A stretch of 64,000 bases of DNA from Dehalococcoidia bacterium (lineage in GTDB: Bacteria > Chloroflexota > Dehalococcoidia > Lucifugimonadales > GCA-2712585). This document shows positions 1 to 64,000 of the stretch, in pieces. Position 1 is the first letter of the stretch. The number at the start of each line of letters is the position of its first letter. The translations under genes were made by a program, and so were the position numbers. The notes under the pieces were generated by a model that saw only the letters and a list, made by a program, of their open reading frames with translations, ran no database searches and had not been told where the DNA came from. The stretch spans positions 1,385,862 through 1,449,861 of the forward strand of contig CBDBNU010000003.1 of the NCBI GenBank assembly GCA_965207845.1. Reading direction: 5' to 3'.

Positions 1-546
1 ATGGAGCAGATTCAGCCTAACAGCGGACTTGGGAAACCATGCCCGTCTGTTTGAGTTCGAAAGCAACTGGTTGGTTCTGGGATCAAACTAAGATGTGACT
101 CCTACCAAAACGTCCTCACCTTGTTGGGCTGCGGAATAAGCACACGCCAAGAATCTGTCTCGCAGAGTCGATTGCGCACCTCCTGGGCCGCGTTGACAGT
201 GAGTACGTAGGCCTTAATGGTATTACGTTTGTCTTGCACAATCCAACCCATCGCGTCATTTCAATCCCGTACCGGTCCTGTGGGTCGGTGTGACGTTCAC
301 ACTTTCGTCGGCGAGAATCAGCAAGGCTTCTAGTCAAGTCCTCCCTCCCAGCTCTTTCGGGCGTTGACTATTGCCTTGCTTAACTGATGCCCATCATTAA
401 CCTTTATTACTCTTCCAACTCATCTGCAGTCCTTCCTTGGCAGAATCTTGGTATCTTGCGCAATTCGGTTTTCTCAACACCGCTTCCTCGCCGCGCCACA
501 TATGTGGTTTTCTTGTTTCCCCGAATCCGGCCTAGTGTCCTCGACC

Positions 547-3327
547 TTAAGATTCCTCCACTGAAACTTGCTCTTGGAGTCCAAGATCAGTGAGAGCTTG
601 TCGTAATTCCAACTGAAAGCCCTGGGCCAGACCCGCATCGACGCTCACCGAGAACTCGACTCCCACGCTCAGGGCATTCCCAGTACGAAGCTTAGGCAAA
701 ATTCTCGTGCCGAGCCGGTTCCAGACTTCAGGAGGTACAGTTCCTTTGAGCCGTAGGGTTGCTTTCCGGCCCGTCTTAATGGGCAACTGGACCTGGGTTT
801 CATCTGGACCTGGCGATGAGCCCGGCTCACTCGCTTTTTCCTCAATTGGGACTACTTCCGGCTGTACAGGCTTAGCGTTTTCCGAAGCCGCTTGGAGTTC
901 CTCAGCTTTCGCCTTGGTCAACAGGAAGACCCCAGACTCAAATGCCACTTCTTCTGATCCAACCGGTTTCTTGAACCATAATCTTGTGTAGTTGCCGCCT
1001 TCCTTATCTCCGGAGGCGAGACCGAAGTCCCCTTTTTCAACGAACTCCATTATGCGCCGCCGTAGGACCGCATCCGGGTCGATCAGCCGCGTCAGTGCGC
1101 CGTTAAGGAAGCTCTGACGCAGGCTGGTCAACGGCCAAGCTCCGGAGTTTTTGAACGCAGGAGGCCAATGCCTATCGATGTATCCGGCGCCGACGGATTC
1201 GTTGAGTAGCGCACTCGACTTCAAAGCTGCGATGACGCGCCCACACAGAGTCTCGCTACCGCTTGAATGTCCCGCTCCGAGGTCAATGACCTTCAATCCG
1301 CCTTCAGCTTGGTTATCGGCCAGAGCCACAAATCGGTAGCCCCCCCATACTTCGTCTTTCGCTGCTGCCTCCGCTTCCTTTACCATGACCTGAACTTCTG
1401 CTCGGTCGCTACGGTCGAATTCTGCACCAAGGATGCCCTGGGAGACCTCATGGGCGACTCGCCGCCAGGCAAGCAACAGCTCGACACTCTCTCTAAGCTC
1501 GCGGCCTGGCTTCCTTGCGCACCACACCAATGCCCCAGGATATAGTCGCGCCGACCTGCCCCGCTCTTTAGTCCACCTACCGATACGTTCCGCCAGTTGC
1601 TCACCTTCTCTCCACTCTTCCACAGGGTCAAGGACAATCATCGTAAGCCGAAGCGAATCCGGCACCGCATCGCCGTCCTTCGGGAAGTAAACGATCGGGA
1701 CAGATGCGCCGCGAGCGAATTCACCTTCTACTTGTTTACGCAATGCAGGCCTGATCTCTGTCTCCTCATCGAGGGAGGCACGACGGTCGCTAACGACTTT
1801 TCTCAGCGTCGCCTGATGGTGAATGCGGTAGCCGTCAGTGCCCATCTTACGCATGAAAAAGCCGGTTTTCTCCAGGGTTGTCGCAGCATTGTCGACGGTT
1901 GTAGTCTCGACCTCCGGCTCTCCGAGGGCAAACCGCAGCTCCGGCAAGTGGGCAACCTTCTCCACCTGCCCACCGGAAGACTCGAACAGGATGGCAGTTC
2001 CCACCCTGCGGTGGATGTCGCGTAGAGCGCCCTTGAAGTCCACATCGAGGGCCTTGCTATGTGCGGTCTCGCCCGCGATATCCGCATCTATGGCCACGTC
2101 TAGGCGGGACTCGCCCAACTGACCCAGTACCACGGCACGAAACTCGGGCACTTCTAACGGTGCTGAGCCGAGGGTAATCAGGGGCTCAGAGCGAGCGTGC
2201 CGAAACTGGTCCTGCGCAGCCCAAGATATCCACTGCGCCAACATTGCCAAGGCTCCCCTGGTCTGTTGGAACTGAGGAAGGGCGCGCCACTTCCGTTGGA
2301 ATACGGAGAGGGTGGACGGATGGAACGGATAGGACGACTCGAATCGTCTGCGGAGAAAGTCCTGAGCCTTGCTTCCGGTGGTAGCCGTATCTACAACTGT
2401 CCACTCGAAGGGGAGCCTGGCGGTCCTCTCGAAGCACCATTCGGCATAAGTCCTAGACACATTCCGACGGACTCGCTCGCTGCCCAGGTCTTCGAAGAGT
2501 CGACGGCGCACCACTTCGCTTATCTCCGACTCGTCATTCGCAATAAGGTCGCGGGCGACGCGGCGGACAACCTTTGTGATGCGGTCCTGCCATTCCTGGT
2601 CCCACGCTGTCATCTCCACCTGGCTACGCGGCAGGCTTATGACCGCCGCTGCATGAGTCGTTCCAGTGATGGCGACAGTTAAATTTTGGAGAAACGCGTG
2701 GAAACTCTCTGACATGCCTCTGTGCCTATTTACGAAGTTCAGCACTTCGTCGAACAGAATCAACACGGGTGCATTAGCTGCGGCAAACACTCTGGCTAGA
2801 GCTTCAGTCCCCGGCGGTGTCGTCTGCGCTGCGCTGCCCAGTGCGGCAACACCTGCATCTCCCGCAAGCTGTCTAGCCAGATCGATCCATGGTGTTTCTC
2901 TCCCTTCCGACGGGTCCCAGGCGTTACCAACGAAGACACCGACTCGGGCATCAGGGCTATCAGTAACGCCGGCGTTGTGCAGAAGCTCGGTAACGCCGGG
3001 AAGGTTACGGGCCTCTCTTCCCGCATTAGCGAGGTGATATAACGCAGTGAGTGTATGAGTCTTCCCGCCTCCAAATTGGGTTACCAAAGTCAGCACTGGC
3101 GCAGTGTTCTCGGTCCTGCCGAAAAGTCGGCGAAGAACCATGCCGGAATGCTCCGTCAAGGCGCGGGTAAAGCATGTGCGCGAGAAAAACTGCTCCGGCT
3201 CACTGTAGTCCAGAGGCGCAGTTCCCGCCACCACCTGCTCTAAGGCGATAGCAAACTCGTCCGGGCTAAAGGAACGGCCCTCTCGGACTTCCTTGCGTAG
3301 CTTCACTACTCTGTACCAGGGTTGCAT
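547..3327 (-). CDS. DUF499-family P-loop ATPase (COG1483-like), partner of DUF1156 methyltransferase
   Basis: 926-aa ORF. N-terminus MQPWYRVVKLRKEV...FFSRTCFTRAL...TQFGGGKTHTLTALYHLA matches the DUF499 signature, including the GGGKTH P-loop. Its ATG directly abuts the stop of the upstream ORF (3328). Confidence 0.85.
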   Translation of the reverse strand: MQPWYRVVKLRKEVREGRSFSPDEFAIALEQVVAGTAPLDYSEPEQFFSRTCFTRALTEHSGMVLRRLFGRTENTAPVLTLVTQFGGGKTHTLTALYHLANAGREARNLPGVTELLHNAGVTDSPDARVGVFVGNAWDPSEGRETPWIDLARQLAGDAGVAALGSAAQTTPPGTEALARVFAAANAPVLILFDEVLNFVNRHRGMSESFHAFLQNLTVAITGTTHAAAVISLPRSQVEMTAWDQEWQDRITKVVRRVARDLIANDESEISEVVRRRLFEDLGSERVRRNVSRTYAEWCFERTARLPFEWTVVDTATTGSKAQDFLRRRFESSYPFHPSTLSVFQRKWRALPQFQQTRGALAMLAQWISWAAQDQFRHARSEPLITLGSAPLEVPEFRAVVLGQLGESRLDVAIDADIAGETAHSKALDVDFKGALRDIHRRVGTAILFESSGGQVEKVAHLPELRFALGEPEVETTTVDNAATTLEKTGFFMRKMGTDGYRIHHQATLRKVVSDRRASLDEETEIRPALRKQVEGEFARGASVPIVYFPKDGDAVPDSLRLTMIVLDPVEEWREGEQLAERIGRWTKERGRSARLYPGALVWCARKPGRELRESVELLLAWRRVAHEVSQGILGAEFDRSDRAEVQVMVKEAEAAAKDEVWGGYRFVALADNQAEGGLKVIDLGAGHSSGSETLCGRVIAALKSSALLNESVGAGYIDRHWPPAFKNSGAWPLTSLRQSFLNGALTRLIDPDAVLRRRIMEFVEKGDFGLASGDKEGGNYTRLWFKKPVGSEEVAFESGVFLLTKAKAEELQAASENAKPVQPEVVPIEEKASEPGSSPGPDETQVQLPIKTGRKATLRLKGTVPPEVWNRLGTRILPKLRTGNALSVGVEFSVSVDAGLAQGFQLELRQALTDLGLQEQVSVEES

Positions 3328-3705
3328 CTATTCTTCACCTCGCTCCAGATTTTCCCTTGAGCGAATACGTACTCGGTTCCGCGTCACTACAATCAGCGAC
3401 CCTTCGCGCATGGCGTTCGGACGGATCACGATGAGTTCCCGCATAGCCTCGACCTTCTCTGCTACCGGCATATCAACGAAGCGCACTATGCACGGATGGG
3501 GCAGCCCACGTACGAATACCAACTCCCCGAAGTCCTTGTCTTCGGTGATGAGTATCCGGTCCTCCCCCACCGCAAGGGCCATGATCTCTTGATCTGTGGC
3601 TTTCTGATCAACGTCGAGGGCTGACAGAACATCGTGCCCTTCCTCAATCAGCATGGAGTGCATGCTCCGTGACGCCGCGCATACGTCAAGAAGGAATCTC
3701 ATCAC
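3328..3705 (-). CDS. DUF5615 (Mut7-C/PIN-like) putative toxin
   Basis: 125-aa ORF. The motif DQEIMALAVGEDRILITEDKDFGELV is typical of DUF5615 proteins. It starts 2 nt after a DUF433 gene. Confidence 0.75.
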   Translation of the reverse strand: MMRFLLDVCAASRSMHSMLIEEGHDVLSALDVDQKATDQEIMALAVGEDRILITEDKDFGELVFVRGLPHPCIVRFVDMPVAEKVEAMRELIVIRPNAMREGSLIVVTRNRVRIRSRENLERGEE

Positions 3706-3707
3706 GC

Positions 3708-3956
3708 CTACCGGACGGCCATGCGCTCATGTACCTGCTCACCTGCCATTGAACGGTGGGCGTACAGCAGGCACGCTCGAATGTCGTCGGACTCTAGGAA
3801 TGGATACTCACTCAGAATCTTTTCCGTCGTTTCGCCAGATGCAAGCATTCCCAGGACGTTCTCCACCGATATCCGCATATCGCGGATAATTGGCTTACCC
3901 CCAAATACGTCCGGGCGTACAGTAATGCGATGTAGAATCTCGTGATCGTCTGTCAT
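3708..3956 (-). CDS. DUF433 putative antitoxin
   Basis: 82-aa ORF. ITVRPDVFGGKPIIRDMRISVENVLGMLASGETTEKILSEYPFLESDDIRACLLYA matches the DUF433 pattern. Confidence 0.8.
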   Translation of the reverse strand: MTDDHEILHRITVRPDVFGGKPIIRDMRISVENVLGMLASGETTEKILSEYPFLESDDIRACLLYAHRSMAGEQVHERMAVR

Positions 3957-4010
3957 GGCTCGTCCTCCTAACTTGGTTCTGTTGCACTTATCTGGGTGAT
4001 CACCACCGGG

Positions 4011-4343
4011 TCATACGCCATGTTCCAAGTAACTCTCAGCCATGGAGTCCGCAAGATCGGCAGCAGCAACGGATAAATTGGTGAGCACAGCCATGAATGC
4101 CAAACGTCTCTTCTGTGCAAGTGCGATATTCTCCTTATCGCAAGTCCAATCTTTGGAAACCTCGTAATACCGTTTACACGCTGCGTCTAGTAGTTCCTGA
4201 TAAGCGGGGGCAAAAAGGCACTCGACCCACTCTCTATCCTTTCCCGGAATAGGCAGTACGGTTGAATTGAACATCAGCGGATTTTCGTATACATATCCGG
4301 AATTGTCCTCTCCGACGATGGTGTCATAGCTACCGATACTCAT
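4011..4343 (-). CDS. hypothetical protein (no recognisable domain) inside the DUF1156/DUF499 operon
   Basis: 110-aa ORF, co-directional, 66 nt downstream of the methyltransferase. No motif recognised. Confidence 0.5.
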   Translation of the reverse strand: MSIGSYDTIVGEDNSGYVYENPLMFNSTVLPIPGKDREWVECLFAPAYQELLDAACKRYYEVSKDWTCDKENIALAQKRRLAFMAVLTNLSVAAADLADSMAESYLEHGV

Positions 4344-4409
4344 TGACTTTCTCCTCCGTAATTGCTACCCGGCGAATTGCAATAGAGCCGCTAAGCTTGT
4401 TTGATTGAG

Positions 4410-7409
4410 TTACCTAGGTGCTGCTAATAGCATAGCATCCAGCAGTCGCTTCTCCTCGCTCCCGCGCGGGTAGAGGGCGGTAAGGGCGTTTGCGAGGCGA
4501 AGGAATTCAGGGCCGCGGTCCTGTTCTGAGCGTAGCAGGTTGCGCAGGGCTTGGCTCCGGCCTGAAGCTTGCAGCAGCATGGCCGCATGAACCCGATCCA
4601 GCGTGGTCGCGGACAACGTCAGCCCGGAGCTGTCGTCGATCGGAGATGATGACCTTCTGCGACGGCGTGTGCGGCCCCGTATTGGCGGGGCGCCCTCCGG
4701 AAACAGGCTCAGCTGGGGATTGACATTCGCTACCGACTCCATCTCGTTGGCAATTGTGTCGGTTCCTGACTCACCGAAGAGCTGCTTGCTCCGCTCGGTG
4801 ACGGGGAGCAATCGCACCACGCCCTTCCTAGTCTCGATGATGCGGGCCTCCCATTCATCCAGATGGATTCCCAAAGGTTGGGCGAACCGTCGCGCTACGT
4901 CGAATGGCAGGCTGAAGCCGTACGACTTCCTGCGTGGCGCTCCATCCTCTTCGTCGTTGGAGTCCGTTCCGTTTGCGGGGTGCGGAACCTCCGACGTGCT
5001 TTGCATGGTCCAGAGGAACAGTGCAGTCAGGCGGGAGTCCTCCTCCAACGGACCTGCCACACCGTTGCGGGCCTGAGCCTCCGCTGTACCCAACACCTGC
5101 TCCAACGCCTCGCGGCCGACGACCTCCCACACCTTTTCCAGGTACTCCGGCAGACCGACTTCCCGGCCTTCCGCTGTCTCTACGGCGCGATATCGGCTGT
5201 AAATCTCCAGGGCCGGGCCAACGCAGGCGAACACTAGATCCGCGCCCCGGACACCCTCTCCTTGGAGCCGCTGCATCCAATCGCCAACACGGTCAGGCAA
5301 TTCCTGCAGAACGTCGGCCCAATCGCCTATCGGCGCATCCTCTGGCCGTGGGCGACAGATTAGATGGATGCTAGTGGCCAAAGCCGCGGATTCACGAGCA
5401 CGAAGCCGCGAACCCATCTCAGTAGAAATGGGCCAGGAACCTGTGATAGTCCAGCCGCCACGAGTCATGCCGGAAAGCAGAGCCTCCCACCCCTCAGTGG
5501 TCTTGTGGGCAAATACCACTGAACCTACGCCATCCTCACGTAGCACGCGGCGACCTTCGTAGAAGGCCTTTGCCATTGCCTCTTCAAACCACTGACGGGT
5601 TTTGCGCCGTCCACCATCGAGTTTTGTTTCGTCTTGCACGATCTCTCGCACCTTGGGTGACGACGGATTGTCTAGGTGGAACGGATTTTGCAGTAGAGAG
5701 TGAATTGGAAGAGAGCGCTCAAGCCAGACCAAGAAGAAGTCGGCAAGATCGGCGTAGGGCACCGCGTCGTAATATGGAGGATCCGCAAAGTAAGTGCTCG
5801 CTGCTTGGTCAGGTAGCGGGTGCTTAGTGGCATCCACGGATTGAACCTGACCTATATTCGAGAGGTTTTGTTTCTCAATTACCTTCGCAACCCACTCTAC
5901 ATGGGCCATCCAGTTGCCCGTCGCGTTGCAAAGAGGGTTTGATTCTGTAAAATCCCATACCATTGGCAGCACTTGTCGGGCGAAAAGGTGAGAAACCTTT
6001 TCGCCCGACAAGTGCCATGACCCTAAATTAGAACAATAATCTGCATTTTTTGAGACAGCCAGTGCCAAGCTGGTGCGTACTGGATGGAGCGTGGACTCGC
6101 CAACTACTTTATTTACGAGACTTACCAGCAGAGTTAACGCAGCCTTCTGACGAGCGGTGAACAGGTCTCCCCATTGGAACATTCCGTATCGTTGGACACT
6201 GAAAGCTCGACCTGCACCGGAGCCTCCACCCGCCGGAGTCGACTCATTGGGCACGGGGCTTAGTCCCTGTCTCCCACTCCGCTCCCATTTTCCAATAATG
6301 CTCGCTGTGCGCTCTTGTGCAAATCGAACTGCAACGTAGTCGGCATCGGTAGGCAGTCGGTAGTGGCGACCTTTTTCACCAGACTTGAGCGTAACCACAG
6401 CAATCAAGCGTGCACCACCGACGCGGTTACAATTCTCGTCGAATACCGCGTCTGCACCGCCGCGCAGTGCAGAAATCTGAGCGCGGACTCGTTGCGGCGG
6501 TAGCACTACGCCGCAGCAGATGCATGTTGCCTTTGCGCGAGAGACCGTGCCGTTGGCTACTTCTCTATCGGACTCCGGCTGGAATATCTCGAAATCAATT
6601 TGTGGAGGCCCATCGGTGGACTGCTTCTCTTGGGGTCGCAGCGCGAACTTTCGGTTGGGCTTCCGGCACAACCACATAGAGCGCATCAGGGGAATCTCGG
6701 CGCCACAGTCAGGGGCCTCGCAACGCACTGTCCGCGCCCAGAGATAGGCTATGGTCGTCGCGCCGTCCGGGTCTTTAGGGTAGAGGTCGGCCAGTTCCTT
6801 TTCAGCCTGGGCCTTGATCTCTGCACCAGCCTTGCGCAGTTCATCGGCCAATCCGGGGCCGTGGCGAGGAATGTCCTCCAGCAAAACCTTGAGGATCAGG
6901 CAGGCGACGGGATTGAGGTCGCTGGCAAAGGTGTCGCAGCCGAGGCGCAGGGCTTCAAGGGGAATGGAGCCGCCACCCGCAAAGGGGTCCACCACCAGCG
7001 GGGTCTCCTCCGGGTGTGCGGCCCTCACTAGGTTGCGCCCAGTCTCTAGGTACTCCTCCTTTGCCGAGTTATCCCAGTTGGCAAAGTCGGCGATAAACTT
7101 CAGAAGGGCTCGCCGAAGACCCACGTCCGCCTTGATCTGCTCATCCCACCCGCCAGGGCGAGTTCTCATCGCCAGCAGAATCTCCCGCGCACGGGTCTTG
7201 AATGCCTGCGGGCAATGTTCGTCGCACGGGTCCGGCAGTAGCAACTCCATGAGCACAGCCCGCGACGATGCTAAGGGCCGGCGCGCCCACCAGAGATGCA
7301 GCGTTGAAGGGTGTCCATGCCGGATAGACTTTTCCCGCACCGCGTGCCGTGACACCTCCGCAATGGGGAAGTCAACCTCGGCTAGGCGTTTACAGGCCGC
7401 GGGGATCAT
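4410..7409 (-). CDS. DUF1156-domain DNA methyltransferase with Zn-ribbon (COG1743-like; N6-A/N4-C class)
   Basis: 999-aa ORF. N-terminus REKSIRHGHPSTLHLWWARRPLASSRAVL is the DUF1156 hallmark. AdoMet motif VVDPFAGGGSIPLEA, catalytic FADPPYYD, and Cys pairs CEAPDCG...CICCG (Zn ribbon). Confidence 0.9.
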   Translation of the reverse strand: MIPAACKRLAEVDFPIAEVSRHAVREKSIRHGHPSTLHLWWARRPLASSRAVLMELLLPDPCDEHCPQAFKTRAREILLAMRTRPGGWDEQIKADVGLRRALLKFIADFANWDNSAKEEYLETGRNLVRAAHPEETPLVVDPFAGGGSIPLEALRLGCDTFASDLNPVACLILKVLLEDIPRHGPGLADELRKAGAEIKAQAEKELADLYPKDPDGATTIAYLWARTVRCEAPDCGAEIPLMRSMWLCRKPNRKFALRPQEKQSTDGPPQIDFEIFQPESDREVANGTVSRAKATCICCGVVLPPQRVRAQISALRGGADAVFDENCNRVGGARLIAVVTLKSGEKGRHYRLPTDADYVAVRFAQERTASIIGKWERSGRQGLSPVPNESTPAGGGSGAGRAFSVQRYGMFQWGDLFTARQKAALTLLVSLVNKVVGESTLHPVRTSLALAVSKNADYCSNLGSWHLSGEKVSHLFARQVLPMVWDFTESNPLCNATGNWMAHVEWVAKVIEKQNLSNIGQVQSVDATKHPLPDQAASTYFADPPYYDAVPYADLADFFLVWLERSLPIHSLLQNPFHLDNPSSPKVREIVQDETKLDGGRRKTRQWFEEAMAKAFYEGRRVLREDGVGSVVFAHKTTEGWEALLSGMTRGGWTITGSWPISTEMGSRLRARESAALATSIHLICRPRPEDAPIGDWADVLQELPDRVGDWMQRLQGEGVRGADLVFACVGPALEIYSRYRAVETAEGREVGLPEYLEKVWEVVGREALEQVLGTAEAQARNGVAGPLEEDSRLTALFLWTMQSTSEVPHPANGTDSNDEEDGAPRRKSYGFSLPFDVARRFAQPLGIHLDEWEARIIETRKGVVRLLPVTERSKQLFGESGTDTIANEMESVANVNPQLSLFPEGAPPIRGRTRRRRRSSSPIDDSSGLTLSATTLDRVHAAMLLQASGRSQALRNLLRSEQDRGPEFLRLANALTALYPRGSEEKRLLDAMLLAAPR

Positions 7410-9388
7410 TTGTGCCGTGCCTCGGATTGAGTCTTGAGGGAAACAACATTGTTGATGATAGTCTTCATAGACTCGCTGGACTTACCGTTTAATGTTGCAT
7501 TCTTGACGACAAATCCAAGAATCGATGGATTTTTGAGCGCGTGGTCTCTCTTGAGGATGCCTAATTCTTGTTGGGCCCTCGATAATTCTCGTGTGAATGG
7601 TTCCTTGCCTATTTCATCTTCCAAAGTCTTTTCTAAATTTACCTTGAAACAAGCGAAAGATTCTTCGATGATGCTTGGCCAATCTTCTTCGGTTTGGCCA
7701 AGAAGCTGGAGTAGATATCTGTTAGTTTCAGGTTTTCCATCCCTGTTGCCACAATCGCCGTCCCATACCACATACACCGGAATGCTCAGTTGTCTGAAAA
7801 TCACCAAGGGTCGGTCAAGATTGTTCTTGCCAAAACATGGAATGATCGTAATGCCCATACCATCAAGGTCAAGGTTCATTGATTTTGCGAATCCAAGAAT
7901 AGCAGCTCGGTCATCCTCTCCCTCAACCAAGACTACTACATCGGCAAAGAATCCCTCTCCCATCCAGGGAGTCATTAGGGATCGGAGGCGGGGCTGAAGT
8001 GTGTCAGACGTAAATTTTGCACCTTTTCGGCCACTCGCACTCCAAAGTTCGTCAGCGACTGCTTCCATATTGGCTGTCTTGAGTTGCGTACTCCTAGCCT
8101 TACCTTTGGCATGAGTAACCTTTCGCAAGACTCGTATCTGGTCGAAGCGGTCTAGCCCAACGAATAACGGGGAGTGCGTAGCGTAGATTACCTGAGTGTT
8201 TTGGGCGACCCCCGGGATCACCCCTGTAGACAGATTCAACAAGACCGTAGCTAGATGACGTTGACGGCTAGGATGCTGGTATAGCTCCGGTTCCTCAATT
8301 GCAAGAACAAGATTTGGCAGGAGAGGACCTTTGGCTTCTGCACTAGTCTCGTCTTCTTCGTCGGTCCCGCTATTCGGCGTGGGATCCGAATGTCTGATGG
8401 CGTCAAGATGTTGCAACATCGTGATGATGAAAGCCCGTTGGAGACCGTGCCCTGTCCTCTCCACCCTAGATTCGTATTCATCCTCTAAGAGCTTGACTTG
8501 TGCTTGCGGCAAGGGTATCGAGATCTCCATGAGTTCAGACCAGTTGAGGAGCACTTTTGTATCCGGTACGTATGATTGAAGAGTCGTGGACAAGTCATCT
8601 GCTAAATTGTCCAATTCCGTTAGCTTCCTTGGGTCCATTACTTGCTCATACTCGTCTTGTGTACGTTGTTTGAAATCCGCTACATCTTTTCTCTCGGAGA
8701 GCGCACTTCGGACAACCAGATCCATAATTTCTGTGACTGATGCTCCTCTCCTCTCATTTGCATCCTCCATAGCATCTCTCACAGCCGGTATGAATATGAA
8801 CCTAGTATATCGGCCGAGATAGCCTTGACCTACTTGTGTAAAGCCAAAGAACTGCCCATCGTCACGTAGTGGCAAACACTTGTCAGGATTCTGGTTTTCC
8901 CATTCGGCTAAATTCTGTCGTACCGCATCTGCTGAACGCGCAGCGGGCAAAGATGAGTATTCTGGGGTTTTCCTAAGGGCAGTGTAAGCCCGATTAACGT
9001 CCCTAGCGCCACCAGCATTTCTTACGAACGCAAAATCTTGATTCTGCAGCCGCATTCCATGATAAGTGCCTGACTTCCCCTTCTGCGGATCAGAAAAAAC
9101 CCTAACTACCGTTAGTGTGTCATTATCAAGATAAGGCGAGAAAAACTCCCTGGCTTCTTGACTAAGGCCTGAGAATGTGACGGCTATCTCAATATCTTGG
9201 GTCAAGTCTTCTGAGTAAAAATCCTCTACCGCCACCCTCGCTGATACGTTATAGAAGAGTTCTAGCGCGTTCAAAAATGAGGACTTTCCAGAACCGTTCC
9301 GCCCAACCAGTGCCGTAAGAGAATCACAGGGTAGGGTCTCATCAAAGATAGACCGCAAATTCTTCACATGGACTCTTTCAATCAGCAA
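7406..9388 (-). CDS. OLD-family nuclease (ABC-type ATPase + Toprim)
   Basis: 660-aa ORF. Walker A GRNGSGKSS, Walker B LVLAIEEPELYQHP, H-loop ATHSPLF, Toprim VVLVEGEDDRAAI and VVWDGDCG. Overlaps the methyltransferase start by 4 nt. Confidence 0.85.
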   Translation of the reverse strand: MLIERVHVKNLRSIFDETLPCDSLTALVGRNGSGKSSFLNALELFYNVSARVAVEDFYSEDLTQDIEIAVTFSGLSQEAREFFSPYLDNDTLTVVRVFSDPQKGKSGTYHGMRLQNQDFAFVRNAGGARDVNRAYTALRKTPEYSSLPAARSADAVRQNLAEWENQNPDKCLPLRDDGQFFGFTQVGQGYLGRYTRFIFIPAVRDAMEDANERRGASVTEIMDLVVRSALSERKDVADFKQRTQDEYEQVMDPRKLTELDNLADDLSTTLQSYVPDTKVLLNWSELMEISIPLPQAQVKLLEDEYESRVERTGHGLQRAFIITMLQHLDAIRHSDPTPNSGTDEEDETSAEAKGPLLPNLVLAIEEPELYQHPSRQRHLATVLLNLSTGVIPGVAQNTQVIYATHSPLFVGLDRFDQIRVLRKVTHAKGKARSTQLKTANMEAVADELWSASGRKGAKFTSDTLQPRLRSLMTPWMGEGFFADVVVLVEGEDDRAAILGFAKSMNLDLDGMGITIIPCFGKNNLDRPLVIFRQLSIPVYVVWDGDCGNRDGKPETNRYLLQLLGQTEEDWPSIIEESFACFKVNLEKTLEDEIGKEPFTRELSRAQQELGILKRDHALKNPSILGFVVKNATLNGKSSESMKTIINNVVSLKTQSEARHK

Positions 9389-9395
9389 GGCTTTG

Positions 9396-9614
9396 TCACT
9401 TTATTCGTTTGGTTGGATAACGCTCTCTGATGTGCTTATGGAAGTAAGAGCCTTTGGAGCCCGCTTGCATAAGGCTTATATTGACTGTTGTAGGCACGTT
9501 TGCGTATAGGTAAATTCTGCCTCCATGAAACTCAATCTCTAAGGTTTGTGTTAGTGGGTCATAGCCTACTGAGAGAATGTTACTTGACCTGATTCGTTCT
9601 CTATCCATCAGCAT
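9396..9614 (-). CDS. KTSC-domain protein (copy 1)
   Basis: 72-aa ORF. SSNILSVGYDPLTQTLEIEFHGGRIYLYANVP...SKGSYFHKHIRERYP follows the KTSC pattern. Its start overlaps the helicase stop by 14 nt. Confidence 0.8.
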   Translation of the reverse strand: MLMDRERIRSSNILSVGYDPLTQTLEIEFHGGRIYLYANVPTTVNISLMQAGSKGSYFHKHIRERYPTKRIK

Positions 9615-12600
9615 TCTCGATTCCGTACTCCGCCCGATCCTCCCGCACCTGCATCGGCTTGGTCATAGAGTCCACTTCCAGCCAGTAGTGCTGCAATTTG
9701 CTGACCTCGTGCCAGGGGAAACGGGCAGGATCCTCAATGGGCTCTTGCAACTGCGGCTCAGCGGCACAGTTCGTCACTACGTAGAGCCAGTAGCAGTCGC
9801 GGCGGTCCTCGGCCACGCGGCGCTCATTGGGAGTTAGTAGGATCGTGCCCGATTCGGCAGCTAAACCCTTGACTTCTATGAGGCGCAACTCGCCGGACAC
9901 GACGTCCAGGCTGGTTACGTCGTAGCCCAGATTCTTCTCATGCACGTCGCAGACCTGTTTGCCCTGAGCTGCTTCGTACTCCATCACGACTTGCATGGCG
10001 GTCATCTCGGTCTCGGCGTTAGGACGCAGGCGCTTCACCTCGGGTGCCTCACGCTCCGGGTGAGGCAAGATAAGTGCACCGGCGAGCCGTTCGACGCCTT
10101 GGAGTGTGAGCGCCCGCTGTTGCCTGAGTTCGCTTCTCCGCCGTTCACGCCGCGCCATGGCCTCGTCGTGGCGGGCTTCGGCCTGGGCGAGACGCCCTTC
10201 CGCGCCGACGACCCGATTCTCCAGGTCCTCGGAAGCTCGGCCAATCTCTTGGTCGATTCGCTGAAGCACCTCAGTCAACGACAGTTCAACGTGCTCGGCG
10301 ATCCGGTCCACTTCGTCCAGACGCTCGTCGCGTACTTCTTCGATGAAGGGTGCGAGGGCGTGCTCATGCAGCCATCCTGTGGCTTCAGGGAGTGCGGCGG
10401 CAGCAGGGAGATTGTGCGGAGGGGGTGCGGGAATAAGATTGCCGAGAATATCAGCCTCTCTCAAGCCTGGCTCCCCGGTCTCCGTCAGTTCCACGACGAA
10501 CAGCCGCTCGTGGATAACGTGGCCGAGGCCGTCAACGACTCTGGCACGGTAGACATCGAGACGGGCCGGTGCGTTGTGGTCGAGGGAGTAGAAACACGCA
10601 CCCATGGCGAAAGCATCCCTGCTGGTTTCGACGCAGTGACGGCGGAGCGCTTCAAAGAGGGGATGTCCGGGGGTTACCCATTCCAGGTTGTGTGCCTCTG
10701 CCGTGTCTCGGTCTGTCGAAAGGCGGGAGTAGCGTGTCAGGAGATCTGAGAAACGCCAGTCGGAATCGCGTTCGTATTTCCGCAAGGAGGTCGGTGTACG
10801 GCCCGGATGGAATGCATGTCGTAAGTTCGTAACTGGATTAAGTGCAAACGCTGCGATTTTGGAACTCTCTGACAGAAATCTAGCGATGGTCTCCGGCACC
10901 ACTCGACGCTCCTGGGCCCGGGCACGGCGCTCTACCAACATCTCCAAATTGAGCTTCTTGGCAGCCAGACCTTCCAGCGCAGTCTGGCAGATCTCACGGA
11001 AGCGTCCCTCGTCCACGTCTCGCAAAAGCCGGTTCTCCAAGTCTTCTGGTCCCAACTTACCGGAATAGTAGTCGCGGAAAATTCGGTCAACCTGAGCGGC
11101 TGGCAGAACCTCGCCAACCACATTGAAAACAGCGTCGTCGTCGAGGGCGTCGCGAATCTCCTGAAGCTTCGAAAGCAGGCGTTGGAGCACCCTTCCTTCG
11201 ATAGTGTTCGTGGCGACAAAATTGAAAATAAGGCAGTCTAGGCGTTGCCCATAGCGGTGGATTCGCCCCATCCGTTGTTCGAGTCGATTTGGGTTCCAGG
11301 GGATGTCGTAGTTGAAGAGAATATTGCAGCATTGAAGGTTTATTCCTTCACCGGCGGCTTCCGTCGCCACCAGCACTTGAATTTGGCCATCTCGAAACTG
11401 TTGTTCCGTGTAGAGGCGGGAACCAGGCTCATCCCGCGAGCCTGGCCTCATGCCGCCATGGATGGAGCCCACACGGAAGCCCCAGGATTTCAGCCTGCCT
11501 ACCAGGTAGTAGAGGGTATCCTTGAACTCCGTGAAGATTAGCAGGCGTTGGTCAGAATTGTCGAAAAACCCCTGCTCATGCATGATTTCGTTGAGGCGGG
11601 TGAGTTTGGCCTCCTTGTCCTCCGCCTCGACAGTTACGGCCTGCTGCGCAAGCTGTCGGAGTTCGTCAATCTCCTTCCGAACCTCATCAGCGTTCCCGGC
11701 CAATGTGACTGCTTCTAACATCCGTTCCAGCCGCTCTCGCTCCCTGTCTTCCAGTTCTTCCAATTCCTCCCAATCAGGGAGGTCTGGAGGCGCTTTCTCC
11801 GCCAAGTCTTGTGCTTGCTTAAGTCCGTCCTCCAGACGCTTGGATCGGTTCTCCAGCGACCGCTGCATTGCATGGGCGCTTGAGGCTAACCTCCGTTGGT
11901 ACAATGACATGAGGAAACCGACGGCGCGCGCCCGTGGGTCGTCACCCTGAGATGCAGCTCTGGCACTTTGCCGCTTCACGAATCGGGTTACGTCTCTATA
12001 CAGATCAAATTCTGGCCCGTCCATTGTGAAGCTAGCGGAGTTTGTGACTCGCTTCGTAAACACAGGCTTGGCTGTCCATGTGCCGTCTATGTGGCGATCG
12101 GGGAAATAAACCATGGCTTCCTTGGTGCGGCGGAGGTAGAAGGGCGCCCGCCTGCGCTTCATCGCCTCTCGTATAGACTTAACGTCGGCATATGCATCCT
12201 TGTCTAGAAGTTGTAGAAACAGAGTGAAGTTGTGCGGGTCTCCCTTGTGAGGCGTAGCGGTAAGAAGCAGAATGTTGTCGGCGTTATCCCGCAACATTTC
12301 ACCAAGTCGGTAACGCTGACTCTTATGTGTCTCGTCGCTTGCAGACATACGATGGGCTTCATCAACTATCACGAGGTCCCATTGTACTTGGCGAAGGCCG
12401 TGGAGAATGTCTTCCCTCTTGGCTAGGTCGAGGGAGGTGATGGTCTGCCTCTGTTCAAGCCACTGATTGATGCCGAACTGATTTCGAATGTCTCCGCCCT
12501 TCAGTACAAAGAACCGCTCGTCAAACTTTTCATTTAGTTCTCGCTGCCACTGGAAGGTTAGGTTTGCCGGGCACACTACAAGGACTCGTTCAGCCAAGCC

Positions 12601-13044
12601 TCTAAGCTTCAGTTCTTTGATAAGCAGTCCGGCCATGATTGTCTTTCCGGCTCCGGCGTCATCGGCCAGCAGGAACCGTACGCTAGGGAGCTTCAGCAGA
12701 TAGTCGTAGATGGCTTCAAGCTGATGTGGAAGAGGATCAACTCGCGAAATGGATAGACCGAAATACGGGTCAAACTCGTAGGCGATGCCGAGAGAGTGGG
12801 CTTGGAGGCCAAGTCTGAGTAGCCTCCCGTCCCCATCGTAAGAGAGGGTGCTGTCGGCAATGGTTAATTCCGCAATATCGGTCGAGGTTATAGTGACCTG
12901 ACGGAATAGTTGGGTCCGCTGTCCGACAAGGCCCGCCTCGACGGAGCCAGCTCCGTTCGAACGGACGGTCACCACCCGCATCGGCTCATTGAACAACGGG
13001 CCAGTAAGGACCTGACCTTCACGTATTCCAATTTCGGTCGTCAA
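9601..13044 (-). CDS. SNF2/DEAH helicase fused to C-terminal DUF3883 (PD-(D/E)xK-like) nuclease domain
   Basis: 1147-aa ORF. LADDAGAGKTIMAG (motif I), VIVDEAHRM (II), LLLTATPHKG (III), WNPNRLEQRMGRIHRYGQ (VI). C-terminal GYDVTSLD...LRLIEVKG...YWLYVV is typical of DUF3883. Confidence 0.9.
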   Translation of the reverse strand: MTTEIGIREGQVLTGPLFNEPMRVVTVRSNGAGSVEAGLVGQRTQLFRQVTITSTDIAELTIADSTLSYDGDGRLLRLGLQAHSLGIAYEFDPYFGLSISRVDPLPHQLEAIYDYLLKLPSVRFLLADDAGAGKTIMAGLLIKELKLRGLAERVLVVCPANLTFQWQRELNEKFDERFFVLKGGDIRNQFGINQWLEQRQTITSLDLAKREDILHGLRQVQWDLVIVDEAHRMSASDETHKSQRYRLGEMLRDNADNILLLTATPHKGDPHNFTLFLQLLDKDAYADVKSIREAMKRRRAPFYLRRTKEAMVYFPDRHIDGTWTAKPVFTKRVTNSASFTMDGPEFDLYRDVTRFVKRQSARAASQGDDPRARAVGFLMSLYQRRLASSAHAMQRSLENRSKRLEDGLKQAQDLAEKAPPDLPDWEELEELEDRERERLERMLEAVTLAGNADEVRKEIDELRQLAQQAVTVEAEDKEAKLTRLNEIMHEQGFFDNSDQRLLIFTEFKDTLYYLVGRLKSWGFRVGSIHGGMRPGSRDEPGSRLYTEQQFRDGQIQVLVATEAAGEGINLQCCNILFNYDIPWNPNRLEQRMGRIHRYGQRLDCLIFNFVATNTIEGRVLQRLLSKLQEIRDALDDDAVFNVVGEVLPAAQVDRIFRDYYSGKLGPEDLENRLLRDVDEGRFREICQTALEGLAAKKLNLEMLVERRARAQERRVVPETIARFLSESSKIAAFALNPVTNLRHAFHPGRTPTSLRKYERDSDWRFSDLLTRYSRLSTDRDTAEAHNLEWVTPGHPLFEALRRHCVETSRDAFAMGACFYSLDHNAPARLDVYRARVVDGLGHVIHERLFVVELTETGEPGLREADILGNLIPAPPPHNLPAAAALPEATGWLHEHALAPFIEEVRDERLDEVDRIAEHVELSLTEVLQRIDQEIGRASEDLENRVVGAEGRLAQAEARHDEAMARRERRRSELRQQRALTLQGVERLAGALILPHPEREAPEVKRLRPNAETEMTAMQVVMEYEAAQGKQVCDVHEKNLGYDVTSLDVVSGELRLIEVKGLAAESGTILLTPNERRVAEDRRDCYWLYVVTNCAAEPQLQEPIEDPARFPWHEVSKLQHYWLEVDSMTKPMQVREDRAEYGIENADG

Positions 13045-13129
13045 CCGTTGTTTCCTCTCTAGGACTTATGGTGAATAAGCAACAACATCGGCTGCTTGGC
13101 TATCCTAACACAGCCTCCCAAAGCATCCA

Positions 13130-13474
13130 AACCGTCTCTTTGAATTCAACTCTCCACGTAGTTGGGAGTCCCGTCCGGACCCCTTCGAGGGGGTAAGGAG
13201 TCAGATACCGGAATGGTTGCAGAAGCAGCCCGATGGCGGAATCTCTGAATTGATGAATCAGATGATCAAGCGATACCCGGAGCGTTACATCAGGTGTCAG
13301 CTTCGCTCCTTATAGCTCCGGGTAAGGCCGTGTCACAGTGTAATGGCCAACAAACTCGTGTATGCTTCGACTGAAAAGAGTAAGATCGATGAGGAACGAC
13401 TGGGTAGAATCAGACCTGTGGGCGTCATTTGGAATCCACGAAACTTCGGTGACATCCTCCGGTGAGGCAACGGC
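13130..13474 (+). pseudogene. 3' remnant of the rve-type IS (same family as 21976-24980), including its terminal repeat
   Basis: Translates to SWESRPDPFEGV..EWLQKQPDGGISELMNQMIKRYPERYIRCQLRSL*..ANKLVYASTEKS, parallel to the C-terminus of the 23368-23562 ORF. Ends with CTTCGGTGACATCCTCCGGTGAGGCAAC, the uninterrupted version of the terminal repeat that IS110 splits at 21995/23302. The 5' limit is approximate. Confidence 0.6.
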
Positions 13475-13500
13475 CCAGCAAGAATTATTGTCGCTGTTCA
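13475..13500 (-). repeat. IS21 left-end copy (inverted orientation), abutting the rve-IS remnant
   Basis: CCAGCAAGAATTATTGTCGCTGTTCA matches the reverse complement of the IS21 left end (58180-58205) at 24/26 positions. Confidence 0.6.
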
Positions 13501-13532
13501 GCCTGTCGACGATGCGTCCGCTCTCGGCCTCG

Positions 13533-13676
13533 TCATCCTACTCCCAGATAGCCGTTCTTCTCTGCGTAGTCCCTCAGCGCCGGTAGCTGGGCGGCCACGG
13601 ACAGGTCCACGTCCTGGCGGTCGCTGGAGACCCTTGCGTAGAGGGCCGCGGGTATAAGATCGAGTCGGTCGTTCAT
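13533..13676 (-). pseudogene. N-terminal 47-codon remnant of a large serine recombinase
   Basis: Hand translation MNDRLDLIPAALYARVSSDRQDVDLSVAAQLPALRDYAEKNGYLGVG* parallels the N-termini of the recombinases at 54589 and 57746 (ALYARVSxxRQDxDLSVAAQLRAL). It is truncated about 35 nt from the IS21-end copy. Confidence 0.7.
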
Positions 13677-13750
13677 CACGTTTTCTTCCTTGTTCATTCC
13701 TGTTTGGTTTTCGCGGGCCTCGGCCTAGTATTTTGAGGCCGCGGAAAGCC

Positions 13751-14236
13751 CTATCGTCGCCGCGAATGACGCCTCCGCTTCGAGGCTTGTGGCCGGTCGT
13801 AATCCATTTGCCCAGTTTCCATTTGCTTCTTCCATCTCCAAAGGAGTATGCCTACCCCTACGATGACAACAGCACCAATGACATTGCCTCCACGAAGAGC
13901 TTGCCACGCATCCCCACGCAGCCCAGGTATAACAAGAGAGCCGATGACCACAGCTACTGCTACGAGAATTAGCCGAAATGGATGGGTGAATATGTGGCCG
14001 CGAAGGATGGCAAGAGTAGCCGCCATGAGAAATGACAAACCGAAGAGAAAACCCTGCCCGAACGCCCACTGCCTCAACGCGTAAATGCTGATAGCGGTGA
14101 TTAGGAACGGCAGCCAGGGTTGCTCTCCTTTCAATCCTCGGCGCCATCTGTCGCGGGCATCCTTGATTTCCCTCGCCAAGAATCTGGATACGAAGCTGAG
14201 GGCAAATTGCTTTAGCCTGTCTGTCTTGCGCCTCAA
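13751..14236 (-). CDS. hypothetical integral membrane protein (about 4 predicted TM segments)
   Basis: 161-aa ORF with hydrophobic stretches PWLPFLITAISIYAL, GFLFGLSFLMAATLAIL, LILVAVAVVIGSLVIPG and VIGAVVIVGVGILLW. Its ATG overlaps the RHH stop by 4 nt. Confidence 0.55.
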   Translation of the reverse strand: MRRKTDRLKQFALSFVSRFLAREIKDARDRWRRGLKGEQPWLPFLITAISIYALRQWAFGQGFLFGLSFLMAATLAILRGHIFTHPFRLILVAVAVVIGSLVIPGLRGDAWQALRGGNVIGAVVIVGVGILLWRWKKQMETGQMDYDRPQASKRRRHSRRR

Positions 14237-14457
14237 CCGTCCGTTCCCTTGTTGGCTTCACCGTGATCGGTAGACTGGCGGGAGCGAATCCATTCCAGCC
14301 GCTCCCGTCTGCGCCACTCCCGCTCCTCCATGAACAGGCGGATGGCTTGCCTGAGCAACTCGCTCACGGAGAGGTCTTCTTCCTGCATCACATGCCGCAC
14401 CTGCGCCTCCATCTCGGGGGGCAGGGAGAATGTGATGGTCTTGGAAACCCTCGACAT
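14233..14457 (-). CDS. ribbon-helix-helix (CopG-like) protein
   Basis: 74-aa ORF. KTITFSLPPEMEAQVRHVMQEEDLSVSELLRQAIRLFMEEREW is a paralog of the RHH ORF at 57743-57958. Confidence 0.75.
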   Translation of the reverse strand: MSRVSKTITFSLPPEMEAQVRHVMQEEDLSVSELLRQAIRLFMEEREWRRRERLEWIRSRQSTDHGEANKGTDG

Positions 14458-14463
14458 GGGCAG

Positions 14464-15369
14464 CTACTCCGCGCTCTGCTCACTTGCTCGAATGATCTCG
14501 GCCTCGGATGAAGCGTAGACAAACCTCTCGGCGCTTTGGTAGACACACACATTGGCAAGATCCATTTCTCTTTCGCTCATCGCTACCATTCGCGGGGCCA
14601 GGCCGCTCTCCCCGCGGGCATCCCCACACATGCCCATCAGGTTCAACTCTGCCGAAAGCGGCATAATGAACCACATCCAGTTGCGATATTCGGGTTCAGG
14701 GCCAAGGAGTAAGGAATTCGAAGGGATATCCGATGTGATGAATTTTCGCCCATGGAGGGCTTCGTCGAATCGCCAACTACCTTCTTCGTACCATCGGTAT
14801 CGCAGTTCCCCTTCTTCTCCCCGCAGGAAGGGATCTATGCGAAGTGCCTCGAACTTTCGGTCGCTGTCAATGCCAGCCATCTCCCTAAACAGCGGGAACA
14901 CAACCTGCCACTGCTCGTCCAAATCGGGAAACCTTGCACGAAAGTCCACTTCTATGGCTTCGAGCTTATCCCGGAACTGTAGACGTATCTCCTTCACAGG
15001 CTCCCTCATTTGTTCGCGGAAGCCACGGCTTCGTAGCTTTGAGTCCACAACGAAACGCGCCAGCCACGCTCTCAAGGTGGCGGACTCCTCGCGGTCAGAA
15101 ATCAACTCGTTCAGTTCAGAAGCACTCTGCCCATTGAGAGTCTGGAGAATTTCCGCCCACTGATCTTCTCGTTGCTGGAGGATTGCATCATTCGCGACGG
15201 AATAGGCGTCTCTCGACACTTCTACGTTTTCGATGGAACGCACTGCGACCCCTGCTTGAGGATTGTTTTTGTCGAAGGCATATATCTGCTCGGGGCGGCT
15301 GTCCAGAGAAAAGCCGCGCAGATACAACCTCGGGACAAAGTGCTTTCTTGTCTTGTCTATCTCGAACAT
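14464..15369 (-). CDS. DUF4238-domain protein
   Basis: 301-aa ORF. N-terminal KHFVPRLYLRGFS is the DUF4238 hallmark (H-[FY]-V-P-x-F-Y-L-x-x-F). Confidence 0.8.
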   Translation of the reverse strand: MFEIDKTRKHFVPRLYLRGFSLDSRPEQIYAFDKNNPQAGVAVRSIENVEVSRDAYSVANDAILQQREDQWAEILQTLNGQSASELNELISDREESATLRAWLARFVVDSKLRSRGFREQMREPVKEIRLQFRDKLEAIEVDFRARFPDLDEQWQVVFPLFREMAGIDSDRKFEALRIDPFLRGEEGELRYRWYEEGSWRFDEALHGRKFITSDIPSNSLLLGPEPEYRNWMWFIMPLSAELNLMGMCGDARGESGLAPRMVAMSEREMDLANVCVYQSAERFVYASSEAEIIRASEQSAE

Positions 15370-16157
15370 CTCTCTTTTGCCTATGTGTGTAGTGCAATGT
15401 CTTACTCTTCACTCTTACGACACCTGCCTTCAAGCCCTACCAGGGGCCGACTGCTGCCACCGCCGGTATAGGCTTCCGCCTGCGCCCCGGCATGTCAGAT
15501 GCCATCATCTGTGGGCCGAGGATGGCGGCGTATTGAGGCACGACGACGACCCTCGCAAACCTCTCCATCATGATGACGGACCGGTCGAGGGCGGCGTAGC
15601 CGCCAAATTGGGCGTATCAAACCGGTGCGAAGCGAGCCGCCTGCTCCACCATCTGAGACAGAATCGAGAATCTGTCAATTGACGTTCATGCTGGAATTGT
15701 AGACTGAACTCTCCAGTAGTGTACGAGCGTGACAGTTTGCTCGTCTGTCTACGGATGAATGAAATCTTATTCATCGGCGTATTCCTGTCCCTCCGCATTT
15801 GATGGGAATGAGGCTTGAACCCCCGCATTCAATGTAGTTCATTCACCGTCACTCCTCTTCTGAATCGATACAGCACAATTCGGCCCTTCCCATCTGGAAT
15901 GTAGTTGCACTGGGTGCCCAACTTCACCCGACTAACTGAAGGGTTTGTTCTTCCTTGTGGGGTCTCCCGCCAGATAGGTTATGTCCATTCCTATAGTAAC
16001 CGATGGCTCTCCTCACCATGAGCAATCCAACTCATCTAAGGGAACTTTCCCCTCCCCTACTTGTCCTATTTTAACTGAAGTTCCACAACCCCATGGCTGT
16101 GTTTGCCGCATGGGACTCGATAAGGCTCTGAAGATCGTTCCACATTTCGCCGGACAA

Positions 16158-17837
16158 CTAGAGCAACTTAGCGGCATCTACCTCAGGAAGGTGGCATTTC
16201 TTGTACTTTAGGCCGCTCCCACAGGGACAAGGCCTATTCCTTCCAGTCCTATGCATGTCTCGTAGTGCTCGAAGATATTCCCTTTCCGCCCTTACGAAAT
16301 CGTGCGGGTATTCCTTCCATAAGTCATTGCGAGCGGCCTCGAGGCCGTGGTGTTCCACGTACGCTACTCTATAGAAGAACGGGACAACCAACTCCCCAAT
16401 GAACTTCGGGACATTGATCCTCTCGCCGGTTGCAATCTTGAAATCTAGACAACATCGATTCTCTGGCTTTTCTGGATAGCAGTGCATATCGGCGATGTTG
16501 GTTATTCCCTGTTTTTCCATGATGCCTTGAATGCGCCCACTCGTCTCAATGACCGGTGGCCAGGGGTCATATCTTGAGGGGATAAAGCTGAGTCGAAGCT
16601 CGATTTCAAACCTGTCGCGGATGATGAAGCCTTCTCGAACCGCTCCTGTTGCCGACGCCGATTTCAAGAGTCCATCGCTGGGGTCATATTGTACTGAGAA
16701 TTCCAGTGTCCCAAAGATTCGGTTGCTTTGGGCTTCGTAGATTAGGCCGGGCTGCTCCCGGTTCAGGCGGCCAATGTCGACGTCAGACATTGAGACGGTG
16801 ACACCCTTGACTTCGGCATTCTTTATGGCAGTTGCAGCATACGGACTTCGCGGCCTTACCGGAGCATAAGGCGGCAATACAGTCCGGCCTCCGCTGGGAC
16901 CGCCGGGTGGTTTGCCTAGAGATGCGTCCCCGTCGCCACCCTTAGAAGATCCTTTGCCAAAGTCGTCGCCGAATAGTCTTCGCCACAACTTGATCGCATC
17001 CTCACTCGATACTGCATCCTTAGCATCTCTTGCAGACTGGGCATGAGAGTGAATCCTGTTTCTGAAGTTGGCGTATTTGGTCTGATCCCAGTGCCTGTTG
17101 AAGGTTTCCGACGGAAGCACCGGATTCCGGATCTGAGGCATTATGGGATGTAGCTGAAGGAATTGGTCTATTCTACCGAGTACCGTCACCAATGTATCAG
17201 CGACAGTTCGCACCGCTTCAGTCCCCTCGTCCCACTCTTCTATCGTGTTTCCTGCAAGAGTGGTGAGTAGAATAGATTTGGCGGTGAAATTGTTCTTGTG
17301 GTCTCGAAGGTATTTCAGCAATCTGACCACTCGCTTGAGATTGCCATCCGTGATCCGGTTACGATGGTTGAATCAGTCTCGGTAGCCCGTTCCATCAGTC
17401 TCCTCGAGTTCATTGTCAATCCGATTGCAGACAAAGTGTTCGCCGTCGATGGTGATGCGGGGAACCACGTCAAGATGAAAGTCACCGGCGTAATCGACCG
17501 TAACGCATCGGGTCTTGAGACGAAGCTTGTCGGCGTAATTTTTGTTCTCGTTCAAGGTCCTGCGAATTGTGCTGACGTATTCTTTGGCTTCCCACTCGTC
17601 ATTCGGGTTCATTACGATCTGCATATCGGCGTCGTATTCGTCGTTCTCATCAACGGGCTTTATCAGCGTGCCAAGGGCATGTGAGCCCTGACGCTCCATC
17701 TTCTGGTACCCGGTTAGGTTGTCCCGTAGGTAGCTGTTCACCGCCGAAACACTGGTATTCAACCGGTCAAGCCGGGTTGGGTTTAGATTGACTTCATCCC
17801 GGAGAAAATCTTGGAAATCCCTGTTGTTCTTTGTCAT
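16158..17837 (-). pseudogene. SMODS/CD-NTase-like nucleotidyltransferase fused to an unassigned C-terminal domain ending in a SEC-C motif; interrupted by one in-frame TGA
   Basis: ORFs 17373-17837 and 16158-17330 are in the same frame (507 nt apart). They are separated by TGA at 17373-17375 in the context GYRD*FNHRN. NTase motifs are QGSHALGTLIKP and EYDADMQIV, followed by VVRLLKYLRD. The C-terminus is RPCPCGSGLKYKKCH. Confidence 0.75.
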
Positions 17838-17933
17838 TTGGATGTCACCTCTTCGTAACTTGATGGTATGTGTGATTCATGTTCGAGAAATCCCCGCCGG
17901 ACCATGATCCCATGGTTTCTGAAGTTTATCCTG

Positions 17934-18863
17934 TCAGTCGGCATGAACTCTCCTCAACCGCTTCATGATCTCGCGGCTGTTTTGTGTGAAGTCCCTGTCT
18001 GCCAGGGCTTTCATTGCTTCCATATGTCGCGTGTCATCCAGGCCCCAGTCTTCGATCTCGGTGTCCAGTCGGAAATACCTGTCTTCCAACAGCAACCCCG
18101 CCATATTGGTGGAGGCCTGCGATTGGAGGTTCATAAAGTATGAGACAAGCTTAAGGCCACCCCAACCCGTTGCGATTCCCCAACGTTCCTTCGGCTCGTA
18201 CAGGAGCCTGGGTTTCCCCGTTCCAATGGACAGGATGTGTACCCTCTCAAGCGGCTTTCTGAACTTCGACACCGCCTCTGTCACGGCGAGTACAGAGGGA
18301 TTGTTTGCCCACAATCCTCCGTCGGCGAGAAGATATTCGTCCACGCGCATCGGGTCGAAGAACAAGGGCGCTGCGCAGGACGCCAGAACGGCATCGCCCA
18401 GCAGAACGTTTCCATCCCTGACGTATTCTTCACCCAGGTCTTTCAAGTACTTCGACTTAAAGACGCGAACACCTCCTGTCGAAATGTCAGAGCTGGTGAT
18501 TATCAGCGGTGTGGATATTTCTCCCAACCGTCGCTTCGGCAGATATTCACGCACTATCCGTTCGAGGGACCCACGCGCGTATTTGCTCCTGAACAACCCC
18601 CGGTCAAGGCGTCTATCACCGAAGACATCCGACGCCTTTTCCTCGAACAAGCCCACCAGCCTGTGCATCCCGACCCCCGCCGCCGCCGCACCGGCTACTA
18701 TTGACCCGGTGCTAGTACCGACGATGAGATCGAAGCACCTTCCTATCGGTCTCGATAGTCTACGTTCGAGACGGTCAAGTATGTGCGCGGGATAGATTCC
18801 CCGAGCGCCTCCGCCATCAAGGGCAAGTATGTAGAAGTTTTTGTCGTTCTCCATTCCGTTCAC
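17934..18863 (-). CDS. patatin-like phospholipase (CapV-like effector)
   Basis: 309-aa ORF. LDGGGARG (oxyanion hole), GTSTGS (nucleophile elbow), ADGGLWANNP (catalytic Asp). Confidence 0.9.
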   Translation of the reverse strand: MNGMENDKNFYILALDGGGARGIYPAHILDRLERRLSRPIGRCFDLIVGTSTGSIVAGAAAAGVGMHRLVGLFEEKASDVFGDRRLDRGLFRSKYARGSLERIVREYLPKRRLGEISTPLIITSSDISTGGVRVFKSKYLKDLGEEYVRDGNVLLGDAVLASCAAPLFFDPMRVDEYLLADGGLWANNPSVLAVTEAVSKFRKPLERVHILSIGTGKPRLLYEPKERWGIATGWGGLKLVSYFMNLQSQASTNMAGLLLEDRYFRLDTEIEDWGLDDTRHMEAMKALADRDFTQNSREIMKRLRRVHAD

Positions 18864-18955
18864 ACCTCGTGCTGCCAGGATGCCTCAAGCGATAACCTTC
18901 GCAAAGTCGTGAGTGCGAATTCACCGTGCACACCCATGGACCGACCACATTGGTT

Positions 18956-19002
18956 TATGTAGTTTACATCTTGCTTATACTAACATAGTGTAGTAAACTA
19001 TG
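18956..19002. promoter_or_regulatory. candidate operators in the divergent patatin / XRE-ImmA intergenic region
   Basis: Inverted repeats ATGTA-GTT-TACAT (18957-18969) and CATAGT-N7-ACTATG (18984-19002). Both contain TAGTTTAC or its complement. They lie just upstream of the RBS GGAGG for the 19034 start. Confidence 0.3.
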
Positions 19003-19033
19003 TAAAGAATTGGGCGATGGAAAGGAGGTCACG

Positions 19034-20125
19034 ATGATTGGTAACAGGTTGAAGCTGGCCCGCTCTGCCGCCGGACTATCTCTTCGTGGATTGAGCGACC
19101 GCATCGATAACCGGGTGACGGCCCAGGCCATCGGCAAGTACGAGCGCAACGAATCCATGCCGAGATCCGGTGTGCTGATCGCGCTGTCGGACGCCCTGAG
19201 GGTATCCGTGAATTACCTTGTGGGGGACACCAATCTGAGCCTACTGTCCGTCGACTTCAGGACCAAGAAGGTCCGATCCAGGCGGGAAGAGCATCGCATC
19301 GGCGCTACGGTTCTGCAGATGCTGGAGCGTTATCTGACAATAGAGGAGATTCTTGGGCTGCCCAGCGTAAACTGGGACAGGCCAAGATCCGCTCCATATC
19401 CTGTGGTCAAGGACCTGCTGGAGGCCGATCGCGCCGCCGGTTTGCTTCGTAACGAATGGGAATTGGGACTCAACCCGATCCCCCACGTGGCAGAACTGAT
19501 GGAAGAAAGAGGTGTCAAGGTCCTCTTTCGCCACATGCCGGATGAGGTGGACGGTTTCACGGCCCATGTGCGCAGGGAAGATACGGAAGATGCTCCGGTA
19601 ATCGTTGTCAATGGTAATCACGGCGGAGAGCGGCAAAGGTTCACCATTGCGCATGAGCTTGGCCATCTCATGCTGGATATCTCGCCGGGCATCGACGAAG
19701 AAAAGGCGGCCCACCGCTTTGCGGGGGCATTGCTGATGCCGGAAGAGACGATGTGGACAGAAATCGGCAAGCATCGCACGGCACTGGGTTGGGTCGAGCT
19801 GTTCAATCTGAAGCTTATGCTCGGAGTCAGCGTCCAGGCAATCACCTATCGCTGTAAGGATCTGGGAATCATCAGCCAATCTCTCATGGGTGGGATGTTC
19901 GACCAATTCGAGGAACTCGGATGGCGCAGCCCGCCCTACAAAGAAGCGTATCCGGTGCCGGGAGAGAAGTCAGGTAGGTTTGAGCGCCTCTGCTATCGCG
20001 CCTTGGCCGAAGGCGCAATCTCGGAATCGAAGGCCTCCGAACTCCTGGAGGTCTCCGTCCACGACCTGAATGTGCTGATGGATAATCCGGTCGGCGCCAC
20101 GGATATCGTTTCAAAGGAGATGTAG
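19034..20125 (+). CDS. fused XRE-family HTH + ImmA/IrrE (COG2856) zinc metallopeptidase
   Basis: The ORF track starts at TTG 19010. ATG 19034 (MIGNRLKLAR) has GGAGG 6-10 nt upstream. HTH is LSLRGLSDRIDNRVTAQAIGKYERNESMP and the HExxH motif is FTIAHELGHLML. Confidence 0.85.
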   Translation: MIGNRLKLARSAAGLSLRGLSDRIDNRVTAQAIGKYERNESMPRSGVLIALSDALRVSVNYLVGDTNLSLLSVDFRTKKVRSRREEHRIGATVLQMLERYLTIEEILGLPSVNWDRPRSAPYPVVKDLLEADRAAGLLRNEWELGLNPIPHVAELMEERGVKVLFRHMPDEVDGFTAHVRREDTEDAPVIVVNGNHGGERQRFTIAHELGHLMLDISPGIDEEKAAHRFAGALLMPEETMWTEIGKHRTALGWVELFNLKLMLGVSVQAITYRCKDLGIISQSLMGGMFDQFEELGWRSPPYKEAYPVPGEKSGRFERLCYRALAEGAISESKASELLEVSVHDLNVLMDNPVGATDIVSKEM

Positions 20126-20128
20126 CCG

Positions 20129-20689
20129 GTGAATGTGATGGTCGCGGACACGTCGGTGCTAATCGACCTCGAGCGGGGGTTTCTGTTGGAACAGTCATTC
20201 GCCCTTCCGTTCAGTTCCAGGGTTCCAGATTTGTTGTACAGAAACGAACTAGAGGGCAGGCAAGCAGGACCCGCTTTCGGCGAACGCCTTCTCCGTTTAG
20301 GGTTAGAAATCGTTGAGCTAAGTGGCGACGAAGTCAGAAGAGCCGTACTGTTGGTTCAGCGAAAGCGTAGCCTGTCTCTGCCCGACTCTTTCGCCTTAAC
20401 CCTGGCGTCTAGCAGGAATTGGACGCTCCTCACGGGAGATGCAGTTTTGCGGACGTTGGCACAATGCCTAAAGGTGACAAGTCATGGAGTGTGGTGGGTA
20501 CTGGATTATGTTCACAGCTTAGGAATAGCTACGTCTGCGGAACTTATATCAGGACTCACAAGAATTCGCGATCATCCTAGTTGCAGACTGCCGAAAGCGG
20601 AGATCGACATGAGGCTCCTTCACTACTCAGCGAGTTACGAACAAGCATTGAGCATAATGAGCGGGACTACAATCGAGCGTCCCTGTTAA
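20129..20689 (+). CDS. PIN-domain protein
   Basis: 186-aa ORF starting 4 nt after the XRE-ImmA stop. Acidic PIN residues are in VADTSVLIDLERG and LLTGDAVL. Confidence 0.7.
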   Translation: MNVMVADTSVLIDLERGFLLEQSFALPFSSRVPDLLYRNELEGRQAGPAFGERLLRLGLEIVELSGDEVRRAVLLVQRKRSLSLPDSFALTLASSRNWTLLTGDAVLRTLAQCLKVTSHGVWWVLDYVHSLGIATSAELISGLTRIRDHPSCRLPKAEIDMRLLHYSASYEQALSIMSGTTIERPC

Positions 20690-20737
20690 GCACCTAACGC
20701 GTATGTCCTCGCTCGATTCATGCGCCGTCAGCAGGCG

Positions 20738-20765
20738 ATCAGCATCGAGCATTCTTGCCGGTCTT
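20738..20765 (+). repeat. degenerate solo IS21 left-end-like sequence
   Basis: CATTCTTGCCGGT (13 nt) is identical to the IS21 left end (58195-58207). The preceding AGCATCGAG resembles AACAGCGACAAT with a small deletion. Confidence 0.4.
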
Positions 20766-20819
20766 GCGGCACACATTCGCCTAGGCAGCAACTGACAGGA
20801 AAATTCGAGAAGAGTGGCT

Positions 20820-21284
20820 TTAAACAAGACCTTTGCAGATGGCCTTGAACTCGAACCCATTGGCGCTGATGCGAGCGAAACGTCCTAACAGTTCCACTCG
20901 CAGTTGTGGGAACGATTGTAGGAATAAGGCCCCAAATAGGGCGTTTTTGTAGCTAATTCCGAATCCCCTCAGCGCCAAGCGCGGGAAGGACCGCCACCGT
21001 TGTTGAGCAGCCTCATGGTCGGAATCTCCCTGCAACTGCTGTCCCGTAAGGGCGACCAGCCTGGGTTTGAGCTGGTACGGCAGCCGAACGACCACGTCGA
21101 CTTCGCTGTCGCGGCGAAGGTTGGTGCCGTTCTTGTAGAAGCCATGGAGGAAGACATCGGGATTGAACTCCGACACCCCCTCGTATGCGGCGAGCGCGTC
21201 GCGGACGGACACATGGGCCTGCTTCGAGGCCTTCGCGGAGCGGTGATGGCTCCACTGCGATAGCGTTGATTCAGGTATGGGCAT
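20820..21284 (-). pseudogene. probable truncated/degenerate nucleotidyltransferase (N-terminal part only)
   Basis: MPIPESTLSQWSHHRSAKASKQ...DVFLHGFYKNGTNLRRDSEVDVVV resembles the N-terminus of CD-NTase-type enzymes (..tWs..ga....vyLQGSYkNdTNIr.dSDVDiVv). The GS is replaced by GF, and no C-terminal half follows. Confidence 0.45.
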
Positions 21285-22003
21285 GTATCTCGCCTCGTCG
21301 TGCCTCCTCCGCCTTGCCCACGCCTAGCCATCCGTAGTATGAACTCCGGGCCAGGGACGGGAGGTCAATCCCCATGGCGCGCAGGATCGATCCGGATCTG
21401 GGGATTCCCGGCATGGCCGCGCGCCAGGGCCGCCACCAGCGTTTCGTTTGCTGTGCTGCGGGCATCTGGTCGACTGCACCGAGACCGTCCTCGGCCAATG
21501 GAGGGATCTCCCTTTTGACTTTGTGAAGCGTTTTCTCCGAGCGTCCGCAACGTACCGCCTCCGAAGAGCCGCTGCCGAGAGGCAAAAGCACTTCCTGCCA
21601 GGGGACCATAGGACTCCAACGAAGGGTGCCCATAGCACCCGCCCAAGGCGAGGCCCCCCTGTGGTGGTTAAAAAGACGGACAATTGGGGCCACAATAACA
21701 CGCTGTCATTCGCACTGCGAACCCACACGAAGAGCCCGCTCCAAAGGCCCTGTCAACGATGTGACGGACGGCTCTTGTTTGCCCCTCGCAGCTGTCATTG
21801 CTGTCGCCGCTCAGGATAAATGTCAGTGAAAGTGACCAGCATAAATGTCACCAACTTGGTCTCTGAACATAACAGATCACGAATCATTCGATCTGGTTTG
21901 ATGGCCGGTTATGGGCGGGCTCTTGGCGTTCATGTACTTCTTCGCAGTGTGAACATCGACAATCATTCTTGCCGGCCTGTTGCCTCACCAAGAATTGATG
22001 CTC

Positions 22004-23089
22004 CTATAGATTGCAAGCGGCTTCTTTGAGGTCCTGGGCAGGGATCCGGATAGCCGAGTAGACCTCTCGGGCAACATAGCGTTTGAGACAACGGATGACA
22101 TCACGTTTGCTCATTCCCTCAGCGGTTCTACGTTGCATGTAAGCCCGGTTCCTCGGGTCGAAGCGTAGCCTGACGATGACTATGCGATAGAGCGCTGCAT
22201 TAGCCTGGCGGTCGCCACCTCGGTTCAGTCGATGCCTGTTCGTCTTGCCGGAAGAAGCCGGTATCGGTTTTACACCGCACAGCGATGCGAAGGCAGCCTC
22301 GGAATGGAGGCGATCAGGGTTGCTGCCCGCGGTTTTCAGAAGGGTTGCAGCGGTGGTCGGTCCCACACCAAAGGCGTCTACCAGGGACGGTGCAACTGAC
22401 TGGGTGAGTCGTACGATTTCAGAGTCCAGATCTCGCACTTCGTCACTGAGTTGACGGTAGCGGCGGGCAAGTGAACGAAGTGCGTACTTGGCGGCCATCT
22501 TCGGATTGTCGAGGCTAGAGAGGCGGAAGTCTCTGCACTGCTTGGCGAGTATGCTGGTGGTAAGGCCATCGAGCATGTCGCGAAGCTCGGCAGGCGCTGT
22601 CACGACCAGCGCCTTCATCTGATTGGCGGCCTGGGTGCGAGTCTTGACGGCAGAGTCTCTTGCGCTCTTGAGCATGCGGATCATCTCGACTTCGCCCTCG
22701 CCGGTCTTCGGAGTGGCATCGGCTACGCCGGCAAGCACCGCGCGCGCTGCCATCTCAGCATCTGTGGGATCGCTCTTCCCTTTGCGATAGCGGACCGACC
22801 TATCCGGCCTGTTGACCTCAATGACCTTATAGCCCTGACTAGCCATGAAGCGAGCGACTCCGGCTCCGTACGAACCTGTGCCCTCGATCCCGAACGCGCG
22901 GACCTCTCCCAACCTGCATGACCATCGTTCGAGCTCCTCGTATCCGCAGGTGTTTGTAGCCACGCTCTTCTCGCCGAGTCGGACACCTCGATCTTCAATG
23001 GCTACCGCCACATGCTGATCTCTGTGTGTGTCTATCCCTATCACCACCCCAGCTGCGCGATGACTCTGGTAACTTGCGATTCCTTTCAT
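22004..23089 (-). CDS. IS110-family DEDD transposase/recombinase
   Basis: VVIGIDTHRDQHV, FGIEGTGSYGAG, and a C-terminal Transposase_20-like region (LCGVKPIPASSGKTNRHRLNRGGDRQANAALY). ATG 23089 (MKGIAS) has AGGAGG upstream. The ORF track begins at 23107. Confidence 0.9.
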   Translation of the reverse strand: MKGIASYQSHRAAGVVIGIDTHRDQHVAVAIEDRGVRLGEKSVATNTCGYEELERWSCRLGEVRAFGIEGTGSYGAGVARFMASQGYKVIEVNRPDRSVRYRKGKSDPTDAEMAARAVLAGVADATPKTGEGEVEMIRMLKSARDSAVKTRTQAANQMKALVVTAPAELRDMLDGLTTSILAKQCRDFRLSSLDNPKMAAKYALRSLARRYRQLSDEVRDLDSEIVRLTQSVAPSLVDAFGVGPTTAATLLKTAGSNPDRLHSEAAFASLCGVKPIPASSGKTNRHRLNRGGDRQANAALYRIVIVRLRFDPRNRAYMQRRTAEGMSKRDVIRCLKRYVAREVYSAIRIPAQDLKEAACNL

Positions 23090-23301
23090 CTCTGCCTCCT
23101 GCACCATCCCGTATGGGCCAGGTGAGCGGACATAACTGCGAAGAGGCTCTGAACCAGGCTCCTATCAGGTCACTGCTCGCCCAAGCCGTTGGCTATTTAT
23201 GGCCAAGTCGGGAACGGATCGACAGATCAATTCGGGGACACTTGCGTCAATTACCGAATGGGTCAGATCCGATCCCGGATGGCCCATCAAGTATCATCGC
23301 A
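23090..23301 (-). ncRNA. candidate IS110 bridge RNA (5' non-coding end of the element)
   Basis: 212-nt non-coding left end upstream of the recombinase. It contains 8-9-nt strings matching the flanking target (TTACCGAA at 23251-23258 and 23303-23310). It also matches the element ends (GCTCCTAT at 23158-23165 and 22000-22007; TAACTGCGA at 23133-23141 is the reverse complement of 23297-23305). Confidence 0.45.
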
Positions 23302-23367
23302 GTTACCGAAGAATTTTCAGCTTTGATTGTCGCCCTCAGGTCCGATGACACTCTAGTCATCCTCTAC

Positions 23368-24866
23368 CTATAGACTCTGTTCTGCTGAAGCATACACCAA
23401 CTGTCTGGCTACGACCCGTCGCCACTGACGGACTCTGCGATGTAGGGTCCGCAGTTGACGTCTGCTATACCGGTCTGGGTAGCGGCGCATCAACCGTTCA
23501 AGAAGAGCCGAAGCCGTATTGTCCGGATGCTTCTGAAGCCATTTCAGGATTTCACACCACACTCCCTAGAATGGATCCCGACGAGAATGCCAGGTGCGTG
23601 GAGCACTGCGACCGTCTCCTTGAAGAGTGAGTAGGACTCACTTCTCCCTCTCGCCACAGCTCAGGCAGCCTGGAAAGGAAGTGTTCCGGACTTTCACTGC
23701 TTGGCGCACTCGCCGAATCATCGGCATCTAAAGCGGAAAGCCCCGATTGAGCCTCACGTATCGTATGCAGCAGAGATATCGGATCCAGTCTCGCCCGACT
23801 GCTCTCCAGTCCGCACTTTACCTTCTCGCTCACGTCATCTCTCTCCAGCAAGCGGTCGCACGGCGTGGCCGGTTTCCTGTACCGCTTCTTTACGCTGCCT
23901 CCATCCCTACTCCGCTCCAGCAGCTGGAACGGAGGCTGAAAGTGGTTCACATACAGACGTATCGCTCCGTAGAGGTGAGGTGAGTATCTGACCGGCCATG
24001 GGGCCCGAATATCGCTCGTGTCCCACAAAGCGGAGGATCACCGATCCGTTCTTCTGCTCAATCCAAGCCTGGTCGTTCTTGCGGAAAGCCCGTGAAAGCG
24101 TGAACTCGATACCCTTTTCGGCGCAGTACCCAAACAGGGTCTTGTTGATGAATACACTGTCGTTGTCCGAGTCTATTCCGCGGACTGAAACAGGGAAACC
24201 CCGGGCGATGGCTTCAAGCCCTTCTACCACCATGGACTGCTCGCGCGCCAACATCGGAATCGCCTCCGTCCATCCAGAGCACACGTCGGTCACCACCAGG
24301 GAGTTGATGAACGATCCAGTGACCGTACCGCCGCAGTGCACCACCAAGTCTATCTCAAGGTATCCGGGCTCGGTATCCTTCCAGTCCATGAAGGTGCGGA
24401 CTGGAATCTGGCTTCCCATCTTCCTCAACCTTCTACGCTTCCTGCGACTTCCGGCCTTCTCCCTCACAGGTCTCAGTAGACGGTCTATCGTGGCTGCGCT
24501 TGCCGTGAGAAGACGCTCGCGTACGTCAGGGGCGAGATCGAGATGTCCGTGCCTCTTCAGCGAGTCCACCATACTTGGCAGAGCCGCCTTGAGCCTCTTG
24601 CCGCATATCCTATCCGACGCCTCTCACACCACGATCAACGCTTGTCTTACGACCTCGTCATAGATGCGCTGGCCTTTGGGAACGGTCCGCTCTCTTATCT
24701 GATCACACTAACCGAGTAGCCTGACGGCGTGCTTCCTGTGACAGCCAGCAATAGCCACAAACTCATCGAGCATCCGGCTCTTGTCCTTCTTGGACGCCTC
24801 TCTGTACCGACTGCGAATAGCGCCAAGCACCTCTTTCCTCGTCACTGCGCTGATGTCTGCGACCAT
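23368..24866 (-). pseudogene. rve-family transposase, broken by frameshifts/stops into at least 4 ORF pieces
   Basis: Pieces at 24708-24893, 23907-24572, 23552-24028 and 23368-23562. The integrase core is EIDLVVHCGG...VTDVCSGWTEA...IDSDNDSVFIN...QAWIEQKNG. The probable start is ATG 24866 with a GGAGG RBS. Confidence 0.8.
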
Positions 24867-24880
24867 GTCATGCCTCCTAG

Positions 24881-24976
24881 TTTTGGGTAACACCTAATGT
24901 GAGGCAATGGCCTGTTTTGGGTAACATCTTCCGTGAGGCAATAGCTCGACTTCGGTAACAAAAACCTTAAGGCAAC
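24881..24976. repeat. three tandem subterminal transposase-binding-type repeats of the rve-IS
   Basis: TTTTGGGTAACACCTAATGTGAGGCAAT (24881-24908), TTTTGGGTAACATCTTCCGTGAGGCAAT (24914-24941) and TTCGGTAACAAAAACCTTAAGGCAAC (24951-24976). Confidence 0.6.
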
Positions 24977-25693
24977 GCGGCGGCAAAAATGATTGTCGCA
25001 CAACCGGCAAGAATACTTGACGCCAATCAGGGGGAAGTGAAATAACAGGAAGCACTAGGCTTGCGCGTGATAATCTCCTGTTTATTCAGCAAGATTGCTG
25101 ATTCTCTCGAAAAACCCTTGTCGACTTTCGTAGAGAATGTACCAGTCTAAGTGATTTGTGCTTCAGGAACTGCCTTTGGAAATCTGGATATCTACAAGTC
25201 AAAGGGAAATCTCCAAATTGAAAGTTCGCAATACAGTACATTTCGGCCCACCTGACTGGACAAAATCGAGAACCTTTTCGTTCACTTTCCTCCTACGGCA
25301 TTAGTTAGAATCTCAGCCTGCTTGTTTGGACGAGAATCCGTGTCCGGATATCAACAGGGCAGAACTCAGGCGGCTCCCAGGTACAAGAGAGATCCGTTCC
25401 TTCAAGGATCATAGGCCTTGTAGGCGGTCACATGTTGACAACAAATCCCAATTCTTCACATGAGGATTCCACTAGAGGTTCCTTTTCTTCACCCTCCCAA
25501 GAAGATGTCGCTCCACTCTCACTAGGTTCTGGCAAGTCTATTAGCTAGTTGTGGCTCCCGCAGGGAACTCGATGAGTCTCGAAACTAACGTCGAAGTTGG
25601 CAATAAGAATGGGCAGGTTCATTAGAGGAGTGTCACTTGGCCCCTTGTTTGATTCCTCTAAGCTACCTCCAGTGGCAATGACAGCACAACAGA

Positions 25694-25921
25694 TTAACCT
25701 ACCCTTGAATACGGAAAGGCGTTCTTTATGTATTGACTGAGGAATTGTCCCTTCGATGACGTCTGCATGATCTGCTGATGAAGGAATTCTGGAACTCCAA
25801 AGTATTGGTATGTCCAGCCACTAAGGAACTCAACCTCAAGGGTCTGTGTTGAAGCGTCATAGCCAATTTCTCTGATGTTTGACGATGCCACATGATATCT
25901 GTCCATCTGGGTCCTCCTCAC
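25694..25921 (-). CDS. KTSC-domain protein (copy 2)
   Basis: 75-aa ORF. SSNIREIGYDASTQTLEVEFLSGWTYQYFGVP...SKGQFLSQYIKNAFP. Overlaps the herA stop by 4 nt. Confidence 0.8.
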   Translation of the reverse strand: MRRTQMDRYHVASSNIREIGYDASTQTLEVEFLSGWTYQYFGVPEFLHQQIMQTSSKGQFLSQYIKNAFPYSRVG

Positions 25922-27750
25922 TCGTTAGCAGAGTCGTCCTTGACGGGAGTTCGTGTGATATTTTGGTCGATGACGACCGCGAGCGGACTCTGAGCTCGCC
26001 ATGAAGCTACAACTCGTTCATACCCTTCCTCTCGCCTCGCCATGCCCCAATTGGTGCTTACGGGTGGATCCTCACTACGCGGCCTATGTTCTTTAGCAGG
26101 TAGGGTGATACGGCAGCGCATAGGGAGTTTCGCCGCCTCTCCTGTAACAACGGCTTCTCCAGTTCGGAGAATGGGCAGCACATCGAGAAGGCCAACAAGC
26201 CCGTCCGGCAACGCTCCTCGGACACGTTCGCGGTCAGATGGATTCGATAGTCGAAGGGCAAAGAACGTTCCACATTGCGATAATATTGTCTCATTCACTT
26301 CTGAGGGTCGCTGGCTGACCATCATGGCACCCACCCCATACTTCCTGCCTTCCTTGACAATCCTTTGCACTACCTCAGATGCTGTGCCACTCAATCTGTC
26401 TGACAAGTAGCGATGTGCTTCTTCCATCACGACCAGCAAGGGGCGACTGATTCCACCTTCCGACTTTTCTCGACTCCAAAAGAGTGCTTCGTAGACAATT
26501 TTCAGGATCGATCCCACCAACCGTTCAAGTACGCTGCTTGGTATCCCGGACAAGTCGAGGATGGTAATAGGTTTTTCACCACCTAACCACCTGGCCAAAA
26601 GTTCATCCAAGTCTCTTGTTGGCTTTCCATCAAGGTCGGGCTCCCAAGGTCCAGGGCGCAATAGGAAGCCATAGCGCCGATCAAGCAATCGCGAACGTAC
26701 TAAGTTCAGTGGACGCTGTATTCCAAAGGCTCGTGGATTCAGGAAAGGGCCAGCGGCACCCATAGCATGAGGCTTATAAGTAGGTGGCGTTAGAGCGTCA
26801 GCGTTACCAGGTTCCTGTAGGGTCGGTTGGTCGCGATTCGGCCCATCAAAGGTTGTGATCTCGAAGTCAGTAAGATCGTACCAAAGCTTCTTGAGGCTGA
26901 AAGGCACGGGAGTGTCGACAGTAATCGATTCGGAGTCAACTCCCGGAAACTTCTGCGAGTCTTGAGCTGCCAACTTGAGCTGATATATCTTGTCTGTAAA
27001 CGCTGTTTCACTGTTACCCTCCAAACCGCCTGTCAAAAAATCTAACAGGTCGTCACTGTCGAGCGCCCAATATGGAATGAACAATCGCTCTTCGTCGTAT
27101 TGCGGCTCAACACTGAACACTTGAGCAACGTCAGCCAGAGGCACTGAATACTCACCGTGAATGTCAAGTAGAAGGACGCGGGCATTCGGGTATTCTTCAG
27201 AATCTCGGTTGGAGGTCGTTATAGCCCTCATGAGACTTGCGATTGTAGTAGACTTCCCAGAGCCAGTAGACCCAAGCACTGCGGAATGCCGGGTTACCAG
27301 CTCGTTTAAGGCAATCTTCGCCTCGATGCTCTCGGCGCTGGCGAGTGTCCCGATCACTATGTGACCCTGCCCACGAATATCATACAGTTCACGCAGGTGC
27401 TCCTCAACTGCTAGATGGACTGAGTCCCCGATGTTTGGGTACTGACTGACCCCGCGTTCGAAGGTCCCCCCCACAACTTCTCCCACTAGCTCTACCTTCA
27501 TCCATCGACCAGTGTCGTCTATTGATTCCAAGTTGTCAGGCACAGCATTTGCGCCAACCTCGGTAACAACTCCAAACAGGTCTTGATAGCCTTGTGGCAC
27601 TCTAACGAAACTGCCGACCTGCCCAATCTTGTAGGTTTGGCCCTTGAATATCGATAAACCAGATGCAACTGACTCAGCGAGGTGAACGCTAAGTGCAGCT
27701 CCAGAAACTGTTGCGATCGACCCGAGAAAAGTAGGATCGCGACTTAGCAT
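25918..27750 (-). CDS. herA: HerA-like (DUF87) ATPase of a SIR2-HerA defence pair
   Basis: 610-aa ORF. Walker A LGSTGSGKSTTI, Walker B LLVVMEEAHRYL. Its start is contiguous with the SIR2 gene stop. Confidence 0.9.
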   Translation of the reverse strand: MLSRDPTFLGSIATVSGAALSVHLAESVASGLSIFKGQTYKIGQVGSFVRVPQGYQDLFGVVTEVGANAVPDNLESIDDTGRWMKVELVGEVVGGTFERGVSQYPNIGDSVHLAVEEHLRELYDIRGQGHIVIGTLASAESIEAKIALNELVTRHSAVLGSTGSGKSTTIASLMRAITTSNRDSEEYPNARVLLLDIHGEYSVPLADVAQVFSVEPQYDEERLFIPYWALDSDDLLDFLTGGLEGNSETAFTDKIYQLKLAAQDSQKFPGVDSESITVDTPVPFSLKKLWYDLTDFEITTFDGPNRDQPTLQEPGNADALTPPTYKPHAMGAAGPFLNPRAFGIQRPLNLVRSRLLDRRYGFLLRPGPWEPDLDGKPTRDLDELLARWLGGEKPITILDLSGIPSSVLERLVGSILKIVYEALFWSREKSEGGISRPLLVVMEEAHRYLSDRLSGTASEVVQRIVKEGRKYGVGAMMVSQRPSEVNETILSQCGTFFALRLSNPSDRERVRGALPDGLVGLLDVLPILRTGEAVVTGEAAKLPMRCRITLPAKEHRPRSEDPPVSTNWGMARREEGYERVVASWRAQSPLAVVIDQNITRTPVKDDSANE

Positions 27751-28992
27751 TCAGATCTCCTTGTCCTTGGGCGGAGCAGAGTTTGTATCACTTTCGTCGT
27801 TTGCACCATCGTTTGGATCTTCCAGCCTATGTACCTGAGTTAACGCGAGGAATCTTGCAAACTTGGCGAAATCCCCCAGCAGGAATTCTCCCTCCCTGTT
27901 GTCCGAAGGGGAACTCCAGAACGTGTGTCGAATAGCCTCCCATTCTTCGCTCAGGGGTTGGCCGGGCTCCCACCGACCAGCAACTCCGCTTATGATTGCA
28001 CCGTCACGTGCGAAAACACTTAGATTTGGGCGTAAACGTGCCATAGATGCAACTGCTGCTTCTTCTCGGAGCGTCTTGTATTGAAACGCAAAGATTGCGG
28101 AATGGGCGTTTGCTGTCATAGCTTCTTCGAGCACGGCGCAAATGTGGGCATCAAAGAACGAAAAACCAGAGCACAAGAGAAGTGTATCGGGGCTCATGAG
28201 GAAAGAGCGTAACCGTTCGAACAGAGCGGAATACGGCTGCCTAGTAACTTGTTCGTACTTTAGATGATCCGGATAAATGAGTTCGGTTGCTATTCTGCTC
28301 CCGGTTCTGATCACCGTATCGCCGGAGATTTCCCAGCCGAGAGAACCGTGAAGCTTCCACAGGCGAGTCCAACGTGCGGGAAGTACATCGGTGGAGACAC
28401 TCGCGGCGTCGAAGAATGGCCTGTACGAACCGCTGAAGCCATCGAAGTAAGGAGCGCGTGCTCGTTCCAAAGCTTCTTCGACCAATAGGTCGTAGTTAGG
28501 GGTAAATATTTCTATGGGGTTTAGCCGCATTGTTCCGGAGATCCAGGAGGCAACCTCAGAATATGGATTGTGGCAATTCGGGAGAGTGGTGTTTACATTT
28601 TCCCCGATCTTTTCGCAAATGCGGCGGGCCATTGCATCGTATTTACTAGCGTCTAAGCCATGTACGCTGGCACTTCCTATCGCTTGGCCTAGTTTCCTAA
28701 CTTGAGTGAGAAGGGATTCAATGTTAATTGCCTGTTGTAGGTCCGACTTTAGAATATCGATGATGGCTTTGTCATCATCATCTAAGGCATTTACAACGGC
28801 ATCGGTTAGACCAGCGACATCAGGTATTAGGGGCCGGCCACCTTCTTCTAGTATGAAGCCATTCACATCAACCCGAATGGCAGTTGGAGCACCTGCACCA
28901 AGTAGGATCCCGATTCGCTTACGTCCCTGTGAAAGGATTTGACGCAAGTCTGCCATATAGCGATCTGGATTGTGGATTGTCTTATTCTGCAT
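27751..28992 (-). CDS. SIR2-like (SIR2_2) domain protein
   Basis: 413-aa ORF. RIGILLGAGAPTAI, TPNYDLLVEEAL and LWKLHGSLGW are typical of defence-associated SIR2_2 proteins. Confidence 0.85.
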   Translation of the reverse strand: MQNKTIHNPDRYMADLRQILSQGRKRIGILLGAGAPTAIRVDVNGFILEEGGRPLIPDVAGLTDAVVNALDDDDKAIIDILKSDLQQAINIESLLTQVRKLGQAIGSASVHGLDASKYDAMARRICEKIGENVNTTLPNCHNPYSEVASWISGTMRLNPIEIFTPNYDLLVEEALERARAPYFDGFSGSYRPFFDAASVSTDVLPARWTRLWKLHGSLGWEISGDTVIRTGSRIATELIYPDHLKYEQVTRQPYSALFERLRSFLMSPDTLLLCSGFSFFDAHICAVLEEAMTANAHSAIFAFQYKTLREEAAVASMARLRPNLSVFARDGAIISGVAGRWEPGQPLSEEWEAIRHTFWSSPSDNREGEFLLGDFAKFARFLALTQVHRLEDPNDGANDESDTNSAPPKDKEI

Positions 28993-29839
28993 TGGGTCAG
29001 AGTCGTCCTTTCCAATAGACCTATTGTAGGTGAGGGGAGAAGGGGGAGCAACTTATATTTGCTAAAGCTTGCTGAGGCCACCATTTGGGGAAAAATCAAG
29101 AGCCTTAACTCTAATTGTTGTTCTCAAGCAGTAGGTAGACTCTGCCGCTGACGCCGGCACTCGTTAGCACGCCGCGAGCCCACGATCCGGGATATCGACC
29201 TCATACCGTTGTTGTGACTGCTAATGCGTAGTATGGTGAGAGGCGATTCAACCTGAGTTGGACGTGGGATCAGTCGAGGAACTAGGCCCTTCTCGAAACG
29301 CAAAGCCTTAGCCTTGAGGCTATGGACTGCGTGTTAAACGCCCCTCTTTCGGATGTAAGAGACTATCACCTTGCACATCCGGAAAGATCGCTAACCATTG
29401 TCATTTTCGGTACCCAAGTGGTAAGGGTGGTTGCGCCTGGCCCGCCCCATACGTTGATACCGGCGATGAGACCGGGTGCATTACCTCCGCAAGTGAGGAA
29501 ACGATGCACAGGAAATCCCATTTGGAATGAAATTACTGACCAGCGTAATATGTACTTGAGCGGATGTGGACTTAGGAGGCCCAAACTTTCTACGAAATCG
29601 ACATCCTAAAGATTCTCTACTAGTCCGACGGCATAATCGAGACCTTCTACCTAGCTGTCTATCGGCAGATCAAACTGAGGCTGGAACCGCACATCATTGC
29701 CTGGTTCAAGTTCCAAAATCGTGATGGCATCGGATAGTCGAGGGAGAAGACTGACTTAACGAGACAAGGGCCCACCGGTATAGTATGGACGGAGGCGCAA
29801 GCGGCATATGGTAAGAAGCTCGACGCCAATTGGAGGAAC

Positions 29840-32800
29840 ATGTTGAACGACGAAAAACCGGAGTCCACTAAGGAATTGGATCCCACCTACGGAGTCCCTA
29901 CATCTTCAAGCGAGGGTGCGGAAGACCCAATTAACGACAAGATTGAGAGGGCGAGAAGGGAGCTTCTAGATCTGAGTCTCCGCAACCCACTGCTCAACTA
30001 CCGCCCACTTAGGTCTAGAGGTGTGGAAGTGGTTGATAAAATCCCGTCCCTCGTCTTTGACTTTCTGGTGCATAAGGGTCGCCGCATGTCTTTCTTGGCT
30101 CGCCAGGAAGATGATGAGCAGGAATCCCTTGACCTACCCGTACCTTCAAGCGAAGAGGCTCATGACGAATTAGACCAACCTGAAGAAGACGACAATGTTC
30201 CCGCTGCGCGGCACACTGATAGCCGTCTGCAAACCAATGAAACCGCCAGCCAGCTTCAATCTCGACTCCTCAAGACTCACCATGCTGTAACCACTCTGAT
30301 CCAAGAGCAGGGTGTCAACACCCTATTCATTGCTCTTGGCATGGTCGAATGGTATGCATCCAAGTCCAGCAACATCATGCGCCGAGCGCCACTGATTCTG
30401 GTTCCGGTAGAGATCGCTAGGACTGATGTCAGAGGAAGATTCCGCATTGCGTATACCGGTGGGGAGTTGGGAGCCAATCTCTCGTTTATTGAGAAGGTAA
30501 GGAACGATTTTGGCATAGCTATACCTAGCCTGCCCAATGATGAGGATCTTGACGTTAATCAGTACTTTGATGACGTTGCAACCCGCATAGAAGGGATGGA
30601 CCGCTGGTCCGTAAACCGTGAGAGCGTCATTCTCGGCTTCTTCTCGTTCGGCAAATTCCTCATGTACAGAGACCTCGATCCAGACATCTGGCCTGGCGGA
30701 TCGGGACACGGCCCTGACGAAAGCGACATCATCCGGGCCCTTTTCGGAGGTGGCTTTTCGGAACCTGATCCGAGGATTGGTGAAGGAGACCAATTGGATG
30801 ATCACCTCGGCCCTGAGGACATTCACCATGTCGTTGACGCCGACTCGTCGCAGGCGCTGGCAATCTTTGACGTCAACCAAGGACGCAATCTCGTGATCCA
30901 GGGTCCGCCGGGAACCGGTAAGTCTCAGACTATCATGAACATCATAGCTGAGGCGATTGGAAACAGTAGAAAGGTCCTCTTCGTCTCCGAGAAGATGGCC
31001 GCGCTTGAGGTAGTAAAACACAGACTGGACGGCATCGGTCTTGGAGTGGCGTGCCTTGAACTGCACAGCCACAAGACGACCAAGCGAACCGTCCTTGACG
31101 AGCTGAAGAAGACCTTAGGCCTAGGCACACCGACGGTAGGCGAAATAGAAGGTGATTTCGCTGGACTTACCCGCCTTCGGAACAGACTCAACACGTATGC
31201 CGACGCGGTTAATGCTCCCGTTGGTGAAACTGGAGTTTCTCCATATACGGCGTACGGCGAACTCCTTCGCATTCGAGAGCAAGAGCAAGAGGGCACACAT
31301 TTGCGGCGTGTGAACATTGTCGCCATCCGCTCGTGGACTGCGGCCGATTTCGAGTCCAAGCTAAGGGTCACATCAGAACTTCAAACCAGGCTCGCGCGGG
31401 TTGGGATCCCGGAACAGCACCTTTTCTGTGGTTCAAGGCTGCGTATACTATTTCCCAATGCCCAAGCAGTCCTTGAAGAGAGGATCGATAGCGCTATCGA
31501 GTCATTGGGAGCAGTAATAAATGGCGTACGCAGCCTTGCTGACGCTTTGGGACTGAGTGCACCCGAAGACCTGATGCGGACCGACACTCTGCTAGCTGTT
31601 GCCGTCCGAGCAGCAAAGGCCCCCAACATCCAAGGGATCAATCTATCCGCATTCCAATATTTCTCTCAGCGTGACGCGATGACGCGCGTCGTGGACGCCG
31701 GGGCAAGGTGGATCGTACTGCACTCTGCATTTGACGAGGTCCTGGAACCCTCCTCATGGGATGCTGATGTGTGTAAGACGCATGAAACTCTCACTGATAC
31801 CGGAAGCAGGTTTCAATCGCAAGTTCCACCACAATTTCATCTTTCTCCAAATAACCAGAGCGTGTCCCAAGAGTATATTGACGCGCCACTGCAATCACTC
31901 AAGACTCTGACTGAGCTACTCCACCAACTGGCTGACGCTTTGGGATTGAGTTCACCGAGAGATGGAGCGCAGGCCGAAAGTCTCGTGCTATTAGCCGAAC
32001 ATGCGACAAAGGCCCCAAATATCCAAGGTATTGACCTTTCCGCATTTGTGCATCAGCCGCAACTCCGCGAAATGAAGCTCCTTCTAGACGCCGGTAAATC
32101 ATGGGTTGGGTTGCACTCTAAGTACGACGACCAATTGGACCCAAGAGCGTGGAACGAAGACGTCCGACGGACGCATAATACTCTCTCGACGGCTGGACGA
32201 AGACCCTGGAGATTCCTGTCTCGGAGATACCACCACGCCCAAAAACATCTCTCGGAACTGTGTCTCATCGCACGCCCCGAAAGTATAGAGGACCGAATTG
32301 CGATCGTGGATGCGATTCTTCAGGAGCAGGAGCGTCGCCGCACAATTCAACGGTTGTCTGCGGCTGCCAAAGATATCCTTGGAACGAAGTGGGAGGGGAT
32401 AGATTCCGATTGGGAAGCCGTTGGCCAGATCATAGAGTGGGCGCTTGCCCTATTCACTGACGTAGATAACGGCACCATTGCGATTGACGCAGTCAGACAT
32501 ATGCGTGACGACATCGACGCACGGGAGATAGATGGCCTGCTGGGGAAGGTTGTAAGAGCTATGGGTTCCCATGCCCAGCGAATTGAGGTGCTTTCTTCCG
32601 TTTTCGCTCTGGACATTGAAGATGGACCCAGTATCCTGTCACTTCGCTTTGCTGAACAGGGTGAAATACTCAACGCATTGTCCAAAGAGAACATTGATCT
32701 CTCACGAGCGAATGTCCATCTCTCCAAACTATACAGAGCCGACCCACCAGACGGCGTCGAGCAGCAGATCGAGGTTCTGAATGGCATTCTTGAGGAGCAA

Positions 32801-35563
32801 GAGCTTCGACGGACCTTCGTCTCCCTGTCCCCTGTCGCCGGAAGTGCCTTGGGGCCAAAGTGGAAGGGTGAAGATTCCGATTGGGAAGCCCTTGGCCGGA
32901 TCGTAGAGTGGGCACTGGCCCTGTTTAGTGACGTATACAACGGCATCTTCCCGATTAGCGCCGCGAAGTCCCTGCGTGACGACATTGATGCGCAGGAGGT
33001 GGCCAGCCTTCTCGACAAGGTCAGGACATTGGTGGACTCTCACACCAACTGCTTGGACGAGCTCATAGCTTTCCTGGGGATGGACAGTTCCAGTCGATTC
33101 AAAGACTCCCCCTGCGTCCTTCTTCCCTATATGGGAGGGGCGCAATTCGAAGGGTTGATAGTCCTTCCATTTGCGACACAGGATGAAATCCTCACCGCTT
33201 GGTCCGTTGGGCTTAACAGTATTCATGACCTTGTGGGGTTCAACAGTGCGGCCCACGAAGCCACGGAGGAAGGTCTGGGAGAGCTGGTGGAGATCGGGGC
33301 GGAGTGGCCGGAGGCGGCTCGTTATCTGGAAAGCGTACTAAAAAGAGCATGGTATGAACATGTCCTCTCTCGCGCTCTAAAGGAGCGGCCTGCGCTCGCA
33401 AGCTTCGCGGGCAACATCCATGAACAACTAATAGAACAATTCTGTTCGATGGACGACATGGCGTTGGACCATAATCGAACCAGAGTAGCTTTATCCCACT
33501 GGTCACAGCTTCCCAAGTACGATGGCGGCGGACAACTTCGAACTCTGATGAGGCAGTTCGAGAGGAAGCGGGGGCATCTTCCAATCCGACAGCTAATGGT
33601 TCAGGCAGGGAATGTCATACAAGCCATCAAACCCGTGTTCATGATGAGTCCAATGTCTATAGCAACGTATCTGCCGCCAGGCAGCGTCAGCTTTGACTTG
33701 GTGGTCTTCGACGAGGCAAGCCAGGTCAGGCCCGTTGACGCTCTTGGAGCCTTAATGCGTGCTGACCAGTCTGTAGTCGTAGGTGACAGCAAGCAATTGC
33801 CGCCTACCAGATTCTTCGACAGCGTCACACAATCTGACGACGATGATGACGACGACAGCGTCGTCGCAGACATGGAGAGCATCCTGGGACTGTTCCGTGC
33901 CGAGGGTGCGCCTGGCAGGATGCTTAGATGGCACTATCGGAGTCGCCACGAGTCTCTGATAGCAGTGTCGAACCGGGAGTTTTACGAAAACGGACTCGTG
34001 GTCTTTCCCAGTCCCGACTCAAGTAGGGAAAATATAGGTCTTATGTATCATCATCTTCCAGACACCCAATATGACCGTGGGAGGAGCAGCACAAATCGCA
34101 GAGAGGCCGCCGCAGTGGCCACACATGTCATGGAACATGCCAGACGGAGACCTGAATTGACCTTAGGCGTGGCAGCATTCAGTTCCGCGCAGAGTGACGC
34201 CATACAGGATGAGTTAGAGAGGCTTCGCCGTCGGGATCCTTCCTGTGAGACTTTCTTCAATAACCATCCCGAAGAACCGTTCTTTGTTAAGAATCTGGAA
34301 AACGTTCAGGGGGACGAAAGGGACGTCATTTTCATCAGCATCGGATATGGGCGGGACGCTGAGAGACAGGTTGCCATGAACTTCGGGCCGCTTACAAGGG
34401 AAGGCGGCGAACGGCGCCTCAACGTTCTTATCACCAGAGCTAAGCAGCGTTGTCACGTTTTTACAAATCTGCGTGCAGTTGACATTGACCTAAATCGGAC
34501 CAGTTCTCGGGGTGTTAGAGCCTTGAAGACCTTCCTGGCCTATGCAGAAACCGGAGTTCTTGAGGACGTGGCTGGCGAGTCGGGGCGTGATGTCGACTCA
34601 CCGTTCCAGAGCGCGGTGGCGACCAAGCTCCGCTCATTGGGCTACGACATACATGAAGAGGTGGCAACGGCCGGCAAGTTCATAGACCTCGCAGTTGTGG
34701 ATAAGGAGCATCCTGGAAGATACATCCTCGGAATCGAGTGCGACGGGGCATCATATCACAGCTCCAAATGGGCGAGGGACAGGGACAGGATCAGAGAACA
34801 ACATCTACAGAATCTCGGCTGGAGGCTTTATCGTATTTGGAGCACTGATTGGTTCCACAACCCGGAGCGGGAGTTGGCTCGCGCAGTTGAAGCCATCGAG
34901 CGAGCTAAGGCGGCTACTCCTGCTGTAGGCCCCATGAAAAACAAGAACAGACCCCACATCAAGCGAACTGAAGATGGGGATGTGGCGTGTATTCTAACCG
35001 CCCAGCGGTACGTAATGGCGCAACTGGAGGTCAACATAGGACACTATCAGCTTCATGAAGCTCCTGTATCGCTCCTCTTTGATCCCATCGCTGAGATTGT
35101 CCAAGTCGAAGGCCCCGTGCATGTCAGCGACGTGCAGCGCCGAATCACCGAGGCCGTGGGTGTGGCGAGAATCGGCCACAGGATAAGGCAGAATCTCGAC
35201 TGGGCAATTGATAATGCCGTGCGAATGGGAATGGTCGTGAGGAAGGGCGATTTTCTTTGGCGTACAGACATGAAGGATCCCGTTGTGCGGGACCGTAGGG
35301 ATGTTAGAAGGAAGGGAATTGAGATGGTTGCGGAGGAAGAAATCGCCCAAGCTCTAAAAATGACTGTCAAACACTCGTATGGTATGGACCGCAAGGAGGC
35401 GACGATAGAGGCCGCTAGACTCATGGGGTTCAGGAATGTGTCGAAGAACATGGGTAACCGAGTTCTCCGAGTCATCGAAAAGTTGATCGAAAGCGGAGTC
35501 TTCGTGACTACAGGCACCCAGGTTACTATAGCCATTCGGCAGAACCCTTCAACTTCGGAATAG
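29840..35563 (+). CDS. DUF4011 / Upf1-like SF1 helicase (AAA_11/AAA_12) + Vsr/DUF559-like endonuclease + DUF3320 (Hhe-like single-gene defence candidate)
   Basis: 1907-aa ORF. LLDLSLRNPLLNYR (DUF4011), VIQGPPGTGKSQT, VVFDEASQV, VVVGDSKQLPPT, RWHYRSRHESLI, VQGDERDVIFIS, RRLNVLITRAK. The endonuclease is GKFIDLAVV...LGIECDGASYH...RDRIREQHLQNLGWRLYRIWSTDWF. Confidence 0.9.
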   Translation: MLNDEKPESTKELDPTYGVPTSSSEGAEDPINDKIERARRELLDLSLRNPLLNYRPLRSRGVEVVDKIPSLVFDFLVHKGRRMSFLARQEDDEQESLDLPVPSSEEAHDELDQPEEDDNVPAARHTDSRLQTNETASQLQSRLLKTHHAVTTLIQEQGVNTLFIALGMVEWYASKSSNIMRRAPLILVPVEIARTDVRGRFRIAYTGGELGANLSFIEKVRNDFGIAIPSLPNDEDLDVNQYFDDVATRIEGMDRWSVNRESVILGFFSFGKFLMYRDLDPDIWPGGSGHGPDESDIIRALFGGGFSEPDPRIGEGDQLDDHLGPEDIHHVVDADSSQALAIFDVNQGRNLVIQGPPGTGKSQTIMNIIAEAIGNSRKVLFVSEKMAALEVVKHRLDGIGLGVACLELHSHKTTKRTVLDELKKTLGLGTPTVGEIEGDFAGLTRLRNRLNTYADAVNAPVGETGVSPYTAYGELLRIREQEQEGTHLRRVNIVAIRSWTAADFESKLRVTSELQTRLARVGIPEQHLFCGSRLRILFPNAQAVLEERIDSAIESLGAVINGVRSLADALGLSAPEDLMRTDTLLAVAVRAAKAPNIQGINLSAFQYFSQRDAMTRVVDAGARWIVLHSAFDEVLEPSSWDADVCKTHETLTDTGSRFQSQVPPQFHLSPNNQSVSQEYIDAPLQSLKTLTELLHQLADALGLSSPRDGAQAESLVLLAEHATKAPNIQGIDLSAFVHQPQLREMKLLLDAGKSWVGLHSKYDDQLDPRAWNEDVRRTHNTLSTAGRRPWRFLSRRYHHAQKHLSELCLIARPESIEDRIAIVDAILQEQERRRTIQRLSAAAKDILGTKWEGIDSDWEAVGQIIEWALALFTDVDNGTIAIDAVRHMRDDIDAREIDGLLGKVVRAMGSHAQRIEVLSSVFALDIEDGPSILSLRFAEQGEILNALSKENIDLSRANVHLSKLYRADPPDGVEQQIEVLNGILEEQELRRTFVSLSPVAGSALGPKWKGEDSDWEALGRIVEWALALFSDVYNGIFPISAAKSLRDDIDAQEVASLLDKVRTLVDSHTNCLDELIAFLGMDSSSRFKDSPCVLLPYMGGAQFEGLIVLPFATQDEILTAWSVGLNSIHDLVGFNSAAHEATEEGLGELVEIGAEWPEAARYLESVLKRAWYEHVLSRALKERPALASFAGNIHEQLIEQFCSMDDMALDHNRTRVALSHWSQLPKYDGGGQLRTLMRQFERKRGHLPIRQLMVQAGNVIQAIKPVFMMSPMSIATYLPPGSVSFDLVVFDEASQVRPVDALGALMRADQSVVVGDSKQLPPTRFFDSVTQSDDDDDDDSVVADMESILGLFRAEGAPGRMLRWHYRSRHESLIAVSNREFYENGLVVFPSPDSSRENIGLMYHHLPDTQYDRGRSSTNRREAAAVATHVMEHARRRPELTLGVAAFSSAQSDAIQDELERLRRRDPSCETFFNNHPEEPFFVKNLENVQGDERDVIFISIGYGRDAERQVAMNFGPLTREGGERRLNVLITRAKQRCHVFTNLRAVDIDLNRTSSRGVRALKTFLAYAETGVLEDVAGESGRDVDSPFQSAVATKLRSLGYDIHEEVATAGKFIDLAVVDKEHPGRYILGIECDGASYHSSKWARDRDRIREQHLQNLGWRLYRIWSTDWFHNPERELARAVEAIERAKAATPAVGPMKNKNRPHIKRTEDGDVACILTAQRYVMAQLEVNIGHYQLHEAPVSLLFDPIAEIVQVEGPVHVSDVQRRITEAVGVARIGHRIRQNLDWAIDNAVRMGMVVRKGDFLWRTDMKDPVVRDRRDVRRKGIEMVAEEEIAQALKMTVKHSYGMDRKEATIEAARLMGFRNVSKNMGNRVLRVIEKLIESGVFVTTGTQVTIAIRQNPSTSE

Positions 35564-35721
35564 GATGCCGGAGGCCTCACCACATACCCGTCTCGTGGAA
35601 GCTTCCGAGGCGGCATACGCCTCTACAGTTGAAGCCGCCCGGTTGAGGCGCGAATCCCTCCGAGACTCTATAATCAGCCACATTGGCTCTAGACAGGAAG
35701 CGTAACCAGGAGGAGACAACG

Positions 35722-37251
35722 ATGCCCCTAACAACGCAGGAACTGGAATCCAAGCTGTGGCAGGCCGCCGACATCCTGCGCGGCCAAATCGATTCCTCTG
35801 ACTACAAGAACTATATCTTCTCCATTCTCTTCCTGAAGCGCCTTTCAGACCGGTTCGAAGAGGAGGTCCAGAACGCCGTTAGACACGGTCTGCCACGAGA
35901 TATAGCCCTCATCGACCGCGACGAGCACGAGTTCTTCGTCCCGGAAGATGCCCGATGGTCCACCATCACAACCGCATCCATGAACCTGGGCGAAGCCCTG
36001 AACGTTGCCAGCCACGCCGTCGAGGAGGCAAACACACCCCGCCTGGACGGCGTACTATCCCCAACCAACTGGAATGACGAATCCAAGCTGGGCAGTCCCG
36101 CCAACCGCGAGCGCATCATCCGCAGCCTGATCAACCACTTCGGCGACCTCGACCTGCGAGACGAAAACCTCAGGGTCGATTCCTCTGGCGTGGGCAACGT
36201 CTTGGGCGACGCCTACGAGTACCTCATCAACAGGTTCGCCGACGACGCCGGCAAGAAGGGCGGCGAGTTCTACACGCCTCGCCCCGTGGTTCGCCTCATC
36301 ATCGAATTGCTCCAGCCCGAAGAGGGCATGCGAATCTGTGATCCCACCGCCGGCTCCGGCGGCATGCTCATCTACGCCGCCCAGTATGTGCGGGAGCAGG
36401 GCGGAGACTACCGCAACCTCGCGCTCCACGGCCAGGAGCGCAACCTGGGCACCCTGGCCATCGGCAAGCTCAATCTGCTCCTTCACGGCCTGCGAGCTGC
36501 CCGCCTGGAACCCGGCGACGTCATCGCCGAACCGGGCCTGGTCGACTCGTCGGGCCGCCTCTTATCCTACGACCGCGTCATCGCCAATCCCCCCTTCAGT
36601 CTGAAGAACTGGGGGCACGACTTCGCACCCAACGACCCTCATCACCGCTTCGACCGCTACCAAGCCATCCCGCCCAAGACCAGGGGCGACCTGGCCTTCC
36701 TCATGCACATGCTCGGCGTCACCAACTCCCAGGGCATGGTCGGCGTGGTCATGCCCCACGGCATCCTCTTCCGCGGCGGCTCCGAGGGTTAGATTCGCAA
36801 GGGCATCATCGAGACGGACCTGTTCGAGGCCATCATCGGCCTGGCCCCCAACCTCTTCTCCGGCGCCAGCATCCCCGTCGCCATCTGCGTCCTCAACAAG
36901 GCCAAGCCCGCCGACCGACGCGGCAAGATTCTCTTCATAGACGCCGCGCAGGAGGGTTACTTTCGACAGGGCAAGGCTCGCAATTTCATCGACCCTGAGC
37001 ATATCGAAAGGATAGTCCAGGCCTACACAGCCTTCGAAGACGTGGACCGCTTCACCCATATAGCGGACATGGAGGAGATCGAAGAAAACGACTTCAATCT
37101 GAACATCAGCCGGTACGTGGACACCACCGAGCCGATAGAAGTGATGAGCGTTGAGGACGCCCTAGCGCAGCTTCGTCAGGCGGAGCGCAAGCGAGACGAG
37201 GCAGTGGCGAAGATGAACACCCTCCTGGCTGAGTTGGGGTTTGCCGATTGA
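35722..37251 (+). pseudogene. hsdM: type I R-M methyltransferase subunit HsdM with in-frame amber codon
   Basis: MPLTTQELESKLWQAADILRG.., DPTAGSGGML, NPPFS. TAG at 36790-36792 lies in GGSEG*IRKGIIE. The downstream ORF 37042-37251 is in the same frame and carries the HsdM C-terminus. ATG 35722 has an AGGAGG RBS. Confidence 0.85.
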
Positions 37252-37320
37252 CAATATCGGTGATTCTGGTCATCGCAATGCTACAATAATAGTCACGTGT
37301 GAGTGTAAAAGGAGAACGCT

Positions 37321-37518
37321 ATGGCAACGGACGGCAACTCAACCGGCGGCAGAACCATGAAGGCGTCAGAGTGCAAAGCCAAGTGCCTCCAACTCATGGA
37401 TGAGGTGGCAGAAAGCGGCACGGATAAGGGCCGGATGAGGATCATTGGCGACATCGTATCTCCCATGCCTGCCGAGTGGTTCGAGGATTCCGACGACTCA
37501 AGGAAGGAACTGTTTTGA
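37321..37518 (+). CDS. Phd/YefM-like antitoxin, apparently internally deleted
   Basis: MKASECKAKCLQLMDEVAESG...IIGDIVSPMPAEWFED resembles Phd/YefM-type antitoxins but lacks the central segment. Confidence 0.45.
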   Translation: MATDGNSTGGRTMKASECKAKCLQLMDEVAESGTDKGRMRIIGDIVSPMPAEWFEDSDDSRKELF

Positions 37519-37571
37519 TACTCCTGGACACTCACGTCATATTCTGGCTCCGAACCGGAATCTGCGTTTGA
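37515..37571 (+). pseudogene. 18-codon remnant of a VapC/PIN toxin
   Basis: TTGA start/stop overlap with the antitoxin. Hand translation (L/M)ILLDTHVIFWLRTGICV* is the canonical VapC N-terminus, then a stop. Confidence 0.45.
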
Positions 37572-37587
37572 GGTCGCAGGCCAGGCT

Positions 37588-37824
37588 ATGCCAACATTAC
37601 TGAGAGAAGGACCGTTTCGTTTCTTCTTCTATCTCGGTGACCGGGGAGAGCCTCCTCATGTGCACGTGCAGCGCGACAACAACATCGCCAAGTTCTGGTT
37701 GAACCCGGTTACCCTGGAACGCAGCGGAGGCCTGAGACGCTCGGAGATTCGCCGGGTTGAGCGCATCATCGAAGACCATCAAGACTCATTCTTAGGAGAA
37801 TGGCATGTACGTTTTAACGACTGA
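37588..37824 (+). CDS. DUF4160-domain protein
   Basis: 78-aa ORF. FRFFFYLGDRGEPPHVHVQRDNNIAKFWL matches the DUF4160 pattern. Confidence 0.8.
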   Translation: MPTLLREGPFRFFFYLGDRGEPPHVHVQRDNNIAKFWLNPVTLERSGGLRRSEIRRVERIIEDHQDSFLGEWHVRFND

Positions 37825-38167
37825 AGTCAGTGTGCCTGAGGCCATGTCAATTGCAGTGACGGAGGACACCCTCACTGCCGATCTCTCAGACGGCAGGACA
37901 ATCTCGGCGCCGTTGGCCTGGTATCCCCGCCTGGGGCGCGCAAGCTCCGAAGAGAGGGGCAACTGGGAGTTGATCGGCGGTGGTCAGGGGATCCACTGGC
38001 CTGATTTGGACGAGGACATCAGCGTCGAGATGCTGCTGGCGGGTCGGAAGTCCGGCGAAAGCCACCGATCCTTTCAGCAGTGGCTTGAGGCGAAGCAGGA
38101 AGGTCGGGGGTTAACGCTGTACGAACTCACCGCCCATGAGACGGAAAGGCAACGGGATAGTGACTAG
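37805..38167 (+). CDS. DUF2442-domain protein
   Basis: LTADLSDGRTISAPLAWYPRL...GIHWPDLDEDISVEMLL is typical of DUF2442. The real start may be ATG 37844 (MSIAVTEDTL). Confidence 0.7.
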   Translation: MYVLTTEVSVPEAMSIAVTEDTLTADLSDGRTISAPLAWYPRLGRASSEERGNWELIGGGQGIHWPDLDEDISVEMLLAGRKSGESHRSFQQWLEAKQEGRGLTLYELTAHETERQRDSD

Positions 38168-39410
38168 CAGGACGGACATACTGGACAGCTGGAAGTTGGT
38201 GCGCTTGGGGGATGTGGCAGCCGTTGAAATGGGTCAATCTCCTCCTGGCCAAACAGTAACGGAGTGGAATGGCGGCTTTGTTCACTATGGAGGGCTACCC
38301 TTTATTCAAGGAAATGCAGAATTTGGCAGTAAGACACCTGAACCCTCGAAATGGTGTGCCAAACCAATAAAGATAGCTCATCCAAATGATGTCCTCATCA
38401 GCGTAAGAGCGCCAGTAGGCCAAACCAACAAGGCTGGCGAAATCATTTGTATAGGACGTGGTTTAGCTGCAATCCGATTTGAAGAATCTAGTCAATCATT
38501 CGGTTGGCACACCATTAACCACAGGAAGGCGGCGTTTGAGCGACTTTCACAAGGCACTACGTTTATGGCAATTGGTGGTGATGCTCTTCGTTCTCTCTCT
38601 ATCCTCCTCCCGCCCCTCTCAGAGCAGCGAGCCATTGCCGAGGTGCTGGACTCCATCGACGAGGCGATAGAGGCGACGGAGGCCGTGGTCGCCGCCACCG
38701 AGCAGCTGCGCAACGCCCTGCTTCACCGCCTGCTGTCCCACGGCGTCCCAGGCTGGCATTCCGAGTGGAAGGAAGTCCGCGGCATCGGCACCATCCCCGC
38801 CGACTGGGACGTGGTGCGGCTGGGGGAGGTGGCGGGATTCATTACAAGCGGTTCAAGGGGATGGTCTCGTTATTTTCGTTCAACTGGGGCTTTTTTCGTT
38901 AGAAGCCAAAACATCACAGCCCAAGGGATTGACCGTTCTGATGCAATTTTTGTGGATCCACCCAATGACGGGGAAACTGAGCGGACTCGCATACGTCGCG
39001 GGGACATACTGATATCTATCACCGGAGAACCAGGTAAAGCGACCATAGCAAAGAAAGACATTGGACTGGCTTTTGTGAGCCAACATGTTGCACTTGTGAG
39101 ACTCCATGACCGTCGGTTAAGTTCCTTTGCAAGTAGGTTCTTGCAAGGTCCAAAAGGACACGATCAGTTTAGGAAAATGGCCTACGGTCAAACCAGGCCA
39201 GGCCTAAATTTGTCGAATATTGGCGAAGCTAGAATGGTCCGCCCTTCACTAGCTGAACAACAGGCCATCGCGGAGCTGCTGGACAGCGTTGACGAGGCAA
39301 TTAAACAGGGACGTGCAGAAACGGAAATGCTACAATCACTAAAAGCATCCACCGCAGACGCCTTGCTGACGGGGCGTGTGCGGGTGAAAATGGAGGACTT
39401 CGTTGAATGA
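38136..39410 (+). CDS. hsdS: type I R-M specificity subunit HsdS (two TRDs)
   Basis: 424-aa ORF. Conserved repeats are LPPLSEQRAIAEVLDSIDEAIEATE and PSLAEQQAIAELLDSVDEAIKQG, separated by two AT-richer variable regions. Confidence 0.9.
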   Translation: MRRKGNGIVTSRTDILDSWKLVRLGDVAAVEMGQSPPGQTVTEWNGGFVHYGGLPFIQGNAEFGSKTPEPSKWCAKPIKIAHPNDVLISVRAPVGQTNKAGEIICIGRGLAAIRFEESSQSFGWHTINHRKAAFERLSQGTTFMAIGGDALRSLSILLPPLSEQRAIAEVLDSIDEAIEATEAVVAATEQLRNALLHRLLSHGVPGWHSEWKEVRGIGTIPADWDVVRLGEVAGFITSGSRGWSRYFRSTGAFFVRSQNITAQGIDRSDAIFVDPPNDGETERTRIRRGDILISITGEPGKATIAKKDIGLAFVSQHVALVRLHDRRLSSFASRFLQGPKGHDQFRKMAYGQTRPGLNLSNIGEARMVRPSLAEQQAIAELLDSVDEAIKQGRAETEMLQSLKASTADALLTGRVRVKMEDFVE

Positions 39411-40334
39411 AGATTGAAACAATAGCCGAACAGCTTCTCTTTGCCACACTTCGAATCGAAGCACCCCCTTGGGTTGGAACCGGGTTCATTATGACTCACA
39501 AGTGGGCAGAAGACAAAAAGGGGCCGTTCCTAGTAACCAACAAGCATGTAATTCAAGGAAGTAAGACCGGTAGAATCACATTTACCAAGAAGGATCCATC
39601 TGGCGAGTCCTATAGTCCTTCAATTGGACTGACTAGTGCAGTAAATTTTTCTCAGTCTGATTGGCAGTGGACAGGGCATCCTTCTAGGGACATAGATATC
39701 GCAGTATTGCCTTTGGCCCCTATCACAAGCCATTTGGAGAACATCGGGCACCCTCCATATTTCCGAAGTATACCAACTTCCGCGATTCCAGAAGGCGACG
39801 CGCTTCAAGACTTTGACGTTGTTGAGGAAATCTTGTTTGTGGGTTACCCGAGTGGCGTCTACGATGGAGCGAACAATCTGCCAATCTTCCGAAAAGGCAT
39901 TACCGCCACATGTCTGACTATCGACTATGAGGGAAGACCAATTTTCCTCATCGACGCCTCAGTATTTCCGGGTAGCAGTGGCAGTCCTGTGTTCATTTAT
40001 TCCAAAGGGCAGTTGGACTACAAGAAGGGGAACTTTAAAGGGAGGAAGTCGCTTTTTCTTGCTGGGAATTCTGGGAAGCGCCTATTATCGTAATGAGGAT
40101 GGCTCCCTATCGTATGTTGAGGAAGTTCCGGCAGCAGTCAAACCTGTATTTCGAACCACTCAAATGATTGACCTTGGAGTTGTATATAAGGCGAGGGCCA
40201 TCGTGGAGACAATCGAGCACCTATTGCGCCAACGCGGAGAACTGCCTTTGGACGACGAATCGGTCACACCCACAATCCCACCGCTACCAGCTACAACCTC
40301 CGCATCGCCCCCAATTCCTAGTGTCCACGGGTGA
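39407..40334 (+). pseudogene. trypsin-like (S1/Trypsin_2) serine protease with an apparent 1-nt frameshift
   Basis: Catalytic triad contexts are VTNKHVI, RDIDIAVLPL and PGSSGSPVF. The reading frame switches around 40037-40058 (A3G3 / T5 runs). ORF 39927-40334 continues with FFLLGILGSAYYRNEDG. Confidence 0.7.
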
Positions 40335-40635
40335 TGCAAGGAATGACCTGAAAGGGCCTTACCTGAGAGTGATATTGCACAGCTATAAGCAACCGCTGAA
40401 GGAGAAACCAACTTCCACCCAACTTCCCTTCCCAGTTTACTTCCCGTTGCAAGAATGGACATGACATCCCCACCTGACTCGACAAAAACGACTACAGAGA
40501 AGTCCCTGCACAAGACGAATTTGCAGGCTAAACTCAATTGAAATGTCTCGTAGAACTCGTTTGATGCAATTCAAGGGGATCTGGTTTGTAGCTAGATTAT
40601 CTTCACTCGTAGAATGATGGCTTGAGAGGTCATTC

Positions 40636-41373
40636 ATGTATAAGCAGCATAATCTTTTTGATAGCCCCCCTTCTGATGCAGAGTTGTGGAGATACTTGGA
40701 CTTCACCCGGTTTGTCTCTCTCCTGGACAAACAGGCCATCTTTTTCCCCAGAGCAGACAAGCTAGGAGATCCGTTTGAGGGTTCGTACACCAAGTTTAAT
40801 GTAGCGATTCGCCCGACCATATATAAGGACAAGATTCCGGATCATGCTCTTCAACAAATGTCTGACTTTGTGAGGGAATCTAGAAGATTCACCTTGATCA
40901 GCTGTTGGCATTTGAATGATCACGAATCGGCGGCGATGTGGAAACTTTATTCGAGGGAAAGTGACGGAATCGCGGTCAAGACTACTTTTGGATCATTCAC
41001 CCAGTCCCTTAAAGCAGATGAAGATATCTTCGTTGGAAAGGTGAACTACATAGACTACGAGAATACTTTCATCCGTGAAGATAATCTATTTGCACCATTC
41101 CTATACAAGCGTAAGAGTTTCGAGCACGAACGCGAGGTAAGGGCGATCAGTCAGAAGTTTCCTACGTCTGATGGCAAAACTGATCTGTCTCACGACATCT
41201 ACCACAGTGGAGCTTACTTTGACGTCGATATCTCTCTTTTGATAGAGGGAGTAGTTGTGGCACCTTATGCCGCGGACTGGTTTCTACAACTTGTGCAGTC
41301 CGTTGCAAAAACCTACGGTCTCGACACTCCTGTCTATAGGTCTTCCTTGGCAGAAACCCCTATTTGGAGTTAA
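40636..41373 (+). CDS. DUF2971-domain protein
   Basis: 245-aa ORF. LWRYLDFTRFVSLLDKQAIFFPRADKLGDPFEG matches the DUF2971 N-terminal signature. Confidence 0.75.
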   Translation: MYKQHNLFDSPPSDAELWRYLDFTRFVSLLDKQAIFFPRADKLGDPFEGSYTKFNVAIRPTIYKDKIPDHALQQMSDFVRESRRFTLISCWHLNDHESAAMWKLYSRESDGIAVKTTFGSFTQSLKADEDIFVGKVNYIDYENTFIREDNLFAPFLYKRKSFEHEREVRAISQKFPTSDGKTDLSHDIYHSGAYFDVDISLLIEGVVVAPYAADWFLQLVQSVAKTYGLDTPVYRSSLAETPIWS

Positions 41374-41374
41374 C

Positions 41375-44300
41375 TTGTTGACCTCCCCCTCCAAACTCAA
41401 CGAATACAACCACACCGAAAGGCTCGCCCTTGACCTGCTGATGAAGCTGGGCTGGAACTATGTGCCCAGAAACACCCTGTCATCGGAGCGTGGAGACGAA
41501 CGTCAGGTGCTGTTGAAGGGCCGGCTGAGGTCGGCCCTGCTTCGTCTGAATGAGTGGATGATGGATGAGCAGGAAGCTGGCCGCGTCATCCGTGAACTTG
41601 AACACATCGACGCCCTGGGCATGGCCCGCAACCAGCGCGTCCACGAGTACCTCACCTACGGCATGCCCCTGACCGTCGACCGTTCAGGAAGCCGTCAGAC
41701 ACGCACCGTCCGCTTTTTCGACTTTGACCACCCGGAGGGCGGCCTCAACGAGTTCGTCGTCACCACCCAGTTCCGCGTCCGACGCGGCAACGAGCGCGGC
41801 GGTCCGGAGAACGACGAACGCATGGTCATCCCGGACCTGGTGCTATTCGTCAACGGCATTCCCTTGGTAGTGATGGAGGCCAAGTCCCCCTCCCTGCTGG
41901 ACGTGTGGAAGACCAAGGCCGTTCGTCAGCTGCGCCGTTACCAAGAGACGGGACCCGAGTGGCACGGTAGCGGCGCGCCTGAGCTCTTTCACTACAACTT
42001 GCTATGCGTCGCCCACTGCGGCGCGTCGGCGGCGTATGCCGGGCTGAGGGCACCCGAGAACGCCTACTTTGAGTGGAAGTCCGTCCTCCCATACTCGGAG
42101 GACGAGGTGAAGAAACGCTTTGGCGTCGAACCAAAAGGCCAGGCCCAGCTAATTATTGGCTTGCTGTCGCCCGCCACCCTTCTGGGCATCCTCCGCGACT
42201 ACGTAGTCTACGAGCCGCAAGGGGGCCGTCTCGTCAAAAAGCTGCCCCGCTACCAGCAATACAGGGCCGTCCGCACGGCGCTGGTCCGGATATTGACCGG
42301 GCGAAAGCCGGAGGAGCGGGGTGGCGTCGTCTGGCACACCCAGGGGTCGGGCAAGTCGCTGACAATGCTCTGGCTTGCCACCAAGCTGCGACGGGAGCCT
42401 CGCCTCAGCAGCCCGACCATCGTGGTGGTCACCGACCGCCGGCAGCTTGACCGCCAAATCTCCGACACATTTCAGAGATGCGGCTTCCCCGCGCCGGAGC
42501 AGGCCGCTTCCAGCAAGGATCTGCGACGACTCCTCACCACCGGCGCCGGCCGCACTATCATGACAACCATCCAGAAGTTCGAGGATGCGCTGACCGTCCC
42601 CGGTGGCGAACTCGACGTGCTCAATCCGTCGGAAAACGTCATCGTCATGGTAGACGAGGCCCATCGCACCCAGTTCGGCATCCTCGGCAGTCGCATGTCC
42701 AGGGCGCTGCCCAACGCCGTCCTCGTTGGGTTCACTGGCACGCCCATAGACAAAGGATTCCAGCGCAGCACCATGCGTCGCTTCGGAAGTCTCATCGACT
42801 CATACACCATCCCCCAATCCGTGGCAGACGGCGCTACCGTGCCCATCTTCTACGAGGCGCGGCTGCCGGAGCTAGCCATTGAGGGGCCAGAGACGCTGGA
42901 CAAGCTGTTCGACGCCATGTTCAGCAAAGAATCCCCGGAGGTGCAGCTTCGTCTCCGTCGTAGATACGCCAATAAGGAAACTGTTGCGGAGGCGCAGCGC
43001 CGGATTGAGATGGTTGCCCTCGATATTTCCGAGCATTTCCAGAAACGAGTTCGCCCCAACGGATTCAAAGCCCAGGTAGTCGCGCCCAGCCGGGCGGCGG
43101 CACTGCGGTACGCCGAACGACTGAACAGCTTTGGCTTGCCCGCCTACCCCATCATCACGACAAGCGCCAACGATGGTCCAGAGTTTAAACTGGCCCGGGA
43201 GCTGGACCAGGAGCAGATTACCAACTCCTTCGTCGATCCTGAGGGTGACCCGGAGATACTGGTGGTTGTAGACATGCTCTTGACAGGCTTCGATGCGCCG
43301 GTGGAGCAGGTGTTGTATCTGGACCGTGCGCTGCGAGAGCATGGCCTCCTTCAGGCCATCGCCCGCGTCAACCGGCGGTTCACCCACAATCAGGACGGCG
43401 TGGTCACGGAGAAGCAACATGGCCTGGTGGTGGACTATCACGGCGTGTCCCGCGACCTCGAAGAAGCGCTATCGACCTTCGACTGGCCGGACGTCCAAAA
43501 CACGATGCAAGAGCTGGAGGAGGACCCCGCCATCGTCATCGAGGCGGCGGCAGTACAAGCGGAGTCGCACTTCGGTGGACATGACCTGTCTGACACCTGG
43601 GCGTGCGTAGGCATCTTCGCTGCGGACGCCCACACGGACGGCGATTTCAAGGCCGACCTGTTCGAAAAGTTCAACGCCGATTACCGTCAGTTTTCTGGAC
43701 TAATGGACAGGTTCCTCCCGGATCCCCGCGCCCTCGACTACACCGACAGGCTGGCGCGGCTCACAGAGATTCGCGCCTATGTCCGCGCTCACTTCCTGGG
43801 CGAAGACGCCAGCGTGGACTGGACCGAGATTGGCGCGAAGGTGAAGCGTCTGGTGGATGAGCGCATTAGCGCCAGTGTAAGAGAGTTGATGAGACCGGTG
43901 TCCATTCTGGACCAGGACTTCGACCAGAAGATTGCATCACTTCCCCACGACGAGGCACGGGCTTCACTCATGGAACACGCCATCCGCGCCCGGATTCACG
44001 AAGGACTGGCTACGAATCCCGCATTCTACGAGAAGCTATCGGAGCAGTTGGCGCGCATCATTCAGGACCTACGCAACCGGGTGATTGACTCGGCGGAGGC
44101 TTGCAAGCGATTCTCCGTGGTCCTAAGGGTCATTAAGAGCGAAGCAGAGATCGCCGCCGAACACGGTCTATCGCCGGTGTCCTTCGCAATCTACGAATTA
44201 CTTGACGAGGACCCAACAAAGGTCTCTTCGGGAAGTGTAGGGGAAGTACAAGCTCAATATCGCACGAAATTTGATGAGGAAACCAAGGGCATGGCCCGAA

Positions 44301-44485
44301 AGGTGGAGTCCATAATTGCCCTTCGCACGGGAGTTGTGGACTGGCAGTCCAACGATGAAATCAAGCGGCTCATGCGCCGCGACATCAAGCGAGATCTCAG
44401 GGACACGAAGGAATACACCGAAGAGCAATTGGAGACCCTGGCCGAGAGGATTGTGGCTCTCGCAATCAACAGGAGCAGCCAGTGA
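41375..44485 (+). CDS. hsdR: type I restriction enzyme R subunit HsdR
   Basis: Nuclease motif PDLVLFVNGIPLVVMEAKSP, helicase motifs VWHTQGSGKSLTM and VMVDEAHRTQ, FTGTP. The probable start is TTG 41375/41378. The ORF track start at 41255 overlaps the upstream gene. Confidence 0.9.
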   Translation: MLTSPSKLNEYNHTERLALDLLMKLGWNYVPRNTLSSERGDERQVLLKGRLRSALLRLNEWMMDEQEAGRVIRELEHIDALGMARNQRVHEYLTYGMPLTVDRSGSRQTRTVRFFDFDHPEGGLNEFVVTTQFRVRRGNERGGPENDERMVIPDLVLFVNGIPLVVMEAKSPSLLDVWKTKAVRQLRRYQETGPEWHGSGAPELFHYNLLCVAHCGASAAYAGLRAPENAYFEWKSVLPYSEDEVKKRFGVEPKGQAQLIIGLLSPATLLGILRDYVVYEPQGGRLVKKLPRYQQYRAVRTALVRILTGRKPEERGGVVWHTQGSGKSLTMLWLATKLRREPRLSSPTIVVVTDRRQLDRQISDTFQRCGFPAPEQAASSKDLRRLLTTGAGRTIMTTIQKFEDALTVPGGELDVLNPSENVIVMVDEAHRTQFGILGSRMSRALPNAVLVGFTGTPIDKGFQRSTMRRFGSLIDSYTIPQSVADGATVPIFYEARLPELAIEGPETLDKLFDAMFSKESPEVQLRLRRRYANKETVAEAQRRIEMVALDISEHFQKRVRPNGFKAQVVAPSRAAALRYAERLNSFGLPAYPIITTSANDGPEFKLARELDQEQITNSFVDPEGDPEILVVVDMLLTGFDAPVEQVLYLDRALREHGLLQAIARVNRRFTHNQDGVVTEKQHGLVVDYHGVSRDLEEALSTFDWPDVQNTMQELEEDPAIVIEAAAVQAESHFGGHDLSDTWACVGIFAADAHTDGDFKADLFEKFNADYRQFSGLMDRFLPDPRALDYTDRLARLTEIRAYVRAHFLGEDASVDWTEIGAKVKRLVDERISASVRELMRPVSILDQDFDQKIASLPHDEARASLMEHAIRARIHEGLATNPAFYEKLSEQLARIIQDLRNRVIDSAEACKRFSVVLRVIKSEAEIAAEHGLSPVSFAIYELLDEDPTKVSSGSVGEVQAQYRTKFDEETKGMARKVESIIALRTGVVDWQSNDEIKRLMRRDIKRDLRDTKEYTEEQLETLAERIVALAINRSSQ

Positions 44486-45210
44486 GCGAAAGGGGCAGCG
44501 TCCAATTCGGTGACACGACCATCACCTACGAGGTCCGTCGCAGCAAGAGGCGAAGGAAGACAGTAGAAATTACGGTGGATGGCGGCGGTGTTCAGGTCGC
44601 TGCGCCGGTCTCTACGCCAAACAGCCGGCTAAAGTCGATTGTACGCAAGCGAGCTCCCTGGATTCTAGAAAATGCAACAGAGTCGTTGCTTGAGATCCCT
44701 CCAAAGCGTTTCGTCAGCGGCGAGACGCTACCCTATCTTGGACGCAACGTTCGCATGATTTTCAACCAGGAGGATGTGCGATCTCCTAAAGTCCGCTTTG
44801 ACCACTGGCGGTTTCGCATAACCGTGCCACAAGCCTTGACCGGAGACAAGCGGTACGATGCAATTCGCCGTTGCATCGTCCGATGGTATAGACATCGCGC
44901 CGCCGTGCGGATGCCGGAGGTCGTAGAGCGTTGGGCATCGGTACTAGGGAGTAATGGAAGGTCGCCCGTCCTGATCCGCGACCAGCGTCAGAGGTGGGGA
45001 AGCTGCGCCCCCGACGGCACGTTACGTTTCAACTGGCGCGCCATGATGCTGAAACCCTCCCTCATCGAGTACATAGTCGTCCACGAACTTGCCCATTTGA
45101 CCCACAGGAACCATTCTACCGACTTCTGGAGCCTAATTCGGAAGGTGATGCCTGACATGCAGCAGCGTCGGAGAAGCCTGGGGGATGCAGGCAAGTTGCT
45201 CCCCCTTTAA
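44482..45210 (+). CDS. DUF45 / M48-like (YgjP/SprT-like) zinc metallopeptidase
   Basis: 242-aa ORF overlapping the hsdR stop by 4 nt. VVHELAHLTHRNHSTDFWSL (HExxH...H). Confidence 0.85.
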   Translation: MSERGSVQFGDTTITYEVRRSKRRRKTVEITVDGGGVQVAAPVSTPNSRLKSIVRKRAPWILENATESLLEIPPKRFVSGETLPYLGRNVRMIFNQEDVRSPKVRFDHWRFRITVPQALTGDKRYDAIRRCIVRWYRHRAAVRMPEVVERWASVLGSNGRSPVLIRDQRQRWGSCAPDGTLRFNWRAMMLKPSLIEYIVVHELAHLTHRNHSTDFWSLIRKVMPDMQQRRRSLGDAGKLLPL

Positions 45211-45337
45211 CGCTCATGCACTAGGATAATCATCGTCGCTGAAACCGGCTTCCTGCATCAGAATTGGGCCAATTTTCGAGACCATCACGCGGCCCGCTAG
45301 TTTCGGCACCTTGTCAAACTGACAAAATCAAAATCCC

Positions 45338-46189
45338 CTACCGCCACCACAATCCCAGCGTAAGCACTCGCCGCACCATCCTGAGGCGTTCTGCTCGAAT
45401 TCGTGTCCTTCGCAGCCGCCGTAGCGTCTGCCGGCGCCACGCCAGGTGAGTCTCCCTATCCTCCGCATTCAACGGTGTCATCTCCGGCGGCAACGTCAAT
45501 CCAAACTCCTCAATCAGGGCAATCTCCAGCTCCCATCGTCGTTCTTCGACCTTGGCCCGCTCTACTTGGCCCTTGCCAGCGTTCTCCCCAGTTCGGAGCA
45601 TCCGCCACTCCTTCACCAGCGCCGCAGCGGGACCCAAGGCCTGTGCTTCATCCTCCAGAGGCTCCAGAGAAACAACTCCGGGTTCCGTTCGCCGATTGCT
45701 CGTGCCTGACGGCGCCTTCGCCTTGGGCTCAAACACCAGGCCCTCGACAGAATTCGTCCGCTCGTCCTCGTGCTGTGCTACTTCCAACTTCTCCACACGT
45801 TGAGCCAGTTCCCTCGTCCCTTCCTCCTGCTCGTCCACAACTTGTCGAAGGCTCCTGACCTCTTCCTCCAGCACCTCCACCCGTTTCTCCAACTCCTCAC
45901 TGTCATCAACGGGATCGTCGGCGAATTCATCCGAGAAATCATCCGTCTCTACCATCTGCTCCAGCGCTTCCTTCATGCGCCGGGACAGCTTGCCCGACTC
46001 GATGCTGCCCGCCAGTGTCCTGAAATTCACACCCAACAACTCCGCGGCCTTCACCCGGCCTCGCTGCCGTACCAGTTCCTCCAGCTGCTCCATCAATTGC
46101 GCTTCTTGCATGTTCCTGAACCCATTTCCAGCTTCACCAACTGTTTCCCAACCCCCACAATGTCCATTCCCCAGCCGTTCAACCTGCAA
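45338..46189 (-). CDS. HTH + acidic coiled-coil protein (mobile-element regulator candidate), paralog family A
   Basis: GRVKAAELLGVNFRTLAGSIESGKLSRRMKEALE followed by an E/R-rich coiled coil. Paralogs lie at 62228-62440 (degenerate) and 62856-63503. An internal ATG at 46111 is an alternative start. Confidence 0.55.
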   Translation of the reverse strand: MQVERLGNGHCGGWETVGEAGNGFRNMQEAQLMEQLEELVRQRGRVKAAELLGVNFRTLAGSIESGKLSRRMKEALEQMVETDDFSDEFADDPVDDSEELEKRVEVLEEEVRSLRQVVDEQEEGTRELAQRVEKLEVAQHEDERTNSVEGLVFEPKAKAPSGTSNRRTEPGVVSLEPLEDEAQALGPAAALVKEWRMLRTGENAGKGQVERAKVEERRWELEIALIEEFGLTLPPEMTPLNAEDRETHLAWRRQTLRRLRRTRIRAERLRMVRRVLTLGLWWR

Positions 46190-46654
46190 TTCCTACAATA
46201 CAATATGTGCAACAAAAGTGACACCAGTCCTATAGAGGGCAATCATCAAATTGCTTGCTCCCATGCAGCCGGTTCATGCCTGACTCAGCTACGATATTGC
46301 ACCAATTGCACCATACCCCAAAAGTCCGTTTCCCTGTACATCCCGTTTACATACAAACCGCCGATTTGAAATTGCACTTTCTCTCCATAGGTTGATTTTG
46401 TGGAACAAGACCTGATCCAGCCCGGCGACAAGGGCCGCCCTGCTAATGCAATTCAAAATTCCCCGAAATTGATTCCTCTAATGGGCCTATGTTGCCATTT
46501 GTCCCTTGCAGAACCTGTGTGCATAAGCTACAATCGTACACTTATGCTGTTAGAGCATTCCACCAAAGATAGGAGCACGAAATGATCCTCACCATCACCG
46601 TCAGCAATCCCCCGGACGAAGCAAATACACACATACGAGAAGAAAGAAAACGTC

Positions 46655-49225
46655 ATGAAAACGAACTGGATAAAGAGAATATTTGGAGAAAAAGAAGAAA
46701 ACCCCGTTAAGCTCCTTGCTGTGACGCCTCCCCGCAAGGGGAAGCGCACCATGGTGGGGGTGGAGAACATGCTCGGCACCCTGGCTTTGCCAGAACCCTT
46801 CTCCCTGGAGATAGCAGGCGACGTGGACGGGGTGACCCTCATGGCCAGGTGCCGGAGCCGGTCCATGGTGAAGCAGCAGCTGGAGGCCCTCTACCCCCAG
46901 GCCCTCATCAACGAGGTGTCGCCTACTGAGGATCCCCTCAGAATGGAAGGGGGAGAGCAAGCCTGGTCAACTGCATTGAGGATCGAAGGGCCCGAGTATG
47001 TGCCCCTGAGGGTCTTCGGGGACGACGACCTGGTGGTTCAGGAGTCGGACCCGCTTATACCCCTCATAGGTTCCATGGCGAATCTACAGCAGGGAGAGAG
47101 GCTGGTGGCTAGACTCCACCTGACCTCCCTGGGCCACGACTGGGCCCAGGCGCACCAGAGCAAGCTGTACAACGGACAACAGCAACACTATCCCACTGAA
47201 TCCCCCCAGACCCAGGACGCGAAGCGCCACAGCAGCGAGGGTGTGCGCATGATCGTCATGGGGATTGGAGCAGCGGCAATCCTCCGGGGCTACTTCTGGG
47301 TGCGCCAGGGGGAGACGTGGAAGGCAATCCTGCTGGGAGCGGGCATAGTGGCAGGGGGAATCCTGGCGGGCTGGGCCTGGCATCGGTGGAAGAAGGCCCG
47401 CAACCGGCCCTACGACCCCCTGCTCATCAAGGACAAGCTCTCCCGGCTGGCCTTTTCAGCCCACCTGGAAGTCACAGCCATCCTGTCGGAGCACGGTACC
47501 GAGGAACGGGCGAAGGCGATGCTTGACACCGTCACGGCGGCCTATCGCCACTACGACAATGCCGCCGGCGCCCACTTCAAGCCGGGCAAGGTGAAGGAGG
47601 TGGTACAGATAGTGGATGGCCTTCATCCACCGCCCAGAGGGCTGCTGAGCAGCCGAAACGTCCTGGGTGTGAGGGAGGTGGCTACGTTGTGGCACCCGCC
47701 GGGAGAAGGATACGACATGCCCCTGGTGGCCCGCTCCGGTGCAAAAGCCCTCATGCCCACCGCCAAGGGGGTCAAGAAGGGAGCGCTGGTGGGGGAGAGC
47801 ACTGCGAGAAAAGGACGAGAAGTTCGCTTCCCGGACGACCTGCTGAAGCGTCACCACCTCTACGTGGCACGCACCCGCATGGGCAAATCCACCCTCATGC
47901 ACCACATAATAGTCCACAAGATGAGGGAGAGGGCGGCGGGAAGGAGCAGGGACGCCATCGTGGTGGTGGACCCCCACGCCGACCTGGTGAACTCCCTGCT
48001 AGAGCACGTGCCCCCAGAGCTTGCGGACAAGGTGCGGCTCATAGACCTGGCCGACGAGGAGAGGATACCGGGCATTAACCTGCTGGACACCAGGGTATTC
48101 AGCGACAGGGACCGCCCCGCCGACTCGGTGGTTCACATAGCCAGGGGCCTGTGGGACCAGTGGGGTCCCAGGATGCAATCTATCCTGGAGCATTCGATCA
48201 AGACCCTCCACGAGGCCAACGAGAGCATGGACCCAGAGGAACAGTACACCATACTGGACGGATTGAAGCTGCTCTCGAACGAGGCCTTCCGCTCCGAGGT
48301 GCTGCAGAAGATAGATGACTTCTACATCCTCCAGTGGTGGGCCAACACCTTCGCTGGTTGGAGCCGGGACTACAAGGCCGACTCCCTAGCCCCGGTGCAG
48401 ACCCGGCTCTCCTACTACGCCTCATCGAAGAGGGCCAGGGCTATCCTGGGTCAGTCCCGCTCCACCATAGACATCAGGAAGACAATCCAGGAGGGTGGTG
48501 TCCTGCTGGCATCCACCTCCCAGGCCACGGCGGGCAGAGACGTGGCAGCCCTCGTGGGGTCCTCATTGCTCAACCTAGTGGACGCCGTCATCAGGGAGCA
48601 GGGTATTTTGCCCCCAGAAGAGAGGCGGGGAGCCCTCGTAGTGGTAGACGAGATGCAGTCCATGCCCGGGGTGGACTACGAGTCCATGCTGTCGGAACTG
48701 GGTAAGTTCGGAGCCTCCTTCATCCTTGCCACCCAGAGCCTAGCCAGACTTCAGGATATTTCCCCCTCTCTCCAGGACTCCCTGCTGGCCAATATGGGTT
48801 GTCTTGCCGTATTTCAGATGGCCGCCTCCGACGCCCGTGAACTGGTGTGGGAGCTGGACCGGGACCGGGTGACGGAAGAGGACGTGACCTCCTTGCCGGT
48901 GCACCACTGCTACGTGAGGGCCACGGTGGGGAAGGAGAGGATGCCCACCTTCTCCATGGCGGTGAAGAAGCCGGAGGAGGGAGACCCGGCAATGGCGGCT
49001 AAGGTACGGGAGGCAGTAAGAGAGTACACCGTTTCAGGCCAGAGCATTGCCGATAAGGAAGTCGAGGCTGCCAAGCTGATGGATGACTTCAAGAAGGGCC
49101 TGGACGAACTGAAGGGCAGGAAGGCGAAGCCGCAGAATGGGAAAAAGCCCAAGGGTCGCCGGCGACGAAATCGGAAGCGGTCAGACGGGGGGCCGCAACC
49201 CTCAAATGGGGAAAGGCCTGGATAA
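46655..49225 (+). CDS. FtsK/HerA/TraD-like P-loop ATPase with 2 TM helices (type IV coupling protein-like)
   Basis: 856-aa ORF. TM pair VRMIVMGIGAAAILRGYFWV / ILLGAGIVAGGILAGWAW, Walker A TRMGKSTLM, Walker B ALVVVDEMQSM, FILATQSLARL. Confidence 0.7.
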   Translation: MKTNWIKRIFGEKEENPVKLLAVTPPRKGKRTMVGVENMLGTLALPEPFSLEIAGDVDGVTLMARCRSRSMVKQQLEALYPQALINEVSPTEDPLRMEGGEQAWSTALRIEGPEYVPLRVFGDDDLVVQESDPLIPLIGSMANLQQGERLVARLHLTSLGHDWAQAHQSKLYNGQQQHYPTESPQTQDAKRHSSEGVRMIVMGIGAAAILRGYFWVRQGETWKAILLGAGIVAGGILAGWAWHRWKKARNRPYDPLLIKDKLSRLAFSAHLEVTAILSEHGTEERAKAMLDTVTAAYRHYDNAAGAHFKPGKVKEVVQIVDGLHPPPRGLLSSRNVLGVREVATLWHPPGEGYDMPLVARSGAKALMPTAKGVKKGALVGESTARKGREVRFPDDLLKRHHLYVARTRMGKSTLMHHIIVHKMRERAAGRSRDAIVVVDPHADLVNSLLEHVPPELADKVRLIDLADEERIPGINLLDTRVFSDRDRPADSVVHIARGLWDQWGPRMQSILEHSIKTLHEANESMDPEEQYTILDGLKLLSNEAFRSEVLQKIDDFYILQWWANTFAGWSRDYKADSLAPVQTRLSYYASSKRARAILGQSRSTIDIRKTIQEGGVLLASTSQATAGRDVAALVGSSLLNLVDAVIREQGILPPEERRGALVVVDEMQSMPGVDYESMLSELGKFGASFILATQSLARLQDISPSLQDSLLANMGCLAVFQMAASDARELVWELDRDRVTEEDVTSLPVHHCYVRATVGKERMPTFSMAVKKPEEGDPAMAAKVREAVREYTVSGQSIADKEVEAAKLMDDFKKGLDELKGRKAKPQNGKKPKGRRRRNRKRSDGGPQPSNGERPG

Positions 49226-49226
49226 G

Positions 49227-50885
49227 ATGAGATCGGAAGAAAGGGATACGGATATCCTGGAGAAGCTGGCTGCCATGCCGTTCTTGGACAGGCTGGAGCT
49301 GGCCGCCGTCTGTGATGTGTCGGAGGGTTTGGCCCACAACGCTTTGGCCAGCCTGAGGGGTCAGGGACTCGTCGGCTTCGTGAAACACAGATCTCCACTG
49401 ACCTCCACGACACGACGGTACTACGTCGCCGCAGAGGGAGTAAAGCGGCTCGCCGCAGAGGGGACCACTAGCCAAAGGAAGGTGCTTCGCGAGTACTCGG
49501 TGTCGGCTCAGTGGCAGCGGCTTCTGCTGGAGCGTCTCGACGCCGTGGTGGTCATCTACCGGCTGGCGTCCGCGATGGCCGCCGTCACAGGGTCCCTACA
49601 GATTCGGTGGTATCGTAACGGGCCCTTGGACTGCGTCATCATCCTATCCGACGGTCTCACAGTCGGTGTTGTAAGGAGGGGCCTCACAGCCGACGAGACC
49701 AGTTTCAATAAGCGGCTGTGGCGACTTCTGGGTACGGACCGGCCGGTGCCGGGTGCCCTGCTCGTCATGTTGCCCGACGATGTGCGGCTCCGTCGAGCCA
49801 GAAGGCGGTTGGCGCAGACTTCCCTGCCCGTATACCTGTCTTTGGAGGAGGATGTGGCTCAGGCGGATGCCGACTCGGAGGTCTGGCGTCTGCCATCCTT
49901 TTCCAACAGGCTGAACCTCAGGTACATCCTGTCCCGTGTGCCGCAGCGAGGAAGGATTCCCGACGAGAGGGTGGCGAAGAAGGCGTCGCTTCCGATGGAC
50001 CAGAAGGCTTCAAAGCCTCCGGCTGAAGTCAAGGTATGCATGCTATCAACGATTCTCAGGGCCGCTGAGAAACGCATGCTGGATTACCTCTTCCAGTGGC
50101 CTTTGGCCACAGTTCGGGAATTGGCAGGTATGCTGGGCGTTTCCCATGCCCGCATTTACCAAGCCACAACCAACTTGTCCAGGTATGGCTTGGTGTCTAA
50201 GCCGGGCATCAATGGCAGACGTGGGCTTGCTCTCAGTGACAGGGGATTGGCCTTACTGGCGAGGAGGGACAGGACCTCGGTCTCCGCCATCCTGAAGCGG
50301 TGGAGCGTAGCTTCCGAGAATGGCGCGGACATCGCATCCTGGCGTGACGTGACCGGGAAGCGAATCCGACATCTGTCGAGACTCGTTGATCACACCGGCG
50401 CGGTGTATCGGTTCATGGCGGCCCTGGTTCACCAGGCCAAGATTAGGAAGGGGATTCGTGTATTGCAAATATCCCCGGCGGACCATGCCGCCCGATACTT
50501 CCGGCATGGGGGTCTCCTGCGATCTGTGCATCCAGACGCCTTCGGCGTGGTTCAAAGGGGAGATAGGCGGTGTCCGTTCTTCCTAGAGTGGGAGCGCAGG
50601 GCGGTGAGACCAAGCACAATGTCGGCCCGGCTTGCCCCGTATCTCCGGTACTACTACACTCACAATCCCCAAGACGATCACGGGACAACTCCCCTGGTGC
50701 TGATTGTCTTCGATGACTACCTGGTGGAGGCGAACTTCCTTGGTGTCGCACGAAGGGAGATGGCAAGGACGGGGGTCAATCTGCCGCTGTGGGTATCCCA
50801 CAAGGAGATGATTGAGAAAGAGGGGCCCCTGGGTAAGGCCTGGCGCAATCCAGACGTGCTTGCTCCAACCCCCATTTTTCACTAA
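49227..50885 (+). CDS. replication-relaxation family protein (two winged-helix modules)
   Basis: ATG lies 1 nt after the T4CP stop. DILEKLAAMPFLDRLELAAV...LRGQGLV and MLDYLFQWPLATVRELAGML...YGLV. C-terminal HPDAFGVV...FFLEWERR is typical of Replic_Relax. Confidence 0.6.
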   Translation: MRSEERDTDILEKLAAMPFLDRLELAAVCDVSEGLAHNALASLRGQGLVGFVKHRSPLTSTTRRYYVAAEGVKRLAAEGTTSQRKVLREYSVSAQWQRLLLERLDAVVVIYRLASAMAAVTGSLQIRWYRNGPLDCVIILSDGLTVGVVRRGLTADETSFNKRLWRLLGTDRPVPGALLVMLPDDVRLRRARRRLAQTSLPVYLSLEEDVAQADADSEVWRLPSFSNRLNLRYILSRVPQRGRIPDERVAKKASLPMDQKASKPPAEVKVCMLSTILRAAEKRMLDYLFQWPLATVRELAGMLGVSHARIYQATTNLSRYGLVSKPGINGRRGLALSDRGLALLARRDRTSVSAILKRWSVASENGADIASWRDVTGKRIRHLSRLVDHTGAVYRFMAALVHQAKIRKGIRVLQISPADHAARYFRHGGLLRSVHPDAFGVVQRGDRRCPFFLEWERRAVRPSTMSARLAPYLRYYYTHNPQDDHGTTPLVLIVFDDYLVEANFLGVARREMARTGVNLPLWVSHKEMIEKEGPLGKAWRNPDVLAPTPIFH

Positions 50886-51103
50886 TCTGGTAGTTACCGA
50901 GAAATCCCCAGGCATCAATTTCGACAGAAGGCTACGCCGTCAATCGTTAGAGAGACTCTTCGATTCCAACTCAAGTAGATTCTGCTTCCCGGAGAATAGA
51001 CGCTTTCTTGTTGCAGTGGGCCAGAGTGAGAAAAATTGGAAGCGTTTCTGGACGAGCAAGACAGCTAACCTCAAAACAATGAAAGTAGAAAAGGGAGGAC
51101 GCT

Positions 51104-52861
51104 TTGTATCAGACCGGCGATACAATTAAGAAGACACTAGATGAAATTCATAGGCATGATCTAGTTTTGCCAGCCATCCAGCGCGAATTTGTATGGCGAC
51201 CGGAGCAGATATGTCGATTGTTTGATAGTCTCATGCAAGGCTATCCCTTCGGCACATTTCTTTACTGGCGCGTCGATCCGGAAAACAGCGGCAAGTTCAA
51301 GTTCTTTGATTTTGTTCTTAATTATCACCAGCGTGACAACCCACACTGCCCTCCATTGCCTCCAATGCCGAACCGTCACCTGACTGCCGTACTCGATGGT
51401 CAACAACGGCTGACTGCTCTCAATATCGGACTCAGAGGGAGTATCGCCCGCAAACTGCCATATAGGTGGTGGAACACTCCCGGCGCATTTCCCACCAGGC
51501 GGCTATGTCTGGATCTCCTCTGGCAACCCGACGAAGACGACGAAGAAGGATTGAGATATCGATTCAGCTTCCTAACCGATGAGCAATCCAGTGTTTCCCA
51601 AGAGGGAGTCTGTTGGTTTCCTGTCGGGCAAGTGATGTTTCTGCAGAATGCAGGACCTGCCATGACTCAGTGGCTCAACGATCGACTTCCACAGGAACAA
51701 GTGACGCCTGCCCACGAAACACTCTATGAGTTGTATCAAGTCATCCACAATAAGCATCTCGTTGCGTACTATGAAGAAACCGGCCAGGAACTGGACAAAG
51801 CTCTCCAGATCTTCATTCGAATGAACGACGGCGGCACGCCCCTTTCCCATTCCGACTTGCTCTTATCAATTGCTGTGGCGCAATGGACTGATCACGACGC
51901 CCGGCAAGAGATTCATGATCTGGTAGACGAACTCAATCGCTTGGGAACTGGTTTTACGTTCTCGAAAGACCTCGTTCTAAAGGCCGGTCTTATGTTGAGT
52001 GACATTGGTAGGGTCGGATTCAAGGTCGATAATTTCAACCGAGAGAACATGGACACGTTTGAGAGGAAATGGGAAGACATCAAACAGGCTCTCATTCTGA
52101 CTGTTCAGCTCGTTGCTTCCTTCGGATTCACAGGCCGTAACTTGACGGCACACAACGCAATTCTGCCGATAGCATACTACCTCTACATCAAGAATCCGGG
52201 AGATTCTTTTCTTTCACACAGCAGGTTTGAGCAGGACAGACGTGAGATTCGTGAATGGCTTATCAGAAGCCTGCTGAAATCCGGTGTGTGGGGCAGCGGT
52301 CTAGACACACTATTGACTGACTTGAGGCGTGCCATTAGAGAGAGTGATGACAGCACTTTCCCAACTTCAAGAATCCTGGATGCGATGTCTCGTCGAGGGA
52401 GACAGCTCCTCTTTGATAATGAAGAGATCGAGGACCTAGCGGATATGCGGTTCGGAGACAGACTGACGTTTGCTCTGCTATCTTTGCTATTTCCTTTCGT
52501 AGATCTACGTAATCAGTTTCATCTGGACCACATCTTTCCGGCGTCCAGATTCACAGATGGTAAACTTAGGGACGTAGGCGTTTCCGAAGAAAAAATAGCA
52601 ACATTCAAAAGGCAAAAAGATGGTCTGGCCAACCTTCAGCTCCTACAGGGACCCTTGAATACGGAGAAGAGCGCCGCGATGCCGGACAAGTGGTTGTCCG
52701 ATACGTTTCCTAACGACGTTTCCAGAAGTGAATATGAGCAACTTCATCTACTTGGGAACGTGCCTAGCTCCATCTGTGAATTCGACGTCTTCTACGATGC
52801 GCGAAGAAATCGATTGAAGGAAAGGATTGTACGACTACTAGGGAGACAATCTTCCATCTGA
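51104..52861 (+). CDS. GmrSD-type (DUF262 + DUF1524) type IV restriction endonuclease
   Basis: 585-aa ORF. LPAIQREFVW, LDGQQRLTAL (DUF262/ParB-like), C-terminal HLDHIFPAS...N (His-Me/DUF1524). Confidence 0.85.
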   Translation: MYQTGDTIKKTLDEIHRHDLVLPAIQREFVWRPEQICRLFDSLMQGYPFGTFLYWRVDPENSGKFKFFDFVLNYHQRDNPHCPPLPPMPNRHLTAVLDGQQRLTALNIGLRGSIARKLPYRWWNTPGAFPTRRLCLDLLWQPDEDDEEGLRYRFSFLTDEQSSVSQEGVCWFPVGQVMFLQNAGPAMTQWLNDRLPQEQVTPAHETLYELYQVIHNKHLVAYYEETGQELDKALQIFIRMNDGGTPLSHSDLLLSIAVAQWTDHDARQEIHDLVDELNRLGTGFTFSKDLVLKAGLMLSDIGRVGFKVDNFNRENMDTFERKWEDIKQALILTVQLVASFGFTGRNLTAHNAILPIAYYLYIKNPGDSFLSHSRFEQDRREIREWLIRSLLKSGVWGSGLDTLLTDLRRAIRESDDSTFPTSRILDAMSRRGRQLLFDNEEIEDLADMRFGDRLTFALLSLLFPFVDLRNQFHLDHIFPASRFTDGKLRDVGVSEEKIATFKRQKDGLANLQLLQGPLNTEKSAAMPDKWLSDTFPNDVSRSEYEQLHLLGNVPSSICEFDVFYDARRNRLKERIVRLLGRQSSI

Positions 52862-53320
52862 TTCTCGTTGCAACCAATTGATGTGGGGCTTGGCTTAGAC
52901 ACCCACAAGACTTGAAGAAGACGTAGGGCTGTACAGTCCACGTCCGCTCAGTCCATTTAGCTTTCCGTATGTGAGGCAGAGCAAGTATGGATTCCGGGTG
53001 ATCGAAGTACGAGCATTCACGAGGGCGGAACAAGAACCTCCAACGAGTCTTGCCTTTCGCGGCCGAACTGTGAACACTCCTCAGCCAGTGCACAACATCA
53101 ACTAAATGGATCAGTTAGGGTACAAGCAAGAGTCATTTGAATCAGTCTAGTTATGTGCCCTCCACCTGTTTGGCAACATTATCTGGGAGCTATGGACTTG
53201 GTACGTGTCACCAAGGTTATCCCATCACCGGATGAACTCTAGAGGTTCGGCGGTTCGTAAGGTGAGCTTTCTATTTCAACAGCACTGTTGATTTCTACTA
53301 CTATTCTGTTGTACACTAGT

Positions 53321-54001
53321 ATGATGGTGCCGGCGAAGTCTAAAGGTTACAAATTCAGTCCGGGAAGTATAGTCGCCCTGAGGCACCGCTTGGGACTTAC
53401 TCAGATACAGATGGCTGGTAGACTAGGCATTCCTCAGAATTCTCTGTCTCGCTGGGAGACGGGCGCGACGACGCCGGACGCCAAGTCGCTAGCTGCGATT
53501 TATTCGGTGGGTGCAGAGGAAGGAATCATGCCCGAATTTTTCGCGAATTCGACTGTAAAGGAACCTACACAGGTAAGGGACAATGTCATTGTCTATTGGG
53601 ACATCCAAAACTTAGCACCAACCATCCATGACATTGAAGACTTGCACACTTTCATCAGGTCGGAGATTCGACGCCGAGTGCCACGTGCCAAGAGAATATT
53701 GCTGAAGGCATTCGCTAGCCCATTCCATGAACTCGCTACTAACCAGCTACAGCGGAAGGGTTGGCGAGTGTGGGAGGATTATGGGGAATGGGACGAGGAG
53801 ATCTACGATCAAGCCCTCAGCGACGCAGGACAGTCTCCCAAGCAAGCAGTTGTATTCCTCATTACCACCGATGGGAACCACTCTGACACAGTGCAGGAAC
53901 TCCGGCGCCGGAGTGTACGAGTGTACCTTATCGCCCCTCCCAGTGCGAGCCAAGCCTTAAAGGATGCAGTTGGAATCAAGAGATGGATTCGCCTACCATA
54001 G
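53321..54001 (+). CDS. XRE-type HTH fused to a NYN/LabA-like domain
   Basis: LGLTQIQMAGRLGIPQNSLSRWETG (HTH). VIVYWDIQNL and VVFLITTDGNHSDTVQELRRRSVRVYLI resemble NYN motifs. The ORF track start is 53288. Confidence 0.6.
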   Translation: MMVPAKSKGYKFSPGSIVALRHRLGLTQIQMAGRLGIPQNSLSRWETGATTPDAKSLAAIYSVGAEEGIMPEFFANSTVKEPTQVRDNVIVYWDIQNLAPTIHDIEDLHTFIRSEIRRRVPRAKRILLKAFASPFHELATNQLQRKGWRVWEDYGEWDEEIYDQALSDAGQSPKQAVVFLITTDGNHSDTVQELRRRSVRVYLIAPPSASQALKDAVGIKRWIRLP

Positions 54002-54090
54002 GAAGGACCTGCACTATTCGCAAATTTTCTAGAATGGTAGATTGCATGCCCCAATTTCACCAGTCTCGAAGCAACATATGAGGTTAAGAC

Positions 54091-54567
54091 GTGAAGCCCT
54101 TTGAGGAATATCCAGAAGGTGGATACACGATCTTACCTACTCTGAAGGGTAGCAATGCCCGAAAGGAGTACGGCCACTGGCTGGTTAAACGCGGCCAAAC
54201 GTCGTGTGCTTATTGCGCCGTTAGTTTTATTGATAGATACGAGCACTGGCTGCTCCTAACAGTGGACCACGTGATTCCGGTTTCCGACAAGGATAGGAAG
54301 AATGGACACCGACTCGGACTCAAGAAGAGTTGGCACGAATCCTACAGCAACATTGTCCTGGCTTGCTCCGGTTGTAATGGGTTCAGAAATCGCTACGAGA
54401 TTGGATGGCAGGGACACAAAGAATCCTGGAGTGAATCCGAATTCTTTGAGTTGAGGGATAGAGTTTTCAAGGAGAAGTCTTCCTTGATTGAGGAGGCTAG
54501 GAAAGCCGAAATCGCCTTCTTTAGGAAGCATGTAGAATCCTCTGCCCGAATTCCAGATTCATTATAG
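54091..54567 (+). CDS. HNH endonuclease
   Basis: 158-aa ORF. CAYC...TVDHVIPVS...NIVLACSGCNGFR. Confidence 0.75.
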   Translation: MKPFEEYPEGGYTILPTLKGSNARKEYGHWLVKRGQTSCAYCAVSFIDRYEHWLLLTVDHVIPVSDKDRKNGHRLGLKKSWHESYSNIVLACSGCNGFRNRYEIGWQGHKESWSESEFFELRDRVFKEKSSLIEEARKAEIAFFRKHVESSARIPDSL

Positions 54568-54588
54568 TCAATACCTAAGGAGACCGAT

Positions 54589-56160
54589 TTGAAAAAACAA
54601 CTACATCCACCCACACCAGCCGCGCTCTACGCCAGGGTGTCCACTGACCGGCAGGATATCGACCTGTCCGTCGCCGCCCAACTTAGGGCGCTGAACGACT
54701 TCGCCAAGAAGAACAACTACTCCGTAGCCCGCCAGTACGTGGACGAAGCCGAAAGCGGACGCGTCGCAGACAGGCCCCAGTTTCGCAAGATGATCGAAGA
54801 GGGGTCCCAGCCCAATTCTCCCTTTCAGGTCATCCTTGTCTGGAAATTCTCCAGGTTCACCCGCAAGCGCGAACACGCCGTCGCCTTCAAGTCCATGCTA
54901 AGACGCAAAGGCATACGCGTAGTCTCAATCACAGAGCAGGCTGACGACACTCCCACCGGAAGACTCCTTGAGGCCATTATCGAGAGCGTGGACGAATTCT
55001 ACAGCGAGAATCTGGCCCAGGAAGTGACTCGTGGAATGAGGGAGTCGGCGTCCAGGGGATTCTTCCTAGCCTCAAGGGCTCCCTTCGGATACAAACGGGT
55101 CAAGGTTAAGGACGGAGCCAAGGAACGTCCCACCCTGGAGGTGGACCCTGCCGCAGCCTCCGTGGTGAAAGAGATCTTCCAGAGTTCCCTCATGGGCGCT
55201 GGCTTGAAGGAAATCTGCAAACAGCTGAATGCGAGGGGTATCACCAATAGGGGCAGACGCTGGCACAAGAGCAGCCTTGCTTATCTACTCAGGAACGAGG
55301 CCTACACCGGCACTGCCGTATGGGGCCGGACCACCAAGGGGAAGAAGGCTTCAGATCCTGTACGGGTGGATGATGCCTGGCCTGGCCTGGTATCCAGAGA
55401 GGTGTTCGACGCCGTACAGCAGACCATGAGGAGCCGGGCGCCCAACGTGCAGAGGCCTGGCAGGGTAGGAAGCACCTACCTGCTGAGCGGACTACTGAAG
55501 TGTGGGCTGTGCGGCAGGGCCTACATAGGCCAGAAGGCCAAGGGTGGCCAGTTCGCCTATTATATCTGTGGGACTCTTTACAGGGACGGAGCGGGGACCT
55601 GCGAGGCCCGCTACCTGAACGCCACCAGGGTGGAGGACTTCATCGTTGAGAAGATCAGGGAGAGAATCCTGACGGAGGAGACCATTGTAGAGCTTGTGAC
55701 ACTCGTAGCAGAGGAGATAGACGCCATGGCTGGGAAGTTGGCCGGTAGAGTGGAGGTGATAGAGGGAGAACTCGCCGACGTGAGGAAGCGTCTTGGGAGA
55801 CTCTACGAAGCGCTGGAGACCAGTGACCTGACCCTGGAAGTTCTTTCCCCTCGTATCTTCTCCCTTAGGCATCGCGAGGAGCAGCTGGAAGCTGCGCTAG
55901 ACGACGCTGTACGCCAGTTGGAGCAGAGAAGGATTGAGCTACCCACCACCGAGGAGATGAAGGTGTACGTGGCGGACTTGGGGGAGTTCCTGAAAGAGGG
56001 GACGATACCTGAGCGGAAGGCGCTCATCCGCAACTTCGTAGAGGACATCAAGGTGGTGGGAGATGAGGCCACTTTGACCTACACGATCCCCATGCCCAAG
56101 GGTGGGATTAGCCAAGAATCGGCCCCAGTTCTAGATTTTGTCCAGTCAGGCCCACCATAA
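54589..56160 (+). CDS. large serine recombinase (LSR1)
   Basis: 523-aa ORF. ALYARVSTDRQDIDLSVAAQ (catalytic Ser), resolvase + recombinase + zinc-ribbon (CGLCGRAY...YYICG) + coiled-coil. Confidence 0.9.
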   Translation: MKKQLHPPTPAALYARVSTDRQDIDLSVAAQLRALNDFAKKNNYSVARQYVDEAESGRVADRPQFRKMIEEGSQPNSPFQVILVWKFSRFTRKREHAVAFKSMLRRKGIRVVSITEQADDTPTGRLLEAIIESVDEFYSENLAQEVTRGMRESASRGFFLASRAPFGYKRVKVKDGAKERPTLEVDPAAASVVKEIFQSSLMGAGLKEICKQLNARGITNRGRRWHKSSLAYLLRNEAYTGTAVWGRTTKGKKASDPVRVDDAWPGLVSREVFDAVQQTMRSRAPNVQRPGRVGSTYLLSGLLKCGLCGRAYIGQKAKGGQFAYYICGTLYRDGAGTCEARYLNATRVEDFIVEKIRERILTEETIVELVTLVAEEIDAMAGKLAGRVEVIEGELADVRKRLGRLYEALETSDLTLEVLSPRIFSLRHREEQLEAALDDAVRQLEQRRIELPTTEEMKVYVADLGEFLKEGTIPERKALIRNFVEDIKVVGDEATLTYTIPMPKGGISQESAPVLDFVQSGPP

Positions 56161-57746
56161 TGTGCTGAACTCATAACAACCCCCTCGCCCAGGGTCACCT
56201 CGTCGATATCTCCTCCCCCGATGGGACTGTCCTCCGGCGTGGGTATGGTGTATCGGATAGTAGCCTTTCCCGGCTTCACCTGAATCTCCTTCACGAAGGA
56301 CCGGATGAAGGCCCGCGTTCCCGTCAACTCGCTGGTCCTCAGATACTCGCTCATGTCCCTGGCGAAGGCGGCTATCGTTTCCATCCTGTCCAGCGTCACC
56401 CTTCGCCGCTTCAGGATGGTTCTGGCCTCATCCTCCGCGGCCTCCAGCTTCTCCTTCCTCTCACGGAGTTCCCTGATCCGGTCTGCGGCGTCGGCGATGT
56501 CAAGCTTGGTCGTCTCAACCACCTGCCAGATCCTCCCCAGCCGCTCCTTCACCTCGTCAAGCTCCTTCCTGATGGTCTTCAACCTCTTGCGCTGGTCCCT
56601 GGCCTCCCCGTCCATCTCCTCATCGACTATCTTCACCAGGTCCCTGATGTTGGACTCCGTGAGGATGTTCTCCCTGATGTTCTTGACTATCAGCCCCTCA
56701 AAGTGTTTCGCGTTGAGCCTGGGAGTCTGGCAGGTGCGCCTGCCCTGCATCAGCAGGGACCGGCAGACATAGTAGGTGTACTTGCCGCCCTTGGCCTCCG
56801 AGGCCGTTAGCGCCTTGCGGCAACGCTCACACCGTGCAAGGCCACTGAGCAGGTAGGGGCTGGAGGACCTCCTAGGATGTTCAATCCTGGGAGCCCGGGA
56901 GCGAAGAAGGGCGCCCACCTGGCGGTAATTGCGCTTTGTCACCAGGGAGGGGAAGGCCCTGTTCACCCGCACCGGCGGGACACCGTCCCTGGCGTTGATG
57001 CCCCAGACCAGGGTCCCCGTGTAGACCTCGTTGTTCAGTACGCTGTGGACCGAGTTCTTGTGCCACCGCTTTCCCGTGGGACTGGGTATTCCATCCCCGT
57101 TCAGGGCCTTGGTGATGTCCAGGGAACTCTTGCCCTCAAGGGCCATGTCGAACATGCGCCGCACCACGGGAGCTTTTTCTTTGTCAATCTCCAGCTTGGG
57201 CCGCTTCTTGACCCCGTCCTGCACGTAGACCTTGGTGTAGCCGAAGGGCGGCCTCGCGGTGACCCAGAATCCCCTTGACGCCGCCTCCCGCATTCCCCTG
57301 ATCACCTCCAACGCAAGGTTCTCGCTGTAGAACTCGTCCACCGACTCGATGATGGCCTCCATGAGCTTCCCGGTGGGGGAATCGTCGGCGTGCTCGGTGA
57401 TTGAGGTGACCCTTATCCCCCGGCGCCGTAGCATGGACTTGAATGCCACGGCGTGCTCCCGCTTCCTGGTGAACCTCGAAAACTTCCAGACCAATATCTC
57501 CTTGAAGGGAGCCTCAGGCTTTCTGGCCTCTTCGATCATCCTGCTGAACTGGGGCCTGTTGGCGACCCTCCCGCTCTCTGCTTCGTCCACGTACTCCCTC
57601 ACCACCAGGAAGTTGTTCTTCTTGGCGTGGTCACGCAGCGCCCGCAGCTGGGCGGCCACGGACAAATCCACATCCTGCCTTTCGCTGGATACCCTGGCGT
57701 ACAGCGCCACCGGCGTGAAGTCTTCTTTCCCTTTTAGTTTCATCAC
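56079..57746 (-). CDS. large serine recombinase (LSR2)
   Basis: 555-aa ORF. ALYARVSSERQDVDLSVAAQ, CERCRKAL...YYVC. Its 3' end overlaps the 3' end of LSR1 by 82 nt. Confidence 0.9.
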   Translation of the reverse strand: MMKLKGKEDFTPVALYARVSSERQDVDLSVAAQLRALRDHAKKNNFLVVREYVDEAESGRVANRPQFSRMIEEARKPEAPFKEILVWKFSRFTRKREHAVAFKSMLRRRGIRVTSITEHADDSPTGKLMEAIIESVDEFYSENLALEVIRGMREAASRGFWVTARPPFGYTKVYVQDGVKKRPKLEIDKEKAPVVRRMFDMALEGKSSLDITKALNGDGIPSPTGKRWHKNSVHSVLNNEVYTGTLVWGINARDGVPPVRVNRAFPSLVTKRNYRQVGALLRSRAPRIEHPRRSSSPYLLSGLARCERCRKALTASEAKGGKYTYYVCRSLLMQGRRTCQTPRLNAKHFEGLIVKNIRENILTESNIRDLVKIVDEEMDGEARDQRKRLKTIRKELDEVKERLGRIWQVVETTKLDIADAADRIRELRERKEKLEAAEDEARTILKRRRVTLDRMETIAAFARDMSEYLRTSELTGTRAFIRSFVKEIQVKPGKATIRYTIPTPEDSPIGGGDIDEVTLGEGVVMSSAHYGGPDWTKSRTGADSWLIPPLGMGIV

Positions 57747-57958
57747 TTTCCCCTCCTTCTCGTGTCTTCCCGTTGTTTCAGCCTTTCGTACCGAATCTCC
57801 CTGACCCAGTCCCGCTCCTCCATGTAGTTGCGCAGGGCCTCGCGGATCAACTCGCTCATGGTGCGGCGTTCCTCATGCATCACCGCCTTTACCTGCTCCG
57901 CCATGGCCGGCGACAGAGAGAAGGTGATTGTCCTGGTGTTCCTCGGTGGTGTGGGCAT
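57743..57958 (-). CDS. ribbon-helix-helix (CopG-like) protein coupled to LSR2
   Basis: 71-aa ORF. RTITFSLSPAMAEQVKAVMHEERRTMSELIREALRNYMEERDW. 4-nt overlap with the LSR2 start. Confidence 0.75.
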   Translation of the reverse strand: MPTPPRNTRTITFSLSPAMAEQVKAVMHEERRTMSELIREALRNYMEERDWVREIRYERLKQREDTRRRGK

Positions 57959-58217
57959 TCTTACCCTTTCCCCCTTTTTGCCTGCATGAAGTATGATATT
58001 GTCTTACTATATATCATCGAATGTTCAGGCCTCAACCCTCGTCCGCCCGAGTCCGACCTGTGGGCGTTCGCCACCGACGCCCTTGCAGCCCCATCTGGCG
58101 CTCAATGACGGAGGAGTGCCGTTCGGGTGCCTACGCCACCACCCTGGTCCAGCTTCTCCTCCCACAGGATGGGCGGGGGTGAACAGCGACAATCATTCTT
58201 GCCGGTTGAAAGATGGG

Positions 58218-59732
58218 ATGATCTGGTACCGAGGAGGTGCCGGATTGGTCACAGATCAACAGGTAGTATTACTGAGGCAGAAGTTGATGGAAGGCAAGAC
58301 ACAGCAGGCAGCGGCGGCGATGGCCGCCATGAGCGAGAGATCAGCAAGGAAGTGGCAGCGAGGAGAGCTGCCGTCGGAAAAGAAGAAGGGCAGAGAGAGG
58401 TGGAGAAACAGGCCGGACCCGTTCGAGGGTGTATGGCAGGGTGAGGTGGGCCCCCTACTTCAATCGGACCCTGACGGTGAACTCAGTGCGACAACCATCC
58501 TGGAGTGGTTGTCAGAGAGGCATCCGGGCAGGTTCAGCAGGTCCCAGCTGCGGACATTGCAGCGTCGGCTCCGCGATTACAGGGCCCTTCACGGGCCGGA
58601 CCGGGAGGTGTACTTCCAACAGAACCATCCACCAGATCGTGAGGCGCAGGTGGACTTCACCCACTGTGGGGAGTTGGGGGTGACCATAAGTGGAGAGCCG
58701 TTCAGGCATCTGCTGTTCCACCTGGTGCTGAGTCACTCGGGCTGGCGGTATGCGGAGATATGCTTCGGAGAGACGTTTGCGGCGTTGGTGAAAGGACTGC
58801 AGGGAGCGTTGTGGGAGCTGGGAGGAGTACCCAGGGTGGTGCGTACGGACAACCTGTCAGCTGCCACCCACGAGTTGAAGAACAGCCGGGGCCGAGCCAT
58901 GAACGCCAACTACGAGGCGATTCTTGCCCACTATGGAGTGGAGCACACCAGGACCAACCGGCGTTCATCCCACGAGAACGGAGTGGTGGAACAGGGACAT
59001 CGACGTCTGAAGAACGCCATAGCCCAGGCGCTCATCCTCAGGGGAAGCCGAGACTTCGAATCTGAGGAAGAGTACAGGAAGTTCGTCAGAGGAGTCGTAG
59101 ACCGGTGCAACCGGCTGGTGAGACCGAAGCTGGAGATAGAGCGACGCCATCTGAGGCCGCTTCCGCTGGCGCCAGTACCGGAATACGTCAACTATCGCCT
59201 GAGGGTGCGCAAGTGGAGCACGATCAGGGTGGTGAACCGGACATACTCGGTTCCCTCGAGACTCATCGGTGTGGTTGTTGACGTCCGGCTGTATTCAGAC
59301 CGGATAGAGGTGTACTACAAGGACCACCTCGTGGAGAGCATGGAGCGGTTGCATGGCACGGGGGAGGCGCAGATCAACTACCGTCACATCATCGGATCGC
59401 TGGTGCGCAAGCCCGGTGCCTTCACCCGATACCGTTTCAGGAAGCAGATGTTTCCCACACACACCTTCAGGCTGGCCTATGACACGCTGCGTGTATGGAG
59501 GGGCGAACGTGCCGACGTGGAGTACGTTCGCATACTGCACCTGGCCGCGACAACTATGGAGATTGAGGTGGACAGGGCCCTCGGGCAACTGCTTGAGTCG
59601 GGGCTGAGATTCGACTATGCCATGGTGCGCGAGCTGGTGGCGCCCGCACCGCCCCCGGTACCGGAGCTGAAGCTGCCGGGAAAGGTGGATCTCGGTGTGT
59701 ACGACCGGCTGCTGGTGGGGGGTGCACGATGA
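58218..59732 (+). CDS. istA: IS21 transposase IstA
   Basis: HTH + DDE core (QVDFTH...VRTDNLSAA...HENGVVEQ). ATG 58218 lies inside the IS. The ORF track start at 57993 crosses the IS boundary. Confidence 0.85.
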   Translation: MIWYRGGAGLVTDQQVVLLRQKLMEGKTQQAAAAMAAMSERSARKWQRGELPSEKKKGRERWRNRPDPFEGVWQGEVGPLLQSDPDGELSATTILEWLSERHPGRFSRSQLRTLQRRLRDYRALHGPDREVYFQQNHPPDREAQVDFTHCGELGVTISGEPFRHLLFHLVLSHSGWRYAEICFGETFAALVKGLQGALWELGGVPRVVRTDNLSAATHELKNSRGRAMNANYEAILAHYGVEHTRTNRRSSHENGVVEQGHRRLKNAIAQALILRGSRDFESEEEYRKFVRGVVDRCNRLVRPKLEIERRHLRPLPLAPVPEYVNYRLRVRKWSTIRVVNRTYSVPSRLIGVVVDVRLYSDRIEVYYKDHLVESMERLHGTGEAQINYRHIIGSLVRKPGAFTRYRFRKQMFPTHTFRLAYDTLRVWRGERADVEYVRILHLAATTMEIEVDRALGQLLESGLRFDYAMVRELVAPAPPPVPELKLPGKVDLGVYDRLLVGGAR

Positions 59733-60544
59733 TGGTGAACACTCACTTGCCCAGTGCAGTGGCGGAACGGATCAAGGAGCTGTGCAGGCAGTTCAAGCTG
59801 CCCACTCTAGCAACTGAGACGGTTGAAAGGTTCCGGGAGGCCGGACACGCGGACGCCCTCTCGACCCTGCTGGAGGTGATGGAGCAGGAGGCGGAGGACA
59901 GACGGATACGACGGGTGAACCGTCTGAGGAGGGTGTCGAAGCTGCCGGCGGGTAAGACCTGGGACACCTTCGAGCACGACAGGATCCCGGTCATGCTCAG
60001 ACAGCAGCTGGAGAGACTCGGTGAGGGCGACTTCGTGGGCCGGGGAGTCAACGTGCTCGCCTTCGGCATGCCCGGCACGGGCAAGACCCACGCCATGGGC
60101 GCCATAGGACACCGGTTGGTGGAGTCGGGGCGCTCTGTGCTCTTTGTCCCGGCCTACCGCCTGGTACAGGACATGCTCGCAGCCAAGCGGGACCTGGAGT
60201 TGCCACGGATTCTCAGAAAGTTGGATAACTTTGACCTGCTCATCATCGACGACCTGGGCTATCTGCCCCAGGGAGCCGAGGAGTCCGAGGTGCTCTTTAC
60301 CCTCATTGCAGAGCGCTACGAACGAAGATCGTTGGGGATTACGTCGAACCTCGTGTTCAGCCAGTGGGAGAAGGTGTTCGCCAATCCTATGGCCACCGCG
60401 GCCGCCATAGACAGGATCGTCCACCACTCCGTGATCCTCGAGTTCGATGTGCCCAGCTATAGAACCAATCAGGACCCGATCCTCCAAATGGAGAATAACT
60501 CAAACGGCAAAAATGATTGTCGCACAACCGGCAAGAATACTTGA
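59729..60544 (+). CDS. istB: IS21 helper ATPase IstB
   Basis: 271-aa ORF. FGMPGTGKTH (Walker A), LLIIDDLGY (Walker B). 4-nt overlap with istA. Confidence 0.9.
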   Translation: MMVNTHLPSAVAERIKELCRQFKLPTLATETVERFREAGHADALSTLLEVMEQEAEDRRIRRVNRLRRVSKLPAGKTWDTFEHDRIPVMLRQQLERLGEGDFVGRGVNVLAFGMPGTGKTHAMGAIGHRLVESGRSVLFVPAYRLVQDMLAAKRDLELPRILRKLDNFDLLIIDDLGYLPQGAEESEVLFTLIAERYERRSLGITSNLVFSQWEKVFANPMATAAAIDRIVHHSVILEFDVPSYRTNQDPILQMENNSNGKNDCRTTGKNT

Positions 60545-60921
60545 CGCCAATCAGGGGGATAGGGGCATGCCTCCCGTACCCGTCGAACCGCCGCCCATCC
60601 TTCCGGATGGATAGGTACGCCAGGGATGGGGGAGGAGGAGGCATGCCCCCTGGGGGTACGTCGCCAATCATACCACCCATGGTGAGGGAGTCTGACATCT
60701 GCATGCCAATTGCCCTCCTTTCCACCGTGGCCCTCAAGGAGTCCGGTTCCTTCCAGTCGGTGGGGACTCCTCCTTTCCTCCTTCTTCATACAAAAGTATA
60801 TACCCACCGATGAAGGCTATGAGGATGCCTCCTATTAACACTAAGACTCCTTCCCTTCGTTTAGGGGGAAATTCTCCGAACTATGTTCAGCACTTTCATT
60901 TGTTACTACTTTTCGTTTTGG

Positions 60922-61380
60922 CTATCTAGAGATGGCAATCACTCCTAAGTACTGGTCTTGGGGAATAGGGTAATCCATTGTCTCATTCGCATCTCCTTTC
61001 GTTAGAAATATTCGACGTCCCTTTCTTTCCTGAATCTCCATCACCCTATGAGTGATACTCATATGACCTGTGGACTTGCAACGATTTGCTCGACAATCCG
61101 AGCACTGTGACCGTCCACTAATACTTATAATGTCTCCTACCAACACGGACTCAGGTGGTATTGGAAGAAGTGATAGAATCTGTCCTGGACGAATGGCCGG
61201 AACCATGCTCTCCGATATGGCTACAATTTCCGAAGCCCCGGCAGTTATCTCTGCAAATTGCATAACATCTTGGTCTGTGTAAACTCCAGCAAATCCTCCT
61301 CTACTCGCTAAGAAGGAATTGATCCTAGCCCTTTTCTCTGCAAAATACGACGACGATAAATGTCTCCTGGATTCTGACAA
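60922..61380 (-). CDS. S26-family (SipW/Sec11-type) signal-peptidase-like protein
   Basis: 152-aa ORF. AISESMVPAIRPGQ (Ser), HRVMEI (His), FLTKGDANETMD. No obvious N-terminal TM anchor. Cys-rich insert SQCSDCRANRC. Confidence 0.55.
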   Translation of the reverse strand: MSESRRHLSSSYFAEKRARINSFLASRGGFAGVYTDQDVMQFAEITAGASEIVAISESMVPAIRPGQILSLLPIPPESVLVGDIISISGRSQCSDCRANRCKSTGHMSITHRVMEIQERKGRRIFLTKGDANETMDYPIPQDQYLGVIAISR

Positions 61381-61415
61381 AAGGGAACCCCCTTGACGAC
61401 GAGATTGGGACTCTT

Positions 61416-61495
61416 GTCACGGAGGTCTCAGACCCGCTCGCAAGGGGGCACGAATGCCCGCACTCATCTGATGAGCGGGTATTAACCTCCGTGAC
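61416..61495. other. 80-nt nested three-stem inverted-repeat element (candidate structured RNA or recombination site)
   Basis: GTCACGGAGGT (61416-26) pairs with ACCTCCGTGAC (61485-95). ACCCGCTC (61432-39) pairs with GAGCGGGT (61473-80). GGGCA-CGAA-TGCCC lies at 61446-59. Confidence 0.35.
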
Positions 61496-62227
61496 GGTTC
61501 TGAGTATGGGGACTGGGATTAGCCATTGCAAGCACTTTCACTAATGTGAATGGCTTACTTCTCTCCCTCAACCTTTGCTGGTATAGTCAGGTTGAGGGAC
61601 CTGCAACACTAGGCCCCCGACTCTATACAAGAGGTGAGATATGCCAGAACTTCAAATGAAGATTCGTTATCCCAACTTTCGAATAAAAGCCGCCCTAAAA
61701 GGATTGTCCTTCCAGGACCTACTGAAACCAAAACGAAAGCGACGCCAGAAGCGCCGCCGCCGTTGAGGCTGAGGGAGAGAAGGAAGTCATTCACTTACTA
61801 TGTTAGGTTTACTTAATACTCTTAGGTAACCTCTCTTTATGTATACTTTGGATAGTAGGCGGAGTCTTTCAACCAGGATGGCCTTGGCTATTCTATGGTT
61901 CCGCTATAGTAGTCTGTTCCTGGATTTATGGACATCAAACTGGTGCATTGTTAGAGTTAAACGCCTTTATAGGAACAGTTTTGCGGCATTAACTTTTGGA
62001 TTAGCCCTTTCATTGACTCCAGATGGAGTCTTGCTGTCTTTGGGGAAAGCCGCTGCCGTCTTTTGTCTGGAAGGTTTCGGCTCTACTTTTGGCTGGTTTA
62101 ACAGAATGCAACATTTCGACGAAGAACTTTAGCCTCTCCTTTCAGGTAAACCCCATTTGGATTTAATGGTGGGGTACCTTTCGATATAAGCCCCCAGTAA
62201 TTGCAGTTTCAGGGGGGTGTGTAGGGG

Positions 62228-62440
62228 GTGAATGTGTGTGGGTTGGGGGTAGCAACCGGTGAAGTTGGGAGTGTCTCCCGCGCCATGCAAGAAGGGCAAT
62301 TGGTGGAGCAGCTGAAGGAACTGCAGGGGCGACCGCACTGGTGAAGATCGCCCGACTGTCGGGTGTGAATCTCGGGAACATGGCGGGAAGCATCGAGTCG
62401 GGGCGGCCTGCTTTCCTCACAGCAGCTGAGCGGGGCATCC
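62228..62440 (+). pseudogene. frameshifted remnant of the HTH/coiled-coil regulator (paralog of 45338-46189)
   Basis: ..CGLGVATGEVGSVSRAMQEGQLVEQLKELQG then a frameshift to ..VKIARLSGVNLGNMAGSIESG. Also similar at nucleotide level to the reverse complement of roughly 45990-46170. Confidence 0.5.
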
Positions 62441-62550
62441 CAACCCAGCGCCGGCTCGGTTCAATAAGACCAAGTGGGTAAGCTTTGACCCGGCGTTTGT
62501 GTGTTGCTCAGCAATGGGGAACTGAGTCGATGATAGCCGTCAACCATAGC

Positions 62551-62575
62551 GGGGGGCGAGCACGCCCCCCCTTTT
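62551..62575 (+). terminator. rho-independent terminator
   Basis: GGGGGGCG-AGCA-CGCCCCCC followed by CTTTT. Confidence 0.5.
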
Positions 62576-62766
62576 GGGACATGGGAATCGGGGGACCCGC
62601 CGTGGTGTGATAGCCGTGTACAGGAAAAGAGGAGTTTTAACCGGATGGGAAGTGAGTCGGAATCGTGCCTGAATCACCCCCTATTGGCCCACTACAGGCC
62701 CATTGGGGGAATCAATTGCATTCCACAGCAGGTTCCGGCCACCGGTTCCGTCCCTCAGGCGTGAGA

Positions 62767-62841
62767 GTTCCATTTTCGGAAGTGGGCAATTGGGGGCAGG
62801 ACTTCCGGTCGCCCTTCCCAACGGTTCCATTTTCGGAAGTG
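62767..62841 (+). promoter_or_regulatory. two perfect 18-bp direct repeats (operator candidates) upstream of the 62856 gene
   Basis: GTTCCATTTTCGGAAGTG at 62767-62784 and 62824-62841. Each contains TTCC-N6-GGAA dyad symmetry. The second copy sits just upstream of the AGGAGG RBS. Confidence 0.4.
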
Positions 62842-62855
62842 CAAGGAGGATTCGT

Positions 62856-63503
62856 ATGAATGAACAGCTGTTGGCAGGAGGCGAGACCCCCGGACTGGAG
62901 AGTCTGCACGAACTGCGGTTGGCGGCCCTGCTCCGGGACGTGGTGAAGCAGAAGGGCCGGATGGAAGCTGCCAGGACCCTGAGGGTCAACTACAAGACCC
63001 TGGCGGCTGCTCTGCAATCCGGCAAGCTGACGCCCAGGCTGTGCGATGCCCTGGAGCGCCTACTCATGATCAGGGAGTTGGCGGCCCTGGAGGAGGTTCG
63101 GGAATCTGTGAACGGGTTGTCGAAGCAGGTGAAGGAGGTGGAGAGGCTGGAGCTGGACCTTCAGGGCGTGGTGAAGGAGTTGCGGCAGGAGATTGGCGAT
63201 GAGATCGGCTCCGTGACGAAGAAGCAGGCCCTAGAGTTCGAGCGGCTGTCGACGAGGCTCTCCCGGTTGGAGGTTCCACGAGACCCTGGGCCCGGGCCCG
63301 TTTTGCAAGGGACCGACATGACCTGGCCTCGCGGGTCGCAGCGGAGTCAATCGTTCAGGGATACCGCTCCCACGCTGGTGACCCTGGAACAGCAGGGTTC
63401 GGATGAGGCCGTCTTTGGCGACGCCTGGCCCTCGGTGCCATGTGCCATCGTAACGTCCTCTTCTTCCAGCAGGTGTGGTGTTCGAAGAGCCGGGCGTACT
63501 TGA
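62856..63503 (+). CDS. HTH + coiled-coil protein, divergent paralog of 45338-46189
   Basis: ATG 62856 with an AGGAGG RBS. GRMEAARTLRVNYKTLAAALQSGKLTPRLCDALE aligns with the 45338-46189 protein. The C-terminus diverges and may be truncated. Confidence 0.55.
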   Translation: MNEQLLAGGETPGLESLHELRLAALLRDVVKQKGRMEAARTLRVNYKTLAAALQSGKLTPRLCDALERLLMIRELAALEEVRESVNGLSKQVKEVERLELDLQGVVKELRQEIGDEIGSVTKKQALEFERLSTRLSRLEVPRDPGPGPVLQGTDMTWPRGSQRSQSFRDTAPTLVTLEQQGSDEAVFGDAWPSVPCAIVTSSSSSRCGVRRAGRT

Positions 63504-63611
63504 CCGAATGCCCGATCGTTCAGCAGCACGGCGCATCCCCAACAACGGGCAAATACAAGACTTTTGCTTAGAATCTGGCGTTGGTGAGGTGGCGCTTGGC
63601 CTTGTTACTCT

Positions 63612-64000
63612 CTAGCGGCCCCCGATAACTCGAAGAGCTTTGATTCCAACACTCCTGATGAGGCTGACCCCGCCTCTGTAATCATCGTGGGCTACCCTAA
63701 CTCCGTAGTCCTTCTTGCCCTCAATCCATACATAGCCATATCGGTCCGCCAGTCTGAACAAAGCCCCGTGGATGTCGCTAAACGACGATTGGAGGTACTC
63801 GTGACGATTCTTAAATGCATCCTCCCGAGGAGTGGGAAGGTTGCGTGACACTTCCTCACCTTTACTGATAAGAATTTCCAGCACTTCGACCAGTCCCACG
63901 GTAAGCGACTGAGACCCATCATTGAAATCCTTAAGATTGATGTTGACATCCTCGCCAGCGTGGCATCCTTCTATGCCCAAGTCTGCAAGTCCTTCCCTGA
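63612..64000 (-). CDS. hypothetical protein, 5' end outside the window
   Basis: The ORF stays open to the window edge upstream of the listed TTG at 63980. No domain recognised. Confidence 0.35.
   Translation of the reverse strand, partial: REGLADLGIEGCHAGEDVNINLKDFNDGSQSLTVGLVEVLEILISKGEEVSRNLPTPREDAFKNRHEYLQSSFSDIHGALFRLADRYGYVWIEGKKDYGVRVAHDDYRGGVSLIRSVGIKALRVIGGR

Follow-up and report, generated by a model that had tools for sequence, protein, structure and literature searches.

A predicted Hma system with a KTSC-OLD gene pair and a putative toxin-antitoxin pair embedded between its core genes

The Hma system was defined by Payne 2021 (PMC8565338) and later renamed the type-1 DUF499-centred BREX-related (BR) system, together with a proposed mechanism (NAR 2026, PMC12839542). 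Genes are embedded in 62.7% of 1,485 Hma systems (Payne 2024, bioRxiv 10.1101/2024.01.29.577857); 96.7% of the embedded genes are co-oriented, and the commonest cargo are OLD/TOPRIM ABC-ATPases (bioRxiv 10.1101/2024.01.29.577857; PMC12839542). Hma-embedded defence candidates have been validated (bioRxiv 10.1101/2024.01.29.577857), and OLD/TOPRIM proteins are described as 'backup effectors' within BREX/BR loci (PMC12839542). HmaA of Halomonas meridiana protects against phage T4 alone and needs its NOV_C nickase domain to do so, while overexpression of HmaB left T4 sensitivity unchanged in this one Hma studied (PMC11232893). A methylation-dependent distinction between self and non-self accordingly stays a hypothesis for Hma.

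Layout and core genes of the locus

The window, i.e., the whole 64,000-nucleotide stretch of Dehalococcoidia DNA that was analysed, contains eight co-directional ORFs on the minus strand at positions 547-13044. The ORF coordinates confirm this arrangement, described in an initial annotation, with junctions of -14, +7, -4, +66, +54, +2 and 0 nt from hmaA to hmaC; the domain calls made there all hold in Pfam searches, the 110-aa ORF lacking a family match. The hmaA gene (9601-13044, 1147 aa) encodes a SNF2-family helicase with a C-terminal NOV_C (PF13020, formerly DUF3883) PD-(D/E)xK nuclease. It matches the PADLOC HmaA model over residues 7-1091 (9.4e-176), has the Pfam domains SNF2-rel_dom, Helicase_C and NOV_C, and retains Walker A (GAGKT at 131), DEAH at 228, and a nuclease motif, D...IEVKG at 1056 followed by NERRVAE, which agrees with the D/E-x-K/E residues mutated in the Halomonas protein (PMC11232893). 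The hmaB product (4410-7409, 999 aa) is a DUF1156 N6-type DNA methyltransferase (PADLOC HmaB, 7e-118; Pfam DUF1156, 1.1e-20) with motif I (DPFAGGG at 141) and motif IV (DPPY at 543) intact. Its residues ~250-650 are 42-70% identical to those of the homologue in the closest locus, L083, as against 86-96% at both ends, and this large variable insert is presumed to be the target-recognition domain. The hmaC product (547-3327, 926 aa), a DUF499 STAND/ORC-like ATPase without the N-terminal HEPN domain, matches PADLOC HmaC over residues 1-845 (7.8e-95) and Pfam DUF499 (2.4e-14), and carries GGGKT (Walker A) and LILFDE at 189. HmaC and HmaA co-diverge tightly (Mantel r = 0.93).

Judged by these profile matches, the core trio is Hma, alias the type-1 DUF499-centred BR system, in its non-HEPN DUF499 variant. 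The initial annotation had taken the methylase-ATPase-helicase trio to be unnamed and without an established mechanism; it has a name (PMC8565338; PMC12839542), and its mechanism has been partly tested through the defence of HmaA against T4 via the NOV_C nickase (PMC11232893). The physical separation of the core genes, which had been singled out, is the normal state of Hma. Following the literature, HmaB would mark host DNA, its central variable insert setting the target motif; HmaC, an AAA+/STAND ATPase, would recognise unmarked or invading DNA and license HmaA, a putative SNF2 translocase fused to a PD-(D/E)xK nickase, which would then translocate on that DNA and nick or cleave it.

The junctions bear on how the genes may be expressed. 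The OLD stop codon overlaps the hmaB start (ATGA), and the DUF5615 stop codon abuts the hmaC start. KTSC homologues mostly start at the position of Met3, and from there the gene would overlap hmaA by 8 nt, not 14; the ATG at 3702 is likely the true DUF5615 start because the Pfam match begins at residue 2. No terminator-like hairpins are present in the 66-nt and 54-nt gaps, and matches to promoter and terminator consensus within the cluster do not exceed chance expectation. The promoter scan used sigma-70, whose consensus may not be that of the host, which makes it uninformative, and internal promoters may exist. Because stop and start codons overlap and the gaps are free of terminator-like hairpins, one translationally coupled transcript for the eight genes is plausible, and the cargo is probably co-transcribed with the hma operon.

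The slot between hmaA and hmaB

This slot holds a two-gene module. The KTSC-domain protein (9396-9614, 72 aa; Pfam, 7.3e-24) matches PDB entry 7x8c (4e-20) and the C-terminal arm of a defence HerA (8wiv, 5e-13). Its neighbour (7406-9388, 660 aa) is a class-1-like OLD-family ABC-ATPase/TOPRIM nuclease (Pfam AAA_15, 1e-34, and OLD-like_TOPRIM, 5e-18; PADLOC Old, 1.5e-53) whose top hit in the PDB is the Thermus scotoductus class 1 OLD, 6p74 (1e-22). Walker A (GRNGSGKS at 29), Walker B (EEPE at 361) and the Toprim motifs (VLVEG at 486, DGD at 543) are all intact. The OLD protein would act as an ATP-dependent Toprim nickase/exonuclease, with KTSC probably its nucleic-acid-binding adaptor or regulator.

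KTSC-OLD is an autonomous module. In 43 of 78 related OLD loci (55%) a KTSC gene immediately precedes OLD, at a distance of 5-54 nt, and at least 22 of these 43, in bacteria and archaea, have no hma genes within their flanks; the pair is found mostly outside Hma. The two proteins co-diverge (Mantel r = 0.61, 0/2000 permutations), and in the OLD tree Hma-embedded proteins are interspersed with free ones. No description of this gene pair was found in the literature, and the conserved small KTSC partner of the nested OLD nuclease is the modestly new point of the locus.

A survey of neighbourhoods recovers the order hmaA..KTSC-OLD-hmaB in about 15 other loci from Latescibacterota, Bacteroidota, Verrucomicrobiota, Acidobacteriota, Desulfobacterota, Spirochaetia, Bacillota (Desulforudis) and Synergistota, most of which keep the 4-nt overlap between the OLD stop and the hmaB start. 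Since this order, continued by hmaC, recurs in about 15 other genomes or contigs, the arrangement is no chance juxtaposition. The recurrence also speaks for a reading in which this Hma sub-lineage has KTSC-OLD, and perhaps the toxin-antitoxin (TA) pair, as a permanent working part of the system. HmaC or HmaB might license it as a second nuclease, or the Hma complex might keep it inactive as a guard that is freed when the complex is inhibited, as happens with PrrC and EcoprrI. PrrC and BrxU provide precedents (Payne 2024, bioRxiv 10.1101/2024.01.29.577857); OLD distances track those of HmaA (r = 0.56) and HmaC (r = 0.60; 0/2000 permutations for both), and the TA genes lie close to hmaC in related loci (see below). 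The ATGA overlap is conserved in embedded loci across phyla, and the partial co-divergence of OLD with HmaA and HmaC is compatible with a closer functional tie than hitch-hiking.

Against such integration stand the free-standing KTSC-OLD pairs, the intermixing of embedded and free OLDs in the tree, and the contents of the slots. Among relatives with 60-88% HmaA/B/C identity, cargo differs between related loci in both the hmaA-hmaB and the hmaB-hmaC slots, and KTSC-OLD is absent or replaced in close relatives (L082, L091, L085, L092). L091 has nothing in the hmaA-hmaB slot, and L082, whose HmaA is 88% identical, has an MNT-like gene there; the slot encodes 649-721-aa proteins in L085, L088 and L097 and comprises between two and four genes in L089, L092 and L093. 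RmuC, YhcG nuclease or Schlafen genes sit beside KTSC-OLD in L003, L014 and L015, and a second, KTSC-less OLD lineage occupies the same slot in L068 and L075. Composition is likewise discordant: GC3 is 0.44 for KTSC, 0.475 for OLD and 0.505 for the 110-aa orphan, as against 0.61-0.64 for the hma genes, so the composition of this cargo is foreign, and in 12 of the 15 embedded loci KTSC-OLD falls below its hma neighbours in GC3. An integrated multi-effector variant is thus unlikely. The locus is very probably an Hma system with its two intergenic slots filled by independent defence cargo, self-sufficient modules that would ride in the hma operon and probably serve as second-line effectors once the core is evaded or inhibited. 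The initial annotation had offered two alternatives; nested defence genes are the better supported, and the new multi-effector variant of an uncharacterised system gives way to a named core.

The slot between hmaB and hmaC

The second slot holds a 110-aa orphan followed by a putative VapBC-type pair. The orphan (4011-4343) is preceded by a strong ribosome-binding site (GGAGGAG) and matches no family in Pfam, PADLOC, NCBIfam or PHROGs. Its close homologues number only 5, and a search of 1.8 billion proteins gives 12 representatives at E<=1e-3; in the two contigs examined, L081 and L082, the homologue sits between hmaB and DUF433. Its AlphaFold model is poor (pLDDT 52), with two long C-terminal helices. 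The next gene (3708-3956, 82 aa; Pfam DUF433, 1.4e-22) encodes a putative VapB-type antitoxin or DNA-binding protein of the DUF433 (COG2442) family, in which an antitoxin role has been validated for VapB10 of the PIN-COG2442 pair VapBC10 (PMC3834315). The last (3328-3705, 125 aa) encodes a putative VapC-type toxin of the DUF5615 (COG4634/Mut7-C-like PIN) family (Pfam DUF5615, 1.2e-17; weak PIN_10 and Mut7-C matches) with acidic motifs LLD at 5 and TEDKDF at 54; DUF5615 is classified as a potential TA toxin (PMC5499597).

The pair recurs directly upstream of hmaC in L003, L053, L082 and L083. It abuts hmaC in the window and in L082 and L083, the closest relatives, and lies 14 nt upstream in L053, while L060 has a DUF433 gene alone in that position. 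This proximity, invoked above for integration, also speaks for a reading of the orphan/DUF433/DUF5615 block as mainly a regulatory or addiction module, not a defence effector: DUF433 would be a DNA-binding activator or repressor giving hmaC an internal promoter, and the PIN-like toxin would stabilise the island. VapB10 binds and activates its own promoter (PMC3834315), and the 54-nt gap that precedes DUF433 contains a perfect 10-bp palindrome, GGTGATCACC. L081 and L082 share it, which is uninformative since these are very close relatives, and the match in L083 is partial. No promoter consensus was found in the 54-nt gap region in the same sigma-70 scan, whose consensus may not be the host's, and many Hma loci lack the TA pair in this slot. 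A chiefly regulatory block is possible, though doubtful.

The exact eight-gene combination, orphan included, was not found elsewhere among the related loci surveyed; even L083 lacks the orphan gene. This is what speaks for a categorically new defence system, and the initial annotation had ranked the locus as its top candidate for one. Such a system is most improbable: all three core genes belong firmly to a named, partly characterised system, every cargo type comes from a known family, and embedding in Hma is already published. For the core and the nesting principle the proposal is rejected on the PADLOC Hma matches and the published embedding; because the trio is named, its mechanism partly tested and its embedding habit published, the locus is not an undescribed system.

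Comparison with described systems

Hma/type-1 BR systems (PMC12839542) share with the locus the same three proteins in the same order and orientation, and co-oriented cargo in both slots. The set of KTSC-OLD, orphan and DUF433/DUF5615 is not among the Hma candidates HEC-01 to HEC-09. The Halomonas meridiana HmaABC has the same HmaA architecture and D / E-x-K / E motif and likewise carries defence genes between its hma genes, but the cargo is different, namely Septu, PARIS, Ppl and AAA_21 pairs (PMC11232893). Type 3 BREX (BrxC, BrxXI methyltransferase, BrxHII helicase) and DISARM (DrmD) contain homologous ATPase, methyltransferase and SNF2 helicase modules, and the helicase matches PADLOC BrxHI/II (5e-109) and DrmD (1e-123). 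Unlike these systems, the locus lacks PglZ, BrxA/B/L and DrmA/B/C; HmaA is predicted to have an active REase domain in place of reliance on PglZ. The NCBIfam DrmD score of the helicase, 345, is far below the 610 cut-off.

The OLD protein joins an ABC ATPase and Toprim in one polypeptide, as do the class 1 OLDs (P2 Old, Thermus scotoductus OLD 6P74, Vibrio cholerae Vc OLD), and likewise has no UvrD-like helicase downstream; Vc OLD nicks DNA and blocks the replication of phage (PMC12392090). Class 1 OLDs are described as 'single genes' (PMC10568477), whereas the lineage found here has a KTSC partner in just over half of the surveyed loci, often inside Hma. HEC-04/HEC-01, PARIS and Gabija, embedded in Hma or BREX, have in common with it the ATPase-Toprim effector logic and the embedding habit, but the PADLOC model that fits it best is Old rather than HEC-04, AriA/AriB or GajA, its match to HEC-01A is limited to the N-terminal P-loop, and no AriB or GajB partner is present.

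The putative TA pair appears to follow the gene order of the Synechocystis VapBC10-type pair, DUF433 antitoxin and then Mut7-C-like PIN toxin (PMC3834315). DUF433-PIN_10 pairs have been noted within type I RM operons (PMC5499597), whereas the pair here lies inside Hma. Operons of HerA, KTSC and an endoDNase have also been noted (PMC9503650). In Paenibacillus SIR2-HerA (PDB 8WIV) KTSC is a C-terminal arm and the partner is the hexameric ATPase HerA, whereas here it is a separate 72-aa protein partnered with an OLD ABC-ATPase/Toprim nuclease; the association of KTSC with an ATPase/nuclease defence machine is common to both.

An intact Hma core

All eight ORFs run co-directionally on the minus strand at 547-13044, in the order hmaA, KTSC, OLD, hmaB, a 110-aa orphan, DUF433, DUF5615 and hmaC. 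The initial annotation had placed them at exactly these coordinates; its gene junctions (-14, +7, -4, +66, +54, +2 and 0 nt) were reproduced from the ORF coordinates, and its domain calls were borne out by profile-HMM searches against Pfam, which returned SNF2-rel_dom, Helicase_C, NOV_C, KTSC, AAA_15 with OLD-like TOPRIM, DUF1156, DUF433, DUF5615 and DUF499. Catalytic motifs are intact, on sequence inspection, in all enzymes of the locus.

The view that the helicase-methylase-ATPase trio lacked a name and a mechanism did not survive: the PADLOC matches are to Hma (helicase, methylase, ATPase), named in 2021 and reported in 1,638 instances from 26 phyla (Payne et al., 2021; PMC8565338), in which defence by the HmaA nickase has been demonstrated (PMC11232893). 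A 2026 NAR study renamed the group "DUF499-centred BREX-related systems" (BR), type 1 comprising an ATPase with or without an N-terminal HEPN domain, a DUF1156 N6-methyltransferase and an SNF2-REase helicase (PMC12839542). HmaA matches its PADLOC model over nearly the full length (9.4e-176) and combines an SNF2-family helicase (motifs GAGKT and DEAH) with a C-terminal PD-(D/E)xK nuclease domain, NOV_C (PF13020, formerly DUF3883), carrying D..IEVKG..E. HmaB (PADLOC, 7e-118; Pfam DUF1156, 1e-20) is an N6-methyltransferase with DPFAGGG (motif I) at 141 and DPPY (motif IV) at 543, separated by a variable insert of ~400 aa. The ATPase HmaC (PADLOC, 7.8e-95; Pfam DUF499, 2.4e-14) lies on the same strand and completes the order A-B-C. 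The locus is a non-HEPN type-1 Hma/BR form.

Several other memberships were rejected. NCBIfam equivalog scores for type-2 BR fall so far under their cut-offs (DUF499_antiphage, 90.5 against 1200; DUF1156_antiphage, 187 against 1000; phospholipase-D helicase, 168 against 1100) that the locus is not of the PLD-type subtype, and in Pfam the helicase bears NOV_C and no HKD/PLD nuclease. In PADLOC, neither PglZ of BREX (types 1-6) nor DrmB of DISARM matches any of the eight proteins, the DrmA match covers the shared helicase core only, and the matches to DrmD, BrxH, DpdE and ZorD are weaker than that to HmaA and confined to the same core; DrmD is also under its NCBIfam cut-off. For BREX, DISARM, Dpd, Zorya, MADS, Gabija and PARIS, matches are limited to common helicase or P-loop cores, and none of the signature partners is present. 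Full-length PADLOC matches to HEC-01 through HEC-09 were absent: HEC-01A alone matches, and only OLD residues 2-45, with no HEC match to the other cargo proteins.

The OLD stop codon overlaps the hmaB start (ATGA), the DUF5615 stop adjoins the hmaC ATG, and good ribosome-binding sites precede hmaA, the orphan, DUF433 and hmaC. The KTSC start may differ slightly, Met3 being the usual start position among its homologues, and DUF5615 probably begins at the ATG at 3702; these small shifts leave the overall picture unchanged. Scans of 1-14500 yielded five sigma-70 promoter-like sites against 6.3 expected by chance, for a consensus that may not be the host's, and seven intrinsic terminator-like sites against 13.2 expected; since neither count exceeds chance and no site of either kind lies in a minus-strand inter-gene gap, the scans are uninformative. 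Folding z-scores (0.1 for the 66-nt gap, 1.7 for the 54-nt gap and -0.7 downstream of hmaC) revealed no structured element. The overlapping codons, the lack of hairpins in the gaps and the fact that co-orientation is the rule suggest that the cargo is probably co-transcribed with the hma genes.

A stable frame with exchangeable slots

The initial annotation regarded the nesting of other genes in the operon as striking. The nesting is real, and according to published surveys it is usual for Hma: of 1,485 systems, 931 (62.7%) hold embedded genes, 96.7% of these genes being co-oriented, ABC-ATPase/TOPRIM modules are the commonest cargo, and seven of nine tested candidates provided phage defence on their own (bioRxiv 10.1101/2024.01.29.577857). 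The same insertion hotspot was noted by Liu et al. (PMC11232893), OLD-ABC/TOPRIM and PIN "backup effectors" were described within BREX/BR loci (PMC12839542), and DUF433-PIN toxin-antitoxin pairs inside type I RM operons (Matelska et al., 2017; PMC5499597).

Whether related loci share the nested genes was addressed by a neighbourhood survey, and the answer is divided. The order hmaA..KTSC-OLD-hmaB..hmaC recurs in about 15 other loci (L003, L014-L018, L020, L031, L045, L050, L053, L060, L083 and L096), most of which keep the 4-nt OLD/hmaB overlap and which frequently have further genes inserted after hmaA and before KTSC, namely RmuC, a YhcG/DUF1016 nuclease, Schlafen or an HTH-NTPase. The slots otherwise vary. 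Two loci (L068 and L075) fill the slot between hmaA and hmaB with a different OLD and have no KTSC; in an hmaB-centred metagenome survey, covering relatives with 60-65% HmaB identity, that slot is empty in L091, holds unrelated genes in L085, L087-L089, L092, L093 and L095, and holds KTSC-OLD in L096 only. The contents of the slot between hmaB and hmaC are equally variable in this survey.

The closest relatives are L083 and L082. L083 carries almost the same composite (HmaA 96%, KTSC 94%, OLD 90%, DUF5615 94%, HmaC 94% identical) and lacks the orphan. L082 (HmaA 88%, HmaC 84%) keeps the orphan-DUF433-DUF5615-hmaC block and has an MNT-like gene, not KTSC-OLD, in the hmaA-hmaB slot. Composition sets the cargo apart, with GC3 of 0.44-0.51 in KTSC and OLD (7406-9614) and the orphan (4011-4343) against 0.61-0.64 in the hma genes; the KTSC-OLD dip recurs in 12 of 15 other embedded loci. 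HmaA and HmaC co-diverge (r = 0.93), OLD follows either of them more loosely (r = 0.56-0.60), and HmaB distances correlate weakly with those of HmaA (r = 0.37) and not with those of OLD (r = -0.02). The nearest named relatives of OLD belong to Chloroflexota, those of HmaA to Latescibacterota and Spirochaetia. Taken together, the surveys, closest relatives, composition and co-divergence describe hmaA and hmaC as a stable frame whose slots are exchangeable, and KTSC-OLD as one recurrent, partly co-inherited and self-contained cargo.

HmaB itself varies internally. Between motifs I and IV (residues ~250-650) it is 42-70% identical to its L083 homologue, with 86-96% identity at both ends and 90-96% across the rest of the two loci. 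This and the HmaB distances look like a swap of the target-recognition insert, which would give different methylation specificities.

Downstream of hmaB, DUF433 (Pfam, 1.4e-22) is followed after a 2-5-nt gap by DUF5615 (1.2e-17), which retains the acidic motifs LLD and TEDKDF; this is the gene order of the PIN-COG2442 toxin-antitoxin family (PMC5499597), a VapBC-type family to which the pair is assigned by sequence. One member, VapBC10, has been validated as a toxin-antitoxin system, and there the antitoxin doubles as an activator of its own promoter (PMC3834315). The 54-nt gap upstream of DUF433 contains a perfect palindrome of 10 bp, GGTGATCACC, at 3995-4004; it recurs in L081 and L082 and may be an operator, with conservation confined to these very close relatives. 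The 110-aa orphan has no match in Pfam, PADLOC, NCBIfam or PHROGs. It has five close homologues, and both of those whose contigs were examined sit between hmaB and DUF433; its family profile retrieved 12 proteins at E<=1e-3 from 1.8 billion representatives, none annotated, and a distant homologue (P0127) lies on a short contig without hma genes. A structure model built from six sequences (pLDDT 52) is unreliable.

KTSC-OLD as an autonomous module

The OLD protein (Pfam AAA_15, 1e-34; OLD-like_TOPRIM, 5e-18) has the N-terminal ABC ATPase and C-terminal Toprim of class 1, with the motifs GRNGSGKS, EEPE, VLVEG and DGD. Its top PDB hit, 6p74 (1e-22), is the Thermus scotoductus class 1 enzyme. Neither a GajB-like helicase nor a retron RT nor a separate Toprim gene adjoins it. 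In an OLD-centred genome survey of 80 loci, 78 of them with enough flank, 43 of the 78, from many bacterial phyla and archaea, have KTSC upstream of OLD at a distance of 5-54 nt, and at least 22 of these 43 have flanks without hma genes. KTSC distances correlate with those of OLD (Mantel r = 0.61, reached in 0 of 2000 permutations). The recurrent pairing, the hma-free loci and this correlation together identify KTSC-OLD as a two-gene module that is both conserved and autonomous; in the OLD tree, free copies are scattered among embedded ones. In three loci KTSC lies downstream of OLD (genomic L040, 8315-8500, and L077, 8930-9097; IMG/VR viral contig L112, 7899-8108), so the association outlasts changes in gene order. 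Pfam searches found no hidden divergent KTSC in the OLD loci scored as lacking it, where the neighbours are WYL, Fic or unknown genes, and no KTSC domain in the N-terminally longer OLD ORFs of L068 and L075, in which a fusion was sought.

The integrated alternative would couple the cargo to Hma as a PrrC-like guard. Overlapping codons join OLD to hmaB here and in most loci of this layout; the same module also stands in hma-free flanks. We consider such coupling unlikely.

Some free KTSC-OLD pairs, in Dehalococcoidia, Acidobacteriota and Thermoguttaceae, are flanked by degenerate hmaA 3' or hmaB 5' stubs with in-frame stops and frameshifts (L001, 9701-9784 and 11977-12108; L021, 2318-2491; L025, 8368-8547 and 9549-9689; L028, 1890-2884). 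These are either remains of Hma systems that decayed around surviving cargo or traces of cassettes moving by recombination in conserved ends. A tentative reading, which we put forward as possible, is that KTSC-OLD is a distinct two-component OLD defence module, as opposed to a "single-gene" class 1 OLD, in which the 70-aa KTSC protein is needed as a nucleic-acid sensor, adaptor or brake, and which enters and leaves the hmaA-hmaB slot through recombination at the conserved 3' end of hmaA and 5' end of hmaB; such shuttling would account for the stubs. In the PDB, KTSC hits 7x8c and also 8wiv, where the match is to the C-terminal arm of HerA from the Paenibacillus SIR2-HerA defence system (PMC11472057), and operons of HerA, KTSC and an endoDNase have been mentioned, with KTSC called nucleic-acid binding (Aravind and colleagues, PMC9503650). 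A literature search found no paper linking KTSC (PF13619) with OLD, and PADLOC has no KTSC model.

Island context and relation to known systems

Over its full 64 kb, the window is a defence island, probably on a mobile element. Directly upstream of hmaA, a truncated serine recombinase/resolvase N-terminus read from the sequence (~13540-13677, minus strand; ...YARVSSDRQDVDLSVAAQ... then a stop) is probably a mobile-element scar. There follow a DUF4238 protein, a SEC-C-motif protein and a CBASS-like SMODS cyclase with a patatin phospholipase (14464-18863, minus); the cyclase ORF is only 154 aa and possibly truncated. An HTH and Peptidase_M78 (IrrE/ImmA-like) gene precedes a weak PIN-like gene, and an IS110-family transposase lies close by (19010-20689, plus; 22004-23107, minus). 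A SIR2 and HerA two-gene defence pair (25918-28992, minus), whose HerA has no KTSC domain by Pfam, is followed by a 1907-aa helicase-nuclease with DUF4011, AAA_11/AAA_12 helicase, MTES_1575 REase and DUF3320 domains (29840-35563, plus). In the type I RM locus (35683-44485, plus; hsdM 35683-36792, hsdS 38136-39410, hsdR 41255-44485), the gaps between hsd genes hold further ORFs, e.g., 39407-40093 and 40636-41373, which may be a second instance of nesting within a defence operon. Finally, a TrwB-like coupling protein, a Replic_Relax/TrmB (relaxase-like) protein, a GmrSD type IV restriction enzyme (51104-52861) and a Mu-type transposase (57993-59732), all within 46655-60544 on the plus strand, suggest that the island is carried on an integrative or conjugative element.

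For BR systems, an RM-like mechanism has been proposed in which the methyltransferase marks self DNA, scanning and recognition fall to the DUF499 ATPase, and the helicase-nuclease carries out restriction (PMC12839542). By extension from the literature, the central insert of HmaB would define the motif at which this enzyme methylates self DNA, HmaC would sense unmodified or foreign DNA and license HmaA, and HmaA would translocate and then nick or cleave DNA. The cargo would probably serve as independent second-line effectors: OLD would nick DNA, KTSC would be its adaptor or regulator, and the PIN toxin would cause arrest at the RNA level.

The core and the nesting principle are thus already known, and the locus does not overturn current understanding. 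It is intact and a clean representative of a widespread defence system in which HmaA nickase activity has been demonstrated and the methylation and ATPase roles are proposed. The near-identical L083, differing mainly in the methyltransferase recognition insert, and the relatives with other cargo in the same slots make it useful for testing whether embedded cargo works independently or is tied to the surrounding system. Halomonas HmaA alone guards E. coli against T4, for which it depends on its SNF2 domain and on four nickase residues of NOV_C (D1084, E1104, K1106 and E1121), and HmaB overexpression had no measurable effect on T4 (Liu et al., 2024; PMC11232893); the corresponding D...E-V-K...E motif is present in the window HmaA. 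The sole element that is modestly new is that a class-1-like OLD lineage has a conserved partner in KTSC, a small addition to OLD classification at a time when reviews explicitly ask whether class 1 OLDs have partners. Vc OLD, an enzyme of class 1, nicks DNA and stops phage genomes from replicating (PMC12392090). Class 1 OLDs are described as "single genes" (PMC10568477), and with KTSC directly upstream in 43 of 78 loci, the lineage of the window OLD may depart from that definition.

Follow-up and report, generated by a model that had tools for sequence, protein, structure and literature searches.

The window analysed here, a stretch of 64,000 nucleotides from a Dehalococcoidia bacterium, carries two small genes for KTSC-domain proteins, and on balance these probably serve as accessory subunits, of a portable nucleic-acid-binding type, for two independent defence modules. 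Copy 2 (KTSC2) is highly likely to be a subunit of the HerA ATPase in a SIR2-HerA system, and copy 1 (KTSC1) very probably has as its partner the OLD-family ATPase-nuclease encoded directly downstream of it. The neighbourhood of KTSC1 is best explained by a mobile two-gene cassette, made up of KTSC1 and the gene for the predicted OLD-family ATPase-Toprim nuclease, that here sits between hmaA and hmaB of an Hma operon.

Both open reading frames lie on the minus strand, as the initial annotation of this DNA had reported, and an HMM comparison placed both in the KTSC family, with scores of 83.7 bits for KTSC1 (E 7.3e-24) and 81.8 bits for KTSC2 (25694-25921, 75 aa from GTG; E 3e-23) against Pfam PF13619, far above the curated cut-off of 25 bits. 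The two proteins carry the common sequence pattern that had been pointed out for them and share 43% identity over a stretch of 69 residues (BLASTP E 1e-21), and no third copy was found in the 64-kb window by tblastn or by an HMM search over all ORFs. The upstream neighbours were also as described, with a SNF2 helicase carrying a NOV_C domain before copy 1 and a SIR2-HerA pair before copy 2. The OLD gene that begins 7 nt after copy 1 had been absent from that description. The features of the two neighbourhoods are as follows.

547-3327, minus strand: HmaC, a DUF499 ATPase (PADLOC HmaC, E 8e-95; Pfam DUF499)
3328-3705, minus strand: DUF5615 gene, between HmaB and HmaC (Pfam E 1.2e-17)
3708-3956, minus strand: DUF433 gene, between HmaB and HmaC (Pfam E 1.4e-22)
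4410-7409, minus strand: HmaB, a DUF1156 N6-adenine methyltransferase (PADLOC HmaB, E 7e-118; Pfam DUF1156)
7406-9388, minus strand: predicted OLD-family ABC ATPase and Toprim nuclease, 660 aa (Pfam AAA_15, E 1e-34; OLD-like_TOPRIM, E 5e-18)
9396-9614, minus strand: KTSC copy 1 (KTSC1), 72 aa from ATG 9614 or 70 aa from ATG 9608 (Pfam KTSC, E 7e-24)
9601-13044, minus strand: HmaA, a SNF2 helicase with a C-terminal NOV_C (DUF3883) nuclease domain (PADLOC HmaA, E 9e-176; Pfam SNF2-rel_dom, Helicase_C, NOV_C)
25694-25906, minus strand: KTSC copy 2 (KTSC2), 70 aa from ATG 25906, with the mechanical ORF reaching back to GTG 25921 (Pfam KTSC, E 3e-23)
25918-27750, minus strand: HerA ATPase, 610 aa, without a KTSC domain (PADLOC HerA, E 1e-158)
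27751-28992, minus strand: SIR2 NADase effector, 413 aa (PADLOC SIR2, E 4e-156)

In the first neighbourhood, hmaA, KTSC1, the OLD gene and hmaB are chained, with stops and starts that overlap or nearly abut. KTSC1 overlaps the stop of HmaA, as had been claimed, by 14 nt when read from ATG 9614 (translation MLMDRERIRSSNILSVGYDPLTQTLEIEF..., 72 aa, window 9396-9614) or by 8 nt when read from ATG 9608. Only 7 nt separate its own stop from the TTG start (9388) of the OLD gene, a start confirmed by comparison with a 90%-identical homologue (P0242), and between the OLD stop and the HmaB start there is a 4-nt overlap. The GC3 of KTSC1 is 0.44 and that of OLD 0.475, versus 0.61-0.64 for HmaA, HmaB and HmaC, and this low GC3 common to KTSC1 and OLD fits an inserted cassette. 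The nearest relative of KTSC1 (94% identical; locus L161) lies in an arrangement identical to that of the window, HmaA-KTSC-OLD-HmaB-DUF433-DUF5615-HmaC, in which the DUF433/DUF5615 pair occupies the same place and the KTSC gene likewise overlaps the HmaA stop; in another locus, L041, the two genes are separated by a gap of 4 nt. Judged from gene order and composition, KTSC1 is the first gene of a KTSC-OLD cassette.

[quoted passage not shown] The G-x-GKS motif and residues E489, D543 and D545 are invariant or nearly so among 20 homologues. The protein matches the PADLOC Old model (E 1.5e-53) and, more weakly, the GajA and AriA models, and the solved structure closest to it is TsOLD (6P74, Class 1; E 1e-22).

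The pairing of KTSC with OLD recurs well beyond the window. Neighbourhoods were collected from species-representative genomes as 80 KTSC-seeded loci, which are the best 80 of 333 and are biased to KTSC1-like sequences, and here as in the other fetched loci ORFs were defined by simple longest-ORF calling, many of the metagenome contigs being short. An AAA_15/OLD-Toprim gene lies immediately downstream of KTSC, usually after 5-8 nt, in 35 of these best 80 of 333 loci, a fraction that is not a family-wide frequency. Ten of the 35 belong to Hma operons of the form HmaA ... KTSC-OLD-HmaB-x-HmaC. In these, HmaA and KTSC are often set apart by RmuC, YhcG or other genes, while the KTSC-OLD pair is never interrupted and the spacing between its two genes stays at a few nt. 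The majority of KTSC-OLD pairs are found away from any Hma genes, which shows the pair to be independent of Hma. In the reverse test, a metagenome scan was seeded with the OLD alignment, and among the 74 loci with sufficient upstream sequence KTSC is found 3-55 nt upstream of OLD in 35, directly downstream in four, and not at all in 35. Broken down by context, 11 Hma-embedded OLDs have KTSC and five do not, and the corresponding numbers for OLDs outside Hma are 26 and 24. The pair keeps the same orientation and spacing in many phyla of both bacteria and archaea, with OLD identities of 44-64% among loci, and KTSC1-OLD is a conserved, compositionally coherent gene pair.

About half of the close OLD relatives are without KTSC, some of them 75-83% identical to KTSC-linked OLDs, and KTSC is therefore dispensable for the OLD nuclease. 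The presence of KTSC is phylogenetically clustered on the OLDs, with a nearest-neighbour concordance of 79 out of 101 versus a permutation mean of 54 and a maximum of 71. The 120 closest OLD homologues include no KTSC-OLD fusion, and the two proteins are not seen together in any structure; the conserved synteny nevertheless suggests that KTSC1 binds OLD physically. A possible KTSC docking site was sought by comparing columns or regions of the OLD alignment, and those that separate KTSC-linked from KTSC-less proteins are scattered positions and a variable low-complexity linker (about 329-357), with nothing interpretable among them. Another example of the pair is provided by the crystallised KTSC protein of Methanolobus vulcani (7X8C; identical to P0001 and to L022:10001-10210), which is 51% identical to KTSC1 in a sequence search of the PDB (E 4e-20) and whose gene is followed, right after its stop, by an ORF of the OLD family that encodes a Walker A motif and a Toprim glutamate. 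It differs from the window pair in having been characterised, by the title of the publication, as a standalone ssDNA-binding protein. The KTSC-OLD cassette was not found in the literature searched (open-access text), and the pair is apparently both widespread and undescribed.

The genes around the cassette form a typical Hma operon with embedded genes. The SNF2 plus NOV_C, DUF1156 and DUF499 genes characteristic of Hma / type-1 BREX-related systems (HEC systems; OLD-ABC 'backup effectors') all lie on one strand, so that HmaA, HmaB and HmaC are all present, and extra genes are nested in both the hmaA-hmaB and the hmaB-hmaC interval, as extra defence genes are in known Hma systems (PMC11232893; bioRxiv 2024.01.29.577857; PMC12839542). 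The first of these intervals is known as a hotspot where other defence genes insert, and Hma and BREX-related systems with an embedded OLD-type ATPase-nuclease have also been described. The window differs in that its embedded OLD is accompanied by a KTSC gene, which is mentioned in none of these three papers, nor in the supplements of PMC12839542. The window as a whole is a mobile-element-rich island.

In the second neighbourhood, the SIR2 and HerA genes abut at 27750/27751 and both match their PADLOC models, as predicted for a SIR2-HerA system. KTSC2 follows HerA and almost certainly starts at ATG 25906, since the sequence AGGAGG (25918-25913) is located 6 nt upstream of this codon and spans the HerA TGA, and gene callers placed a 70-aa KTSC gene identically in three homologous loci. 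With this start KTSC2 begins 11 nt after HerA, so that the overlap with the HerA stop proposed in the initial annotation, which followed from the GTG, does not hold.

The relation of KTSC2 to HerA becomes clear from the Paenibacillus sp. 453MF SIR2-HerA anti-phage complex, to which 8WIV and six related PDB entries belong (NAR 2024, PMC11472057). When the PDB was searched with the KTSC1 sequence, three relevant matches were obtained, namely 7X8C, 4RGI and residues 628-696 of 8WIV_A, a 696-aa 'HerA central domain-containing protein' (E 5e-13). The window HerA aligns to residues 10-622 of the same chain (E 3e-180), with its Walker A motif GSTGSGKST in register, and HerA (10-622) and KTSC2 (628-696) together make up the fused protein, the break between them falling precisely on the border of the two domains. 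The window SIR2 aligns to the Paenibacillus SIR2 (8W9L, E 5e-72), and the catalytic residues N163, D165 and H212 (Paenibacillus numbering) are conserved. An AlphaFold2 model of KTSC2 (pLDDT 95) is predicted to share the fold of 7X8C (Foldseek TM 0.96) and 4RGI (TM 0.92), and it superposes on the HerA chains of 8WLD, 8WIV, 8WOF and 8WJ3 with TM 0.86-0.90 and rmsd 1.2-1.3 A, from which it follows that this domain is resolved in an ordered state in the cryo-EM maps. KTSC2 is equivalent to one of the structural domains of the HerA assembly.

Natural homologues document both the split and the fused form. The Pfam KTSC match is missing from all but two of the 120 closest HerA homologues (78-92% identity), most of which are 610 aa long, and the two exceptions, P0204 (669 aa) and P0223 (676 aa), have PF13619 fused to HerA; the P0204 locus was confirmed as a HerA-KTSC fusion. 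All three split loci that were sampled contain SIR2-HerA and, 11 nt downstream of it, a KTSC gene of 70 aa. The SIR2-HerA system of E. coli is functional without a KTSC domain. Judged from these alignments, KTSC2 is the detached C-terminal domain of this HerA subtype with a 70-aa gene of its own, and it is an integral subunit, fused in some cases, of a known system, which is in effect SIR2-HerA-KTSC. The order SIR2, then HerA, then KTSC domain is the same in Paenibacillus, whose structures include 8WIV and 8WLD, with the difference that KTSC is fused there and is a separate gene 11 nt downstream of HerA in the window; in this part of the window a known, solved system is present in split-gene form. 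The Paenibacillus system has been validated as protecting against phage (PMC11472057), and such a function would extend to the window system by homology only. A HerA coupled to a KTSC gene has also been mentioned by Iyer et al. (2022), so the KTSC-HerA link is already documented, and the earlier statement that KTSC has no described role in anti-phage systems is outdated as far as copy 2 is concerned.

Both copies sit within anti-phage systems, and they are not products of a local duplication. In a neighbour-joining tree of 122 KTSC sequences, KTSC1 falls in a large OLD-linked clade and KTSC2 in a HerA-linked clade, and such partner-specific clades indicate that each copy came with its own module. 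A recent local duplication was considered and rejected, given the 43% identity and the different partner-linked clades. None of the PADLOC models matches either KTSC protein, so the existing defence-finder libraries cannot settle the question. Comparative genomics supports the proposal that the two genes are defence accessories and not chance neighbours, with one revision, namely that the partner of copy 1 is OLD and not the SNF2-DUF3883 helicase to which it had been attached.

The conserved core of the family comprises R3, V6, S8-S9-N10, G15-Y16-D17, L23-E24-x-E26-F27, Y33-Q34-Y35, V38-P39, S51-K/H52-G53, Y55-F56, I60-K61 and Y64. Aromatic and basic residues are frequent in this core, which does not differ between OLD-linked, HerA-linked, unlinked and phage sequences, and it points to one shared biochemical activity, which would not be a partner-specific chemistry. 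Partners other than OLD downstream and HerA are also seen among the best 80 of 333 KTSC-seeded loci. They include ThiF/E1-like proteins preceded by a Prok-E2 gene (six haloarchaeal loci), the reverse order of OLD then KTSC, and an AAA_13 ABC ATPase or SbcD/SbcC-like pairs immediately downstream of KTSC. In at least 57 of these 80 loci KTSC adjoins OLD downstream, HerA, ThiF/E1-like or OLD upstream. With regard to activity, the M. vulcani KTSC protein has been presented as an ssDNA-binding protein by Tian et al. (2022), according to the title cited in PMC11237433, and KTSC has been called both 'DNA-binding' and 'RNA-binding' by Iyer et al. (Aravind-group annotations).

These observations suggest how KTSC might act in the two systems. 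KTSC2 would most likely dock, after translation, on the HerA hexamer where the fused domain of Paenibacillus sits, and there it would form part of a peripheral 'arm' contacting the neighbouring subunit. The title of Tian et al., the Aravind-group annotations and the aromatic and basic core suggest that KTSC is a small nucleic-acid-binding module that recognises ssDNA. In that case KTSC may tether or gate its partner NTPase on single-stranded nucleic acid arising from phage replication or DNA-end processing, and the ssDNA signal could thereby be coupled to the activation of the effector, a nuclease or NADase, by the ATPase. Such a role in ssDNA sensing or targeting, argued by analogy, is a tentative proposal that may well prove wrong. 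The NADase activity of Paenibacillus SIR2-HerA was left unaltered by ssDNA (PMC11472057), and this result, together with the many OLDs without KTSC and the lack of a KTSC-OLD fusion, argues against a strict requirement.

Several other readings of the same evidence have to be weighed against a nucleic-acid-binding subunit. It is somewhat unlikely that KTSC is purely an assembly or clamp element, stabilising the oligomer of its partner ATPase (the HerA split-spiral hexamer, the OLD dimer or tetramer) with no nucleic-acid role in defence. According to PMC11472057, which never uses the name KTSC and contains no separate test of the domain, HerA residues 576-696, which include KTSC, form a 'C-terminal arm domain' that is wound around the RecA-like domain of its neighbour and gives stability to the split-spiral hexamer, and the ordered state of KTSC in the HerA maps agrees with a clamp; however, the contacts that the paper stresses are mainly made by helices alpha19-20, which are kept in the window HerA (aligned to 622). 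In addition, the same KTSC core is present in standalone phage and cellular proteins without such a partner, and one family member has been published, at least by title, as an ssDNA-binding protein. An antitoxin-like negative regulation, in which OLD or SIR2-HerA would be silent until infection displaces or titrates KTSC, appears unlikely. OLD-type and SIR2-type effectors work through abortive infection, and a small gene that precedes a potentially toxic nuclease, with apparent translational coupling between the two, would suit such a regulator, but around half of the close OLD relatives persist in genomes without KTSC, and a domain that can be covalently fused to HerA is a poor fit to a releasable inhibitor.

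A functional partnership of KTSC1 with HmaA through translational coupling, with the same adaptor role alongside HerA, was the version favoured initially and is now very unlikely. The overlap of 8-14 nt with the HmaA stop, its recurrence in L161 and the 4-nt gap in L041 speak for it, but HmaA and KTSC are separated by one or more unrelated genes in the majority of other Hma loci, most KTSC-OLD pairs lie away from Hma genes, the GC3 of KTSC1 groups with OLD and not with HmaA, and the hmaA-hmaB gap is a hotspot in which defence genes are known to insert. That the adjacency is meaningless, with KTSC genes being small mobile passengers that gather in defence islands, is hardly credible: although KTSC is common in phage and prophage accessory regions without a constant neighbour and the window is rich in mobile elements, the passenger reading is already contradicted by the conserved synteny, by the fixed orientation and spacing relative to OLD across phyla, by natural HerA-KTSC fusions and by the partner specificity of the clades, and the OLD identities of 44-64% argue against a single recently spread element.

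The phage-encoded relatives add a further dimension. Among the best 80 of 119 KTSC relatives in IMG/VR, two adjoin SIR2-HerA and none adjoins OLD, and since phage KTSC genes are almost never beside OLD or HerA (2 of these best 80 of 119), the domain is not specific to defence. The phage neighbourhoods have no constant partner, with repressors, anti-repressors and structural genes among them, and give no functional clue. A more far-reaching idea is that KTSC is a portable infection-sensing or targeting subunit common to OLD, HerA, SbcCD-like and E1-like NTPases, and that phage KTSC proteins are decoys that compete with, poison or otherwise interfere with KTSC sensing in the host. This idea is quite speculative and is considered improbable; if it were true, KTSC would be both a defence module and a counter-defence module.

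Returning to the preferred reading of KTSC1 as the partner of OLD, the pair does not fall readily into the existing scheme, in which OLD-family nucleases are classed by their partner genes and Class 1 consists of a single gene without a partner. Like Class 1 members such as P2 Old and TsOLD, the window protein, whose closest solved relative is 6P74, has no adjacent UvrD-type helicase or reverse-transcriptase gene, but it differs from them in that a KTSC gene abuts OLD here and in 39 of the 74 related loci, about half of the cases in its clade, and in that it resides inside an Hma operon. Downstream of OLD lies the HmaB methyltransferase gene and there is no helicase partner, unlike in Class 2 (Gabija); compared with Class 3 (retron), OLD is flanked by KTSC/HmaA and by HmaB, with no adjacent reverse-transcriptase gene; and unlike in Class 4 (PARIS), ATPase and Toprim are contained in one 660-aa ORF. 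The likeness to Gabija (GajA and GajB) and PARIS (AriA and AriB) is that an OLD-type ABC ATPase would work with a second co-transcribed protein, and the difference is that this protein is an upstream 70-aa KTSC, neither a helicase nor a separate Toprim protein.

KTSC is a recurring small subunit common to two tractable defence systems, and it does not amount to a new principle. For annotation, a KTSC gene beside HerA should be read as part of the HerA protein, and a KTSC gene beside OLD as part of that cassette and not of the larger system that surrounds it. The crystallised M. vulcani KTSC protein also gains a genomic context, as its gene adjoins an OLD gene. One small family could be probed in two tractable systems, OLD and the structurally solved SIR2-HerA. 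The conserved 70-aa KTSC gene in about half of one large OLD clade, spanning bacteria and archaea, represents a further two-gene architecture. Class 1 OLD has so far been regarded as an enzyme acting alone, and a KTSC partner would be a concrete candidate for the component that finds or senses nucleic acid.

The entire window (1-64000) is an island dense in defence and mobile elements. Present in it are Hma, the KTSC-OLD cassette, the SIR2-HerA-KTSC set, CBASS-like genes, a type I RM system and GmrSD, together with a DUF4238 gene and an Hhe/PDC-S37 protein; it also contains an IS110 transposase, a fragment of an rve integrase, and two proteins that are TrwB-like and relaxase-like respectively. 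Genes of the window given by position are as follows.

3328-3956: DUF433/DUF5615 small-gene pair, toxin-antitoxin-like
16158-17330: SEC-C-motif protein, 390 aa
17373-17837: SMODS/CD-NTase ORF, 154 aa
17934-18863: patatin phospholipase gene
22004-23107: IS110 transposase
29840-35563: Hhe/PDC-S37 protein, 1907 aa
35683-36792: HsdM ORF, 369 aa
38136-39410: HsdS
39407-40093: trypsin-like peptidase
41255-44485: HsdR
51104-52861: GmrSD

The DUF433/DUF5615 pair is embedded between HmaB and HmaC, and a pair of the same kind occupies the identical position in L161, the contig carrying a 94%-identical relative of KTSC1. The patatin gene adjoins the SMODS/CD-NTase ORF, after which the SEC-C-motif gene comes next; the patatin and SMODS/CD-NTase pair (17373-18863) resembles a CBASS operon with a possibly truncated or frameshifted cyclase gene, the ORF encoding only 154 aa. 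Among the type I RM genes, the HsdM ORF lies upstream of HsdS, the trypsin-like peptidase and HsdR; because this ORF is only 369 aa long and its N6_Mtase match ends at profile position 195 of 311, its sequence suggests that the methylase gene is disrupted.

In Methanolobus vulcani PL-12/M, the gene of the crystallised KTSC protein 7X8C appears, from its reading frame (INRENV...), to start at a non-ATG codon, and an OLD-family gene of 619 aa directly follows it (L022, 10001-12073 for the two genes together). In a Mariniphaga locus (L063, 9302-10213), three tandem KTSC genes lie upstream of an OLD-like gene. Two loci have a gene pair downstream of KTSC, one member SbcD-like (Metallophos) and the other an SbcC/Rad50-like ABC ATPase; the pair comes after SIR2-HerA-KTSC in L018 (10250-14010) and after OLD-KTSC in L045 (10287-14164). 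Several SIR2-HerA-KTSC loci have a DprA-like (DNA_processg_A) gene and a PIN gene upstream, in some cases with a SMODS gene as well (L242, 1233-2750; L243, 2058-2750), and the conserved neighbourhood may thus extend beyond SIR2-HerA-KTSC.

KTSC genes are also found on phages and prophages. On the IMG/VR contigs (L162-L241, the best 80 of 119 relatives) they are standalone, share the conserved core of defence-linked KTSC, and often have repressor or anti-repressor genes nearby; both KTSC1 and KTSC2 match phrog_3292 and phrog_8113.

In six haloarchaeal loci, a Prok-E2_E protein gene is followed by that of a ThiF/E1-like protein of 597-687 aa and then by KTSC (L052, L053, L056, L057, L071 and L076, about 7000-10210), with the KTSC start overlapping the stop of the E1-like gene by 4 nt. 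The ThiF/E1-like protein is a third kind of KTSC partner, belonging to a system of the ubiquitin-like conjugation type.

What the first reader, a model, noticed from the sequence alone, without database searches (positions are those of the whole stretch)
16158..18863. Patatin + SMODS-type nucleotidyltransferase (CBASS-like) whose NTase is fused to an unassigned SEC-C-terminated domain and carries an in-frame TGA
A patatin phospholipase (GGGxRG, GTSTG, DGG) is followed 96 nt later by an NTase with GS...DxD motifs and the RLLKY helix typical of SMODS/CD-NTases. This is the capV-cdn arrangement. There are two oddities. (1) The NTase continues through a G/P/S-rich linker into a domain of about 215 aa that I cannot assign, ending in the SEC-C metal-binding motif PCPCGSGLKYKKCH. 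I do not know this architecture from described CBASS types. (2) The reading frame is interrupted by a single TGA (17373-17375) in GYRD*FNHRN, a position where a Trp (TGG) would fit family patterns. The gene is therefore a very recent nonsense pseudogene, a sequencing error, or it needs readthrough.
Basis: partly seen in the sequence, partly recalled or inferred. Interest (0 to 1): 0.7.

Follow-up and report, generated by a model that had tools for sequence, protein, structure and literature searches.

The report
Broken CBASS operon with cyclase–E2 fusion
This is a bacterial anti-phage alarm system (CBASS: a patatin lipase plus a signal-making cyclase) in which the cyclase is fused to its own E2-like regulator, and in this genome a real, recent stop-codon mutation has switched the cyclase gene off.

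Summary
A patatin gene lies at 18863..17934 on the minus strand. 96 nt downstream is a 559-codon CD-NTase gene (17837..16158) with one in-frame TGA at 17373-17375, a G/P/S linker and a C-terminal SEC-C motif.

The "unassigned" 215-aa domain can be assigned. It is the E2-like accessory protein of E2-only ("type II short") CBASS. It matches seven PADLOC "E2" families. It occurs as a separate 213-aa gene behind sister cyclases. Its profile aligns to human UBE2D2 with the catalytic Cys and the HPN His in register. Foldseek, however, found no solved E2.

The fusion is a populated family: at least 88 intact 540-607-aa proteins, all genome hits in Chloroflexota, nearly always next to a patatin.

The TGA replaces a Trp codon that is W in 86 of 88 homologues and TGG in the 96%-identical relative. 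It is present in contigs of two sequencing runs. TGA is an ordinary stop here, and dN/dS is 0.15. This is a recent nonsense mutation, not a sequencing error or recoding. Relatives are broken in other ways (IS insertions, a frameshift).

The most interesting point is inferred: a conserved [Y/F]-A-G junction suggests the E2 domain cleaves the fusion itself, as shown for SmE2 on artificial cyclase fusions.

The parts
17934..18863 (-). capV-type patatin phospholipase effector, 309 aa, intact. Its own stop codon is TGA.
   Evidence: Pfam Patatin 1.5e-29. PADLOC Effector/phospholipase PDLC00758 1.8e-84. NCBIfam CBASS_lipase 230.6 bits, above the 200-bit cut-off.
16158..17837 (-). Fusion gene for CD-NTase + E2-like domain + SEC-C motif: 559 codons plus TAG, interrupted by one nonsense codon (pseudogene).
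   Evidence: Single-frame translation. At least 88 intact full-length homologues; P0001 is 96% identical.
16950..17837 (-). CD-NTase (SMODS) catalytic domain, residues 1-296.
   Evidence: SMODS 3e-26. PADLOC cyclase 1.4e-110. Foldseek of the full-length model of P0001 hits CdnD, CdnC, CdnB and CdnG at E = 3e-16 to 1e-13, TMt 0.6-0.79.
17373..17375 (-). In-frame TGA at codon 155, replacing the conserved Trp codon TGG (G>A in the third position of the coding strand).
   Evidence: W in 86 of 88 homologues. TGG in L001 and L003. T at 17373 in contigs of runs X1 and X2; C in the relative seen in X3/X4.
16869..16949 (-). G/P/S-rich disordered linker, residues 297-323.
   Evidence: pLDDT below 50 for residues 297-323 in the AF2 model.
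16833..16859 (-). Conserved cyclase C-terminal tail retained at the fusion junction: V-R-P-R-x-P-Y-A-A here, family consensus VRPR[RK][PQ][YF]A-G. Proposed E2 recognition and cleavage site.
   Evidence: A334 in 87 of 88 and G335 in 74 of 88 homologues. Unfused cyclases with a separate E2-SEC-C gene end ...PRKPYAR in 10 of 10 cases; those with Cap2 end ...FG or ...MG in 49 of 51. Mean pLDDT of this stretch is 87 in the domain model.
16254..16793 (-). E2-like (UBC-like) domain, residues 349-528, with invariant H452, C463-L464 and H512.
   Evidence: Seven PADLOC E2 families. hhalign against UBE2D2 scores 22.4, versus 12.1 +/- 2.1 for shuffles (0 of 150 reach it), with His and Cys in register. Invariant residues. 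No Foldseek match.
16449..16451 (-). Codon of Cys463, the predicted catalytic cysteine (motif ENRC-C-L-D).
   Evidence: C in 88 of 88 fusions and invariant in 90 diverse stand-alone relatives. Aligns to Cys85 of UBE2D2.
16185..16241 (-). SEC-C metal-binding knuckle: RNRPCPCGSGLKYKKCHLP.
   Evidence: Pfam SEC-C 1.7e-8. The profile hits the SecA and YchJ metal-binding peptides in the PDB. Also present in the stand-alone E2 genes.
18954..19006 (.). Inverted repeat TTTATGTAGTTTAC / GTAAACTATGTAAA in the divergent intergenic region, overlapping a minus-strand promoter-like site (TTTACA-18-TAGTAT). Probable operator of the HTH protein.
   Evidence: AGTTTAC is invariant in six loci that carry the HTH-M78 gene, including two Cap2-type operons.
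19010..20125 (+). Divergently transcribed HTH + M78 (ImmA/IrrE) peptidase. Probable CapH-CapP-like regulator of the operon, or alternatively a RosmerTA RmrA-like antitoxin.
   Evidence: Pfam HTH_3 + Peptidase_M78. PADLOC RmrA 1.1e-47, capP 1.1e-16, capH 8.5e-5. It occupies the position held by separate capH and capP genes in sister operons.
20129..20689 (+). PIN-like (DUF3368) gene that travels with the HTH-M78 gene.
   Evidence: Pfam PIN 5.7e-5. Orthologues are called DUF3368. The pair is conserved in L001, L003/4, L007, L084, L027 and L032.

Best explanation
The locus is an E2-only ("type II short") CBASS anti-phage operon in a Chloroflexota (Dehalococcoidia-type) defence island. It consists of a CapV-type patatin phospholipase effector and a CD-NTase whose E2-like regulator, including that regulator's normal C-terminal SEC-C metal knuckle, has been fused onto the end of the cyclase.

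How an intact copy should work:
- The cyclase makes a cyclic (di)nucleotide on infection, and this activates the patatin lipase to destroy the membrane. This step is inferred from family membership.
- The E2-like domain uses Cys463 to attack the conserved [Y/F]-A|G junction of its own cyclase tail. That cuts the fusion and leaves the cyclase C-terminus as a thioester or isopeptide conjugate, which tunes cyclase activity. This step is inferred by analogy with Serratia SmE2. SmE2 is a cysteine protease that removes whatever follows the tail glycine of SmCdnG, including fused MBP or GFP.
- The divergent HTH-M78 gene probably controls transcription through the palindrome in the shared promoter region (inferred).

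In this genome the system is dead. A G>A change turned the conserved Trp155 codon TGG into TGA. This splits the cyclase into a 154-aa N-lobe fragment and, at best, an N-terminally truncated product from the GTG at 17330. The mutation is recent, because there are no other lesions and the gene's history shows purifying selection.
For: Identity of the parts:
- Patatin and CD-NTase assignments and the CD-NTase fold.
- The C-terminal domain matches seven PADLOC E2 families of 216-241 aa.
- The same domain, with its SEC-C motif, is a separate 213-aa ORF. It overlaps the cyclase stop by ATGA in L011, L014-L020, L022 and L030.
- Cap2 (E1-E2) occupies that position in about 50 sister operons.
- A profile of 90 diverse relatives aligns to UBE2D2 over 121 columns. 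H452 falls on the HPN His and C463-L464 on Cys85-Leu86. Score 22.4, against a maximum of 18.3 in 150 shuffles.

Tail and accessory co-vary...FG or ...MG with Cap2 (49 of 51)...PYAR with the separate E2-SEC-C gene (10 of 10), and [YF]-A-G kept at the junction of the fusions.

Fusion arose at least twice: the P0085 C-terminal domain is 62.6% identical to the stand-alone L011 E2 but only 32.5% identical to the window-type domain.

Published mechanism of the E2-only system: the E2 processes the cyclase C-terminus, forms a thioester and then an isopeptide, and cleaves off MBP or GFP.

The nonsense mutation:
- W at this position in 86 of 88 homologues; TGG in L001 and L003.
- None of the 83 other loci has a stop there.
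- Contigs of two runs from the same sample are identical to the window across 16100-19000. A 95%-similar strain in another sample has C at 17373.
- TGA terminates 11 of 29 long ORFs, including the patatin gene. There is no tRNA gene in the window.
- dN/dS against L001 is 0.15, with no indels.

Relatives are independently disabled: IS in the patatin gene (L001), IS in the cyclase (L084), a frameshift (L085), and a cyclase without a patatin (L002/L009).
Against: - Foldseek of a confident model of the C-terminal domain (pLDDT 90.6, pTM 0.90) found no significant PDB match and no E2 among the top 50 hits.
- HMM searches against PDB sequences and Pfam recover only the SEC-C motif. Two of 90 relatives gave weak hits to Pfam E2-ntca (best E = 0.032).
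- hhalign against the Cap2 N-terminal E2 domain is not significant (E about 0.3).
- The E2 assignment therefore rests on the PADLOC labels, one profile-to-sequence comparison, motif register and gene position.
- Self-cleavage, the nucleotide product and lipase activation are all untested.
- Only assembled contigs were available, not raw reads. A minority TGG allele in the population cannot be excluded.
Confidence: 0.75

Rival explanations
1. The TGA is a sequencing or assembly error, and the gene is intact in the organism.
For: The gene is otherwise perfect, with all catalytic residues in place and dN/dS of 0.15. Depth is modest, about 7-9x.
Against: Logan contigs assembled independently from two runs of the sample carry the same base and are identical over 2.9 kb. 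The change is a substitution, not a homopolymer indel. Relatives show that disabling lesions are common in this family.
Confidence: 0.06
2. The TGA is decoded (programmed read-through, or UGA read as Trp), so a full-length protein is made.
For: The stop sits exactly on a Trp codon, and UGA is the stop that tRNA-Trp misreads most easily (general knowledge). A low level of a toxic abortive-infection enzyme could be tolerated or even useful.
Against: TGA ends 11 of 29 long ORFs in the window, including the patatin gene 96 nt upstream. None of 83 related loci has a stop at this codon, and the closest relatives use TGG. No suppressor tRNA gene is in the window. A recoding site would be expected to be conserved.
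Confidence: 0.04
3. The C-terminal domain is not an E2 enzyme. It is a distinct Cys/His/zinc domain, such as a sensor or a docking module that uses SEC-C to bind a ribosome or chaperone, which has merely been labelled 'E2' in CBASS catalogues.
For: No Foldseek match to any of the hundreds of solved E2s, to SmE2 or to Cap2. No Pfam or PDB sequence match except SEC-C. No cross-hits between this class and the PADLOC families that Cap2's E2 domain matches. SecA-type metal-binding domains bind SecB and ribosomes (abstract of bioRxiv 10.1101/613315).
Against: hhalign to UBE2D2 is clearly above shuffles, with His and Cys in register. The order of secondary-structure elements, helix then beta-meander then Cys loop then long helix, fits UBC. 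There is a PxxPPxV-like 'PWPPVIE' before the His. The cyclase tail co-varies with the accessory type, as in ubiquitin-like systems.
Confidence: 0.15
4. The HTH-M78 + DUF3368 pair is an independent RosmerTA-like toxin-antitoxin defence module that merely sits next to the CBASS operon, rather than being its regulator.
For: PADLOC RmrA 1.1e-47. NCBIfam 'spr1629 family repressor/antitoxin' (below cut-off). The partner is PIN-like, a typical toxin fold.
Against: The pair lies in the position of capH/capP of sister operons. It accompanies both fused and Cap2-type patatin CBASS (L027, L032). A conserved palindrome overlaps the predicted promoter of the patatin operon.
Confidence: 0.35

Closest known systems
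E2-CBASS / type II short CBASS of Serratia marcescens (SmCdnG + SmE2; Yan et al. 2024; Xiao et al. 2026, PMC12948482; PDB 8HSB, 8YJY)
   Same: A CD-NTase regulated by an E2-only accessory, with no E1 and no JAB. The cyclase has a dedicated C-terminal tail with an aromatic residue, then a small residue, then a leaving residue: Y405-G406-E407 in Serratia and Y-A-R or Y-A-G here. There is a conserved Cys, and a conserved His about 50 residues after it: C101/H152 in SmE2 and C463/H512 here. SmE2 removes anything fused after the tail glycine.
   Different: Here the E2-like part is about 215 aa rather than 162 aa. It carries a SEC-C metal knuckle and belongs to different PADLOC families, with no detectable sequence or Foldseek match to SmE2. 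It is genetically fused to the cyclase. The effector is a patatin lipase rather than 2TM-SAVED. There is no exonuclease gene. The small tail residue is Ala, not Gly.
Canonical type II CBASS (capV-cdn-cap2-cap3, with capH/capP), e.g. Enterobacter cloacae Cap2-CdnD (PDB 7TO3) and the sister operons L005/L012 found here
   Same: The patatin and cyclase cores are the same; the cyclase domain is up to 80% identical to L012. The gene order is the same. HTH and M78 regulators lie upstream. The cyclase tail is recognised by a ubiquitin-like transfer enzyme.
   Different: There is no E1 (ThiF) domain, and no JAB/Cap3 gene was seen next to the operon (not searched specifically). The tail is ...PYA rather than ...NEARRFG. 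The accessory is fused.
CD-NTase-E2 fusion proteins noted by Burroughs et al. 2015 (as cited in PMC12948482)
   Same: [quoted passage not shown]
   Different: I could not read that paper (it is not held). I therefore cannot say whether it covers the SEC-C-bearing class or the Chloroflexota family.
SecA C-terminal metal-binding domain / YchJ SEC-C motifs
   Same: The same CxCxSGxK[YF]KxC[HC] knuckle (Pfam SEC-C 1.7e-8; PDB 1OZB, 1SX0, 9L6B).
   Different: Here the knuckle is appended to an E2-like domain of a defence system. No SecB- or ribosome-related function has been shown.

Membership tests
[quoted passage not shown] | CD-NTase with the GS...DxD...D active site and the CD-NTase fold | tested here: met
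   SMODS 3e-26; PADLOC cyclase 1.4e-110; G51, S52, D69, D71 and D123 invariant; Foldseek to CdnD, CdnC, CdnB and CdnG at E = 3e-16.
[quoted passage not shown] | Adjacent effector gene of a known CBASS effector class | tested here: met
   Patatin scores above the NCBIfam CBASS_lipase cut-off (230.6 vs 200 bits). A patatin is adjacent in 79 of 83 related loci, and is retained in fused loci where its position and lineage differ (L006, L008).
[quoted passage not shown] | Intact, expressible cyclase gene (a functional system) | tested here: not met
   In-frame TGA at codon 155, confirmed in contigs of two runs.
[quoted passage not shown] | Cyclic nucleotide synthesis, effector activation and phage defence | not testable with these tools
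   Needs biochemistry and phage assays.
Canonical type II CBASS (Cap2/Cap3) | E1 (ThiF) domain fused to the E2 (Cap2), and a JAB peptidase (Cap3) | tested here: not met
   The Pfam scans of the fusion protein and seven neighbouring gene products returned no ThiF and no JAB family. Sister operons carry a 516-aa ThiF protein in this position.
E2-only (type II short) CBASS | Accessory protein belonging to the CBASS E2 families | tested here: met
   PADLOC E2 families PDLC00872 (1.9e-16), 871, 865, 859, 861 and 870, plus 833.
E2-only (type II short) CBASS | UBC/E2 fold with a catalytic Cys after an HPN-like His | tested here: inconclusive
   For: hhalign to UBE2D2 scores 22.4 against a maximum of 18.3 in 150 shuffles, with His and Cys in register, and the secondary-structure order fits. 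Against: no Foldseek hit, and hhalign to the Cap2 E2 domain is not significant.
E2-only (type II short) CBASS | Cyclase C-terminal tail with a conserved small residue that the E2 conjugates | tested here: met
   [YF]-A334 (87 of 88) followed by G335 (74 of 88) at the junction. ...PYAR in 10 of 10 cyclases with a separate E2-SEC-C gene. Conjugation itself was not tested.
SEC-C motif proteins | CxC...C[HC] metal-binding knuckle matching Pfam PF02810 | tested here: met
   34.6 bits against a cut-off of 20.4. C537, C539, C548 and H549 are conserved.
CapH/CapP transcriptional control of CBASS | HTH repressor and M78 protease encoded next to the operon, with an operator in its promoter | tested here: inconclusive
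   An HTH-M78 fusion is divergent from the operon, with a conserved palindrome over a promoter-like site. The protein scores better as RmrA (1e-47) than as capP (1e-16).

The most novel reading that the evidence does not exclude
The cyclase-E2 fusion is a natural self-cleaving zymogen. The E2-like domain cuts its own polypeptide at [Y/F]-A|G and ends up thioester- or isopeptide-linked to the freed cyclase C-terminus. Peptide-bond energy would thus replace E1 and ATP in a minimal one-protein 'ubiquitination' circuit. The invariant SEC-C knuckle would tether or gate this reaction, for example by docking to a ribosome or chaperone, or by providing the acceptor lysines K544 and K546. In addition, this roughly 215-aa class would be a UBC derivative so diverged that structure search no longer finds it.
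Probability: 0.3. Interest if true: 0.6.

Novelty: new variant of a known kind. Interest (0 to 1): 0.38.

Why it matters
For annotating this genome, the result is that the CBASS is a pseudogene and should not be counted as an active defence.

For the field, the useful result is the family, not this copy. There are hundreds of clusters of an E2-like CBASS regulator that carries a SEC-C knuckle. It has been catalogued but, as far as I could find, never studied. It has fused to its cyclase substrate at least twice, each time keeping the tail motif at the junction.

This is a natural version of the cGAS-MBP and cGAS-GFP constructs that were used to show the E2 of E2-only CBASS is a protease and ligase without an E1. 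The intact relatives (for example P0001 and P0002) are ready-made test objects for that mechanism.

The repeated, independent inactivation (nonsense mutation, two IS insertions, a frameshift, loss of the effector) also illustrates how quickly such abortive-infection systems are lost in these Chloroflexota.

Tried and rejected
1. Foldseek of the C-terminal domain model against the PDB gave nothing significant (best E = 0.09), so no fold-level confirmation.
2. HMM profiles of the domain (A3, A4, A7) against PDB sequences hit only SEC-C peptides.
3. Pfam at E up to 10 gave only SEC-C. Across 90 relatives, two gave weak hits to E2-ntca (best E = 0.032) and one to E2-Crich (0.18).
4. hhalign against 45 Chloroflexota Cap2 N-termini gave E about 0.3. 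The alignment looks sensible, but it is not evidence. My first hhalign run used a wrong flag and was discarded.
5. Code 4 or code 25 reassignment of TGA is rejected, because TGA ends 11 of 29 long ORFs.
6. A suppressor tRNA in the window: none found.
7. Plasmid origin: no blastn match in PLSDB.
8. Burroughs 2015 and Millman 2020 could not be read because they are not held. The statement that fusions were already reported is therefore second-hand.
9. A word-indexed search with the domain alone returned only 11 proteins. The exhaustive HMM search was needed to see the family.
10. Contacts in the AF2 models, such as the distance from A334 to C463, could not be measured because coordinates are not exposed.
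Full report
**Observation.**
On the minus strand, a 309-aa patatin ORF (18863..17934) is followed after 96 nt by a frame that runs from ATG 17837 to TAG 16158. That frame has 559 sense positions, broken only by TGA at 17373-17375 (codon 155, GYRD*FNHRN).
- The patatin has DGGGARG, GTSTG and DGG. It scores above the curated cut-off of NCBIfam 'CBASS cGAMP-activated phospholipase' (230.6 vs 200 bits).
- Residues 3-299 of the second protein are a CD-NTase: SMODS 3e-26 and PADLOC cyclase 1.4e-110. The catalytic residues G51, S52, D69, D71 and D123 are invariant. An AlphaFold2 model of the 96%-identical intact relative P0001 (pLDDT 86.4) hits CdnD, CdnC, CdnB and CdnG in the PDB at E = 3e-16 to 1e-13.
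- A disordered G/P/S linker (residues 297-323) leads into a well-predicted C-terminal domain (pLDDT 90.6, pTM 0.90) that ends in a SEC-C motif.

**What the C-terminal domain is.**
It is not unassignable.
- It matches seven PADLOC families labelled 'E2' (or 'E1-E2'), all 216-241 positions long. The best is PDLC00872 at 1.9e-16, and the match runs from the start of the domain through the SEC-C motif.
- In ten related loci from GTDB genomes, the same domain with its SEC-C motif is a separate gene of about 213 aa; I read out the ORF in seven of them. In L011 its ATG overlaps the cyclase stop codon (AGATGAAG).
- In about 50 other sister operons that position is occupied by a 516-aa Cap2 (E1-E2, ThiF).
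- The domain family is large. An exhaustive profile search found 541 clusters (50% identity) at E <= 1e-10. Most are stand-alone proteins of 200-260 aa, and about 19 of the top 150 are 476-607-aa proteins that carry the domain at their C-terminus; the two I looked up (P0136, P0153) have a CD-NTase N-terminal part.

**Evidence that it is E2-like.**
- Across 90 diverse members the invariant residues are H452, C463, H512 and the three Cys metal ligands of the knuckle. The fourth ligand position (H549) is His or Cys. L464 is nearly invariant.
- A profile of these 90 aligns to human UBE2D2 over 121 columns. Helix 1 and the beta-meander line up. 'PWPPVIE' falls on 'PFKPPKVAF', H452 on the HPN histidine, and C463-L464 on the catalytic Cys85-Leu86.
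- The score is 22.4, against 12.1 +/- 2.1 (maximum 18.3) for 150 shuffles. The UBE2D2 sequence was checked against the PDB.

**Evidence against.**
- Foldseek of the confident model found no E2, and nothing significant at all.
- Profile searches of PDB sequences and Pfam returned only SEC-C. Two of 90 members gave weak hits to Pfam E2-ntca.
- hhalign to the Cap2 N-terminal E2 domain is not significant.
- The Cap2 E2 domain and this domain hit non-overlapping sets of PADLOC families.

I therefore call it an E2-like accessory of a separate, SEC-C-bearing sequence class. It is catalogued as a CBASS E2, but its fold is only weakly confirmed here.

**The fusion is a family, and the operon is co-conserved.**
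- The full-length query found at least 88 intact proteins of 540-607 aa with SMODS + SEC-C.
- All 78 loci from the GTDB species set are Dehalococcoidia, SAR202 or other Chloroflexota MAGs.
- A patatin gene is adjacent in 79 of 83 loci. It is retained in fused loci where it sits downstream and belongs to another patatin lineage (L006, L008). One genome has an orphan fusion gene (L002 = L009).
- The fusion arose at least twice. The C-terminal domain of P0085 is 62.6% identical to the stand-alone L011 protein but only 32.5% identical to the window type.

**Tail-accessory coupling and the likely mechanism.**
The cyclase C-terminus co-varies with the accessory type.
- 49 of 51 cyclases followed by Cap2 end in ...NEA-x-x-[FM]-G.
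- 10 of 10 followed by a separate E2-SEC-C gene end in ...PRKPYAR.
- Cyclases with no accessory stop about 45 residues earlier.
- The fusions keep V-R-P-R-[RK]-[PQ]-[YF]-A-G exactly at the junction. A334 occurs in 87 of 88 and G335 in 74 of 88. The window has PYAA.
- In the domain-only model this tail is placed with pLDDT about 87.

In the one studied E2-only CBASS (Serratia), the cyclase tail Y405-G406-E407 inserts into the E2 pocket. The E2 is a cysteine protease that removes E407, or a fused MBP or GFP. It forms a G406-C101 thioester and then an isopeptide. A G406A mutant still works, and H152 is needed for isopeptide cleavage. The parallels here are Y-A-(R/G), C463, and H512 lying 49 residues after the Cys (51 in SmE2).

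I infer that the fused protein is cut by its own E2 domain at YA|G and becomes a covalent cyclase-E2 conjugate that sets cyclase activity. Shown here: motif conservation and co-variation. Inferred: cleavage, conjugation, the nucleotide product and lipase activation. The role of the SEC-C knuckle is unknown. In SecA this domain binds SecB and ribosomes.

**The TGA.**
- Position 155 is Trp in 86 of 88 homologues. The codon is TGG in L001 (96% aa identity) and L003 (79%). No other locus has a stop there.
- Contigs assembled independently from two runs of one sample match the window without a single difference over 16100-19000, at depths 6.7 and 9.4. A roughly 95%-similar strain in another sample has C at 17373, i.e. 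TGG.
- TGA ends 11 of 29 long ORFs in the window, including the patatin gene just upstream. There is no tRNA gene in the window.
- Against L001 the gene shows dS 0.127, dN 0.019 and dN/dS 0.15, with no indels.

The simplest reading is a real and recent G>A nonsense mutation. The 154-aa fragment carries the GS and DxD motifs but lacks the C-lobe. A restart at GTG 17330 would lack residues 1-169. Either way no cyclase is expected. Because only contigs were available, a minority intact allele cannot be excluded.

**Relatives are broken too.**
- In L001 the cyclase is intact, but the patatin gene is split at nt 149-152 by an insertion of about 806 bp carrying a DDE transposase.
- In L084 an IS sits in the cyclase at codon 177/178.
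- In L085 the cyclase has a frameshift near codon 131. That contig has 10x coverage, so an assembly error is possible.
This pattern fits frequent loss of a costly abortive-infection system.

**Surroundings.**
Divergent from the operon are an HTH + M78 peptidase gene (19010-20125) and a PIN-like DUF3368 gene (20129-20689).
- The pair accompanies fused operons (L001, L003/4, L007, L084) and two Cap2-type operons (L027, L032). Other sister operons have separate capH and capP genes in that place.
- The 146-nt intergenic region holds a 14-nt inverted repeat overlapping a promoter-like site that points towards the patatin gene. AGTTTAC is invariant in six loci.
- I regard the pair as a probable CapH/CapP-like regulator. 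A RosmerTA-like module (PADLOC RmrA 1e-47) is a live alternative.
- The whole window is a defence island: Hma, an OLD-like nuclease, DUF4238, SIR2-HerA, a 1907-aa PDC-S37/Hhe-like protein, a type I RM system, HEC-05 and IS elements.

**Comparison and novelty.**
- It works like, and is best filed under, E2-only (type II short) CBASS with a CapV effector.
- It is not canonical type II, because the Pfam scans of the fusion protein and its neighbours returned no E1 (ThiF) or JAB family.
- CD-NTase-E2 fusions are said to have been noted in 2015, and PADLOC holds the E2 families, so the kind is known.
- The variant features are the SEC-C-bearing, sequence-distinct E2 class, its fusion in cis with a retained YA|G tail, and its restriction to Chloroflexota in the genome set.
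- No paper in the searchable library links SMODS or CBASS with SEC-C.
- The pseudogene itself is ordinary.

**Verdict.**
This is a new variant of a known kind. Interest is moderate to low (0.38), and it comes mainly from the testable self-processing idea in intact relatives.

Noticed in passing
window 20820-21284 (-), beside IS110 at 22004-23107 (-) and an rve integrase fragment at 23907-24572 (-): N-terminal remnant of a second, unrelated CD-NTase. It matches PADLOC cyclase PDLC00788 positions 1-108 of 297 and NCBIfam DS2_2 nucleotidyltransferase at 8.8e-15. The GS motif is degraded ('HGFYKNGT'). It looks like a defence gene truncated near IS elements.
   Followed up: partly
window 547-13044 (-): An Hma system: HmaC 547-3327, HmaB (DUF1156 methylase) 4410-7409 and HmaA helicase 9601-13044. 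An OLD/GajA-like AAA_15 + TOPRIM gene (7406-9388) lies between HmaB and HmaA.
   Followed up: partly
window 14233-15369 (-): A small RHH (CopG-like) gene directly followed by a DUF4238 gene. From memory, DUF4238 is a single-gene anti-phage system. PADLOC gave no hit.
   Followed up: no
window 25918-28992 (-) and 29840-35563 (+): A SIR2 + HerA defence pair (PADLOC 3.6e-156 and 1e-158). Next to it is a 1907-aa protein matching PDC-S37 (1970 bits) and Hhe.
   Followed up: no
window 35683-44485 (+) and 51104-52861 (+): A type I restriction-modification system. The hsdM ORF looks 3'-truncated: the N6_Mtase profile is matched only over positions 4-195 of 311, and G+C jumps to 0.64 at 36-37 kb. hsdS and hsdR follow. 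A HEC-05 candidate defence gene lies further on.
   Followed up: no
L001:6166-7902; L084:2617-5170; L085:3637-5341: Relatives of this CBASS are disabled independently. L001 has an IS in the patatin gene, L084 has an IS in the cyclase at codon 177/178, and L085 has a frameshift near codon 131. The genome OY282441 has an orphan fusion gene with no patatin (L002/L009).
   Followed up: yes
L036, L040, L046-L048, L056 (GTDB Dehalococcoidia genomes): Several genomes carry two cyclase genes of this family a few kb apart. One is a short 294-aa form and one is Cap2-associated, suggesting tandem CBASS operons or duplicated cyclases.
   Followed up: no
window 18389-18418: Small extra contigs in runs X1 and X2 carry a 3-nt insertion (GAC after 18404) inside the patatin gene, at depth similar to the main contig. 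This may be a strain variant or a paralogous fragment.
   Followed up: no

What the first reader, a model, noticed from the sequence alone, without database searches (positions are those of the whole stretch)
23090..23301. Candidate IS110 bridge RNA whose loops match the observed target and the element's own ends
IS110-family recombinases are known (IS621 work published in 2024) to use a non-coding RNA from the element's 5' end. That RNA has a target-binding loop followed by a donor-binding loop. In transposase-sense orientation, the 212-nt leader contains three matches in 5'-to-3' order. (a) AUUCGGUAAU, whose core TTCGGTAA is identical to the 8 nt of flank abutting the left end (plus-strand TTACCGAA at 23251-58 and 23303-10). 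(b) AUAGGAGC, identical to 8 nt at the right end (plus-strand GCTCCTAT at 23158-65 and 22000-07). (c) UCGCAGUUA, reverse-complementary to the left-end/flank junction (23133-41 versus 23297-305). The paralogous uninserted site (13444-13453) differs in the matched octamer by one base (TTCGGTGA). This would be a natively programmed bridge RNA that targets another transposon's terminal repeat.
Basis: partly seen in the sequence, partly recalled or inferred. Interest (0 to 1): 0.65.

Follow-up and report, generated by a model that had tools for sequence, protein, structure and literature searches.

The report
IS110 element with matched bridge RNA
The 212-nt leader of this IS110-family insertion sequence encodes a genuine IS621-type bridge RNA whose four guide segments match its own insertion site and its own ends, which makes it a clean but expected new example of a mechanism described in 2024.

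Summary

**The element.** It lies on the minus strand at window 21997-23302 (1305 bp plus one shared C). It encodes a DEDD/Ser recombinase that matches NCBIfam 'IS110 family RNA-guided transposase'. It aligns with IS621 with all five catalytic residues in place.

**The matches.** A fourth, GAAUUGAU against the right-end junction, completes the IS621 pattern:
- LTG: UUCGGUAA(U)
- RTG plus handshake: GAAUUG-AU
- LDG: AUAGGAGCCU
- RDG plus handshake: UCGCAG-UUA

These are the only matches of 7 nt or more between leader and junctions. All four together occurred in 0 of 5000 shuffles.

**Boundaries.** Empty-site contigs from related metagenomes place the guide-matched flanks directly against the crossover C.

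**Relatives.** In about ten distinct relatives with other targets, the guides and the handshake bases change together with the flanks. The stems are 91% paired, with 13 compensatory pairs, and all guides lie in internal loops. A covariance model built without the window hits it at E=5e-43.

**Target.** It is the terminal ~30-nt repeat unit of a decayed rve-type insertion sequence.

**Limits.** There is no RNA evidence. The window copy has a weakened junction promoter.

**Verdict.** New member of a known kind, moderate interest.

The parts
21997..23302 (-). IS110-group insertion sequence, 1305 bp plus one shared C (C = 23302 at the left junction and 21997 at the right junction, transposase sense)
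   Evidence: Empty-site contigs join 21996 to 23302 with 1 ambiguous letter (more). The ends ...|C|TGCGATG... and ...ATAGGAGCAT|C|... are conserved in about 40 related copies.
22004..23089 (-). Recombinase gene, 361 aa (DEDD RuvC-like domain plus Tnp domain)
   Evidence: PF01548 and PF02371. NF033542 'IS110 family RNA-guided transposase', 187 bits against a cutoff of 140. IS621 structure 8wt6, E=4.6e-10, with the D, E, D, D and S catalytic residues aligned. GGAGG lies 6 nt before the ATG at 23089.
23117..23288 (-). Bridge RNA gene: a target-binding stem-loop followed by a donor-binding stem-loop
   Evidence: Covariance model R1, built from six relatives without the window: 147 bits, E=4.8e-43, full length, the only strong hit in 64 kb. 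Structure 91.3% paired against 35-45% in slid controls, with 13 compensatory pairs.
23250..23258 (-). Left target guide (LTG), UUCGGUAA plus U at the C position, on the 5' side of the first internal loop
   Evidence: Identical to the flank TTCGGTAA (23310-23303 read on the minus strand). It covaries with the flank in relatives.
23226..23233 (-). Right target guide GAAUUG (23233-23228) plus handshake AU (23227-23226), on the 3' side of the first internal loop
   Evidence: Reverse complement of AT|C|AATTC at the right junction. It covaries in relatives: CAACTG, CATTTG, CCTTGC, CTTCTG, CACCAT.
23156..23165 (-). Left donor guide AUAGGAGCCU, on the 5' side of the second internal loop
   Evidence: Matches the right end ATAGGAGCAT (22007-21998) at 9 of 10 positions. 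It covaries in relatives: AUAGGAGAGU/ATAGGAGAAT, AUAGAAGCGU/ATAGAAGCAT, AUAGGAGCGU/ATAGGAGCGT.
23133..23141 (-). Right donor guide UCGCAG (23141-23136) plus handshake UUA (23135-23133), on the 3' side of the second internal loop
   Evidence: Reverse complement of TAA|C|TGCGA at the left junction. The handshake covaries with the last two flank bases: UU/AA, UA/TA, UC/GA.
23303..23310 (-). Left half of the target (TTCGGTAA), abutting the crossover C
21992..21996 (-). Right half of the target read by the RTG (AATTC after the C at 21997)
22011..22016 (-). -35-like hexamer TTGCAA in the right end. Relatives have TTGACA or TTGACG here.
   Evidence: In-silico circle junction: TTGACA, 17 nt, GATGAT scores 9-10 of 12 in 11 relatives and 8 of 12 in the window.
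23293..23298 (-). -10-like hexamer GATGAT in the left end, preceded by TG
   Evidence: No sigma-70-like site is found in the integrated element.
21976..24980 (-). Host element: a decayed rve-type insertion sequence. Its terminal ~30-nt unit (TTYGGTRAC-N7-9-TGAGGCAAY) is the IS110 target. Three tandem units lie at 24880-24980, and the opposite end unit is split by the IS110.
   Evidence: Repeat units. rve domain in the ORF fragment 23907-24572, with broken frames from 24868 down to about 23380.
13444..13474 (+). Uninserted paralogous unit (CTTCGGTGAC ATCCTCCG GTGAGGCAAC)

Best explanation
Window 21997-23302 (minus strand) is an IS110-group insertion sequence. Its 212-nt left-end leader encodes a bridge RNA of about 170 nt of the IS621 type.

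Inferred life cycle:
1. The element excises as a circle that joins ...ATAGGAGCAT-C-TGCGATG...
2. This junction brings a -35 box in the right end 17 bp from a TG-extended -10 in the left end. The resulting promoter drives the bridge RNA and the recombinase.
3. The RNA folds into two stem-loops, each with an internal loop.
4. Loop 1 reads the target. [quoted passage not shown]
5. Loop 2 reads the donor. [quoted passage not shown]
6. After top-strand exchange, the handshake bases AU and UU(A) pair with the donor's AT and the target's (T)AA.
7. The DEDD/Ser recombinase exchanges strands at the single shared C and inserts the element.

The programmed target is the terminal repeat unit of an rve-type insertion sequence.

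Shown here: the boundaries, all four guide matches, their covariation with flanks and ends in relatives, the conserved structure, and the catalytic residues. Inferred: transcription, RNA-protein binding, and catalysis.
For: - Protein. Pfam, NCBIfam equivalog above its cutoff, and an IS621 structure alignment with D, E, D, D and S conserved.
- Boundaries. Empty-site contigs in three independent metagenome runs give LT-C-RT with one ambiguous base. The loop length of an interrupted ABC permease and the spacing of the target repeat units agree.
- Guides. There are four exact matches of 8-9 nt, in IS621 order and strand sense. They are the only matches of 7 nt or more, and all four together arose in 0 of 5000 shuffles.
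- LTG covariation: TTCGGTAA, CGGATA, TTGGTAA, TTCCACAA, GAATGGGA versus GAGTGGGA at homologous sites, CGCGAAACTAA, GCTGCACAA, CGCGTC.AA.
- RTG covariation: CAATTC, CATCT, CAACTG, CATTTG, CACCAT, CCTTGC, CTTCTG.
- Cognate versus non-cognate identity: 7.6 versus 4.2 of 9 for the LTG, and 5.6 versus 3.1 of 6 for the RTG.
- The LDG and the handshake bases covary too.
- Structure. 91.3% of cells are paired, 13 pairs show compensatory change, and the guides lie in loops.
- A covariance model built without the window hits it at E=4.8e-43.
- The junction promoter is conserved in 11 relatives.
- Reference rules come from PMC11208160 and PMC11208158.
Against: - There is no RNA evidence. No RNA-seq run holds the sequence.
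- Rfam 15 gives no hit.
- In the window copy the -35 is weakened to TTGCAA (8 of 12).
- The LTG has U where relatives have C, which is a U-G wobble.
- The single-sequence MFE pairs part of the LTG with the RTG flank.
- Donor and target share only one C, not a CT dinucleotide as in IS621.
Confidence: 0.9

Rival explanations
1. The RNA family is real, but this copy is a stranded relic. It was once correctly inserted by its bridge RNA and is now unable to move, because of a weakened junction promoter, a changed core base in the LTG, and partial self-pairing of the guides.
For: - The -35 reads TTGCAA against TTGACA or TTGACG in 10 of 11 relatives. The same TGA>TGC change lengthens the ORF by 3 codons.
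- The LTG has U at the C position, where X3 and X4 relatives have C.
- AUUCGG/CCGAAU pair in the MFE.
- The depth suggests a single copy.
Against: - The recombinase ORF is intact, with the catalytic residues present.
- All stems of the model are intact.
- U-G is a tolerated wobble.
- The guides still match the insertion site perfectly.
Confidence: 0.25
2. The internal matches are DNA-level subterminal repeats recognised by the protein, as proposed for IS1111 STIRs. They are not RNA guides.
For: Match (c) is an inverted repeat of the left tip in the DNA. RNAalifold pairs CUGCGA with UCGCAG.
Against: - Guide segments covary with flanking host DNA that is not part of the element.
- They sit in loops of a structure kept by compensatory changes.
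- Experimental precedent exists for RNA (PMC11208160, PMC11187229).
Confidence: 0.04
3. The matches are chance matches in an ordinary 5' UTR.
For: Each single 8-mer match has about a 3.4% chance.
Against: All four together arose in 0 of 5000 shuffles, in the correct order and sense. They covary across about ten relatives.
Confidence: 0.01

Closest known systems
IS621 (E. coli) bridge recombinase and bridge RNA (Durrant et al. 2024, PMC11208160; Hiraizumi et al. 2024, PMC11208158)
   Same: - DEDD plus Ser recombinase.
- The RNA is encoded in the left end, upstream of the gene.
- Two stem-loops with internal loops. The 5' sides pair with the bottom strand over 8-10 nt. The 3' sides pair with the top strand over 6 nt.
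- Two-base handshake guides. The AU/AT pair of the donor is even identical.
- A promoter split across the RE-LE junction.
   Different: - The protein is only distantly related (E=4.6e-10).
- There is no separate 5' stem-loop before the target loop.
- Donor and target share a single C rather than CT. The base after the C is T at every left junction. At the right junction it is the target's own base (A, C or T), matched by the RTG.
- The LDG does not cover the C.
[quoted passage not shown]
   Same: An IS110-family element whose specific target is the terminal repeat of another transposon.
   Different: Those are IS1111-group elements, with the RNA downstream of the gene and long subterminal inverted repeats. 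Here the RNA is upstream, the right end extends only 6 nt past the stop codon, and the host element is an rve-type insertion sequence in Chloroflexota-like genomes.
IS110-type seekRNA elements (Siddiquee et al. 2024, PMC11187229) and the large sets of bridge-RNA variants mapped by covariance models (bioRxiv 10.64898/2026.10.21.760802)
   Same: Natural reprogramming among close relatives, a core of variable length c, and diverse RNA structures that covary with target and donor.
   Different: This particular clade and its target were not looked up in those data sets. I could not check whether it is included.

Membership tests
IS110 family, IS110 group (bridge-RNA-guided recombinases) | Recombinase with an N-terminal DEDD RuvC-like domain and a C-terminal Tnp domain carrying the catalytic Ser | tested here: met
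   PF01548 and PF02371. NF033542 at 187 bits, above the cutoff of 140. Aligned to IS621 with D, E, D, D and S conserved.
IS110 family, IS110 group (bridge-RNA-guided recombinases) | Long non-coding left end upstream of the gene, very short right end, no terminal inverted repeats, and no target duplication beyond the shared core | tested here: met
   The leader is 212 nt and the right end extends 6 nt past the stop codon. Empty sites show LT-C-RT with one shared base.
IS110 family, IS110 group (bridge-RNA-guided recombinases) | ncRNA with two stem-loops that each carry an internal loop | tested here: met
   91.3% paired, 13 compensatory pairs, slid controls 35-45%. Consensus fold.
IS110 family, IS110 group (bridge-RNA-guided recombinases) | The 5' side of loop 1 has the top-strand sequence of the left target (8-9 nt). 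The 3' side is complementary to the top strand of core plus right target (4-7 nt). | tested here: met
   UUCGGUAA(U) against TTCGGTAA-C, and GAAUUG against C-AATTC. Both covary in relatives.
IS110 family, IS110 group (bridge-RNA-guided recombinases) | The 5' side of loop 2 has the sequence of the right-end tip (left donor). The 3' side is complementary to core plus left-end tip (right donor). | tested here: met
   AUAGGAGCCU against ATAGGAGCAT (9 of 10), and UCGCAG against C-TGCGA.
IS110 family, IS110 group (bridge-RNA-guided recombinases) | Handshake guides: the two bases 3' of the RTG pair with the donor's last two bases, and the two bases 3' of the RDG pair with the target's last two bases | tested here: met
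   AU/AT, and UU(A)/(T)AA. They covary as UA/TA and UC/GA in relatives.
IS110 family, IS110 group (bridge-RNA-guided recombinases) | A promoter reconstituted across the RE-LE junction of the circle | tested here: inconclusive
   In silico, 9-10 of 12 with a 17-nt spacer in 11 relatives but 8 of 12 in the window. No circle reads or RNA data are available.
IS110 family, IS110 group (bridge-RNA-guided recombinases) | The RNA is expressed, binds the recombinase and is required for recombination | not testable with these tools
   No RNA run holds the sequence.
IS621 itself (CT-core elements) | A CT dinucleotide shared by donor and target and read by all four guides | tested here: not met
   Only a single C is shared. 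The donor reads AT-C-TGCGA and the targets read xA-C-(A/C/T)... The LDG stops before the C. This is a feature of IS621, not of the family.
IS1111 group | RNA in a long right end downstream of the gene, with 7-17-bp subterminal inverted repeats | tested here: not met
   The right end extends only 6 nt past the stop codon, and the RNA is upstream of the gene.
Rfam families | A hit to a curated RNA family | tested here: not met
   No relevant hit at E<=10. Rfam 15 appears to hold no bridge-RNA family, so this says little.

The most novel reading that the evidence does not exclude
In this clade the crossover needs only one shared base (C). The second 'core' position is free in the target and is read only by the RTG, so the CT requirement of IS621 would not apply.

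In addition, contigs in related metagenomes carry 52-nt solo left-end stubs that stop exactly at the LTG-coding segment. This suggests that the element's own LTG-coding DNA, which is a copy of the target's left half, can serve as a pseudo-junction in bridge-RNA-guided excision.
Probability: 0.25. Interest if true: 0.55.

Novelty: new member of a known kind. Interest (0 to 1): 0.33.

Why it matters
This is a natural, fully self-consistent example of a bridge RNA. The target, the donor, the empty site and a series of naturally reprogrammed relatives are all visible in sequence data from uncultured Chloroflexota-like bacteria. The guides and handshake bases track the flanks base for base, for example GAATGGGA against GAGTGGGA at homologous sites.

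It shows that the IS621 rules, including the handshake guides, hold in a distant branch of the family. It also points to a one-base crossover, which would be of practical interest for choosing targets. Biologically, it documents an insertion sequence that specialises in the terminal repeat of another insertion sequence.

None of this changes the known picture.

Tried and rejected
- Rfam scan of the region at E<=10: nothing relevant.
Copy number in the own genome and a whole-genome search were therefore not possible.
- blastn against plasmids: only distant hits to the recombinase gene.
- RNA-seq runs: none hold the leader.
- Boundary models rejected:
  - A CT dinucleotide core with the right end ...GCATCAA is 3 nt too short for the ABC-permease loop and for the repeat-unit spacing.
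  - A right end ...ATAGGAG with CATCAA as target is 3 nt too long.
  - An AT core is out of frame.
  - The empty-site joints settled the boundaries.
- A 2-nt DNA bulge in the LDG/LD pairing was considered. The ungapped register fits relatives at least as well.
- A middle hairpin (UUGGC/GCCAA) as an alternative to the basal stem is less supported, at 74% against 93% paired.
- A search of the held loci for solo left-end stubs found none.

Full report
**Observation**

The minus strand of window 22004-23089 encodes a 361-aa protein with PF01548 (DEDD_Tnp_IS110) and PF02371 (Transposase_20). It scores 187 bits against NCBIfam NF033542, 'IS110 family RNA-guided transposase', whose cutoff is 140. It aligns with the IS621 recombinase of PDB 8wt6 (E=4.6e-10). 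The residues that correspond to D11, E60, D102, D105 and S241 are conserved.

A GGAGG lies 6 nt upstream of the ATG at 23089, so the leader is 23090-23302. So is the paralogous uninserted unit at 13444.

**Boundaries**

Conservation alone could not fix the ends, because both the element tips and the targets are conserved. Three lines of evidence agree.

- Logan contigs of related metagenome runs contain empty sites. One joins 21996 to 23302 with one ambiguous letter. In transposase sense this reads CTTCGGTAA-C-AATTCTTGGTGAGG. Another reads TTCGGTGA-C-AATTCT... One search gives two further empty sites.
- A relative (L014) interrupts an ABC permease gene. Only a reconstruction of the form LT-C-RT gives the W-x3-AR loop length seen in DppC and OppC structures.
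- The same reconstruction restores the 7-9-nt spacer of the target repeat unit.

The element is therefore 21997-23301 or 21998-23302. In transposase sense it reads (C)TGCGATGATAC...CTATAGGAGCAT(C). About 40 related copies show the same pattern, flank|C|TGCGA... and ...ATAG(G/A)AG(C/A)(A/G)T|C|flank.

**Guides in the window**

Against the two junctions, the internal leader has exactly four matches of 7 nt or more:

| Segment | RNA | Window | Matches |
|---|---|---|---|
| LTG | UUCGGUAA | 23258-23251 | same sense as the left flank |
| RTG plus handshake | GAAUUGAU | 23233-23226 | reverse complement of AT\|C\|AATTC at the right junction |
| LDG | AUAGGAGC | 23165-23158 | same sense as the right end; extends to AUAGGAGCCU against ATAGGAGCAT |
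| RDG plus handshake | UCGCAGUUA | 23141-23133 | reverse complement of TAA\|C\|TGCGA at the left junction |

Each single match of 8 nt or more arises in about 3.4% of shuffles. All four together arose in 0 of 5000.

The order and strand sense are those published for IS621. [quoted passage not shown] Two further bases 3' of the RTG and RDG, the handshake guides, pair with positions 6-7 of the other DNA after strand exchange. In IS621 these are A81/U82 against donor A6/T7. Here the corresponding bases are AU against the donor's AT, and UU(A) against the target's (T)AA.

**Relatives**

The recombinase has thousands of homologues, many at 74-87% identity. I fetched about 40 loci and aligned the leaders. 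The guide segments change with the flanks:

| LTG / left flank | Loci |
|---|---|
| UUCGGUAAC / TTCGGTAA\|C | L023, L037 |
| GCGGAUAC / (T)CGGATA\|C | P0011 copies |
| AUUUGGUAAC / ATTGGTAA\|C | L032 |
| AUUCCACAAC / TTTCCACAA\|C | L025-31 |
| GAAUGGGAC / GAATGGGA\|C | L002, L004 |
| GAGUGGGAC / GAGTGGGA\|C | L010, at a site homologous to that of L002 |
| GCCGCGAAACUAAC / CCGCGAAACTAA\|C | L001 |
| GCUGCACAA / GCTGCACAA\|C | L006 group, 55% protein identity |
| ACGCGUCAAC / GCGCGTCGA\|C | second element in L005, |

- The RTG tracks the right flank: CAACTG, CATTTG, CACCAT, CCTTGC, CTTCTG.
- Cognate pairs share 7.6 of 9 (LTG) and 5.6 of 6 (RTG) positions. Non-cognate pairs share 4.2 and 3.1.
- The LDG follows changes in the right end: AUAGGAGAGU/ATAGGAGAAT, AUAGAAGCGU/ATAGAAGCAT, AUAGGAGCGU/ATAGGAGCGT.
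- The donor-loop handshake follows the last two target bases: UU/AA, UA/TA, UC/GA.

**Structure**

The single-sequence MFE pairs AUUCGG of the LTG with CCGAAU next to the RTG. This complementarity is peculiar to the window.

The comparative picture differs. RNAalifold keeps the outer stem of loop 1 and leaves the guide region open. I then scored a manual IS621-like model with these parts:
- a basal stem;
- a long stem around loop 1;
- a 3-bp inner hairpin;
- a stem around loop 2;
- a second 3-bp inner hairpin.

This model is 91.3% paired across 14 leaders, against 35-45% when partners are slid. It has 13 pairs with changes on both sides. An alternative middle hairpin is weaker. All four guides lie on the sides of the two internal loops.

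A covariance model built from six relatives at 72-78% protein identity, with the window left out, hits 23117-23288(-) over its full length at 147 bits, E=4.8e-43. This is the only strong hit in the window. Rfam 15 has no matching family.

**Promoter**

I joined the right end to the left end in silico. In 11 relatives this gives TTGAC(A/G), 17 nt, then GATGAT, GAGAAT or GATTGT, with TG before the -10. These score 9-10 of 12. This is the kind of junction promoter described for IS621 and for other family members.

The window copy has TTGCAA and scores 8 of 12. The same TGA>TGC change moves the stop codon three codons downstream. No sigma-70-like site exists in the integrated element. No RNA-seq data hold the sequence. 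Expression is therefore inferred, not shown.

**Target**

The split unit belongs to an rve-type insertion sequence at about 21976-24980.
- Its transposase gene runs from 24868 down to about 23380 on the minus strand and is broken into fragments. An rve domain lies in 23907-24572.
- The unit TTYGGTRAC-N7-9-TGAGGCAAY occurs three times in tandem at 24880-24980 and once at the other end. That single copy is the one hit by the IS110.
- Relatives L023/24, L032/33/35, L037 and L005 sit in the same kind of unit in other genomes, at either end of such elements.
- Other clade members sit in the end of an IS256-like element (L025-31) or in an IS21-like istA (L019-22, L038-40).

Targeting of transposon terminal repeats has a precedent in IS4321 and IS5075 of the IS1111 group.

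**Differences from IS621**

- Donor and target share only one C. The base after it is T at every left junction. At the right junction it is the target's own base (A, C or T), which the RTG matches.
- The LTG ends at the C and the LDG ends before it.
- A top-strand exchange immediately 3' of the C would give full complementarity before and after exchange, and would produce exactly the observed junctions. This is inference only.
- Recent surveys already allow cores of variable length, so I do not count this as a new kind.

**Verdict**

This is a new member of a known kind. The copy may be weakened.

Noticed in passing
window 23251-23309; Logan contigs of runs X3, X4, X5: Many contigs in related metagenomes hold only the first ~52 nt of the left end, at a summed depth of up to 386 against about 8-10 for the whole element. 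Most simply diverge after the LTG. Two continue directly into the right half of a target unit (...CCCATTCGGTAA|CTGGTGTTGAGGCAAC... and ...GGTAA|CTGCGATGAGACAACAGGCCGGCAA...). These look like solo left-end stubs, left when the LTG-coding DNA acted as a pseudo-left junction in excision.
   Followed up: partly
window 13444-13505, 21940-21999, 24948-25035, 60505-60559: Each end of the rve-type insertion sequence abuts the same IS21-end-like sequence, (C)GGCAA(G/A)AAT(G/T)ATTGTCG. The stretch 24981-25035 is identical to 60505-60559, which is the end of an intact IS21-type element (IstA 57993-59732, IstB 59729-60544). The result is a three-level nest: an IS110 inside an rve-IS inside IS21 ends. The rve-IS may itself be specific for IS21 ends.
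   Followed up: partly
L002:2581-2610: In this Dehalococcoidia MAG the right end of a relative is followed by CTGCGATAACC, a copy of the left-end tip, instead of a target matched by its RTG. It may be a remnant of a tandem or head-to-tail junction.
   Followed up: no
L021 versus L019, and L038-L040: Two variants of the same IS21-like target (GGATA-C-AACTG and GGATA-C-ATTTG) are occupied by two IS110 variants. Their RTGs (CAGUUG and CAAAUG) each fit one variant. In L021 the 'wrong' element, with two RTG mismatches, sits in the ATTTG variant. The L038-40 copies have an unrelated right flank.
   Followed up: no
L018:1-1200: A copy whose leader is replaced upstream of the donor loop (from ...GACTTGATAGGAGCC) by another, oppositely oriented IS110-family gene. 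This is either an insertion or recombination within the bridge RNA gene, or a chimeric contig.
   Followed up: no
window 24948-24980: An uninserted unit with a perfect left half (TTCGGTAAC) but a right half CAAAAA, which matches only 3 of 6 RTG positions. A relative (L005) is inserted at exactly this kind of unit (|C|AAAAACCTTGAGGCAAC).
   Followed up: no
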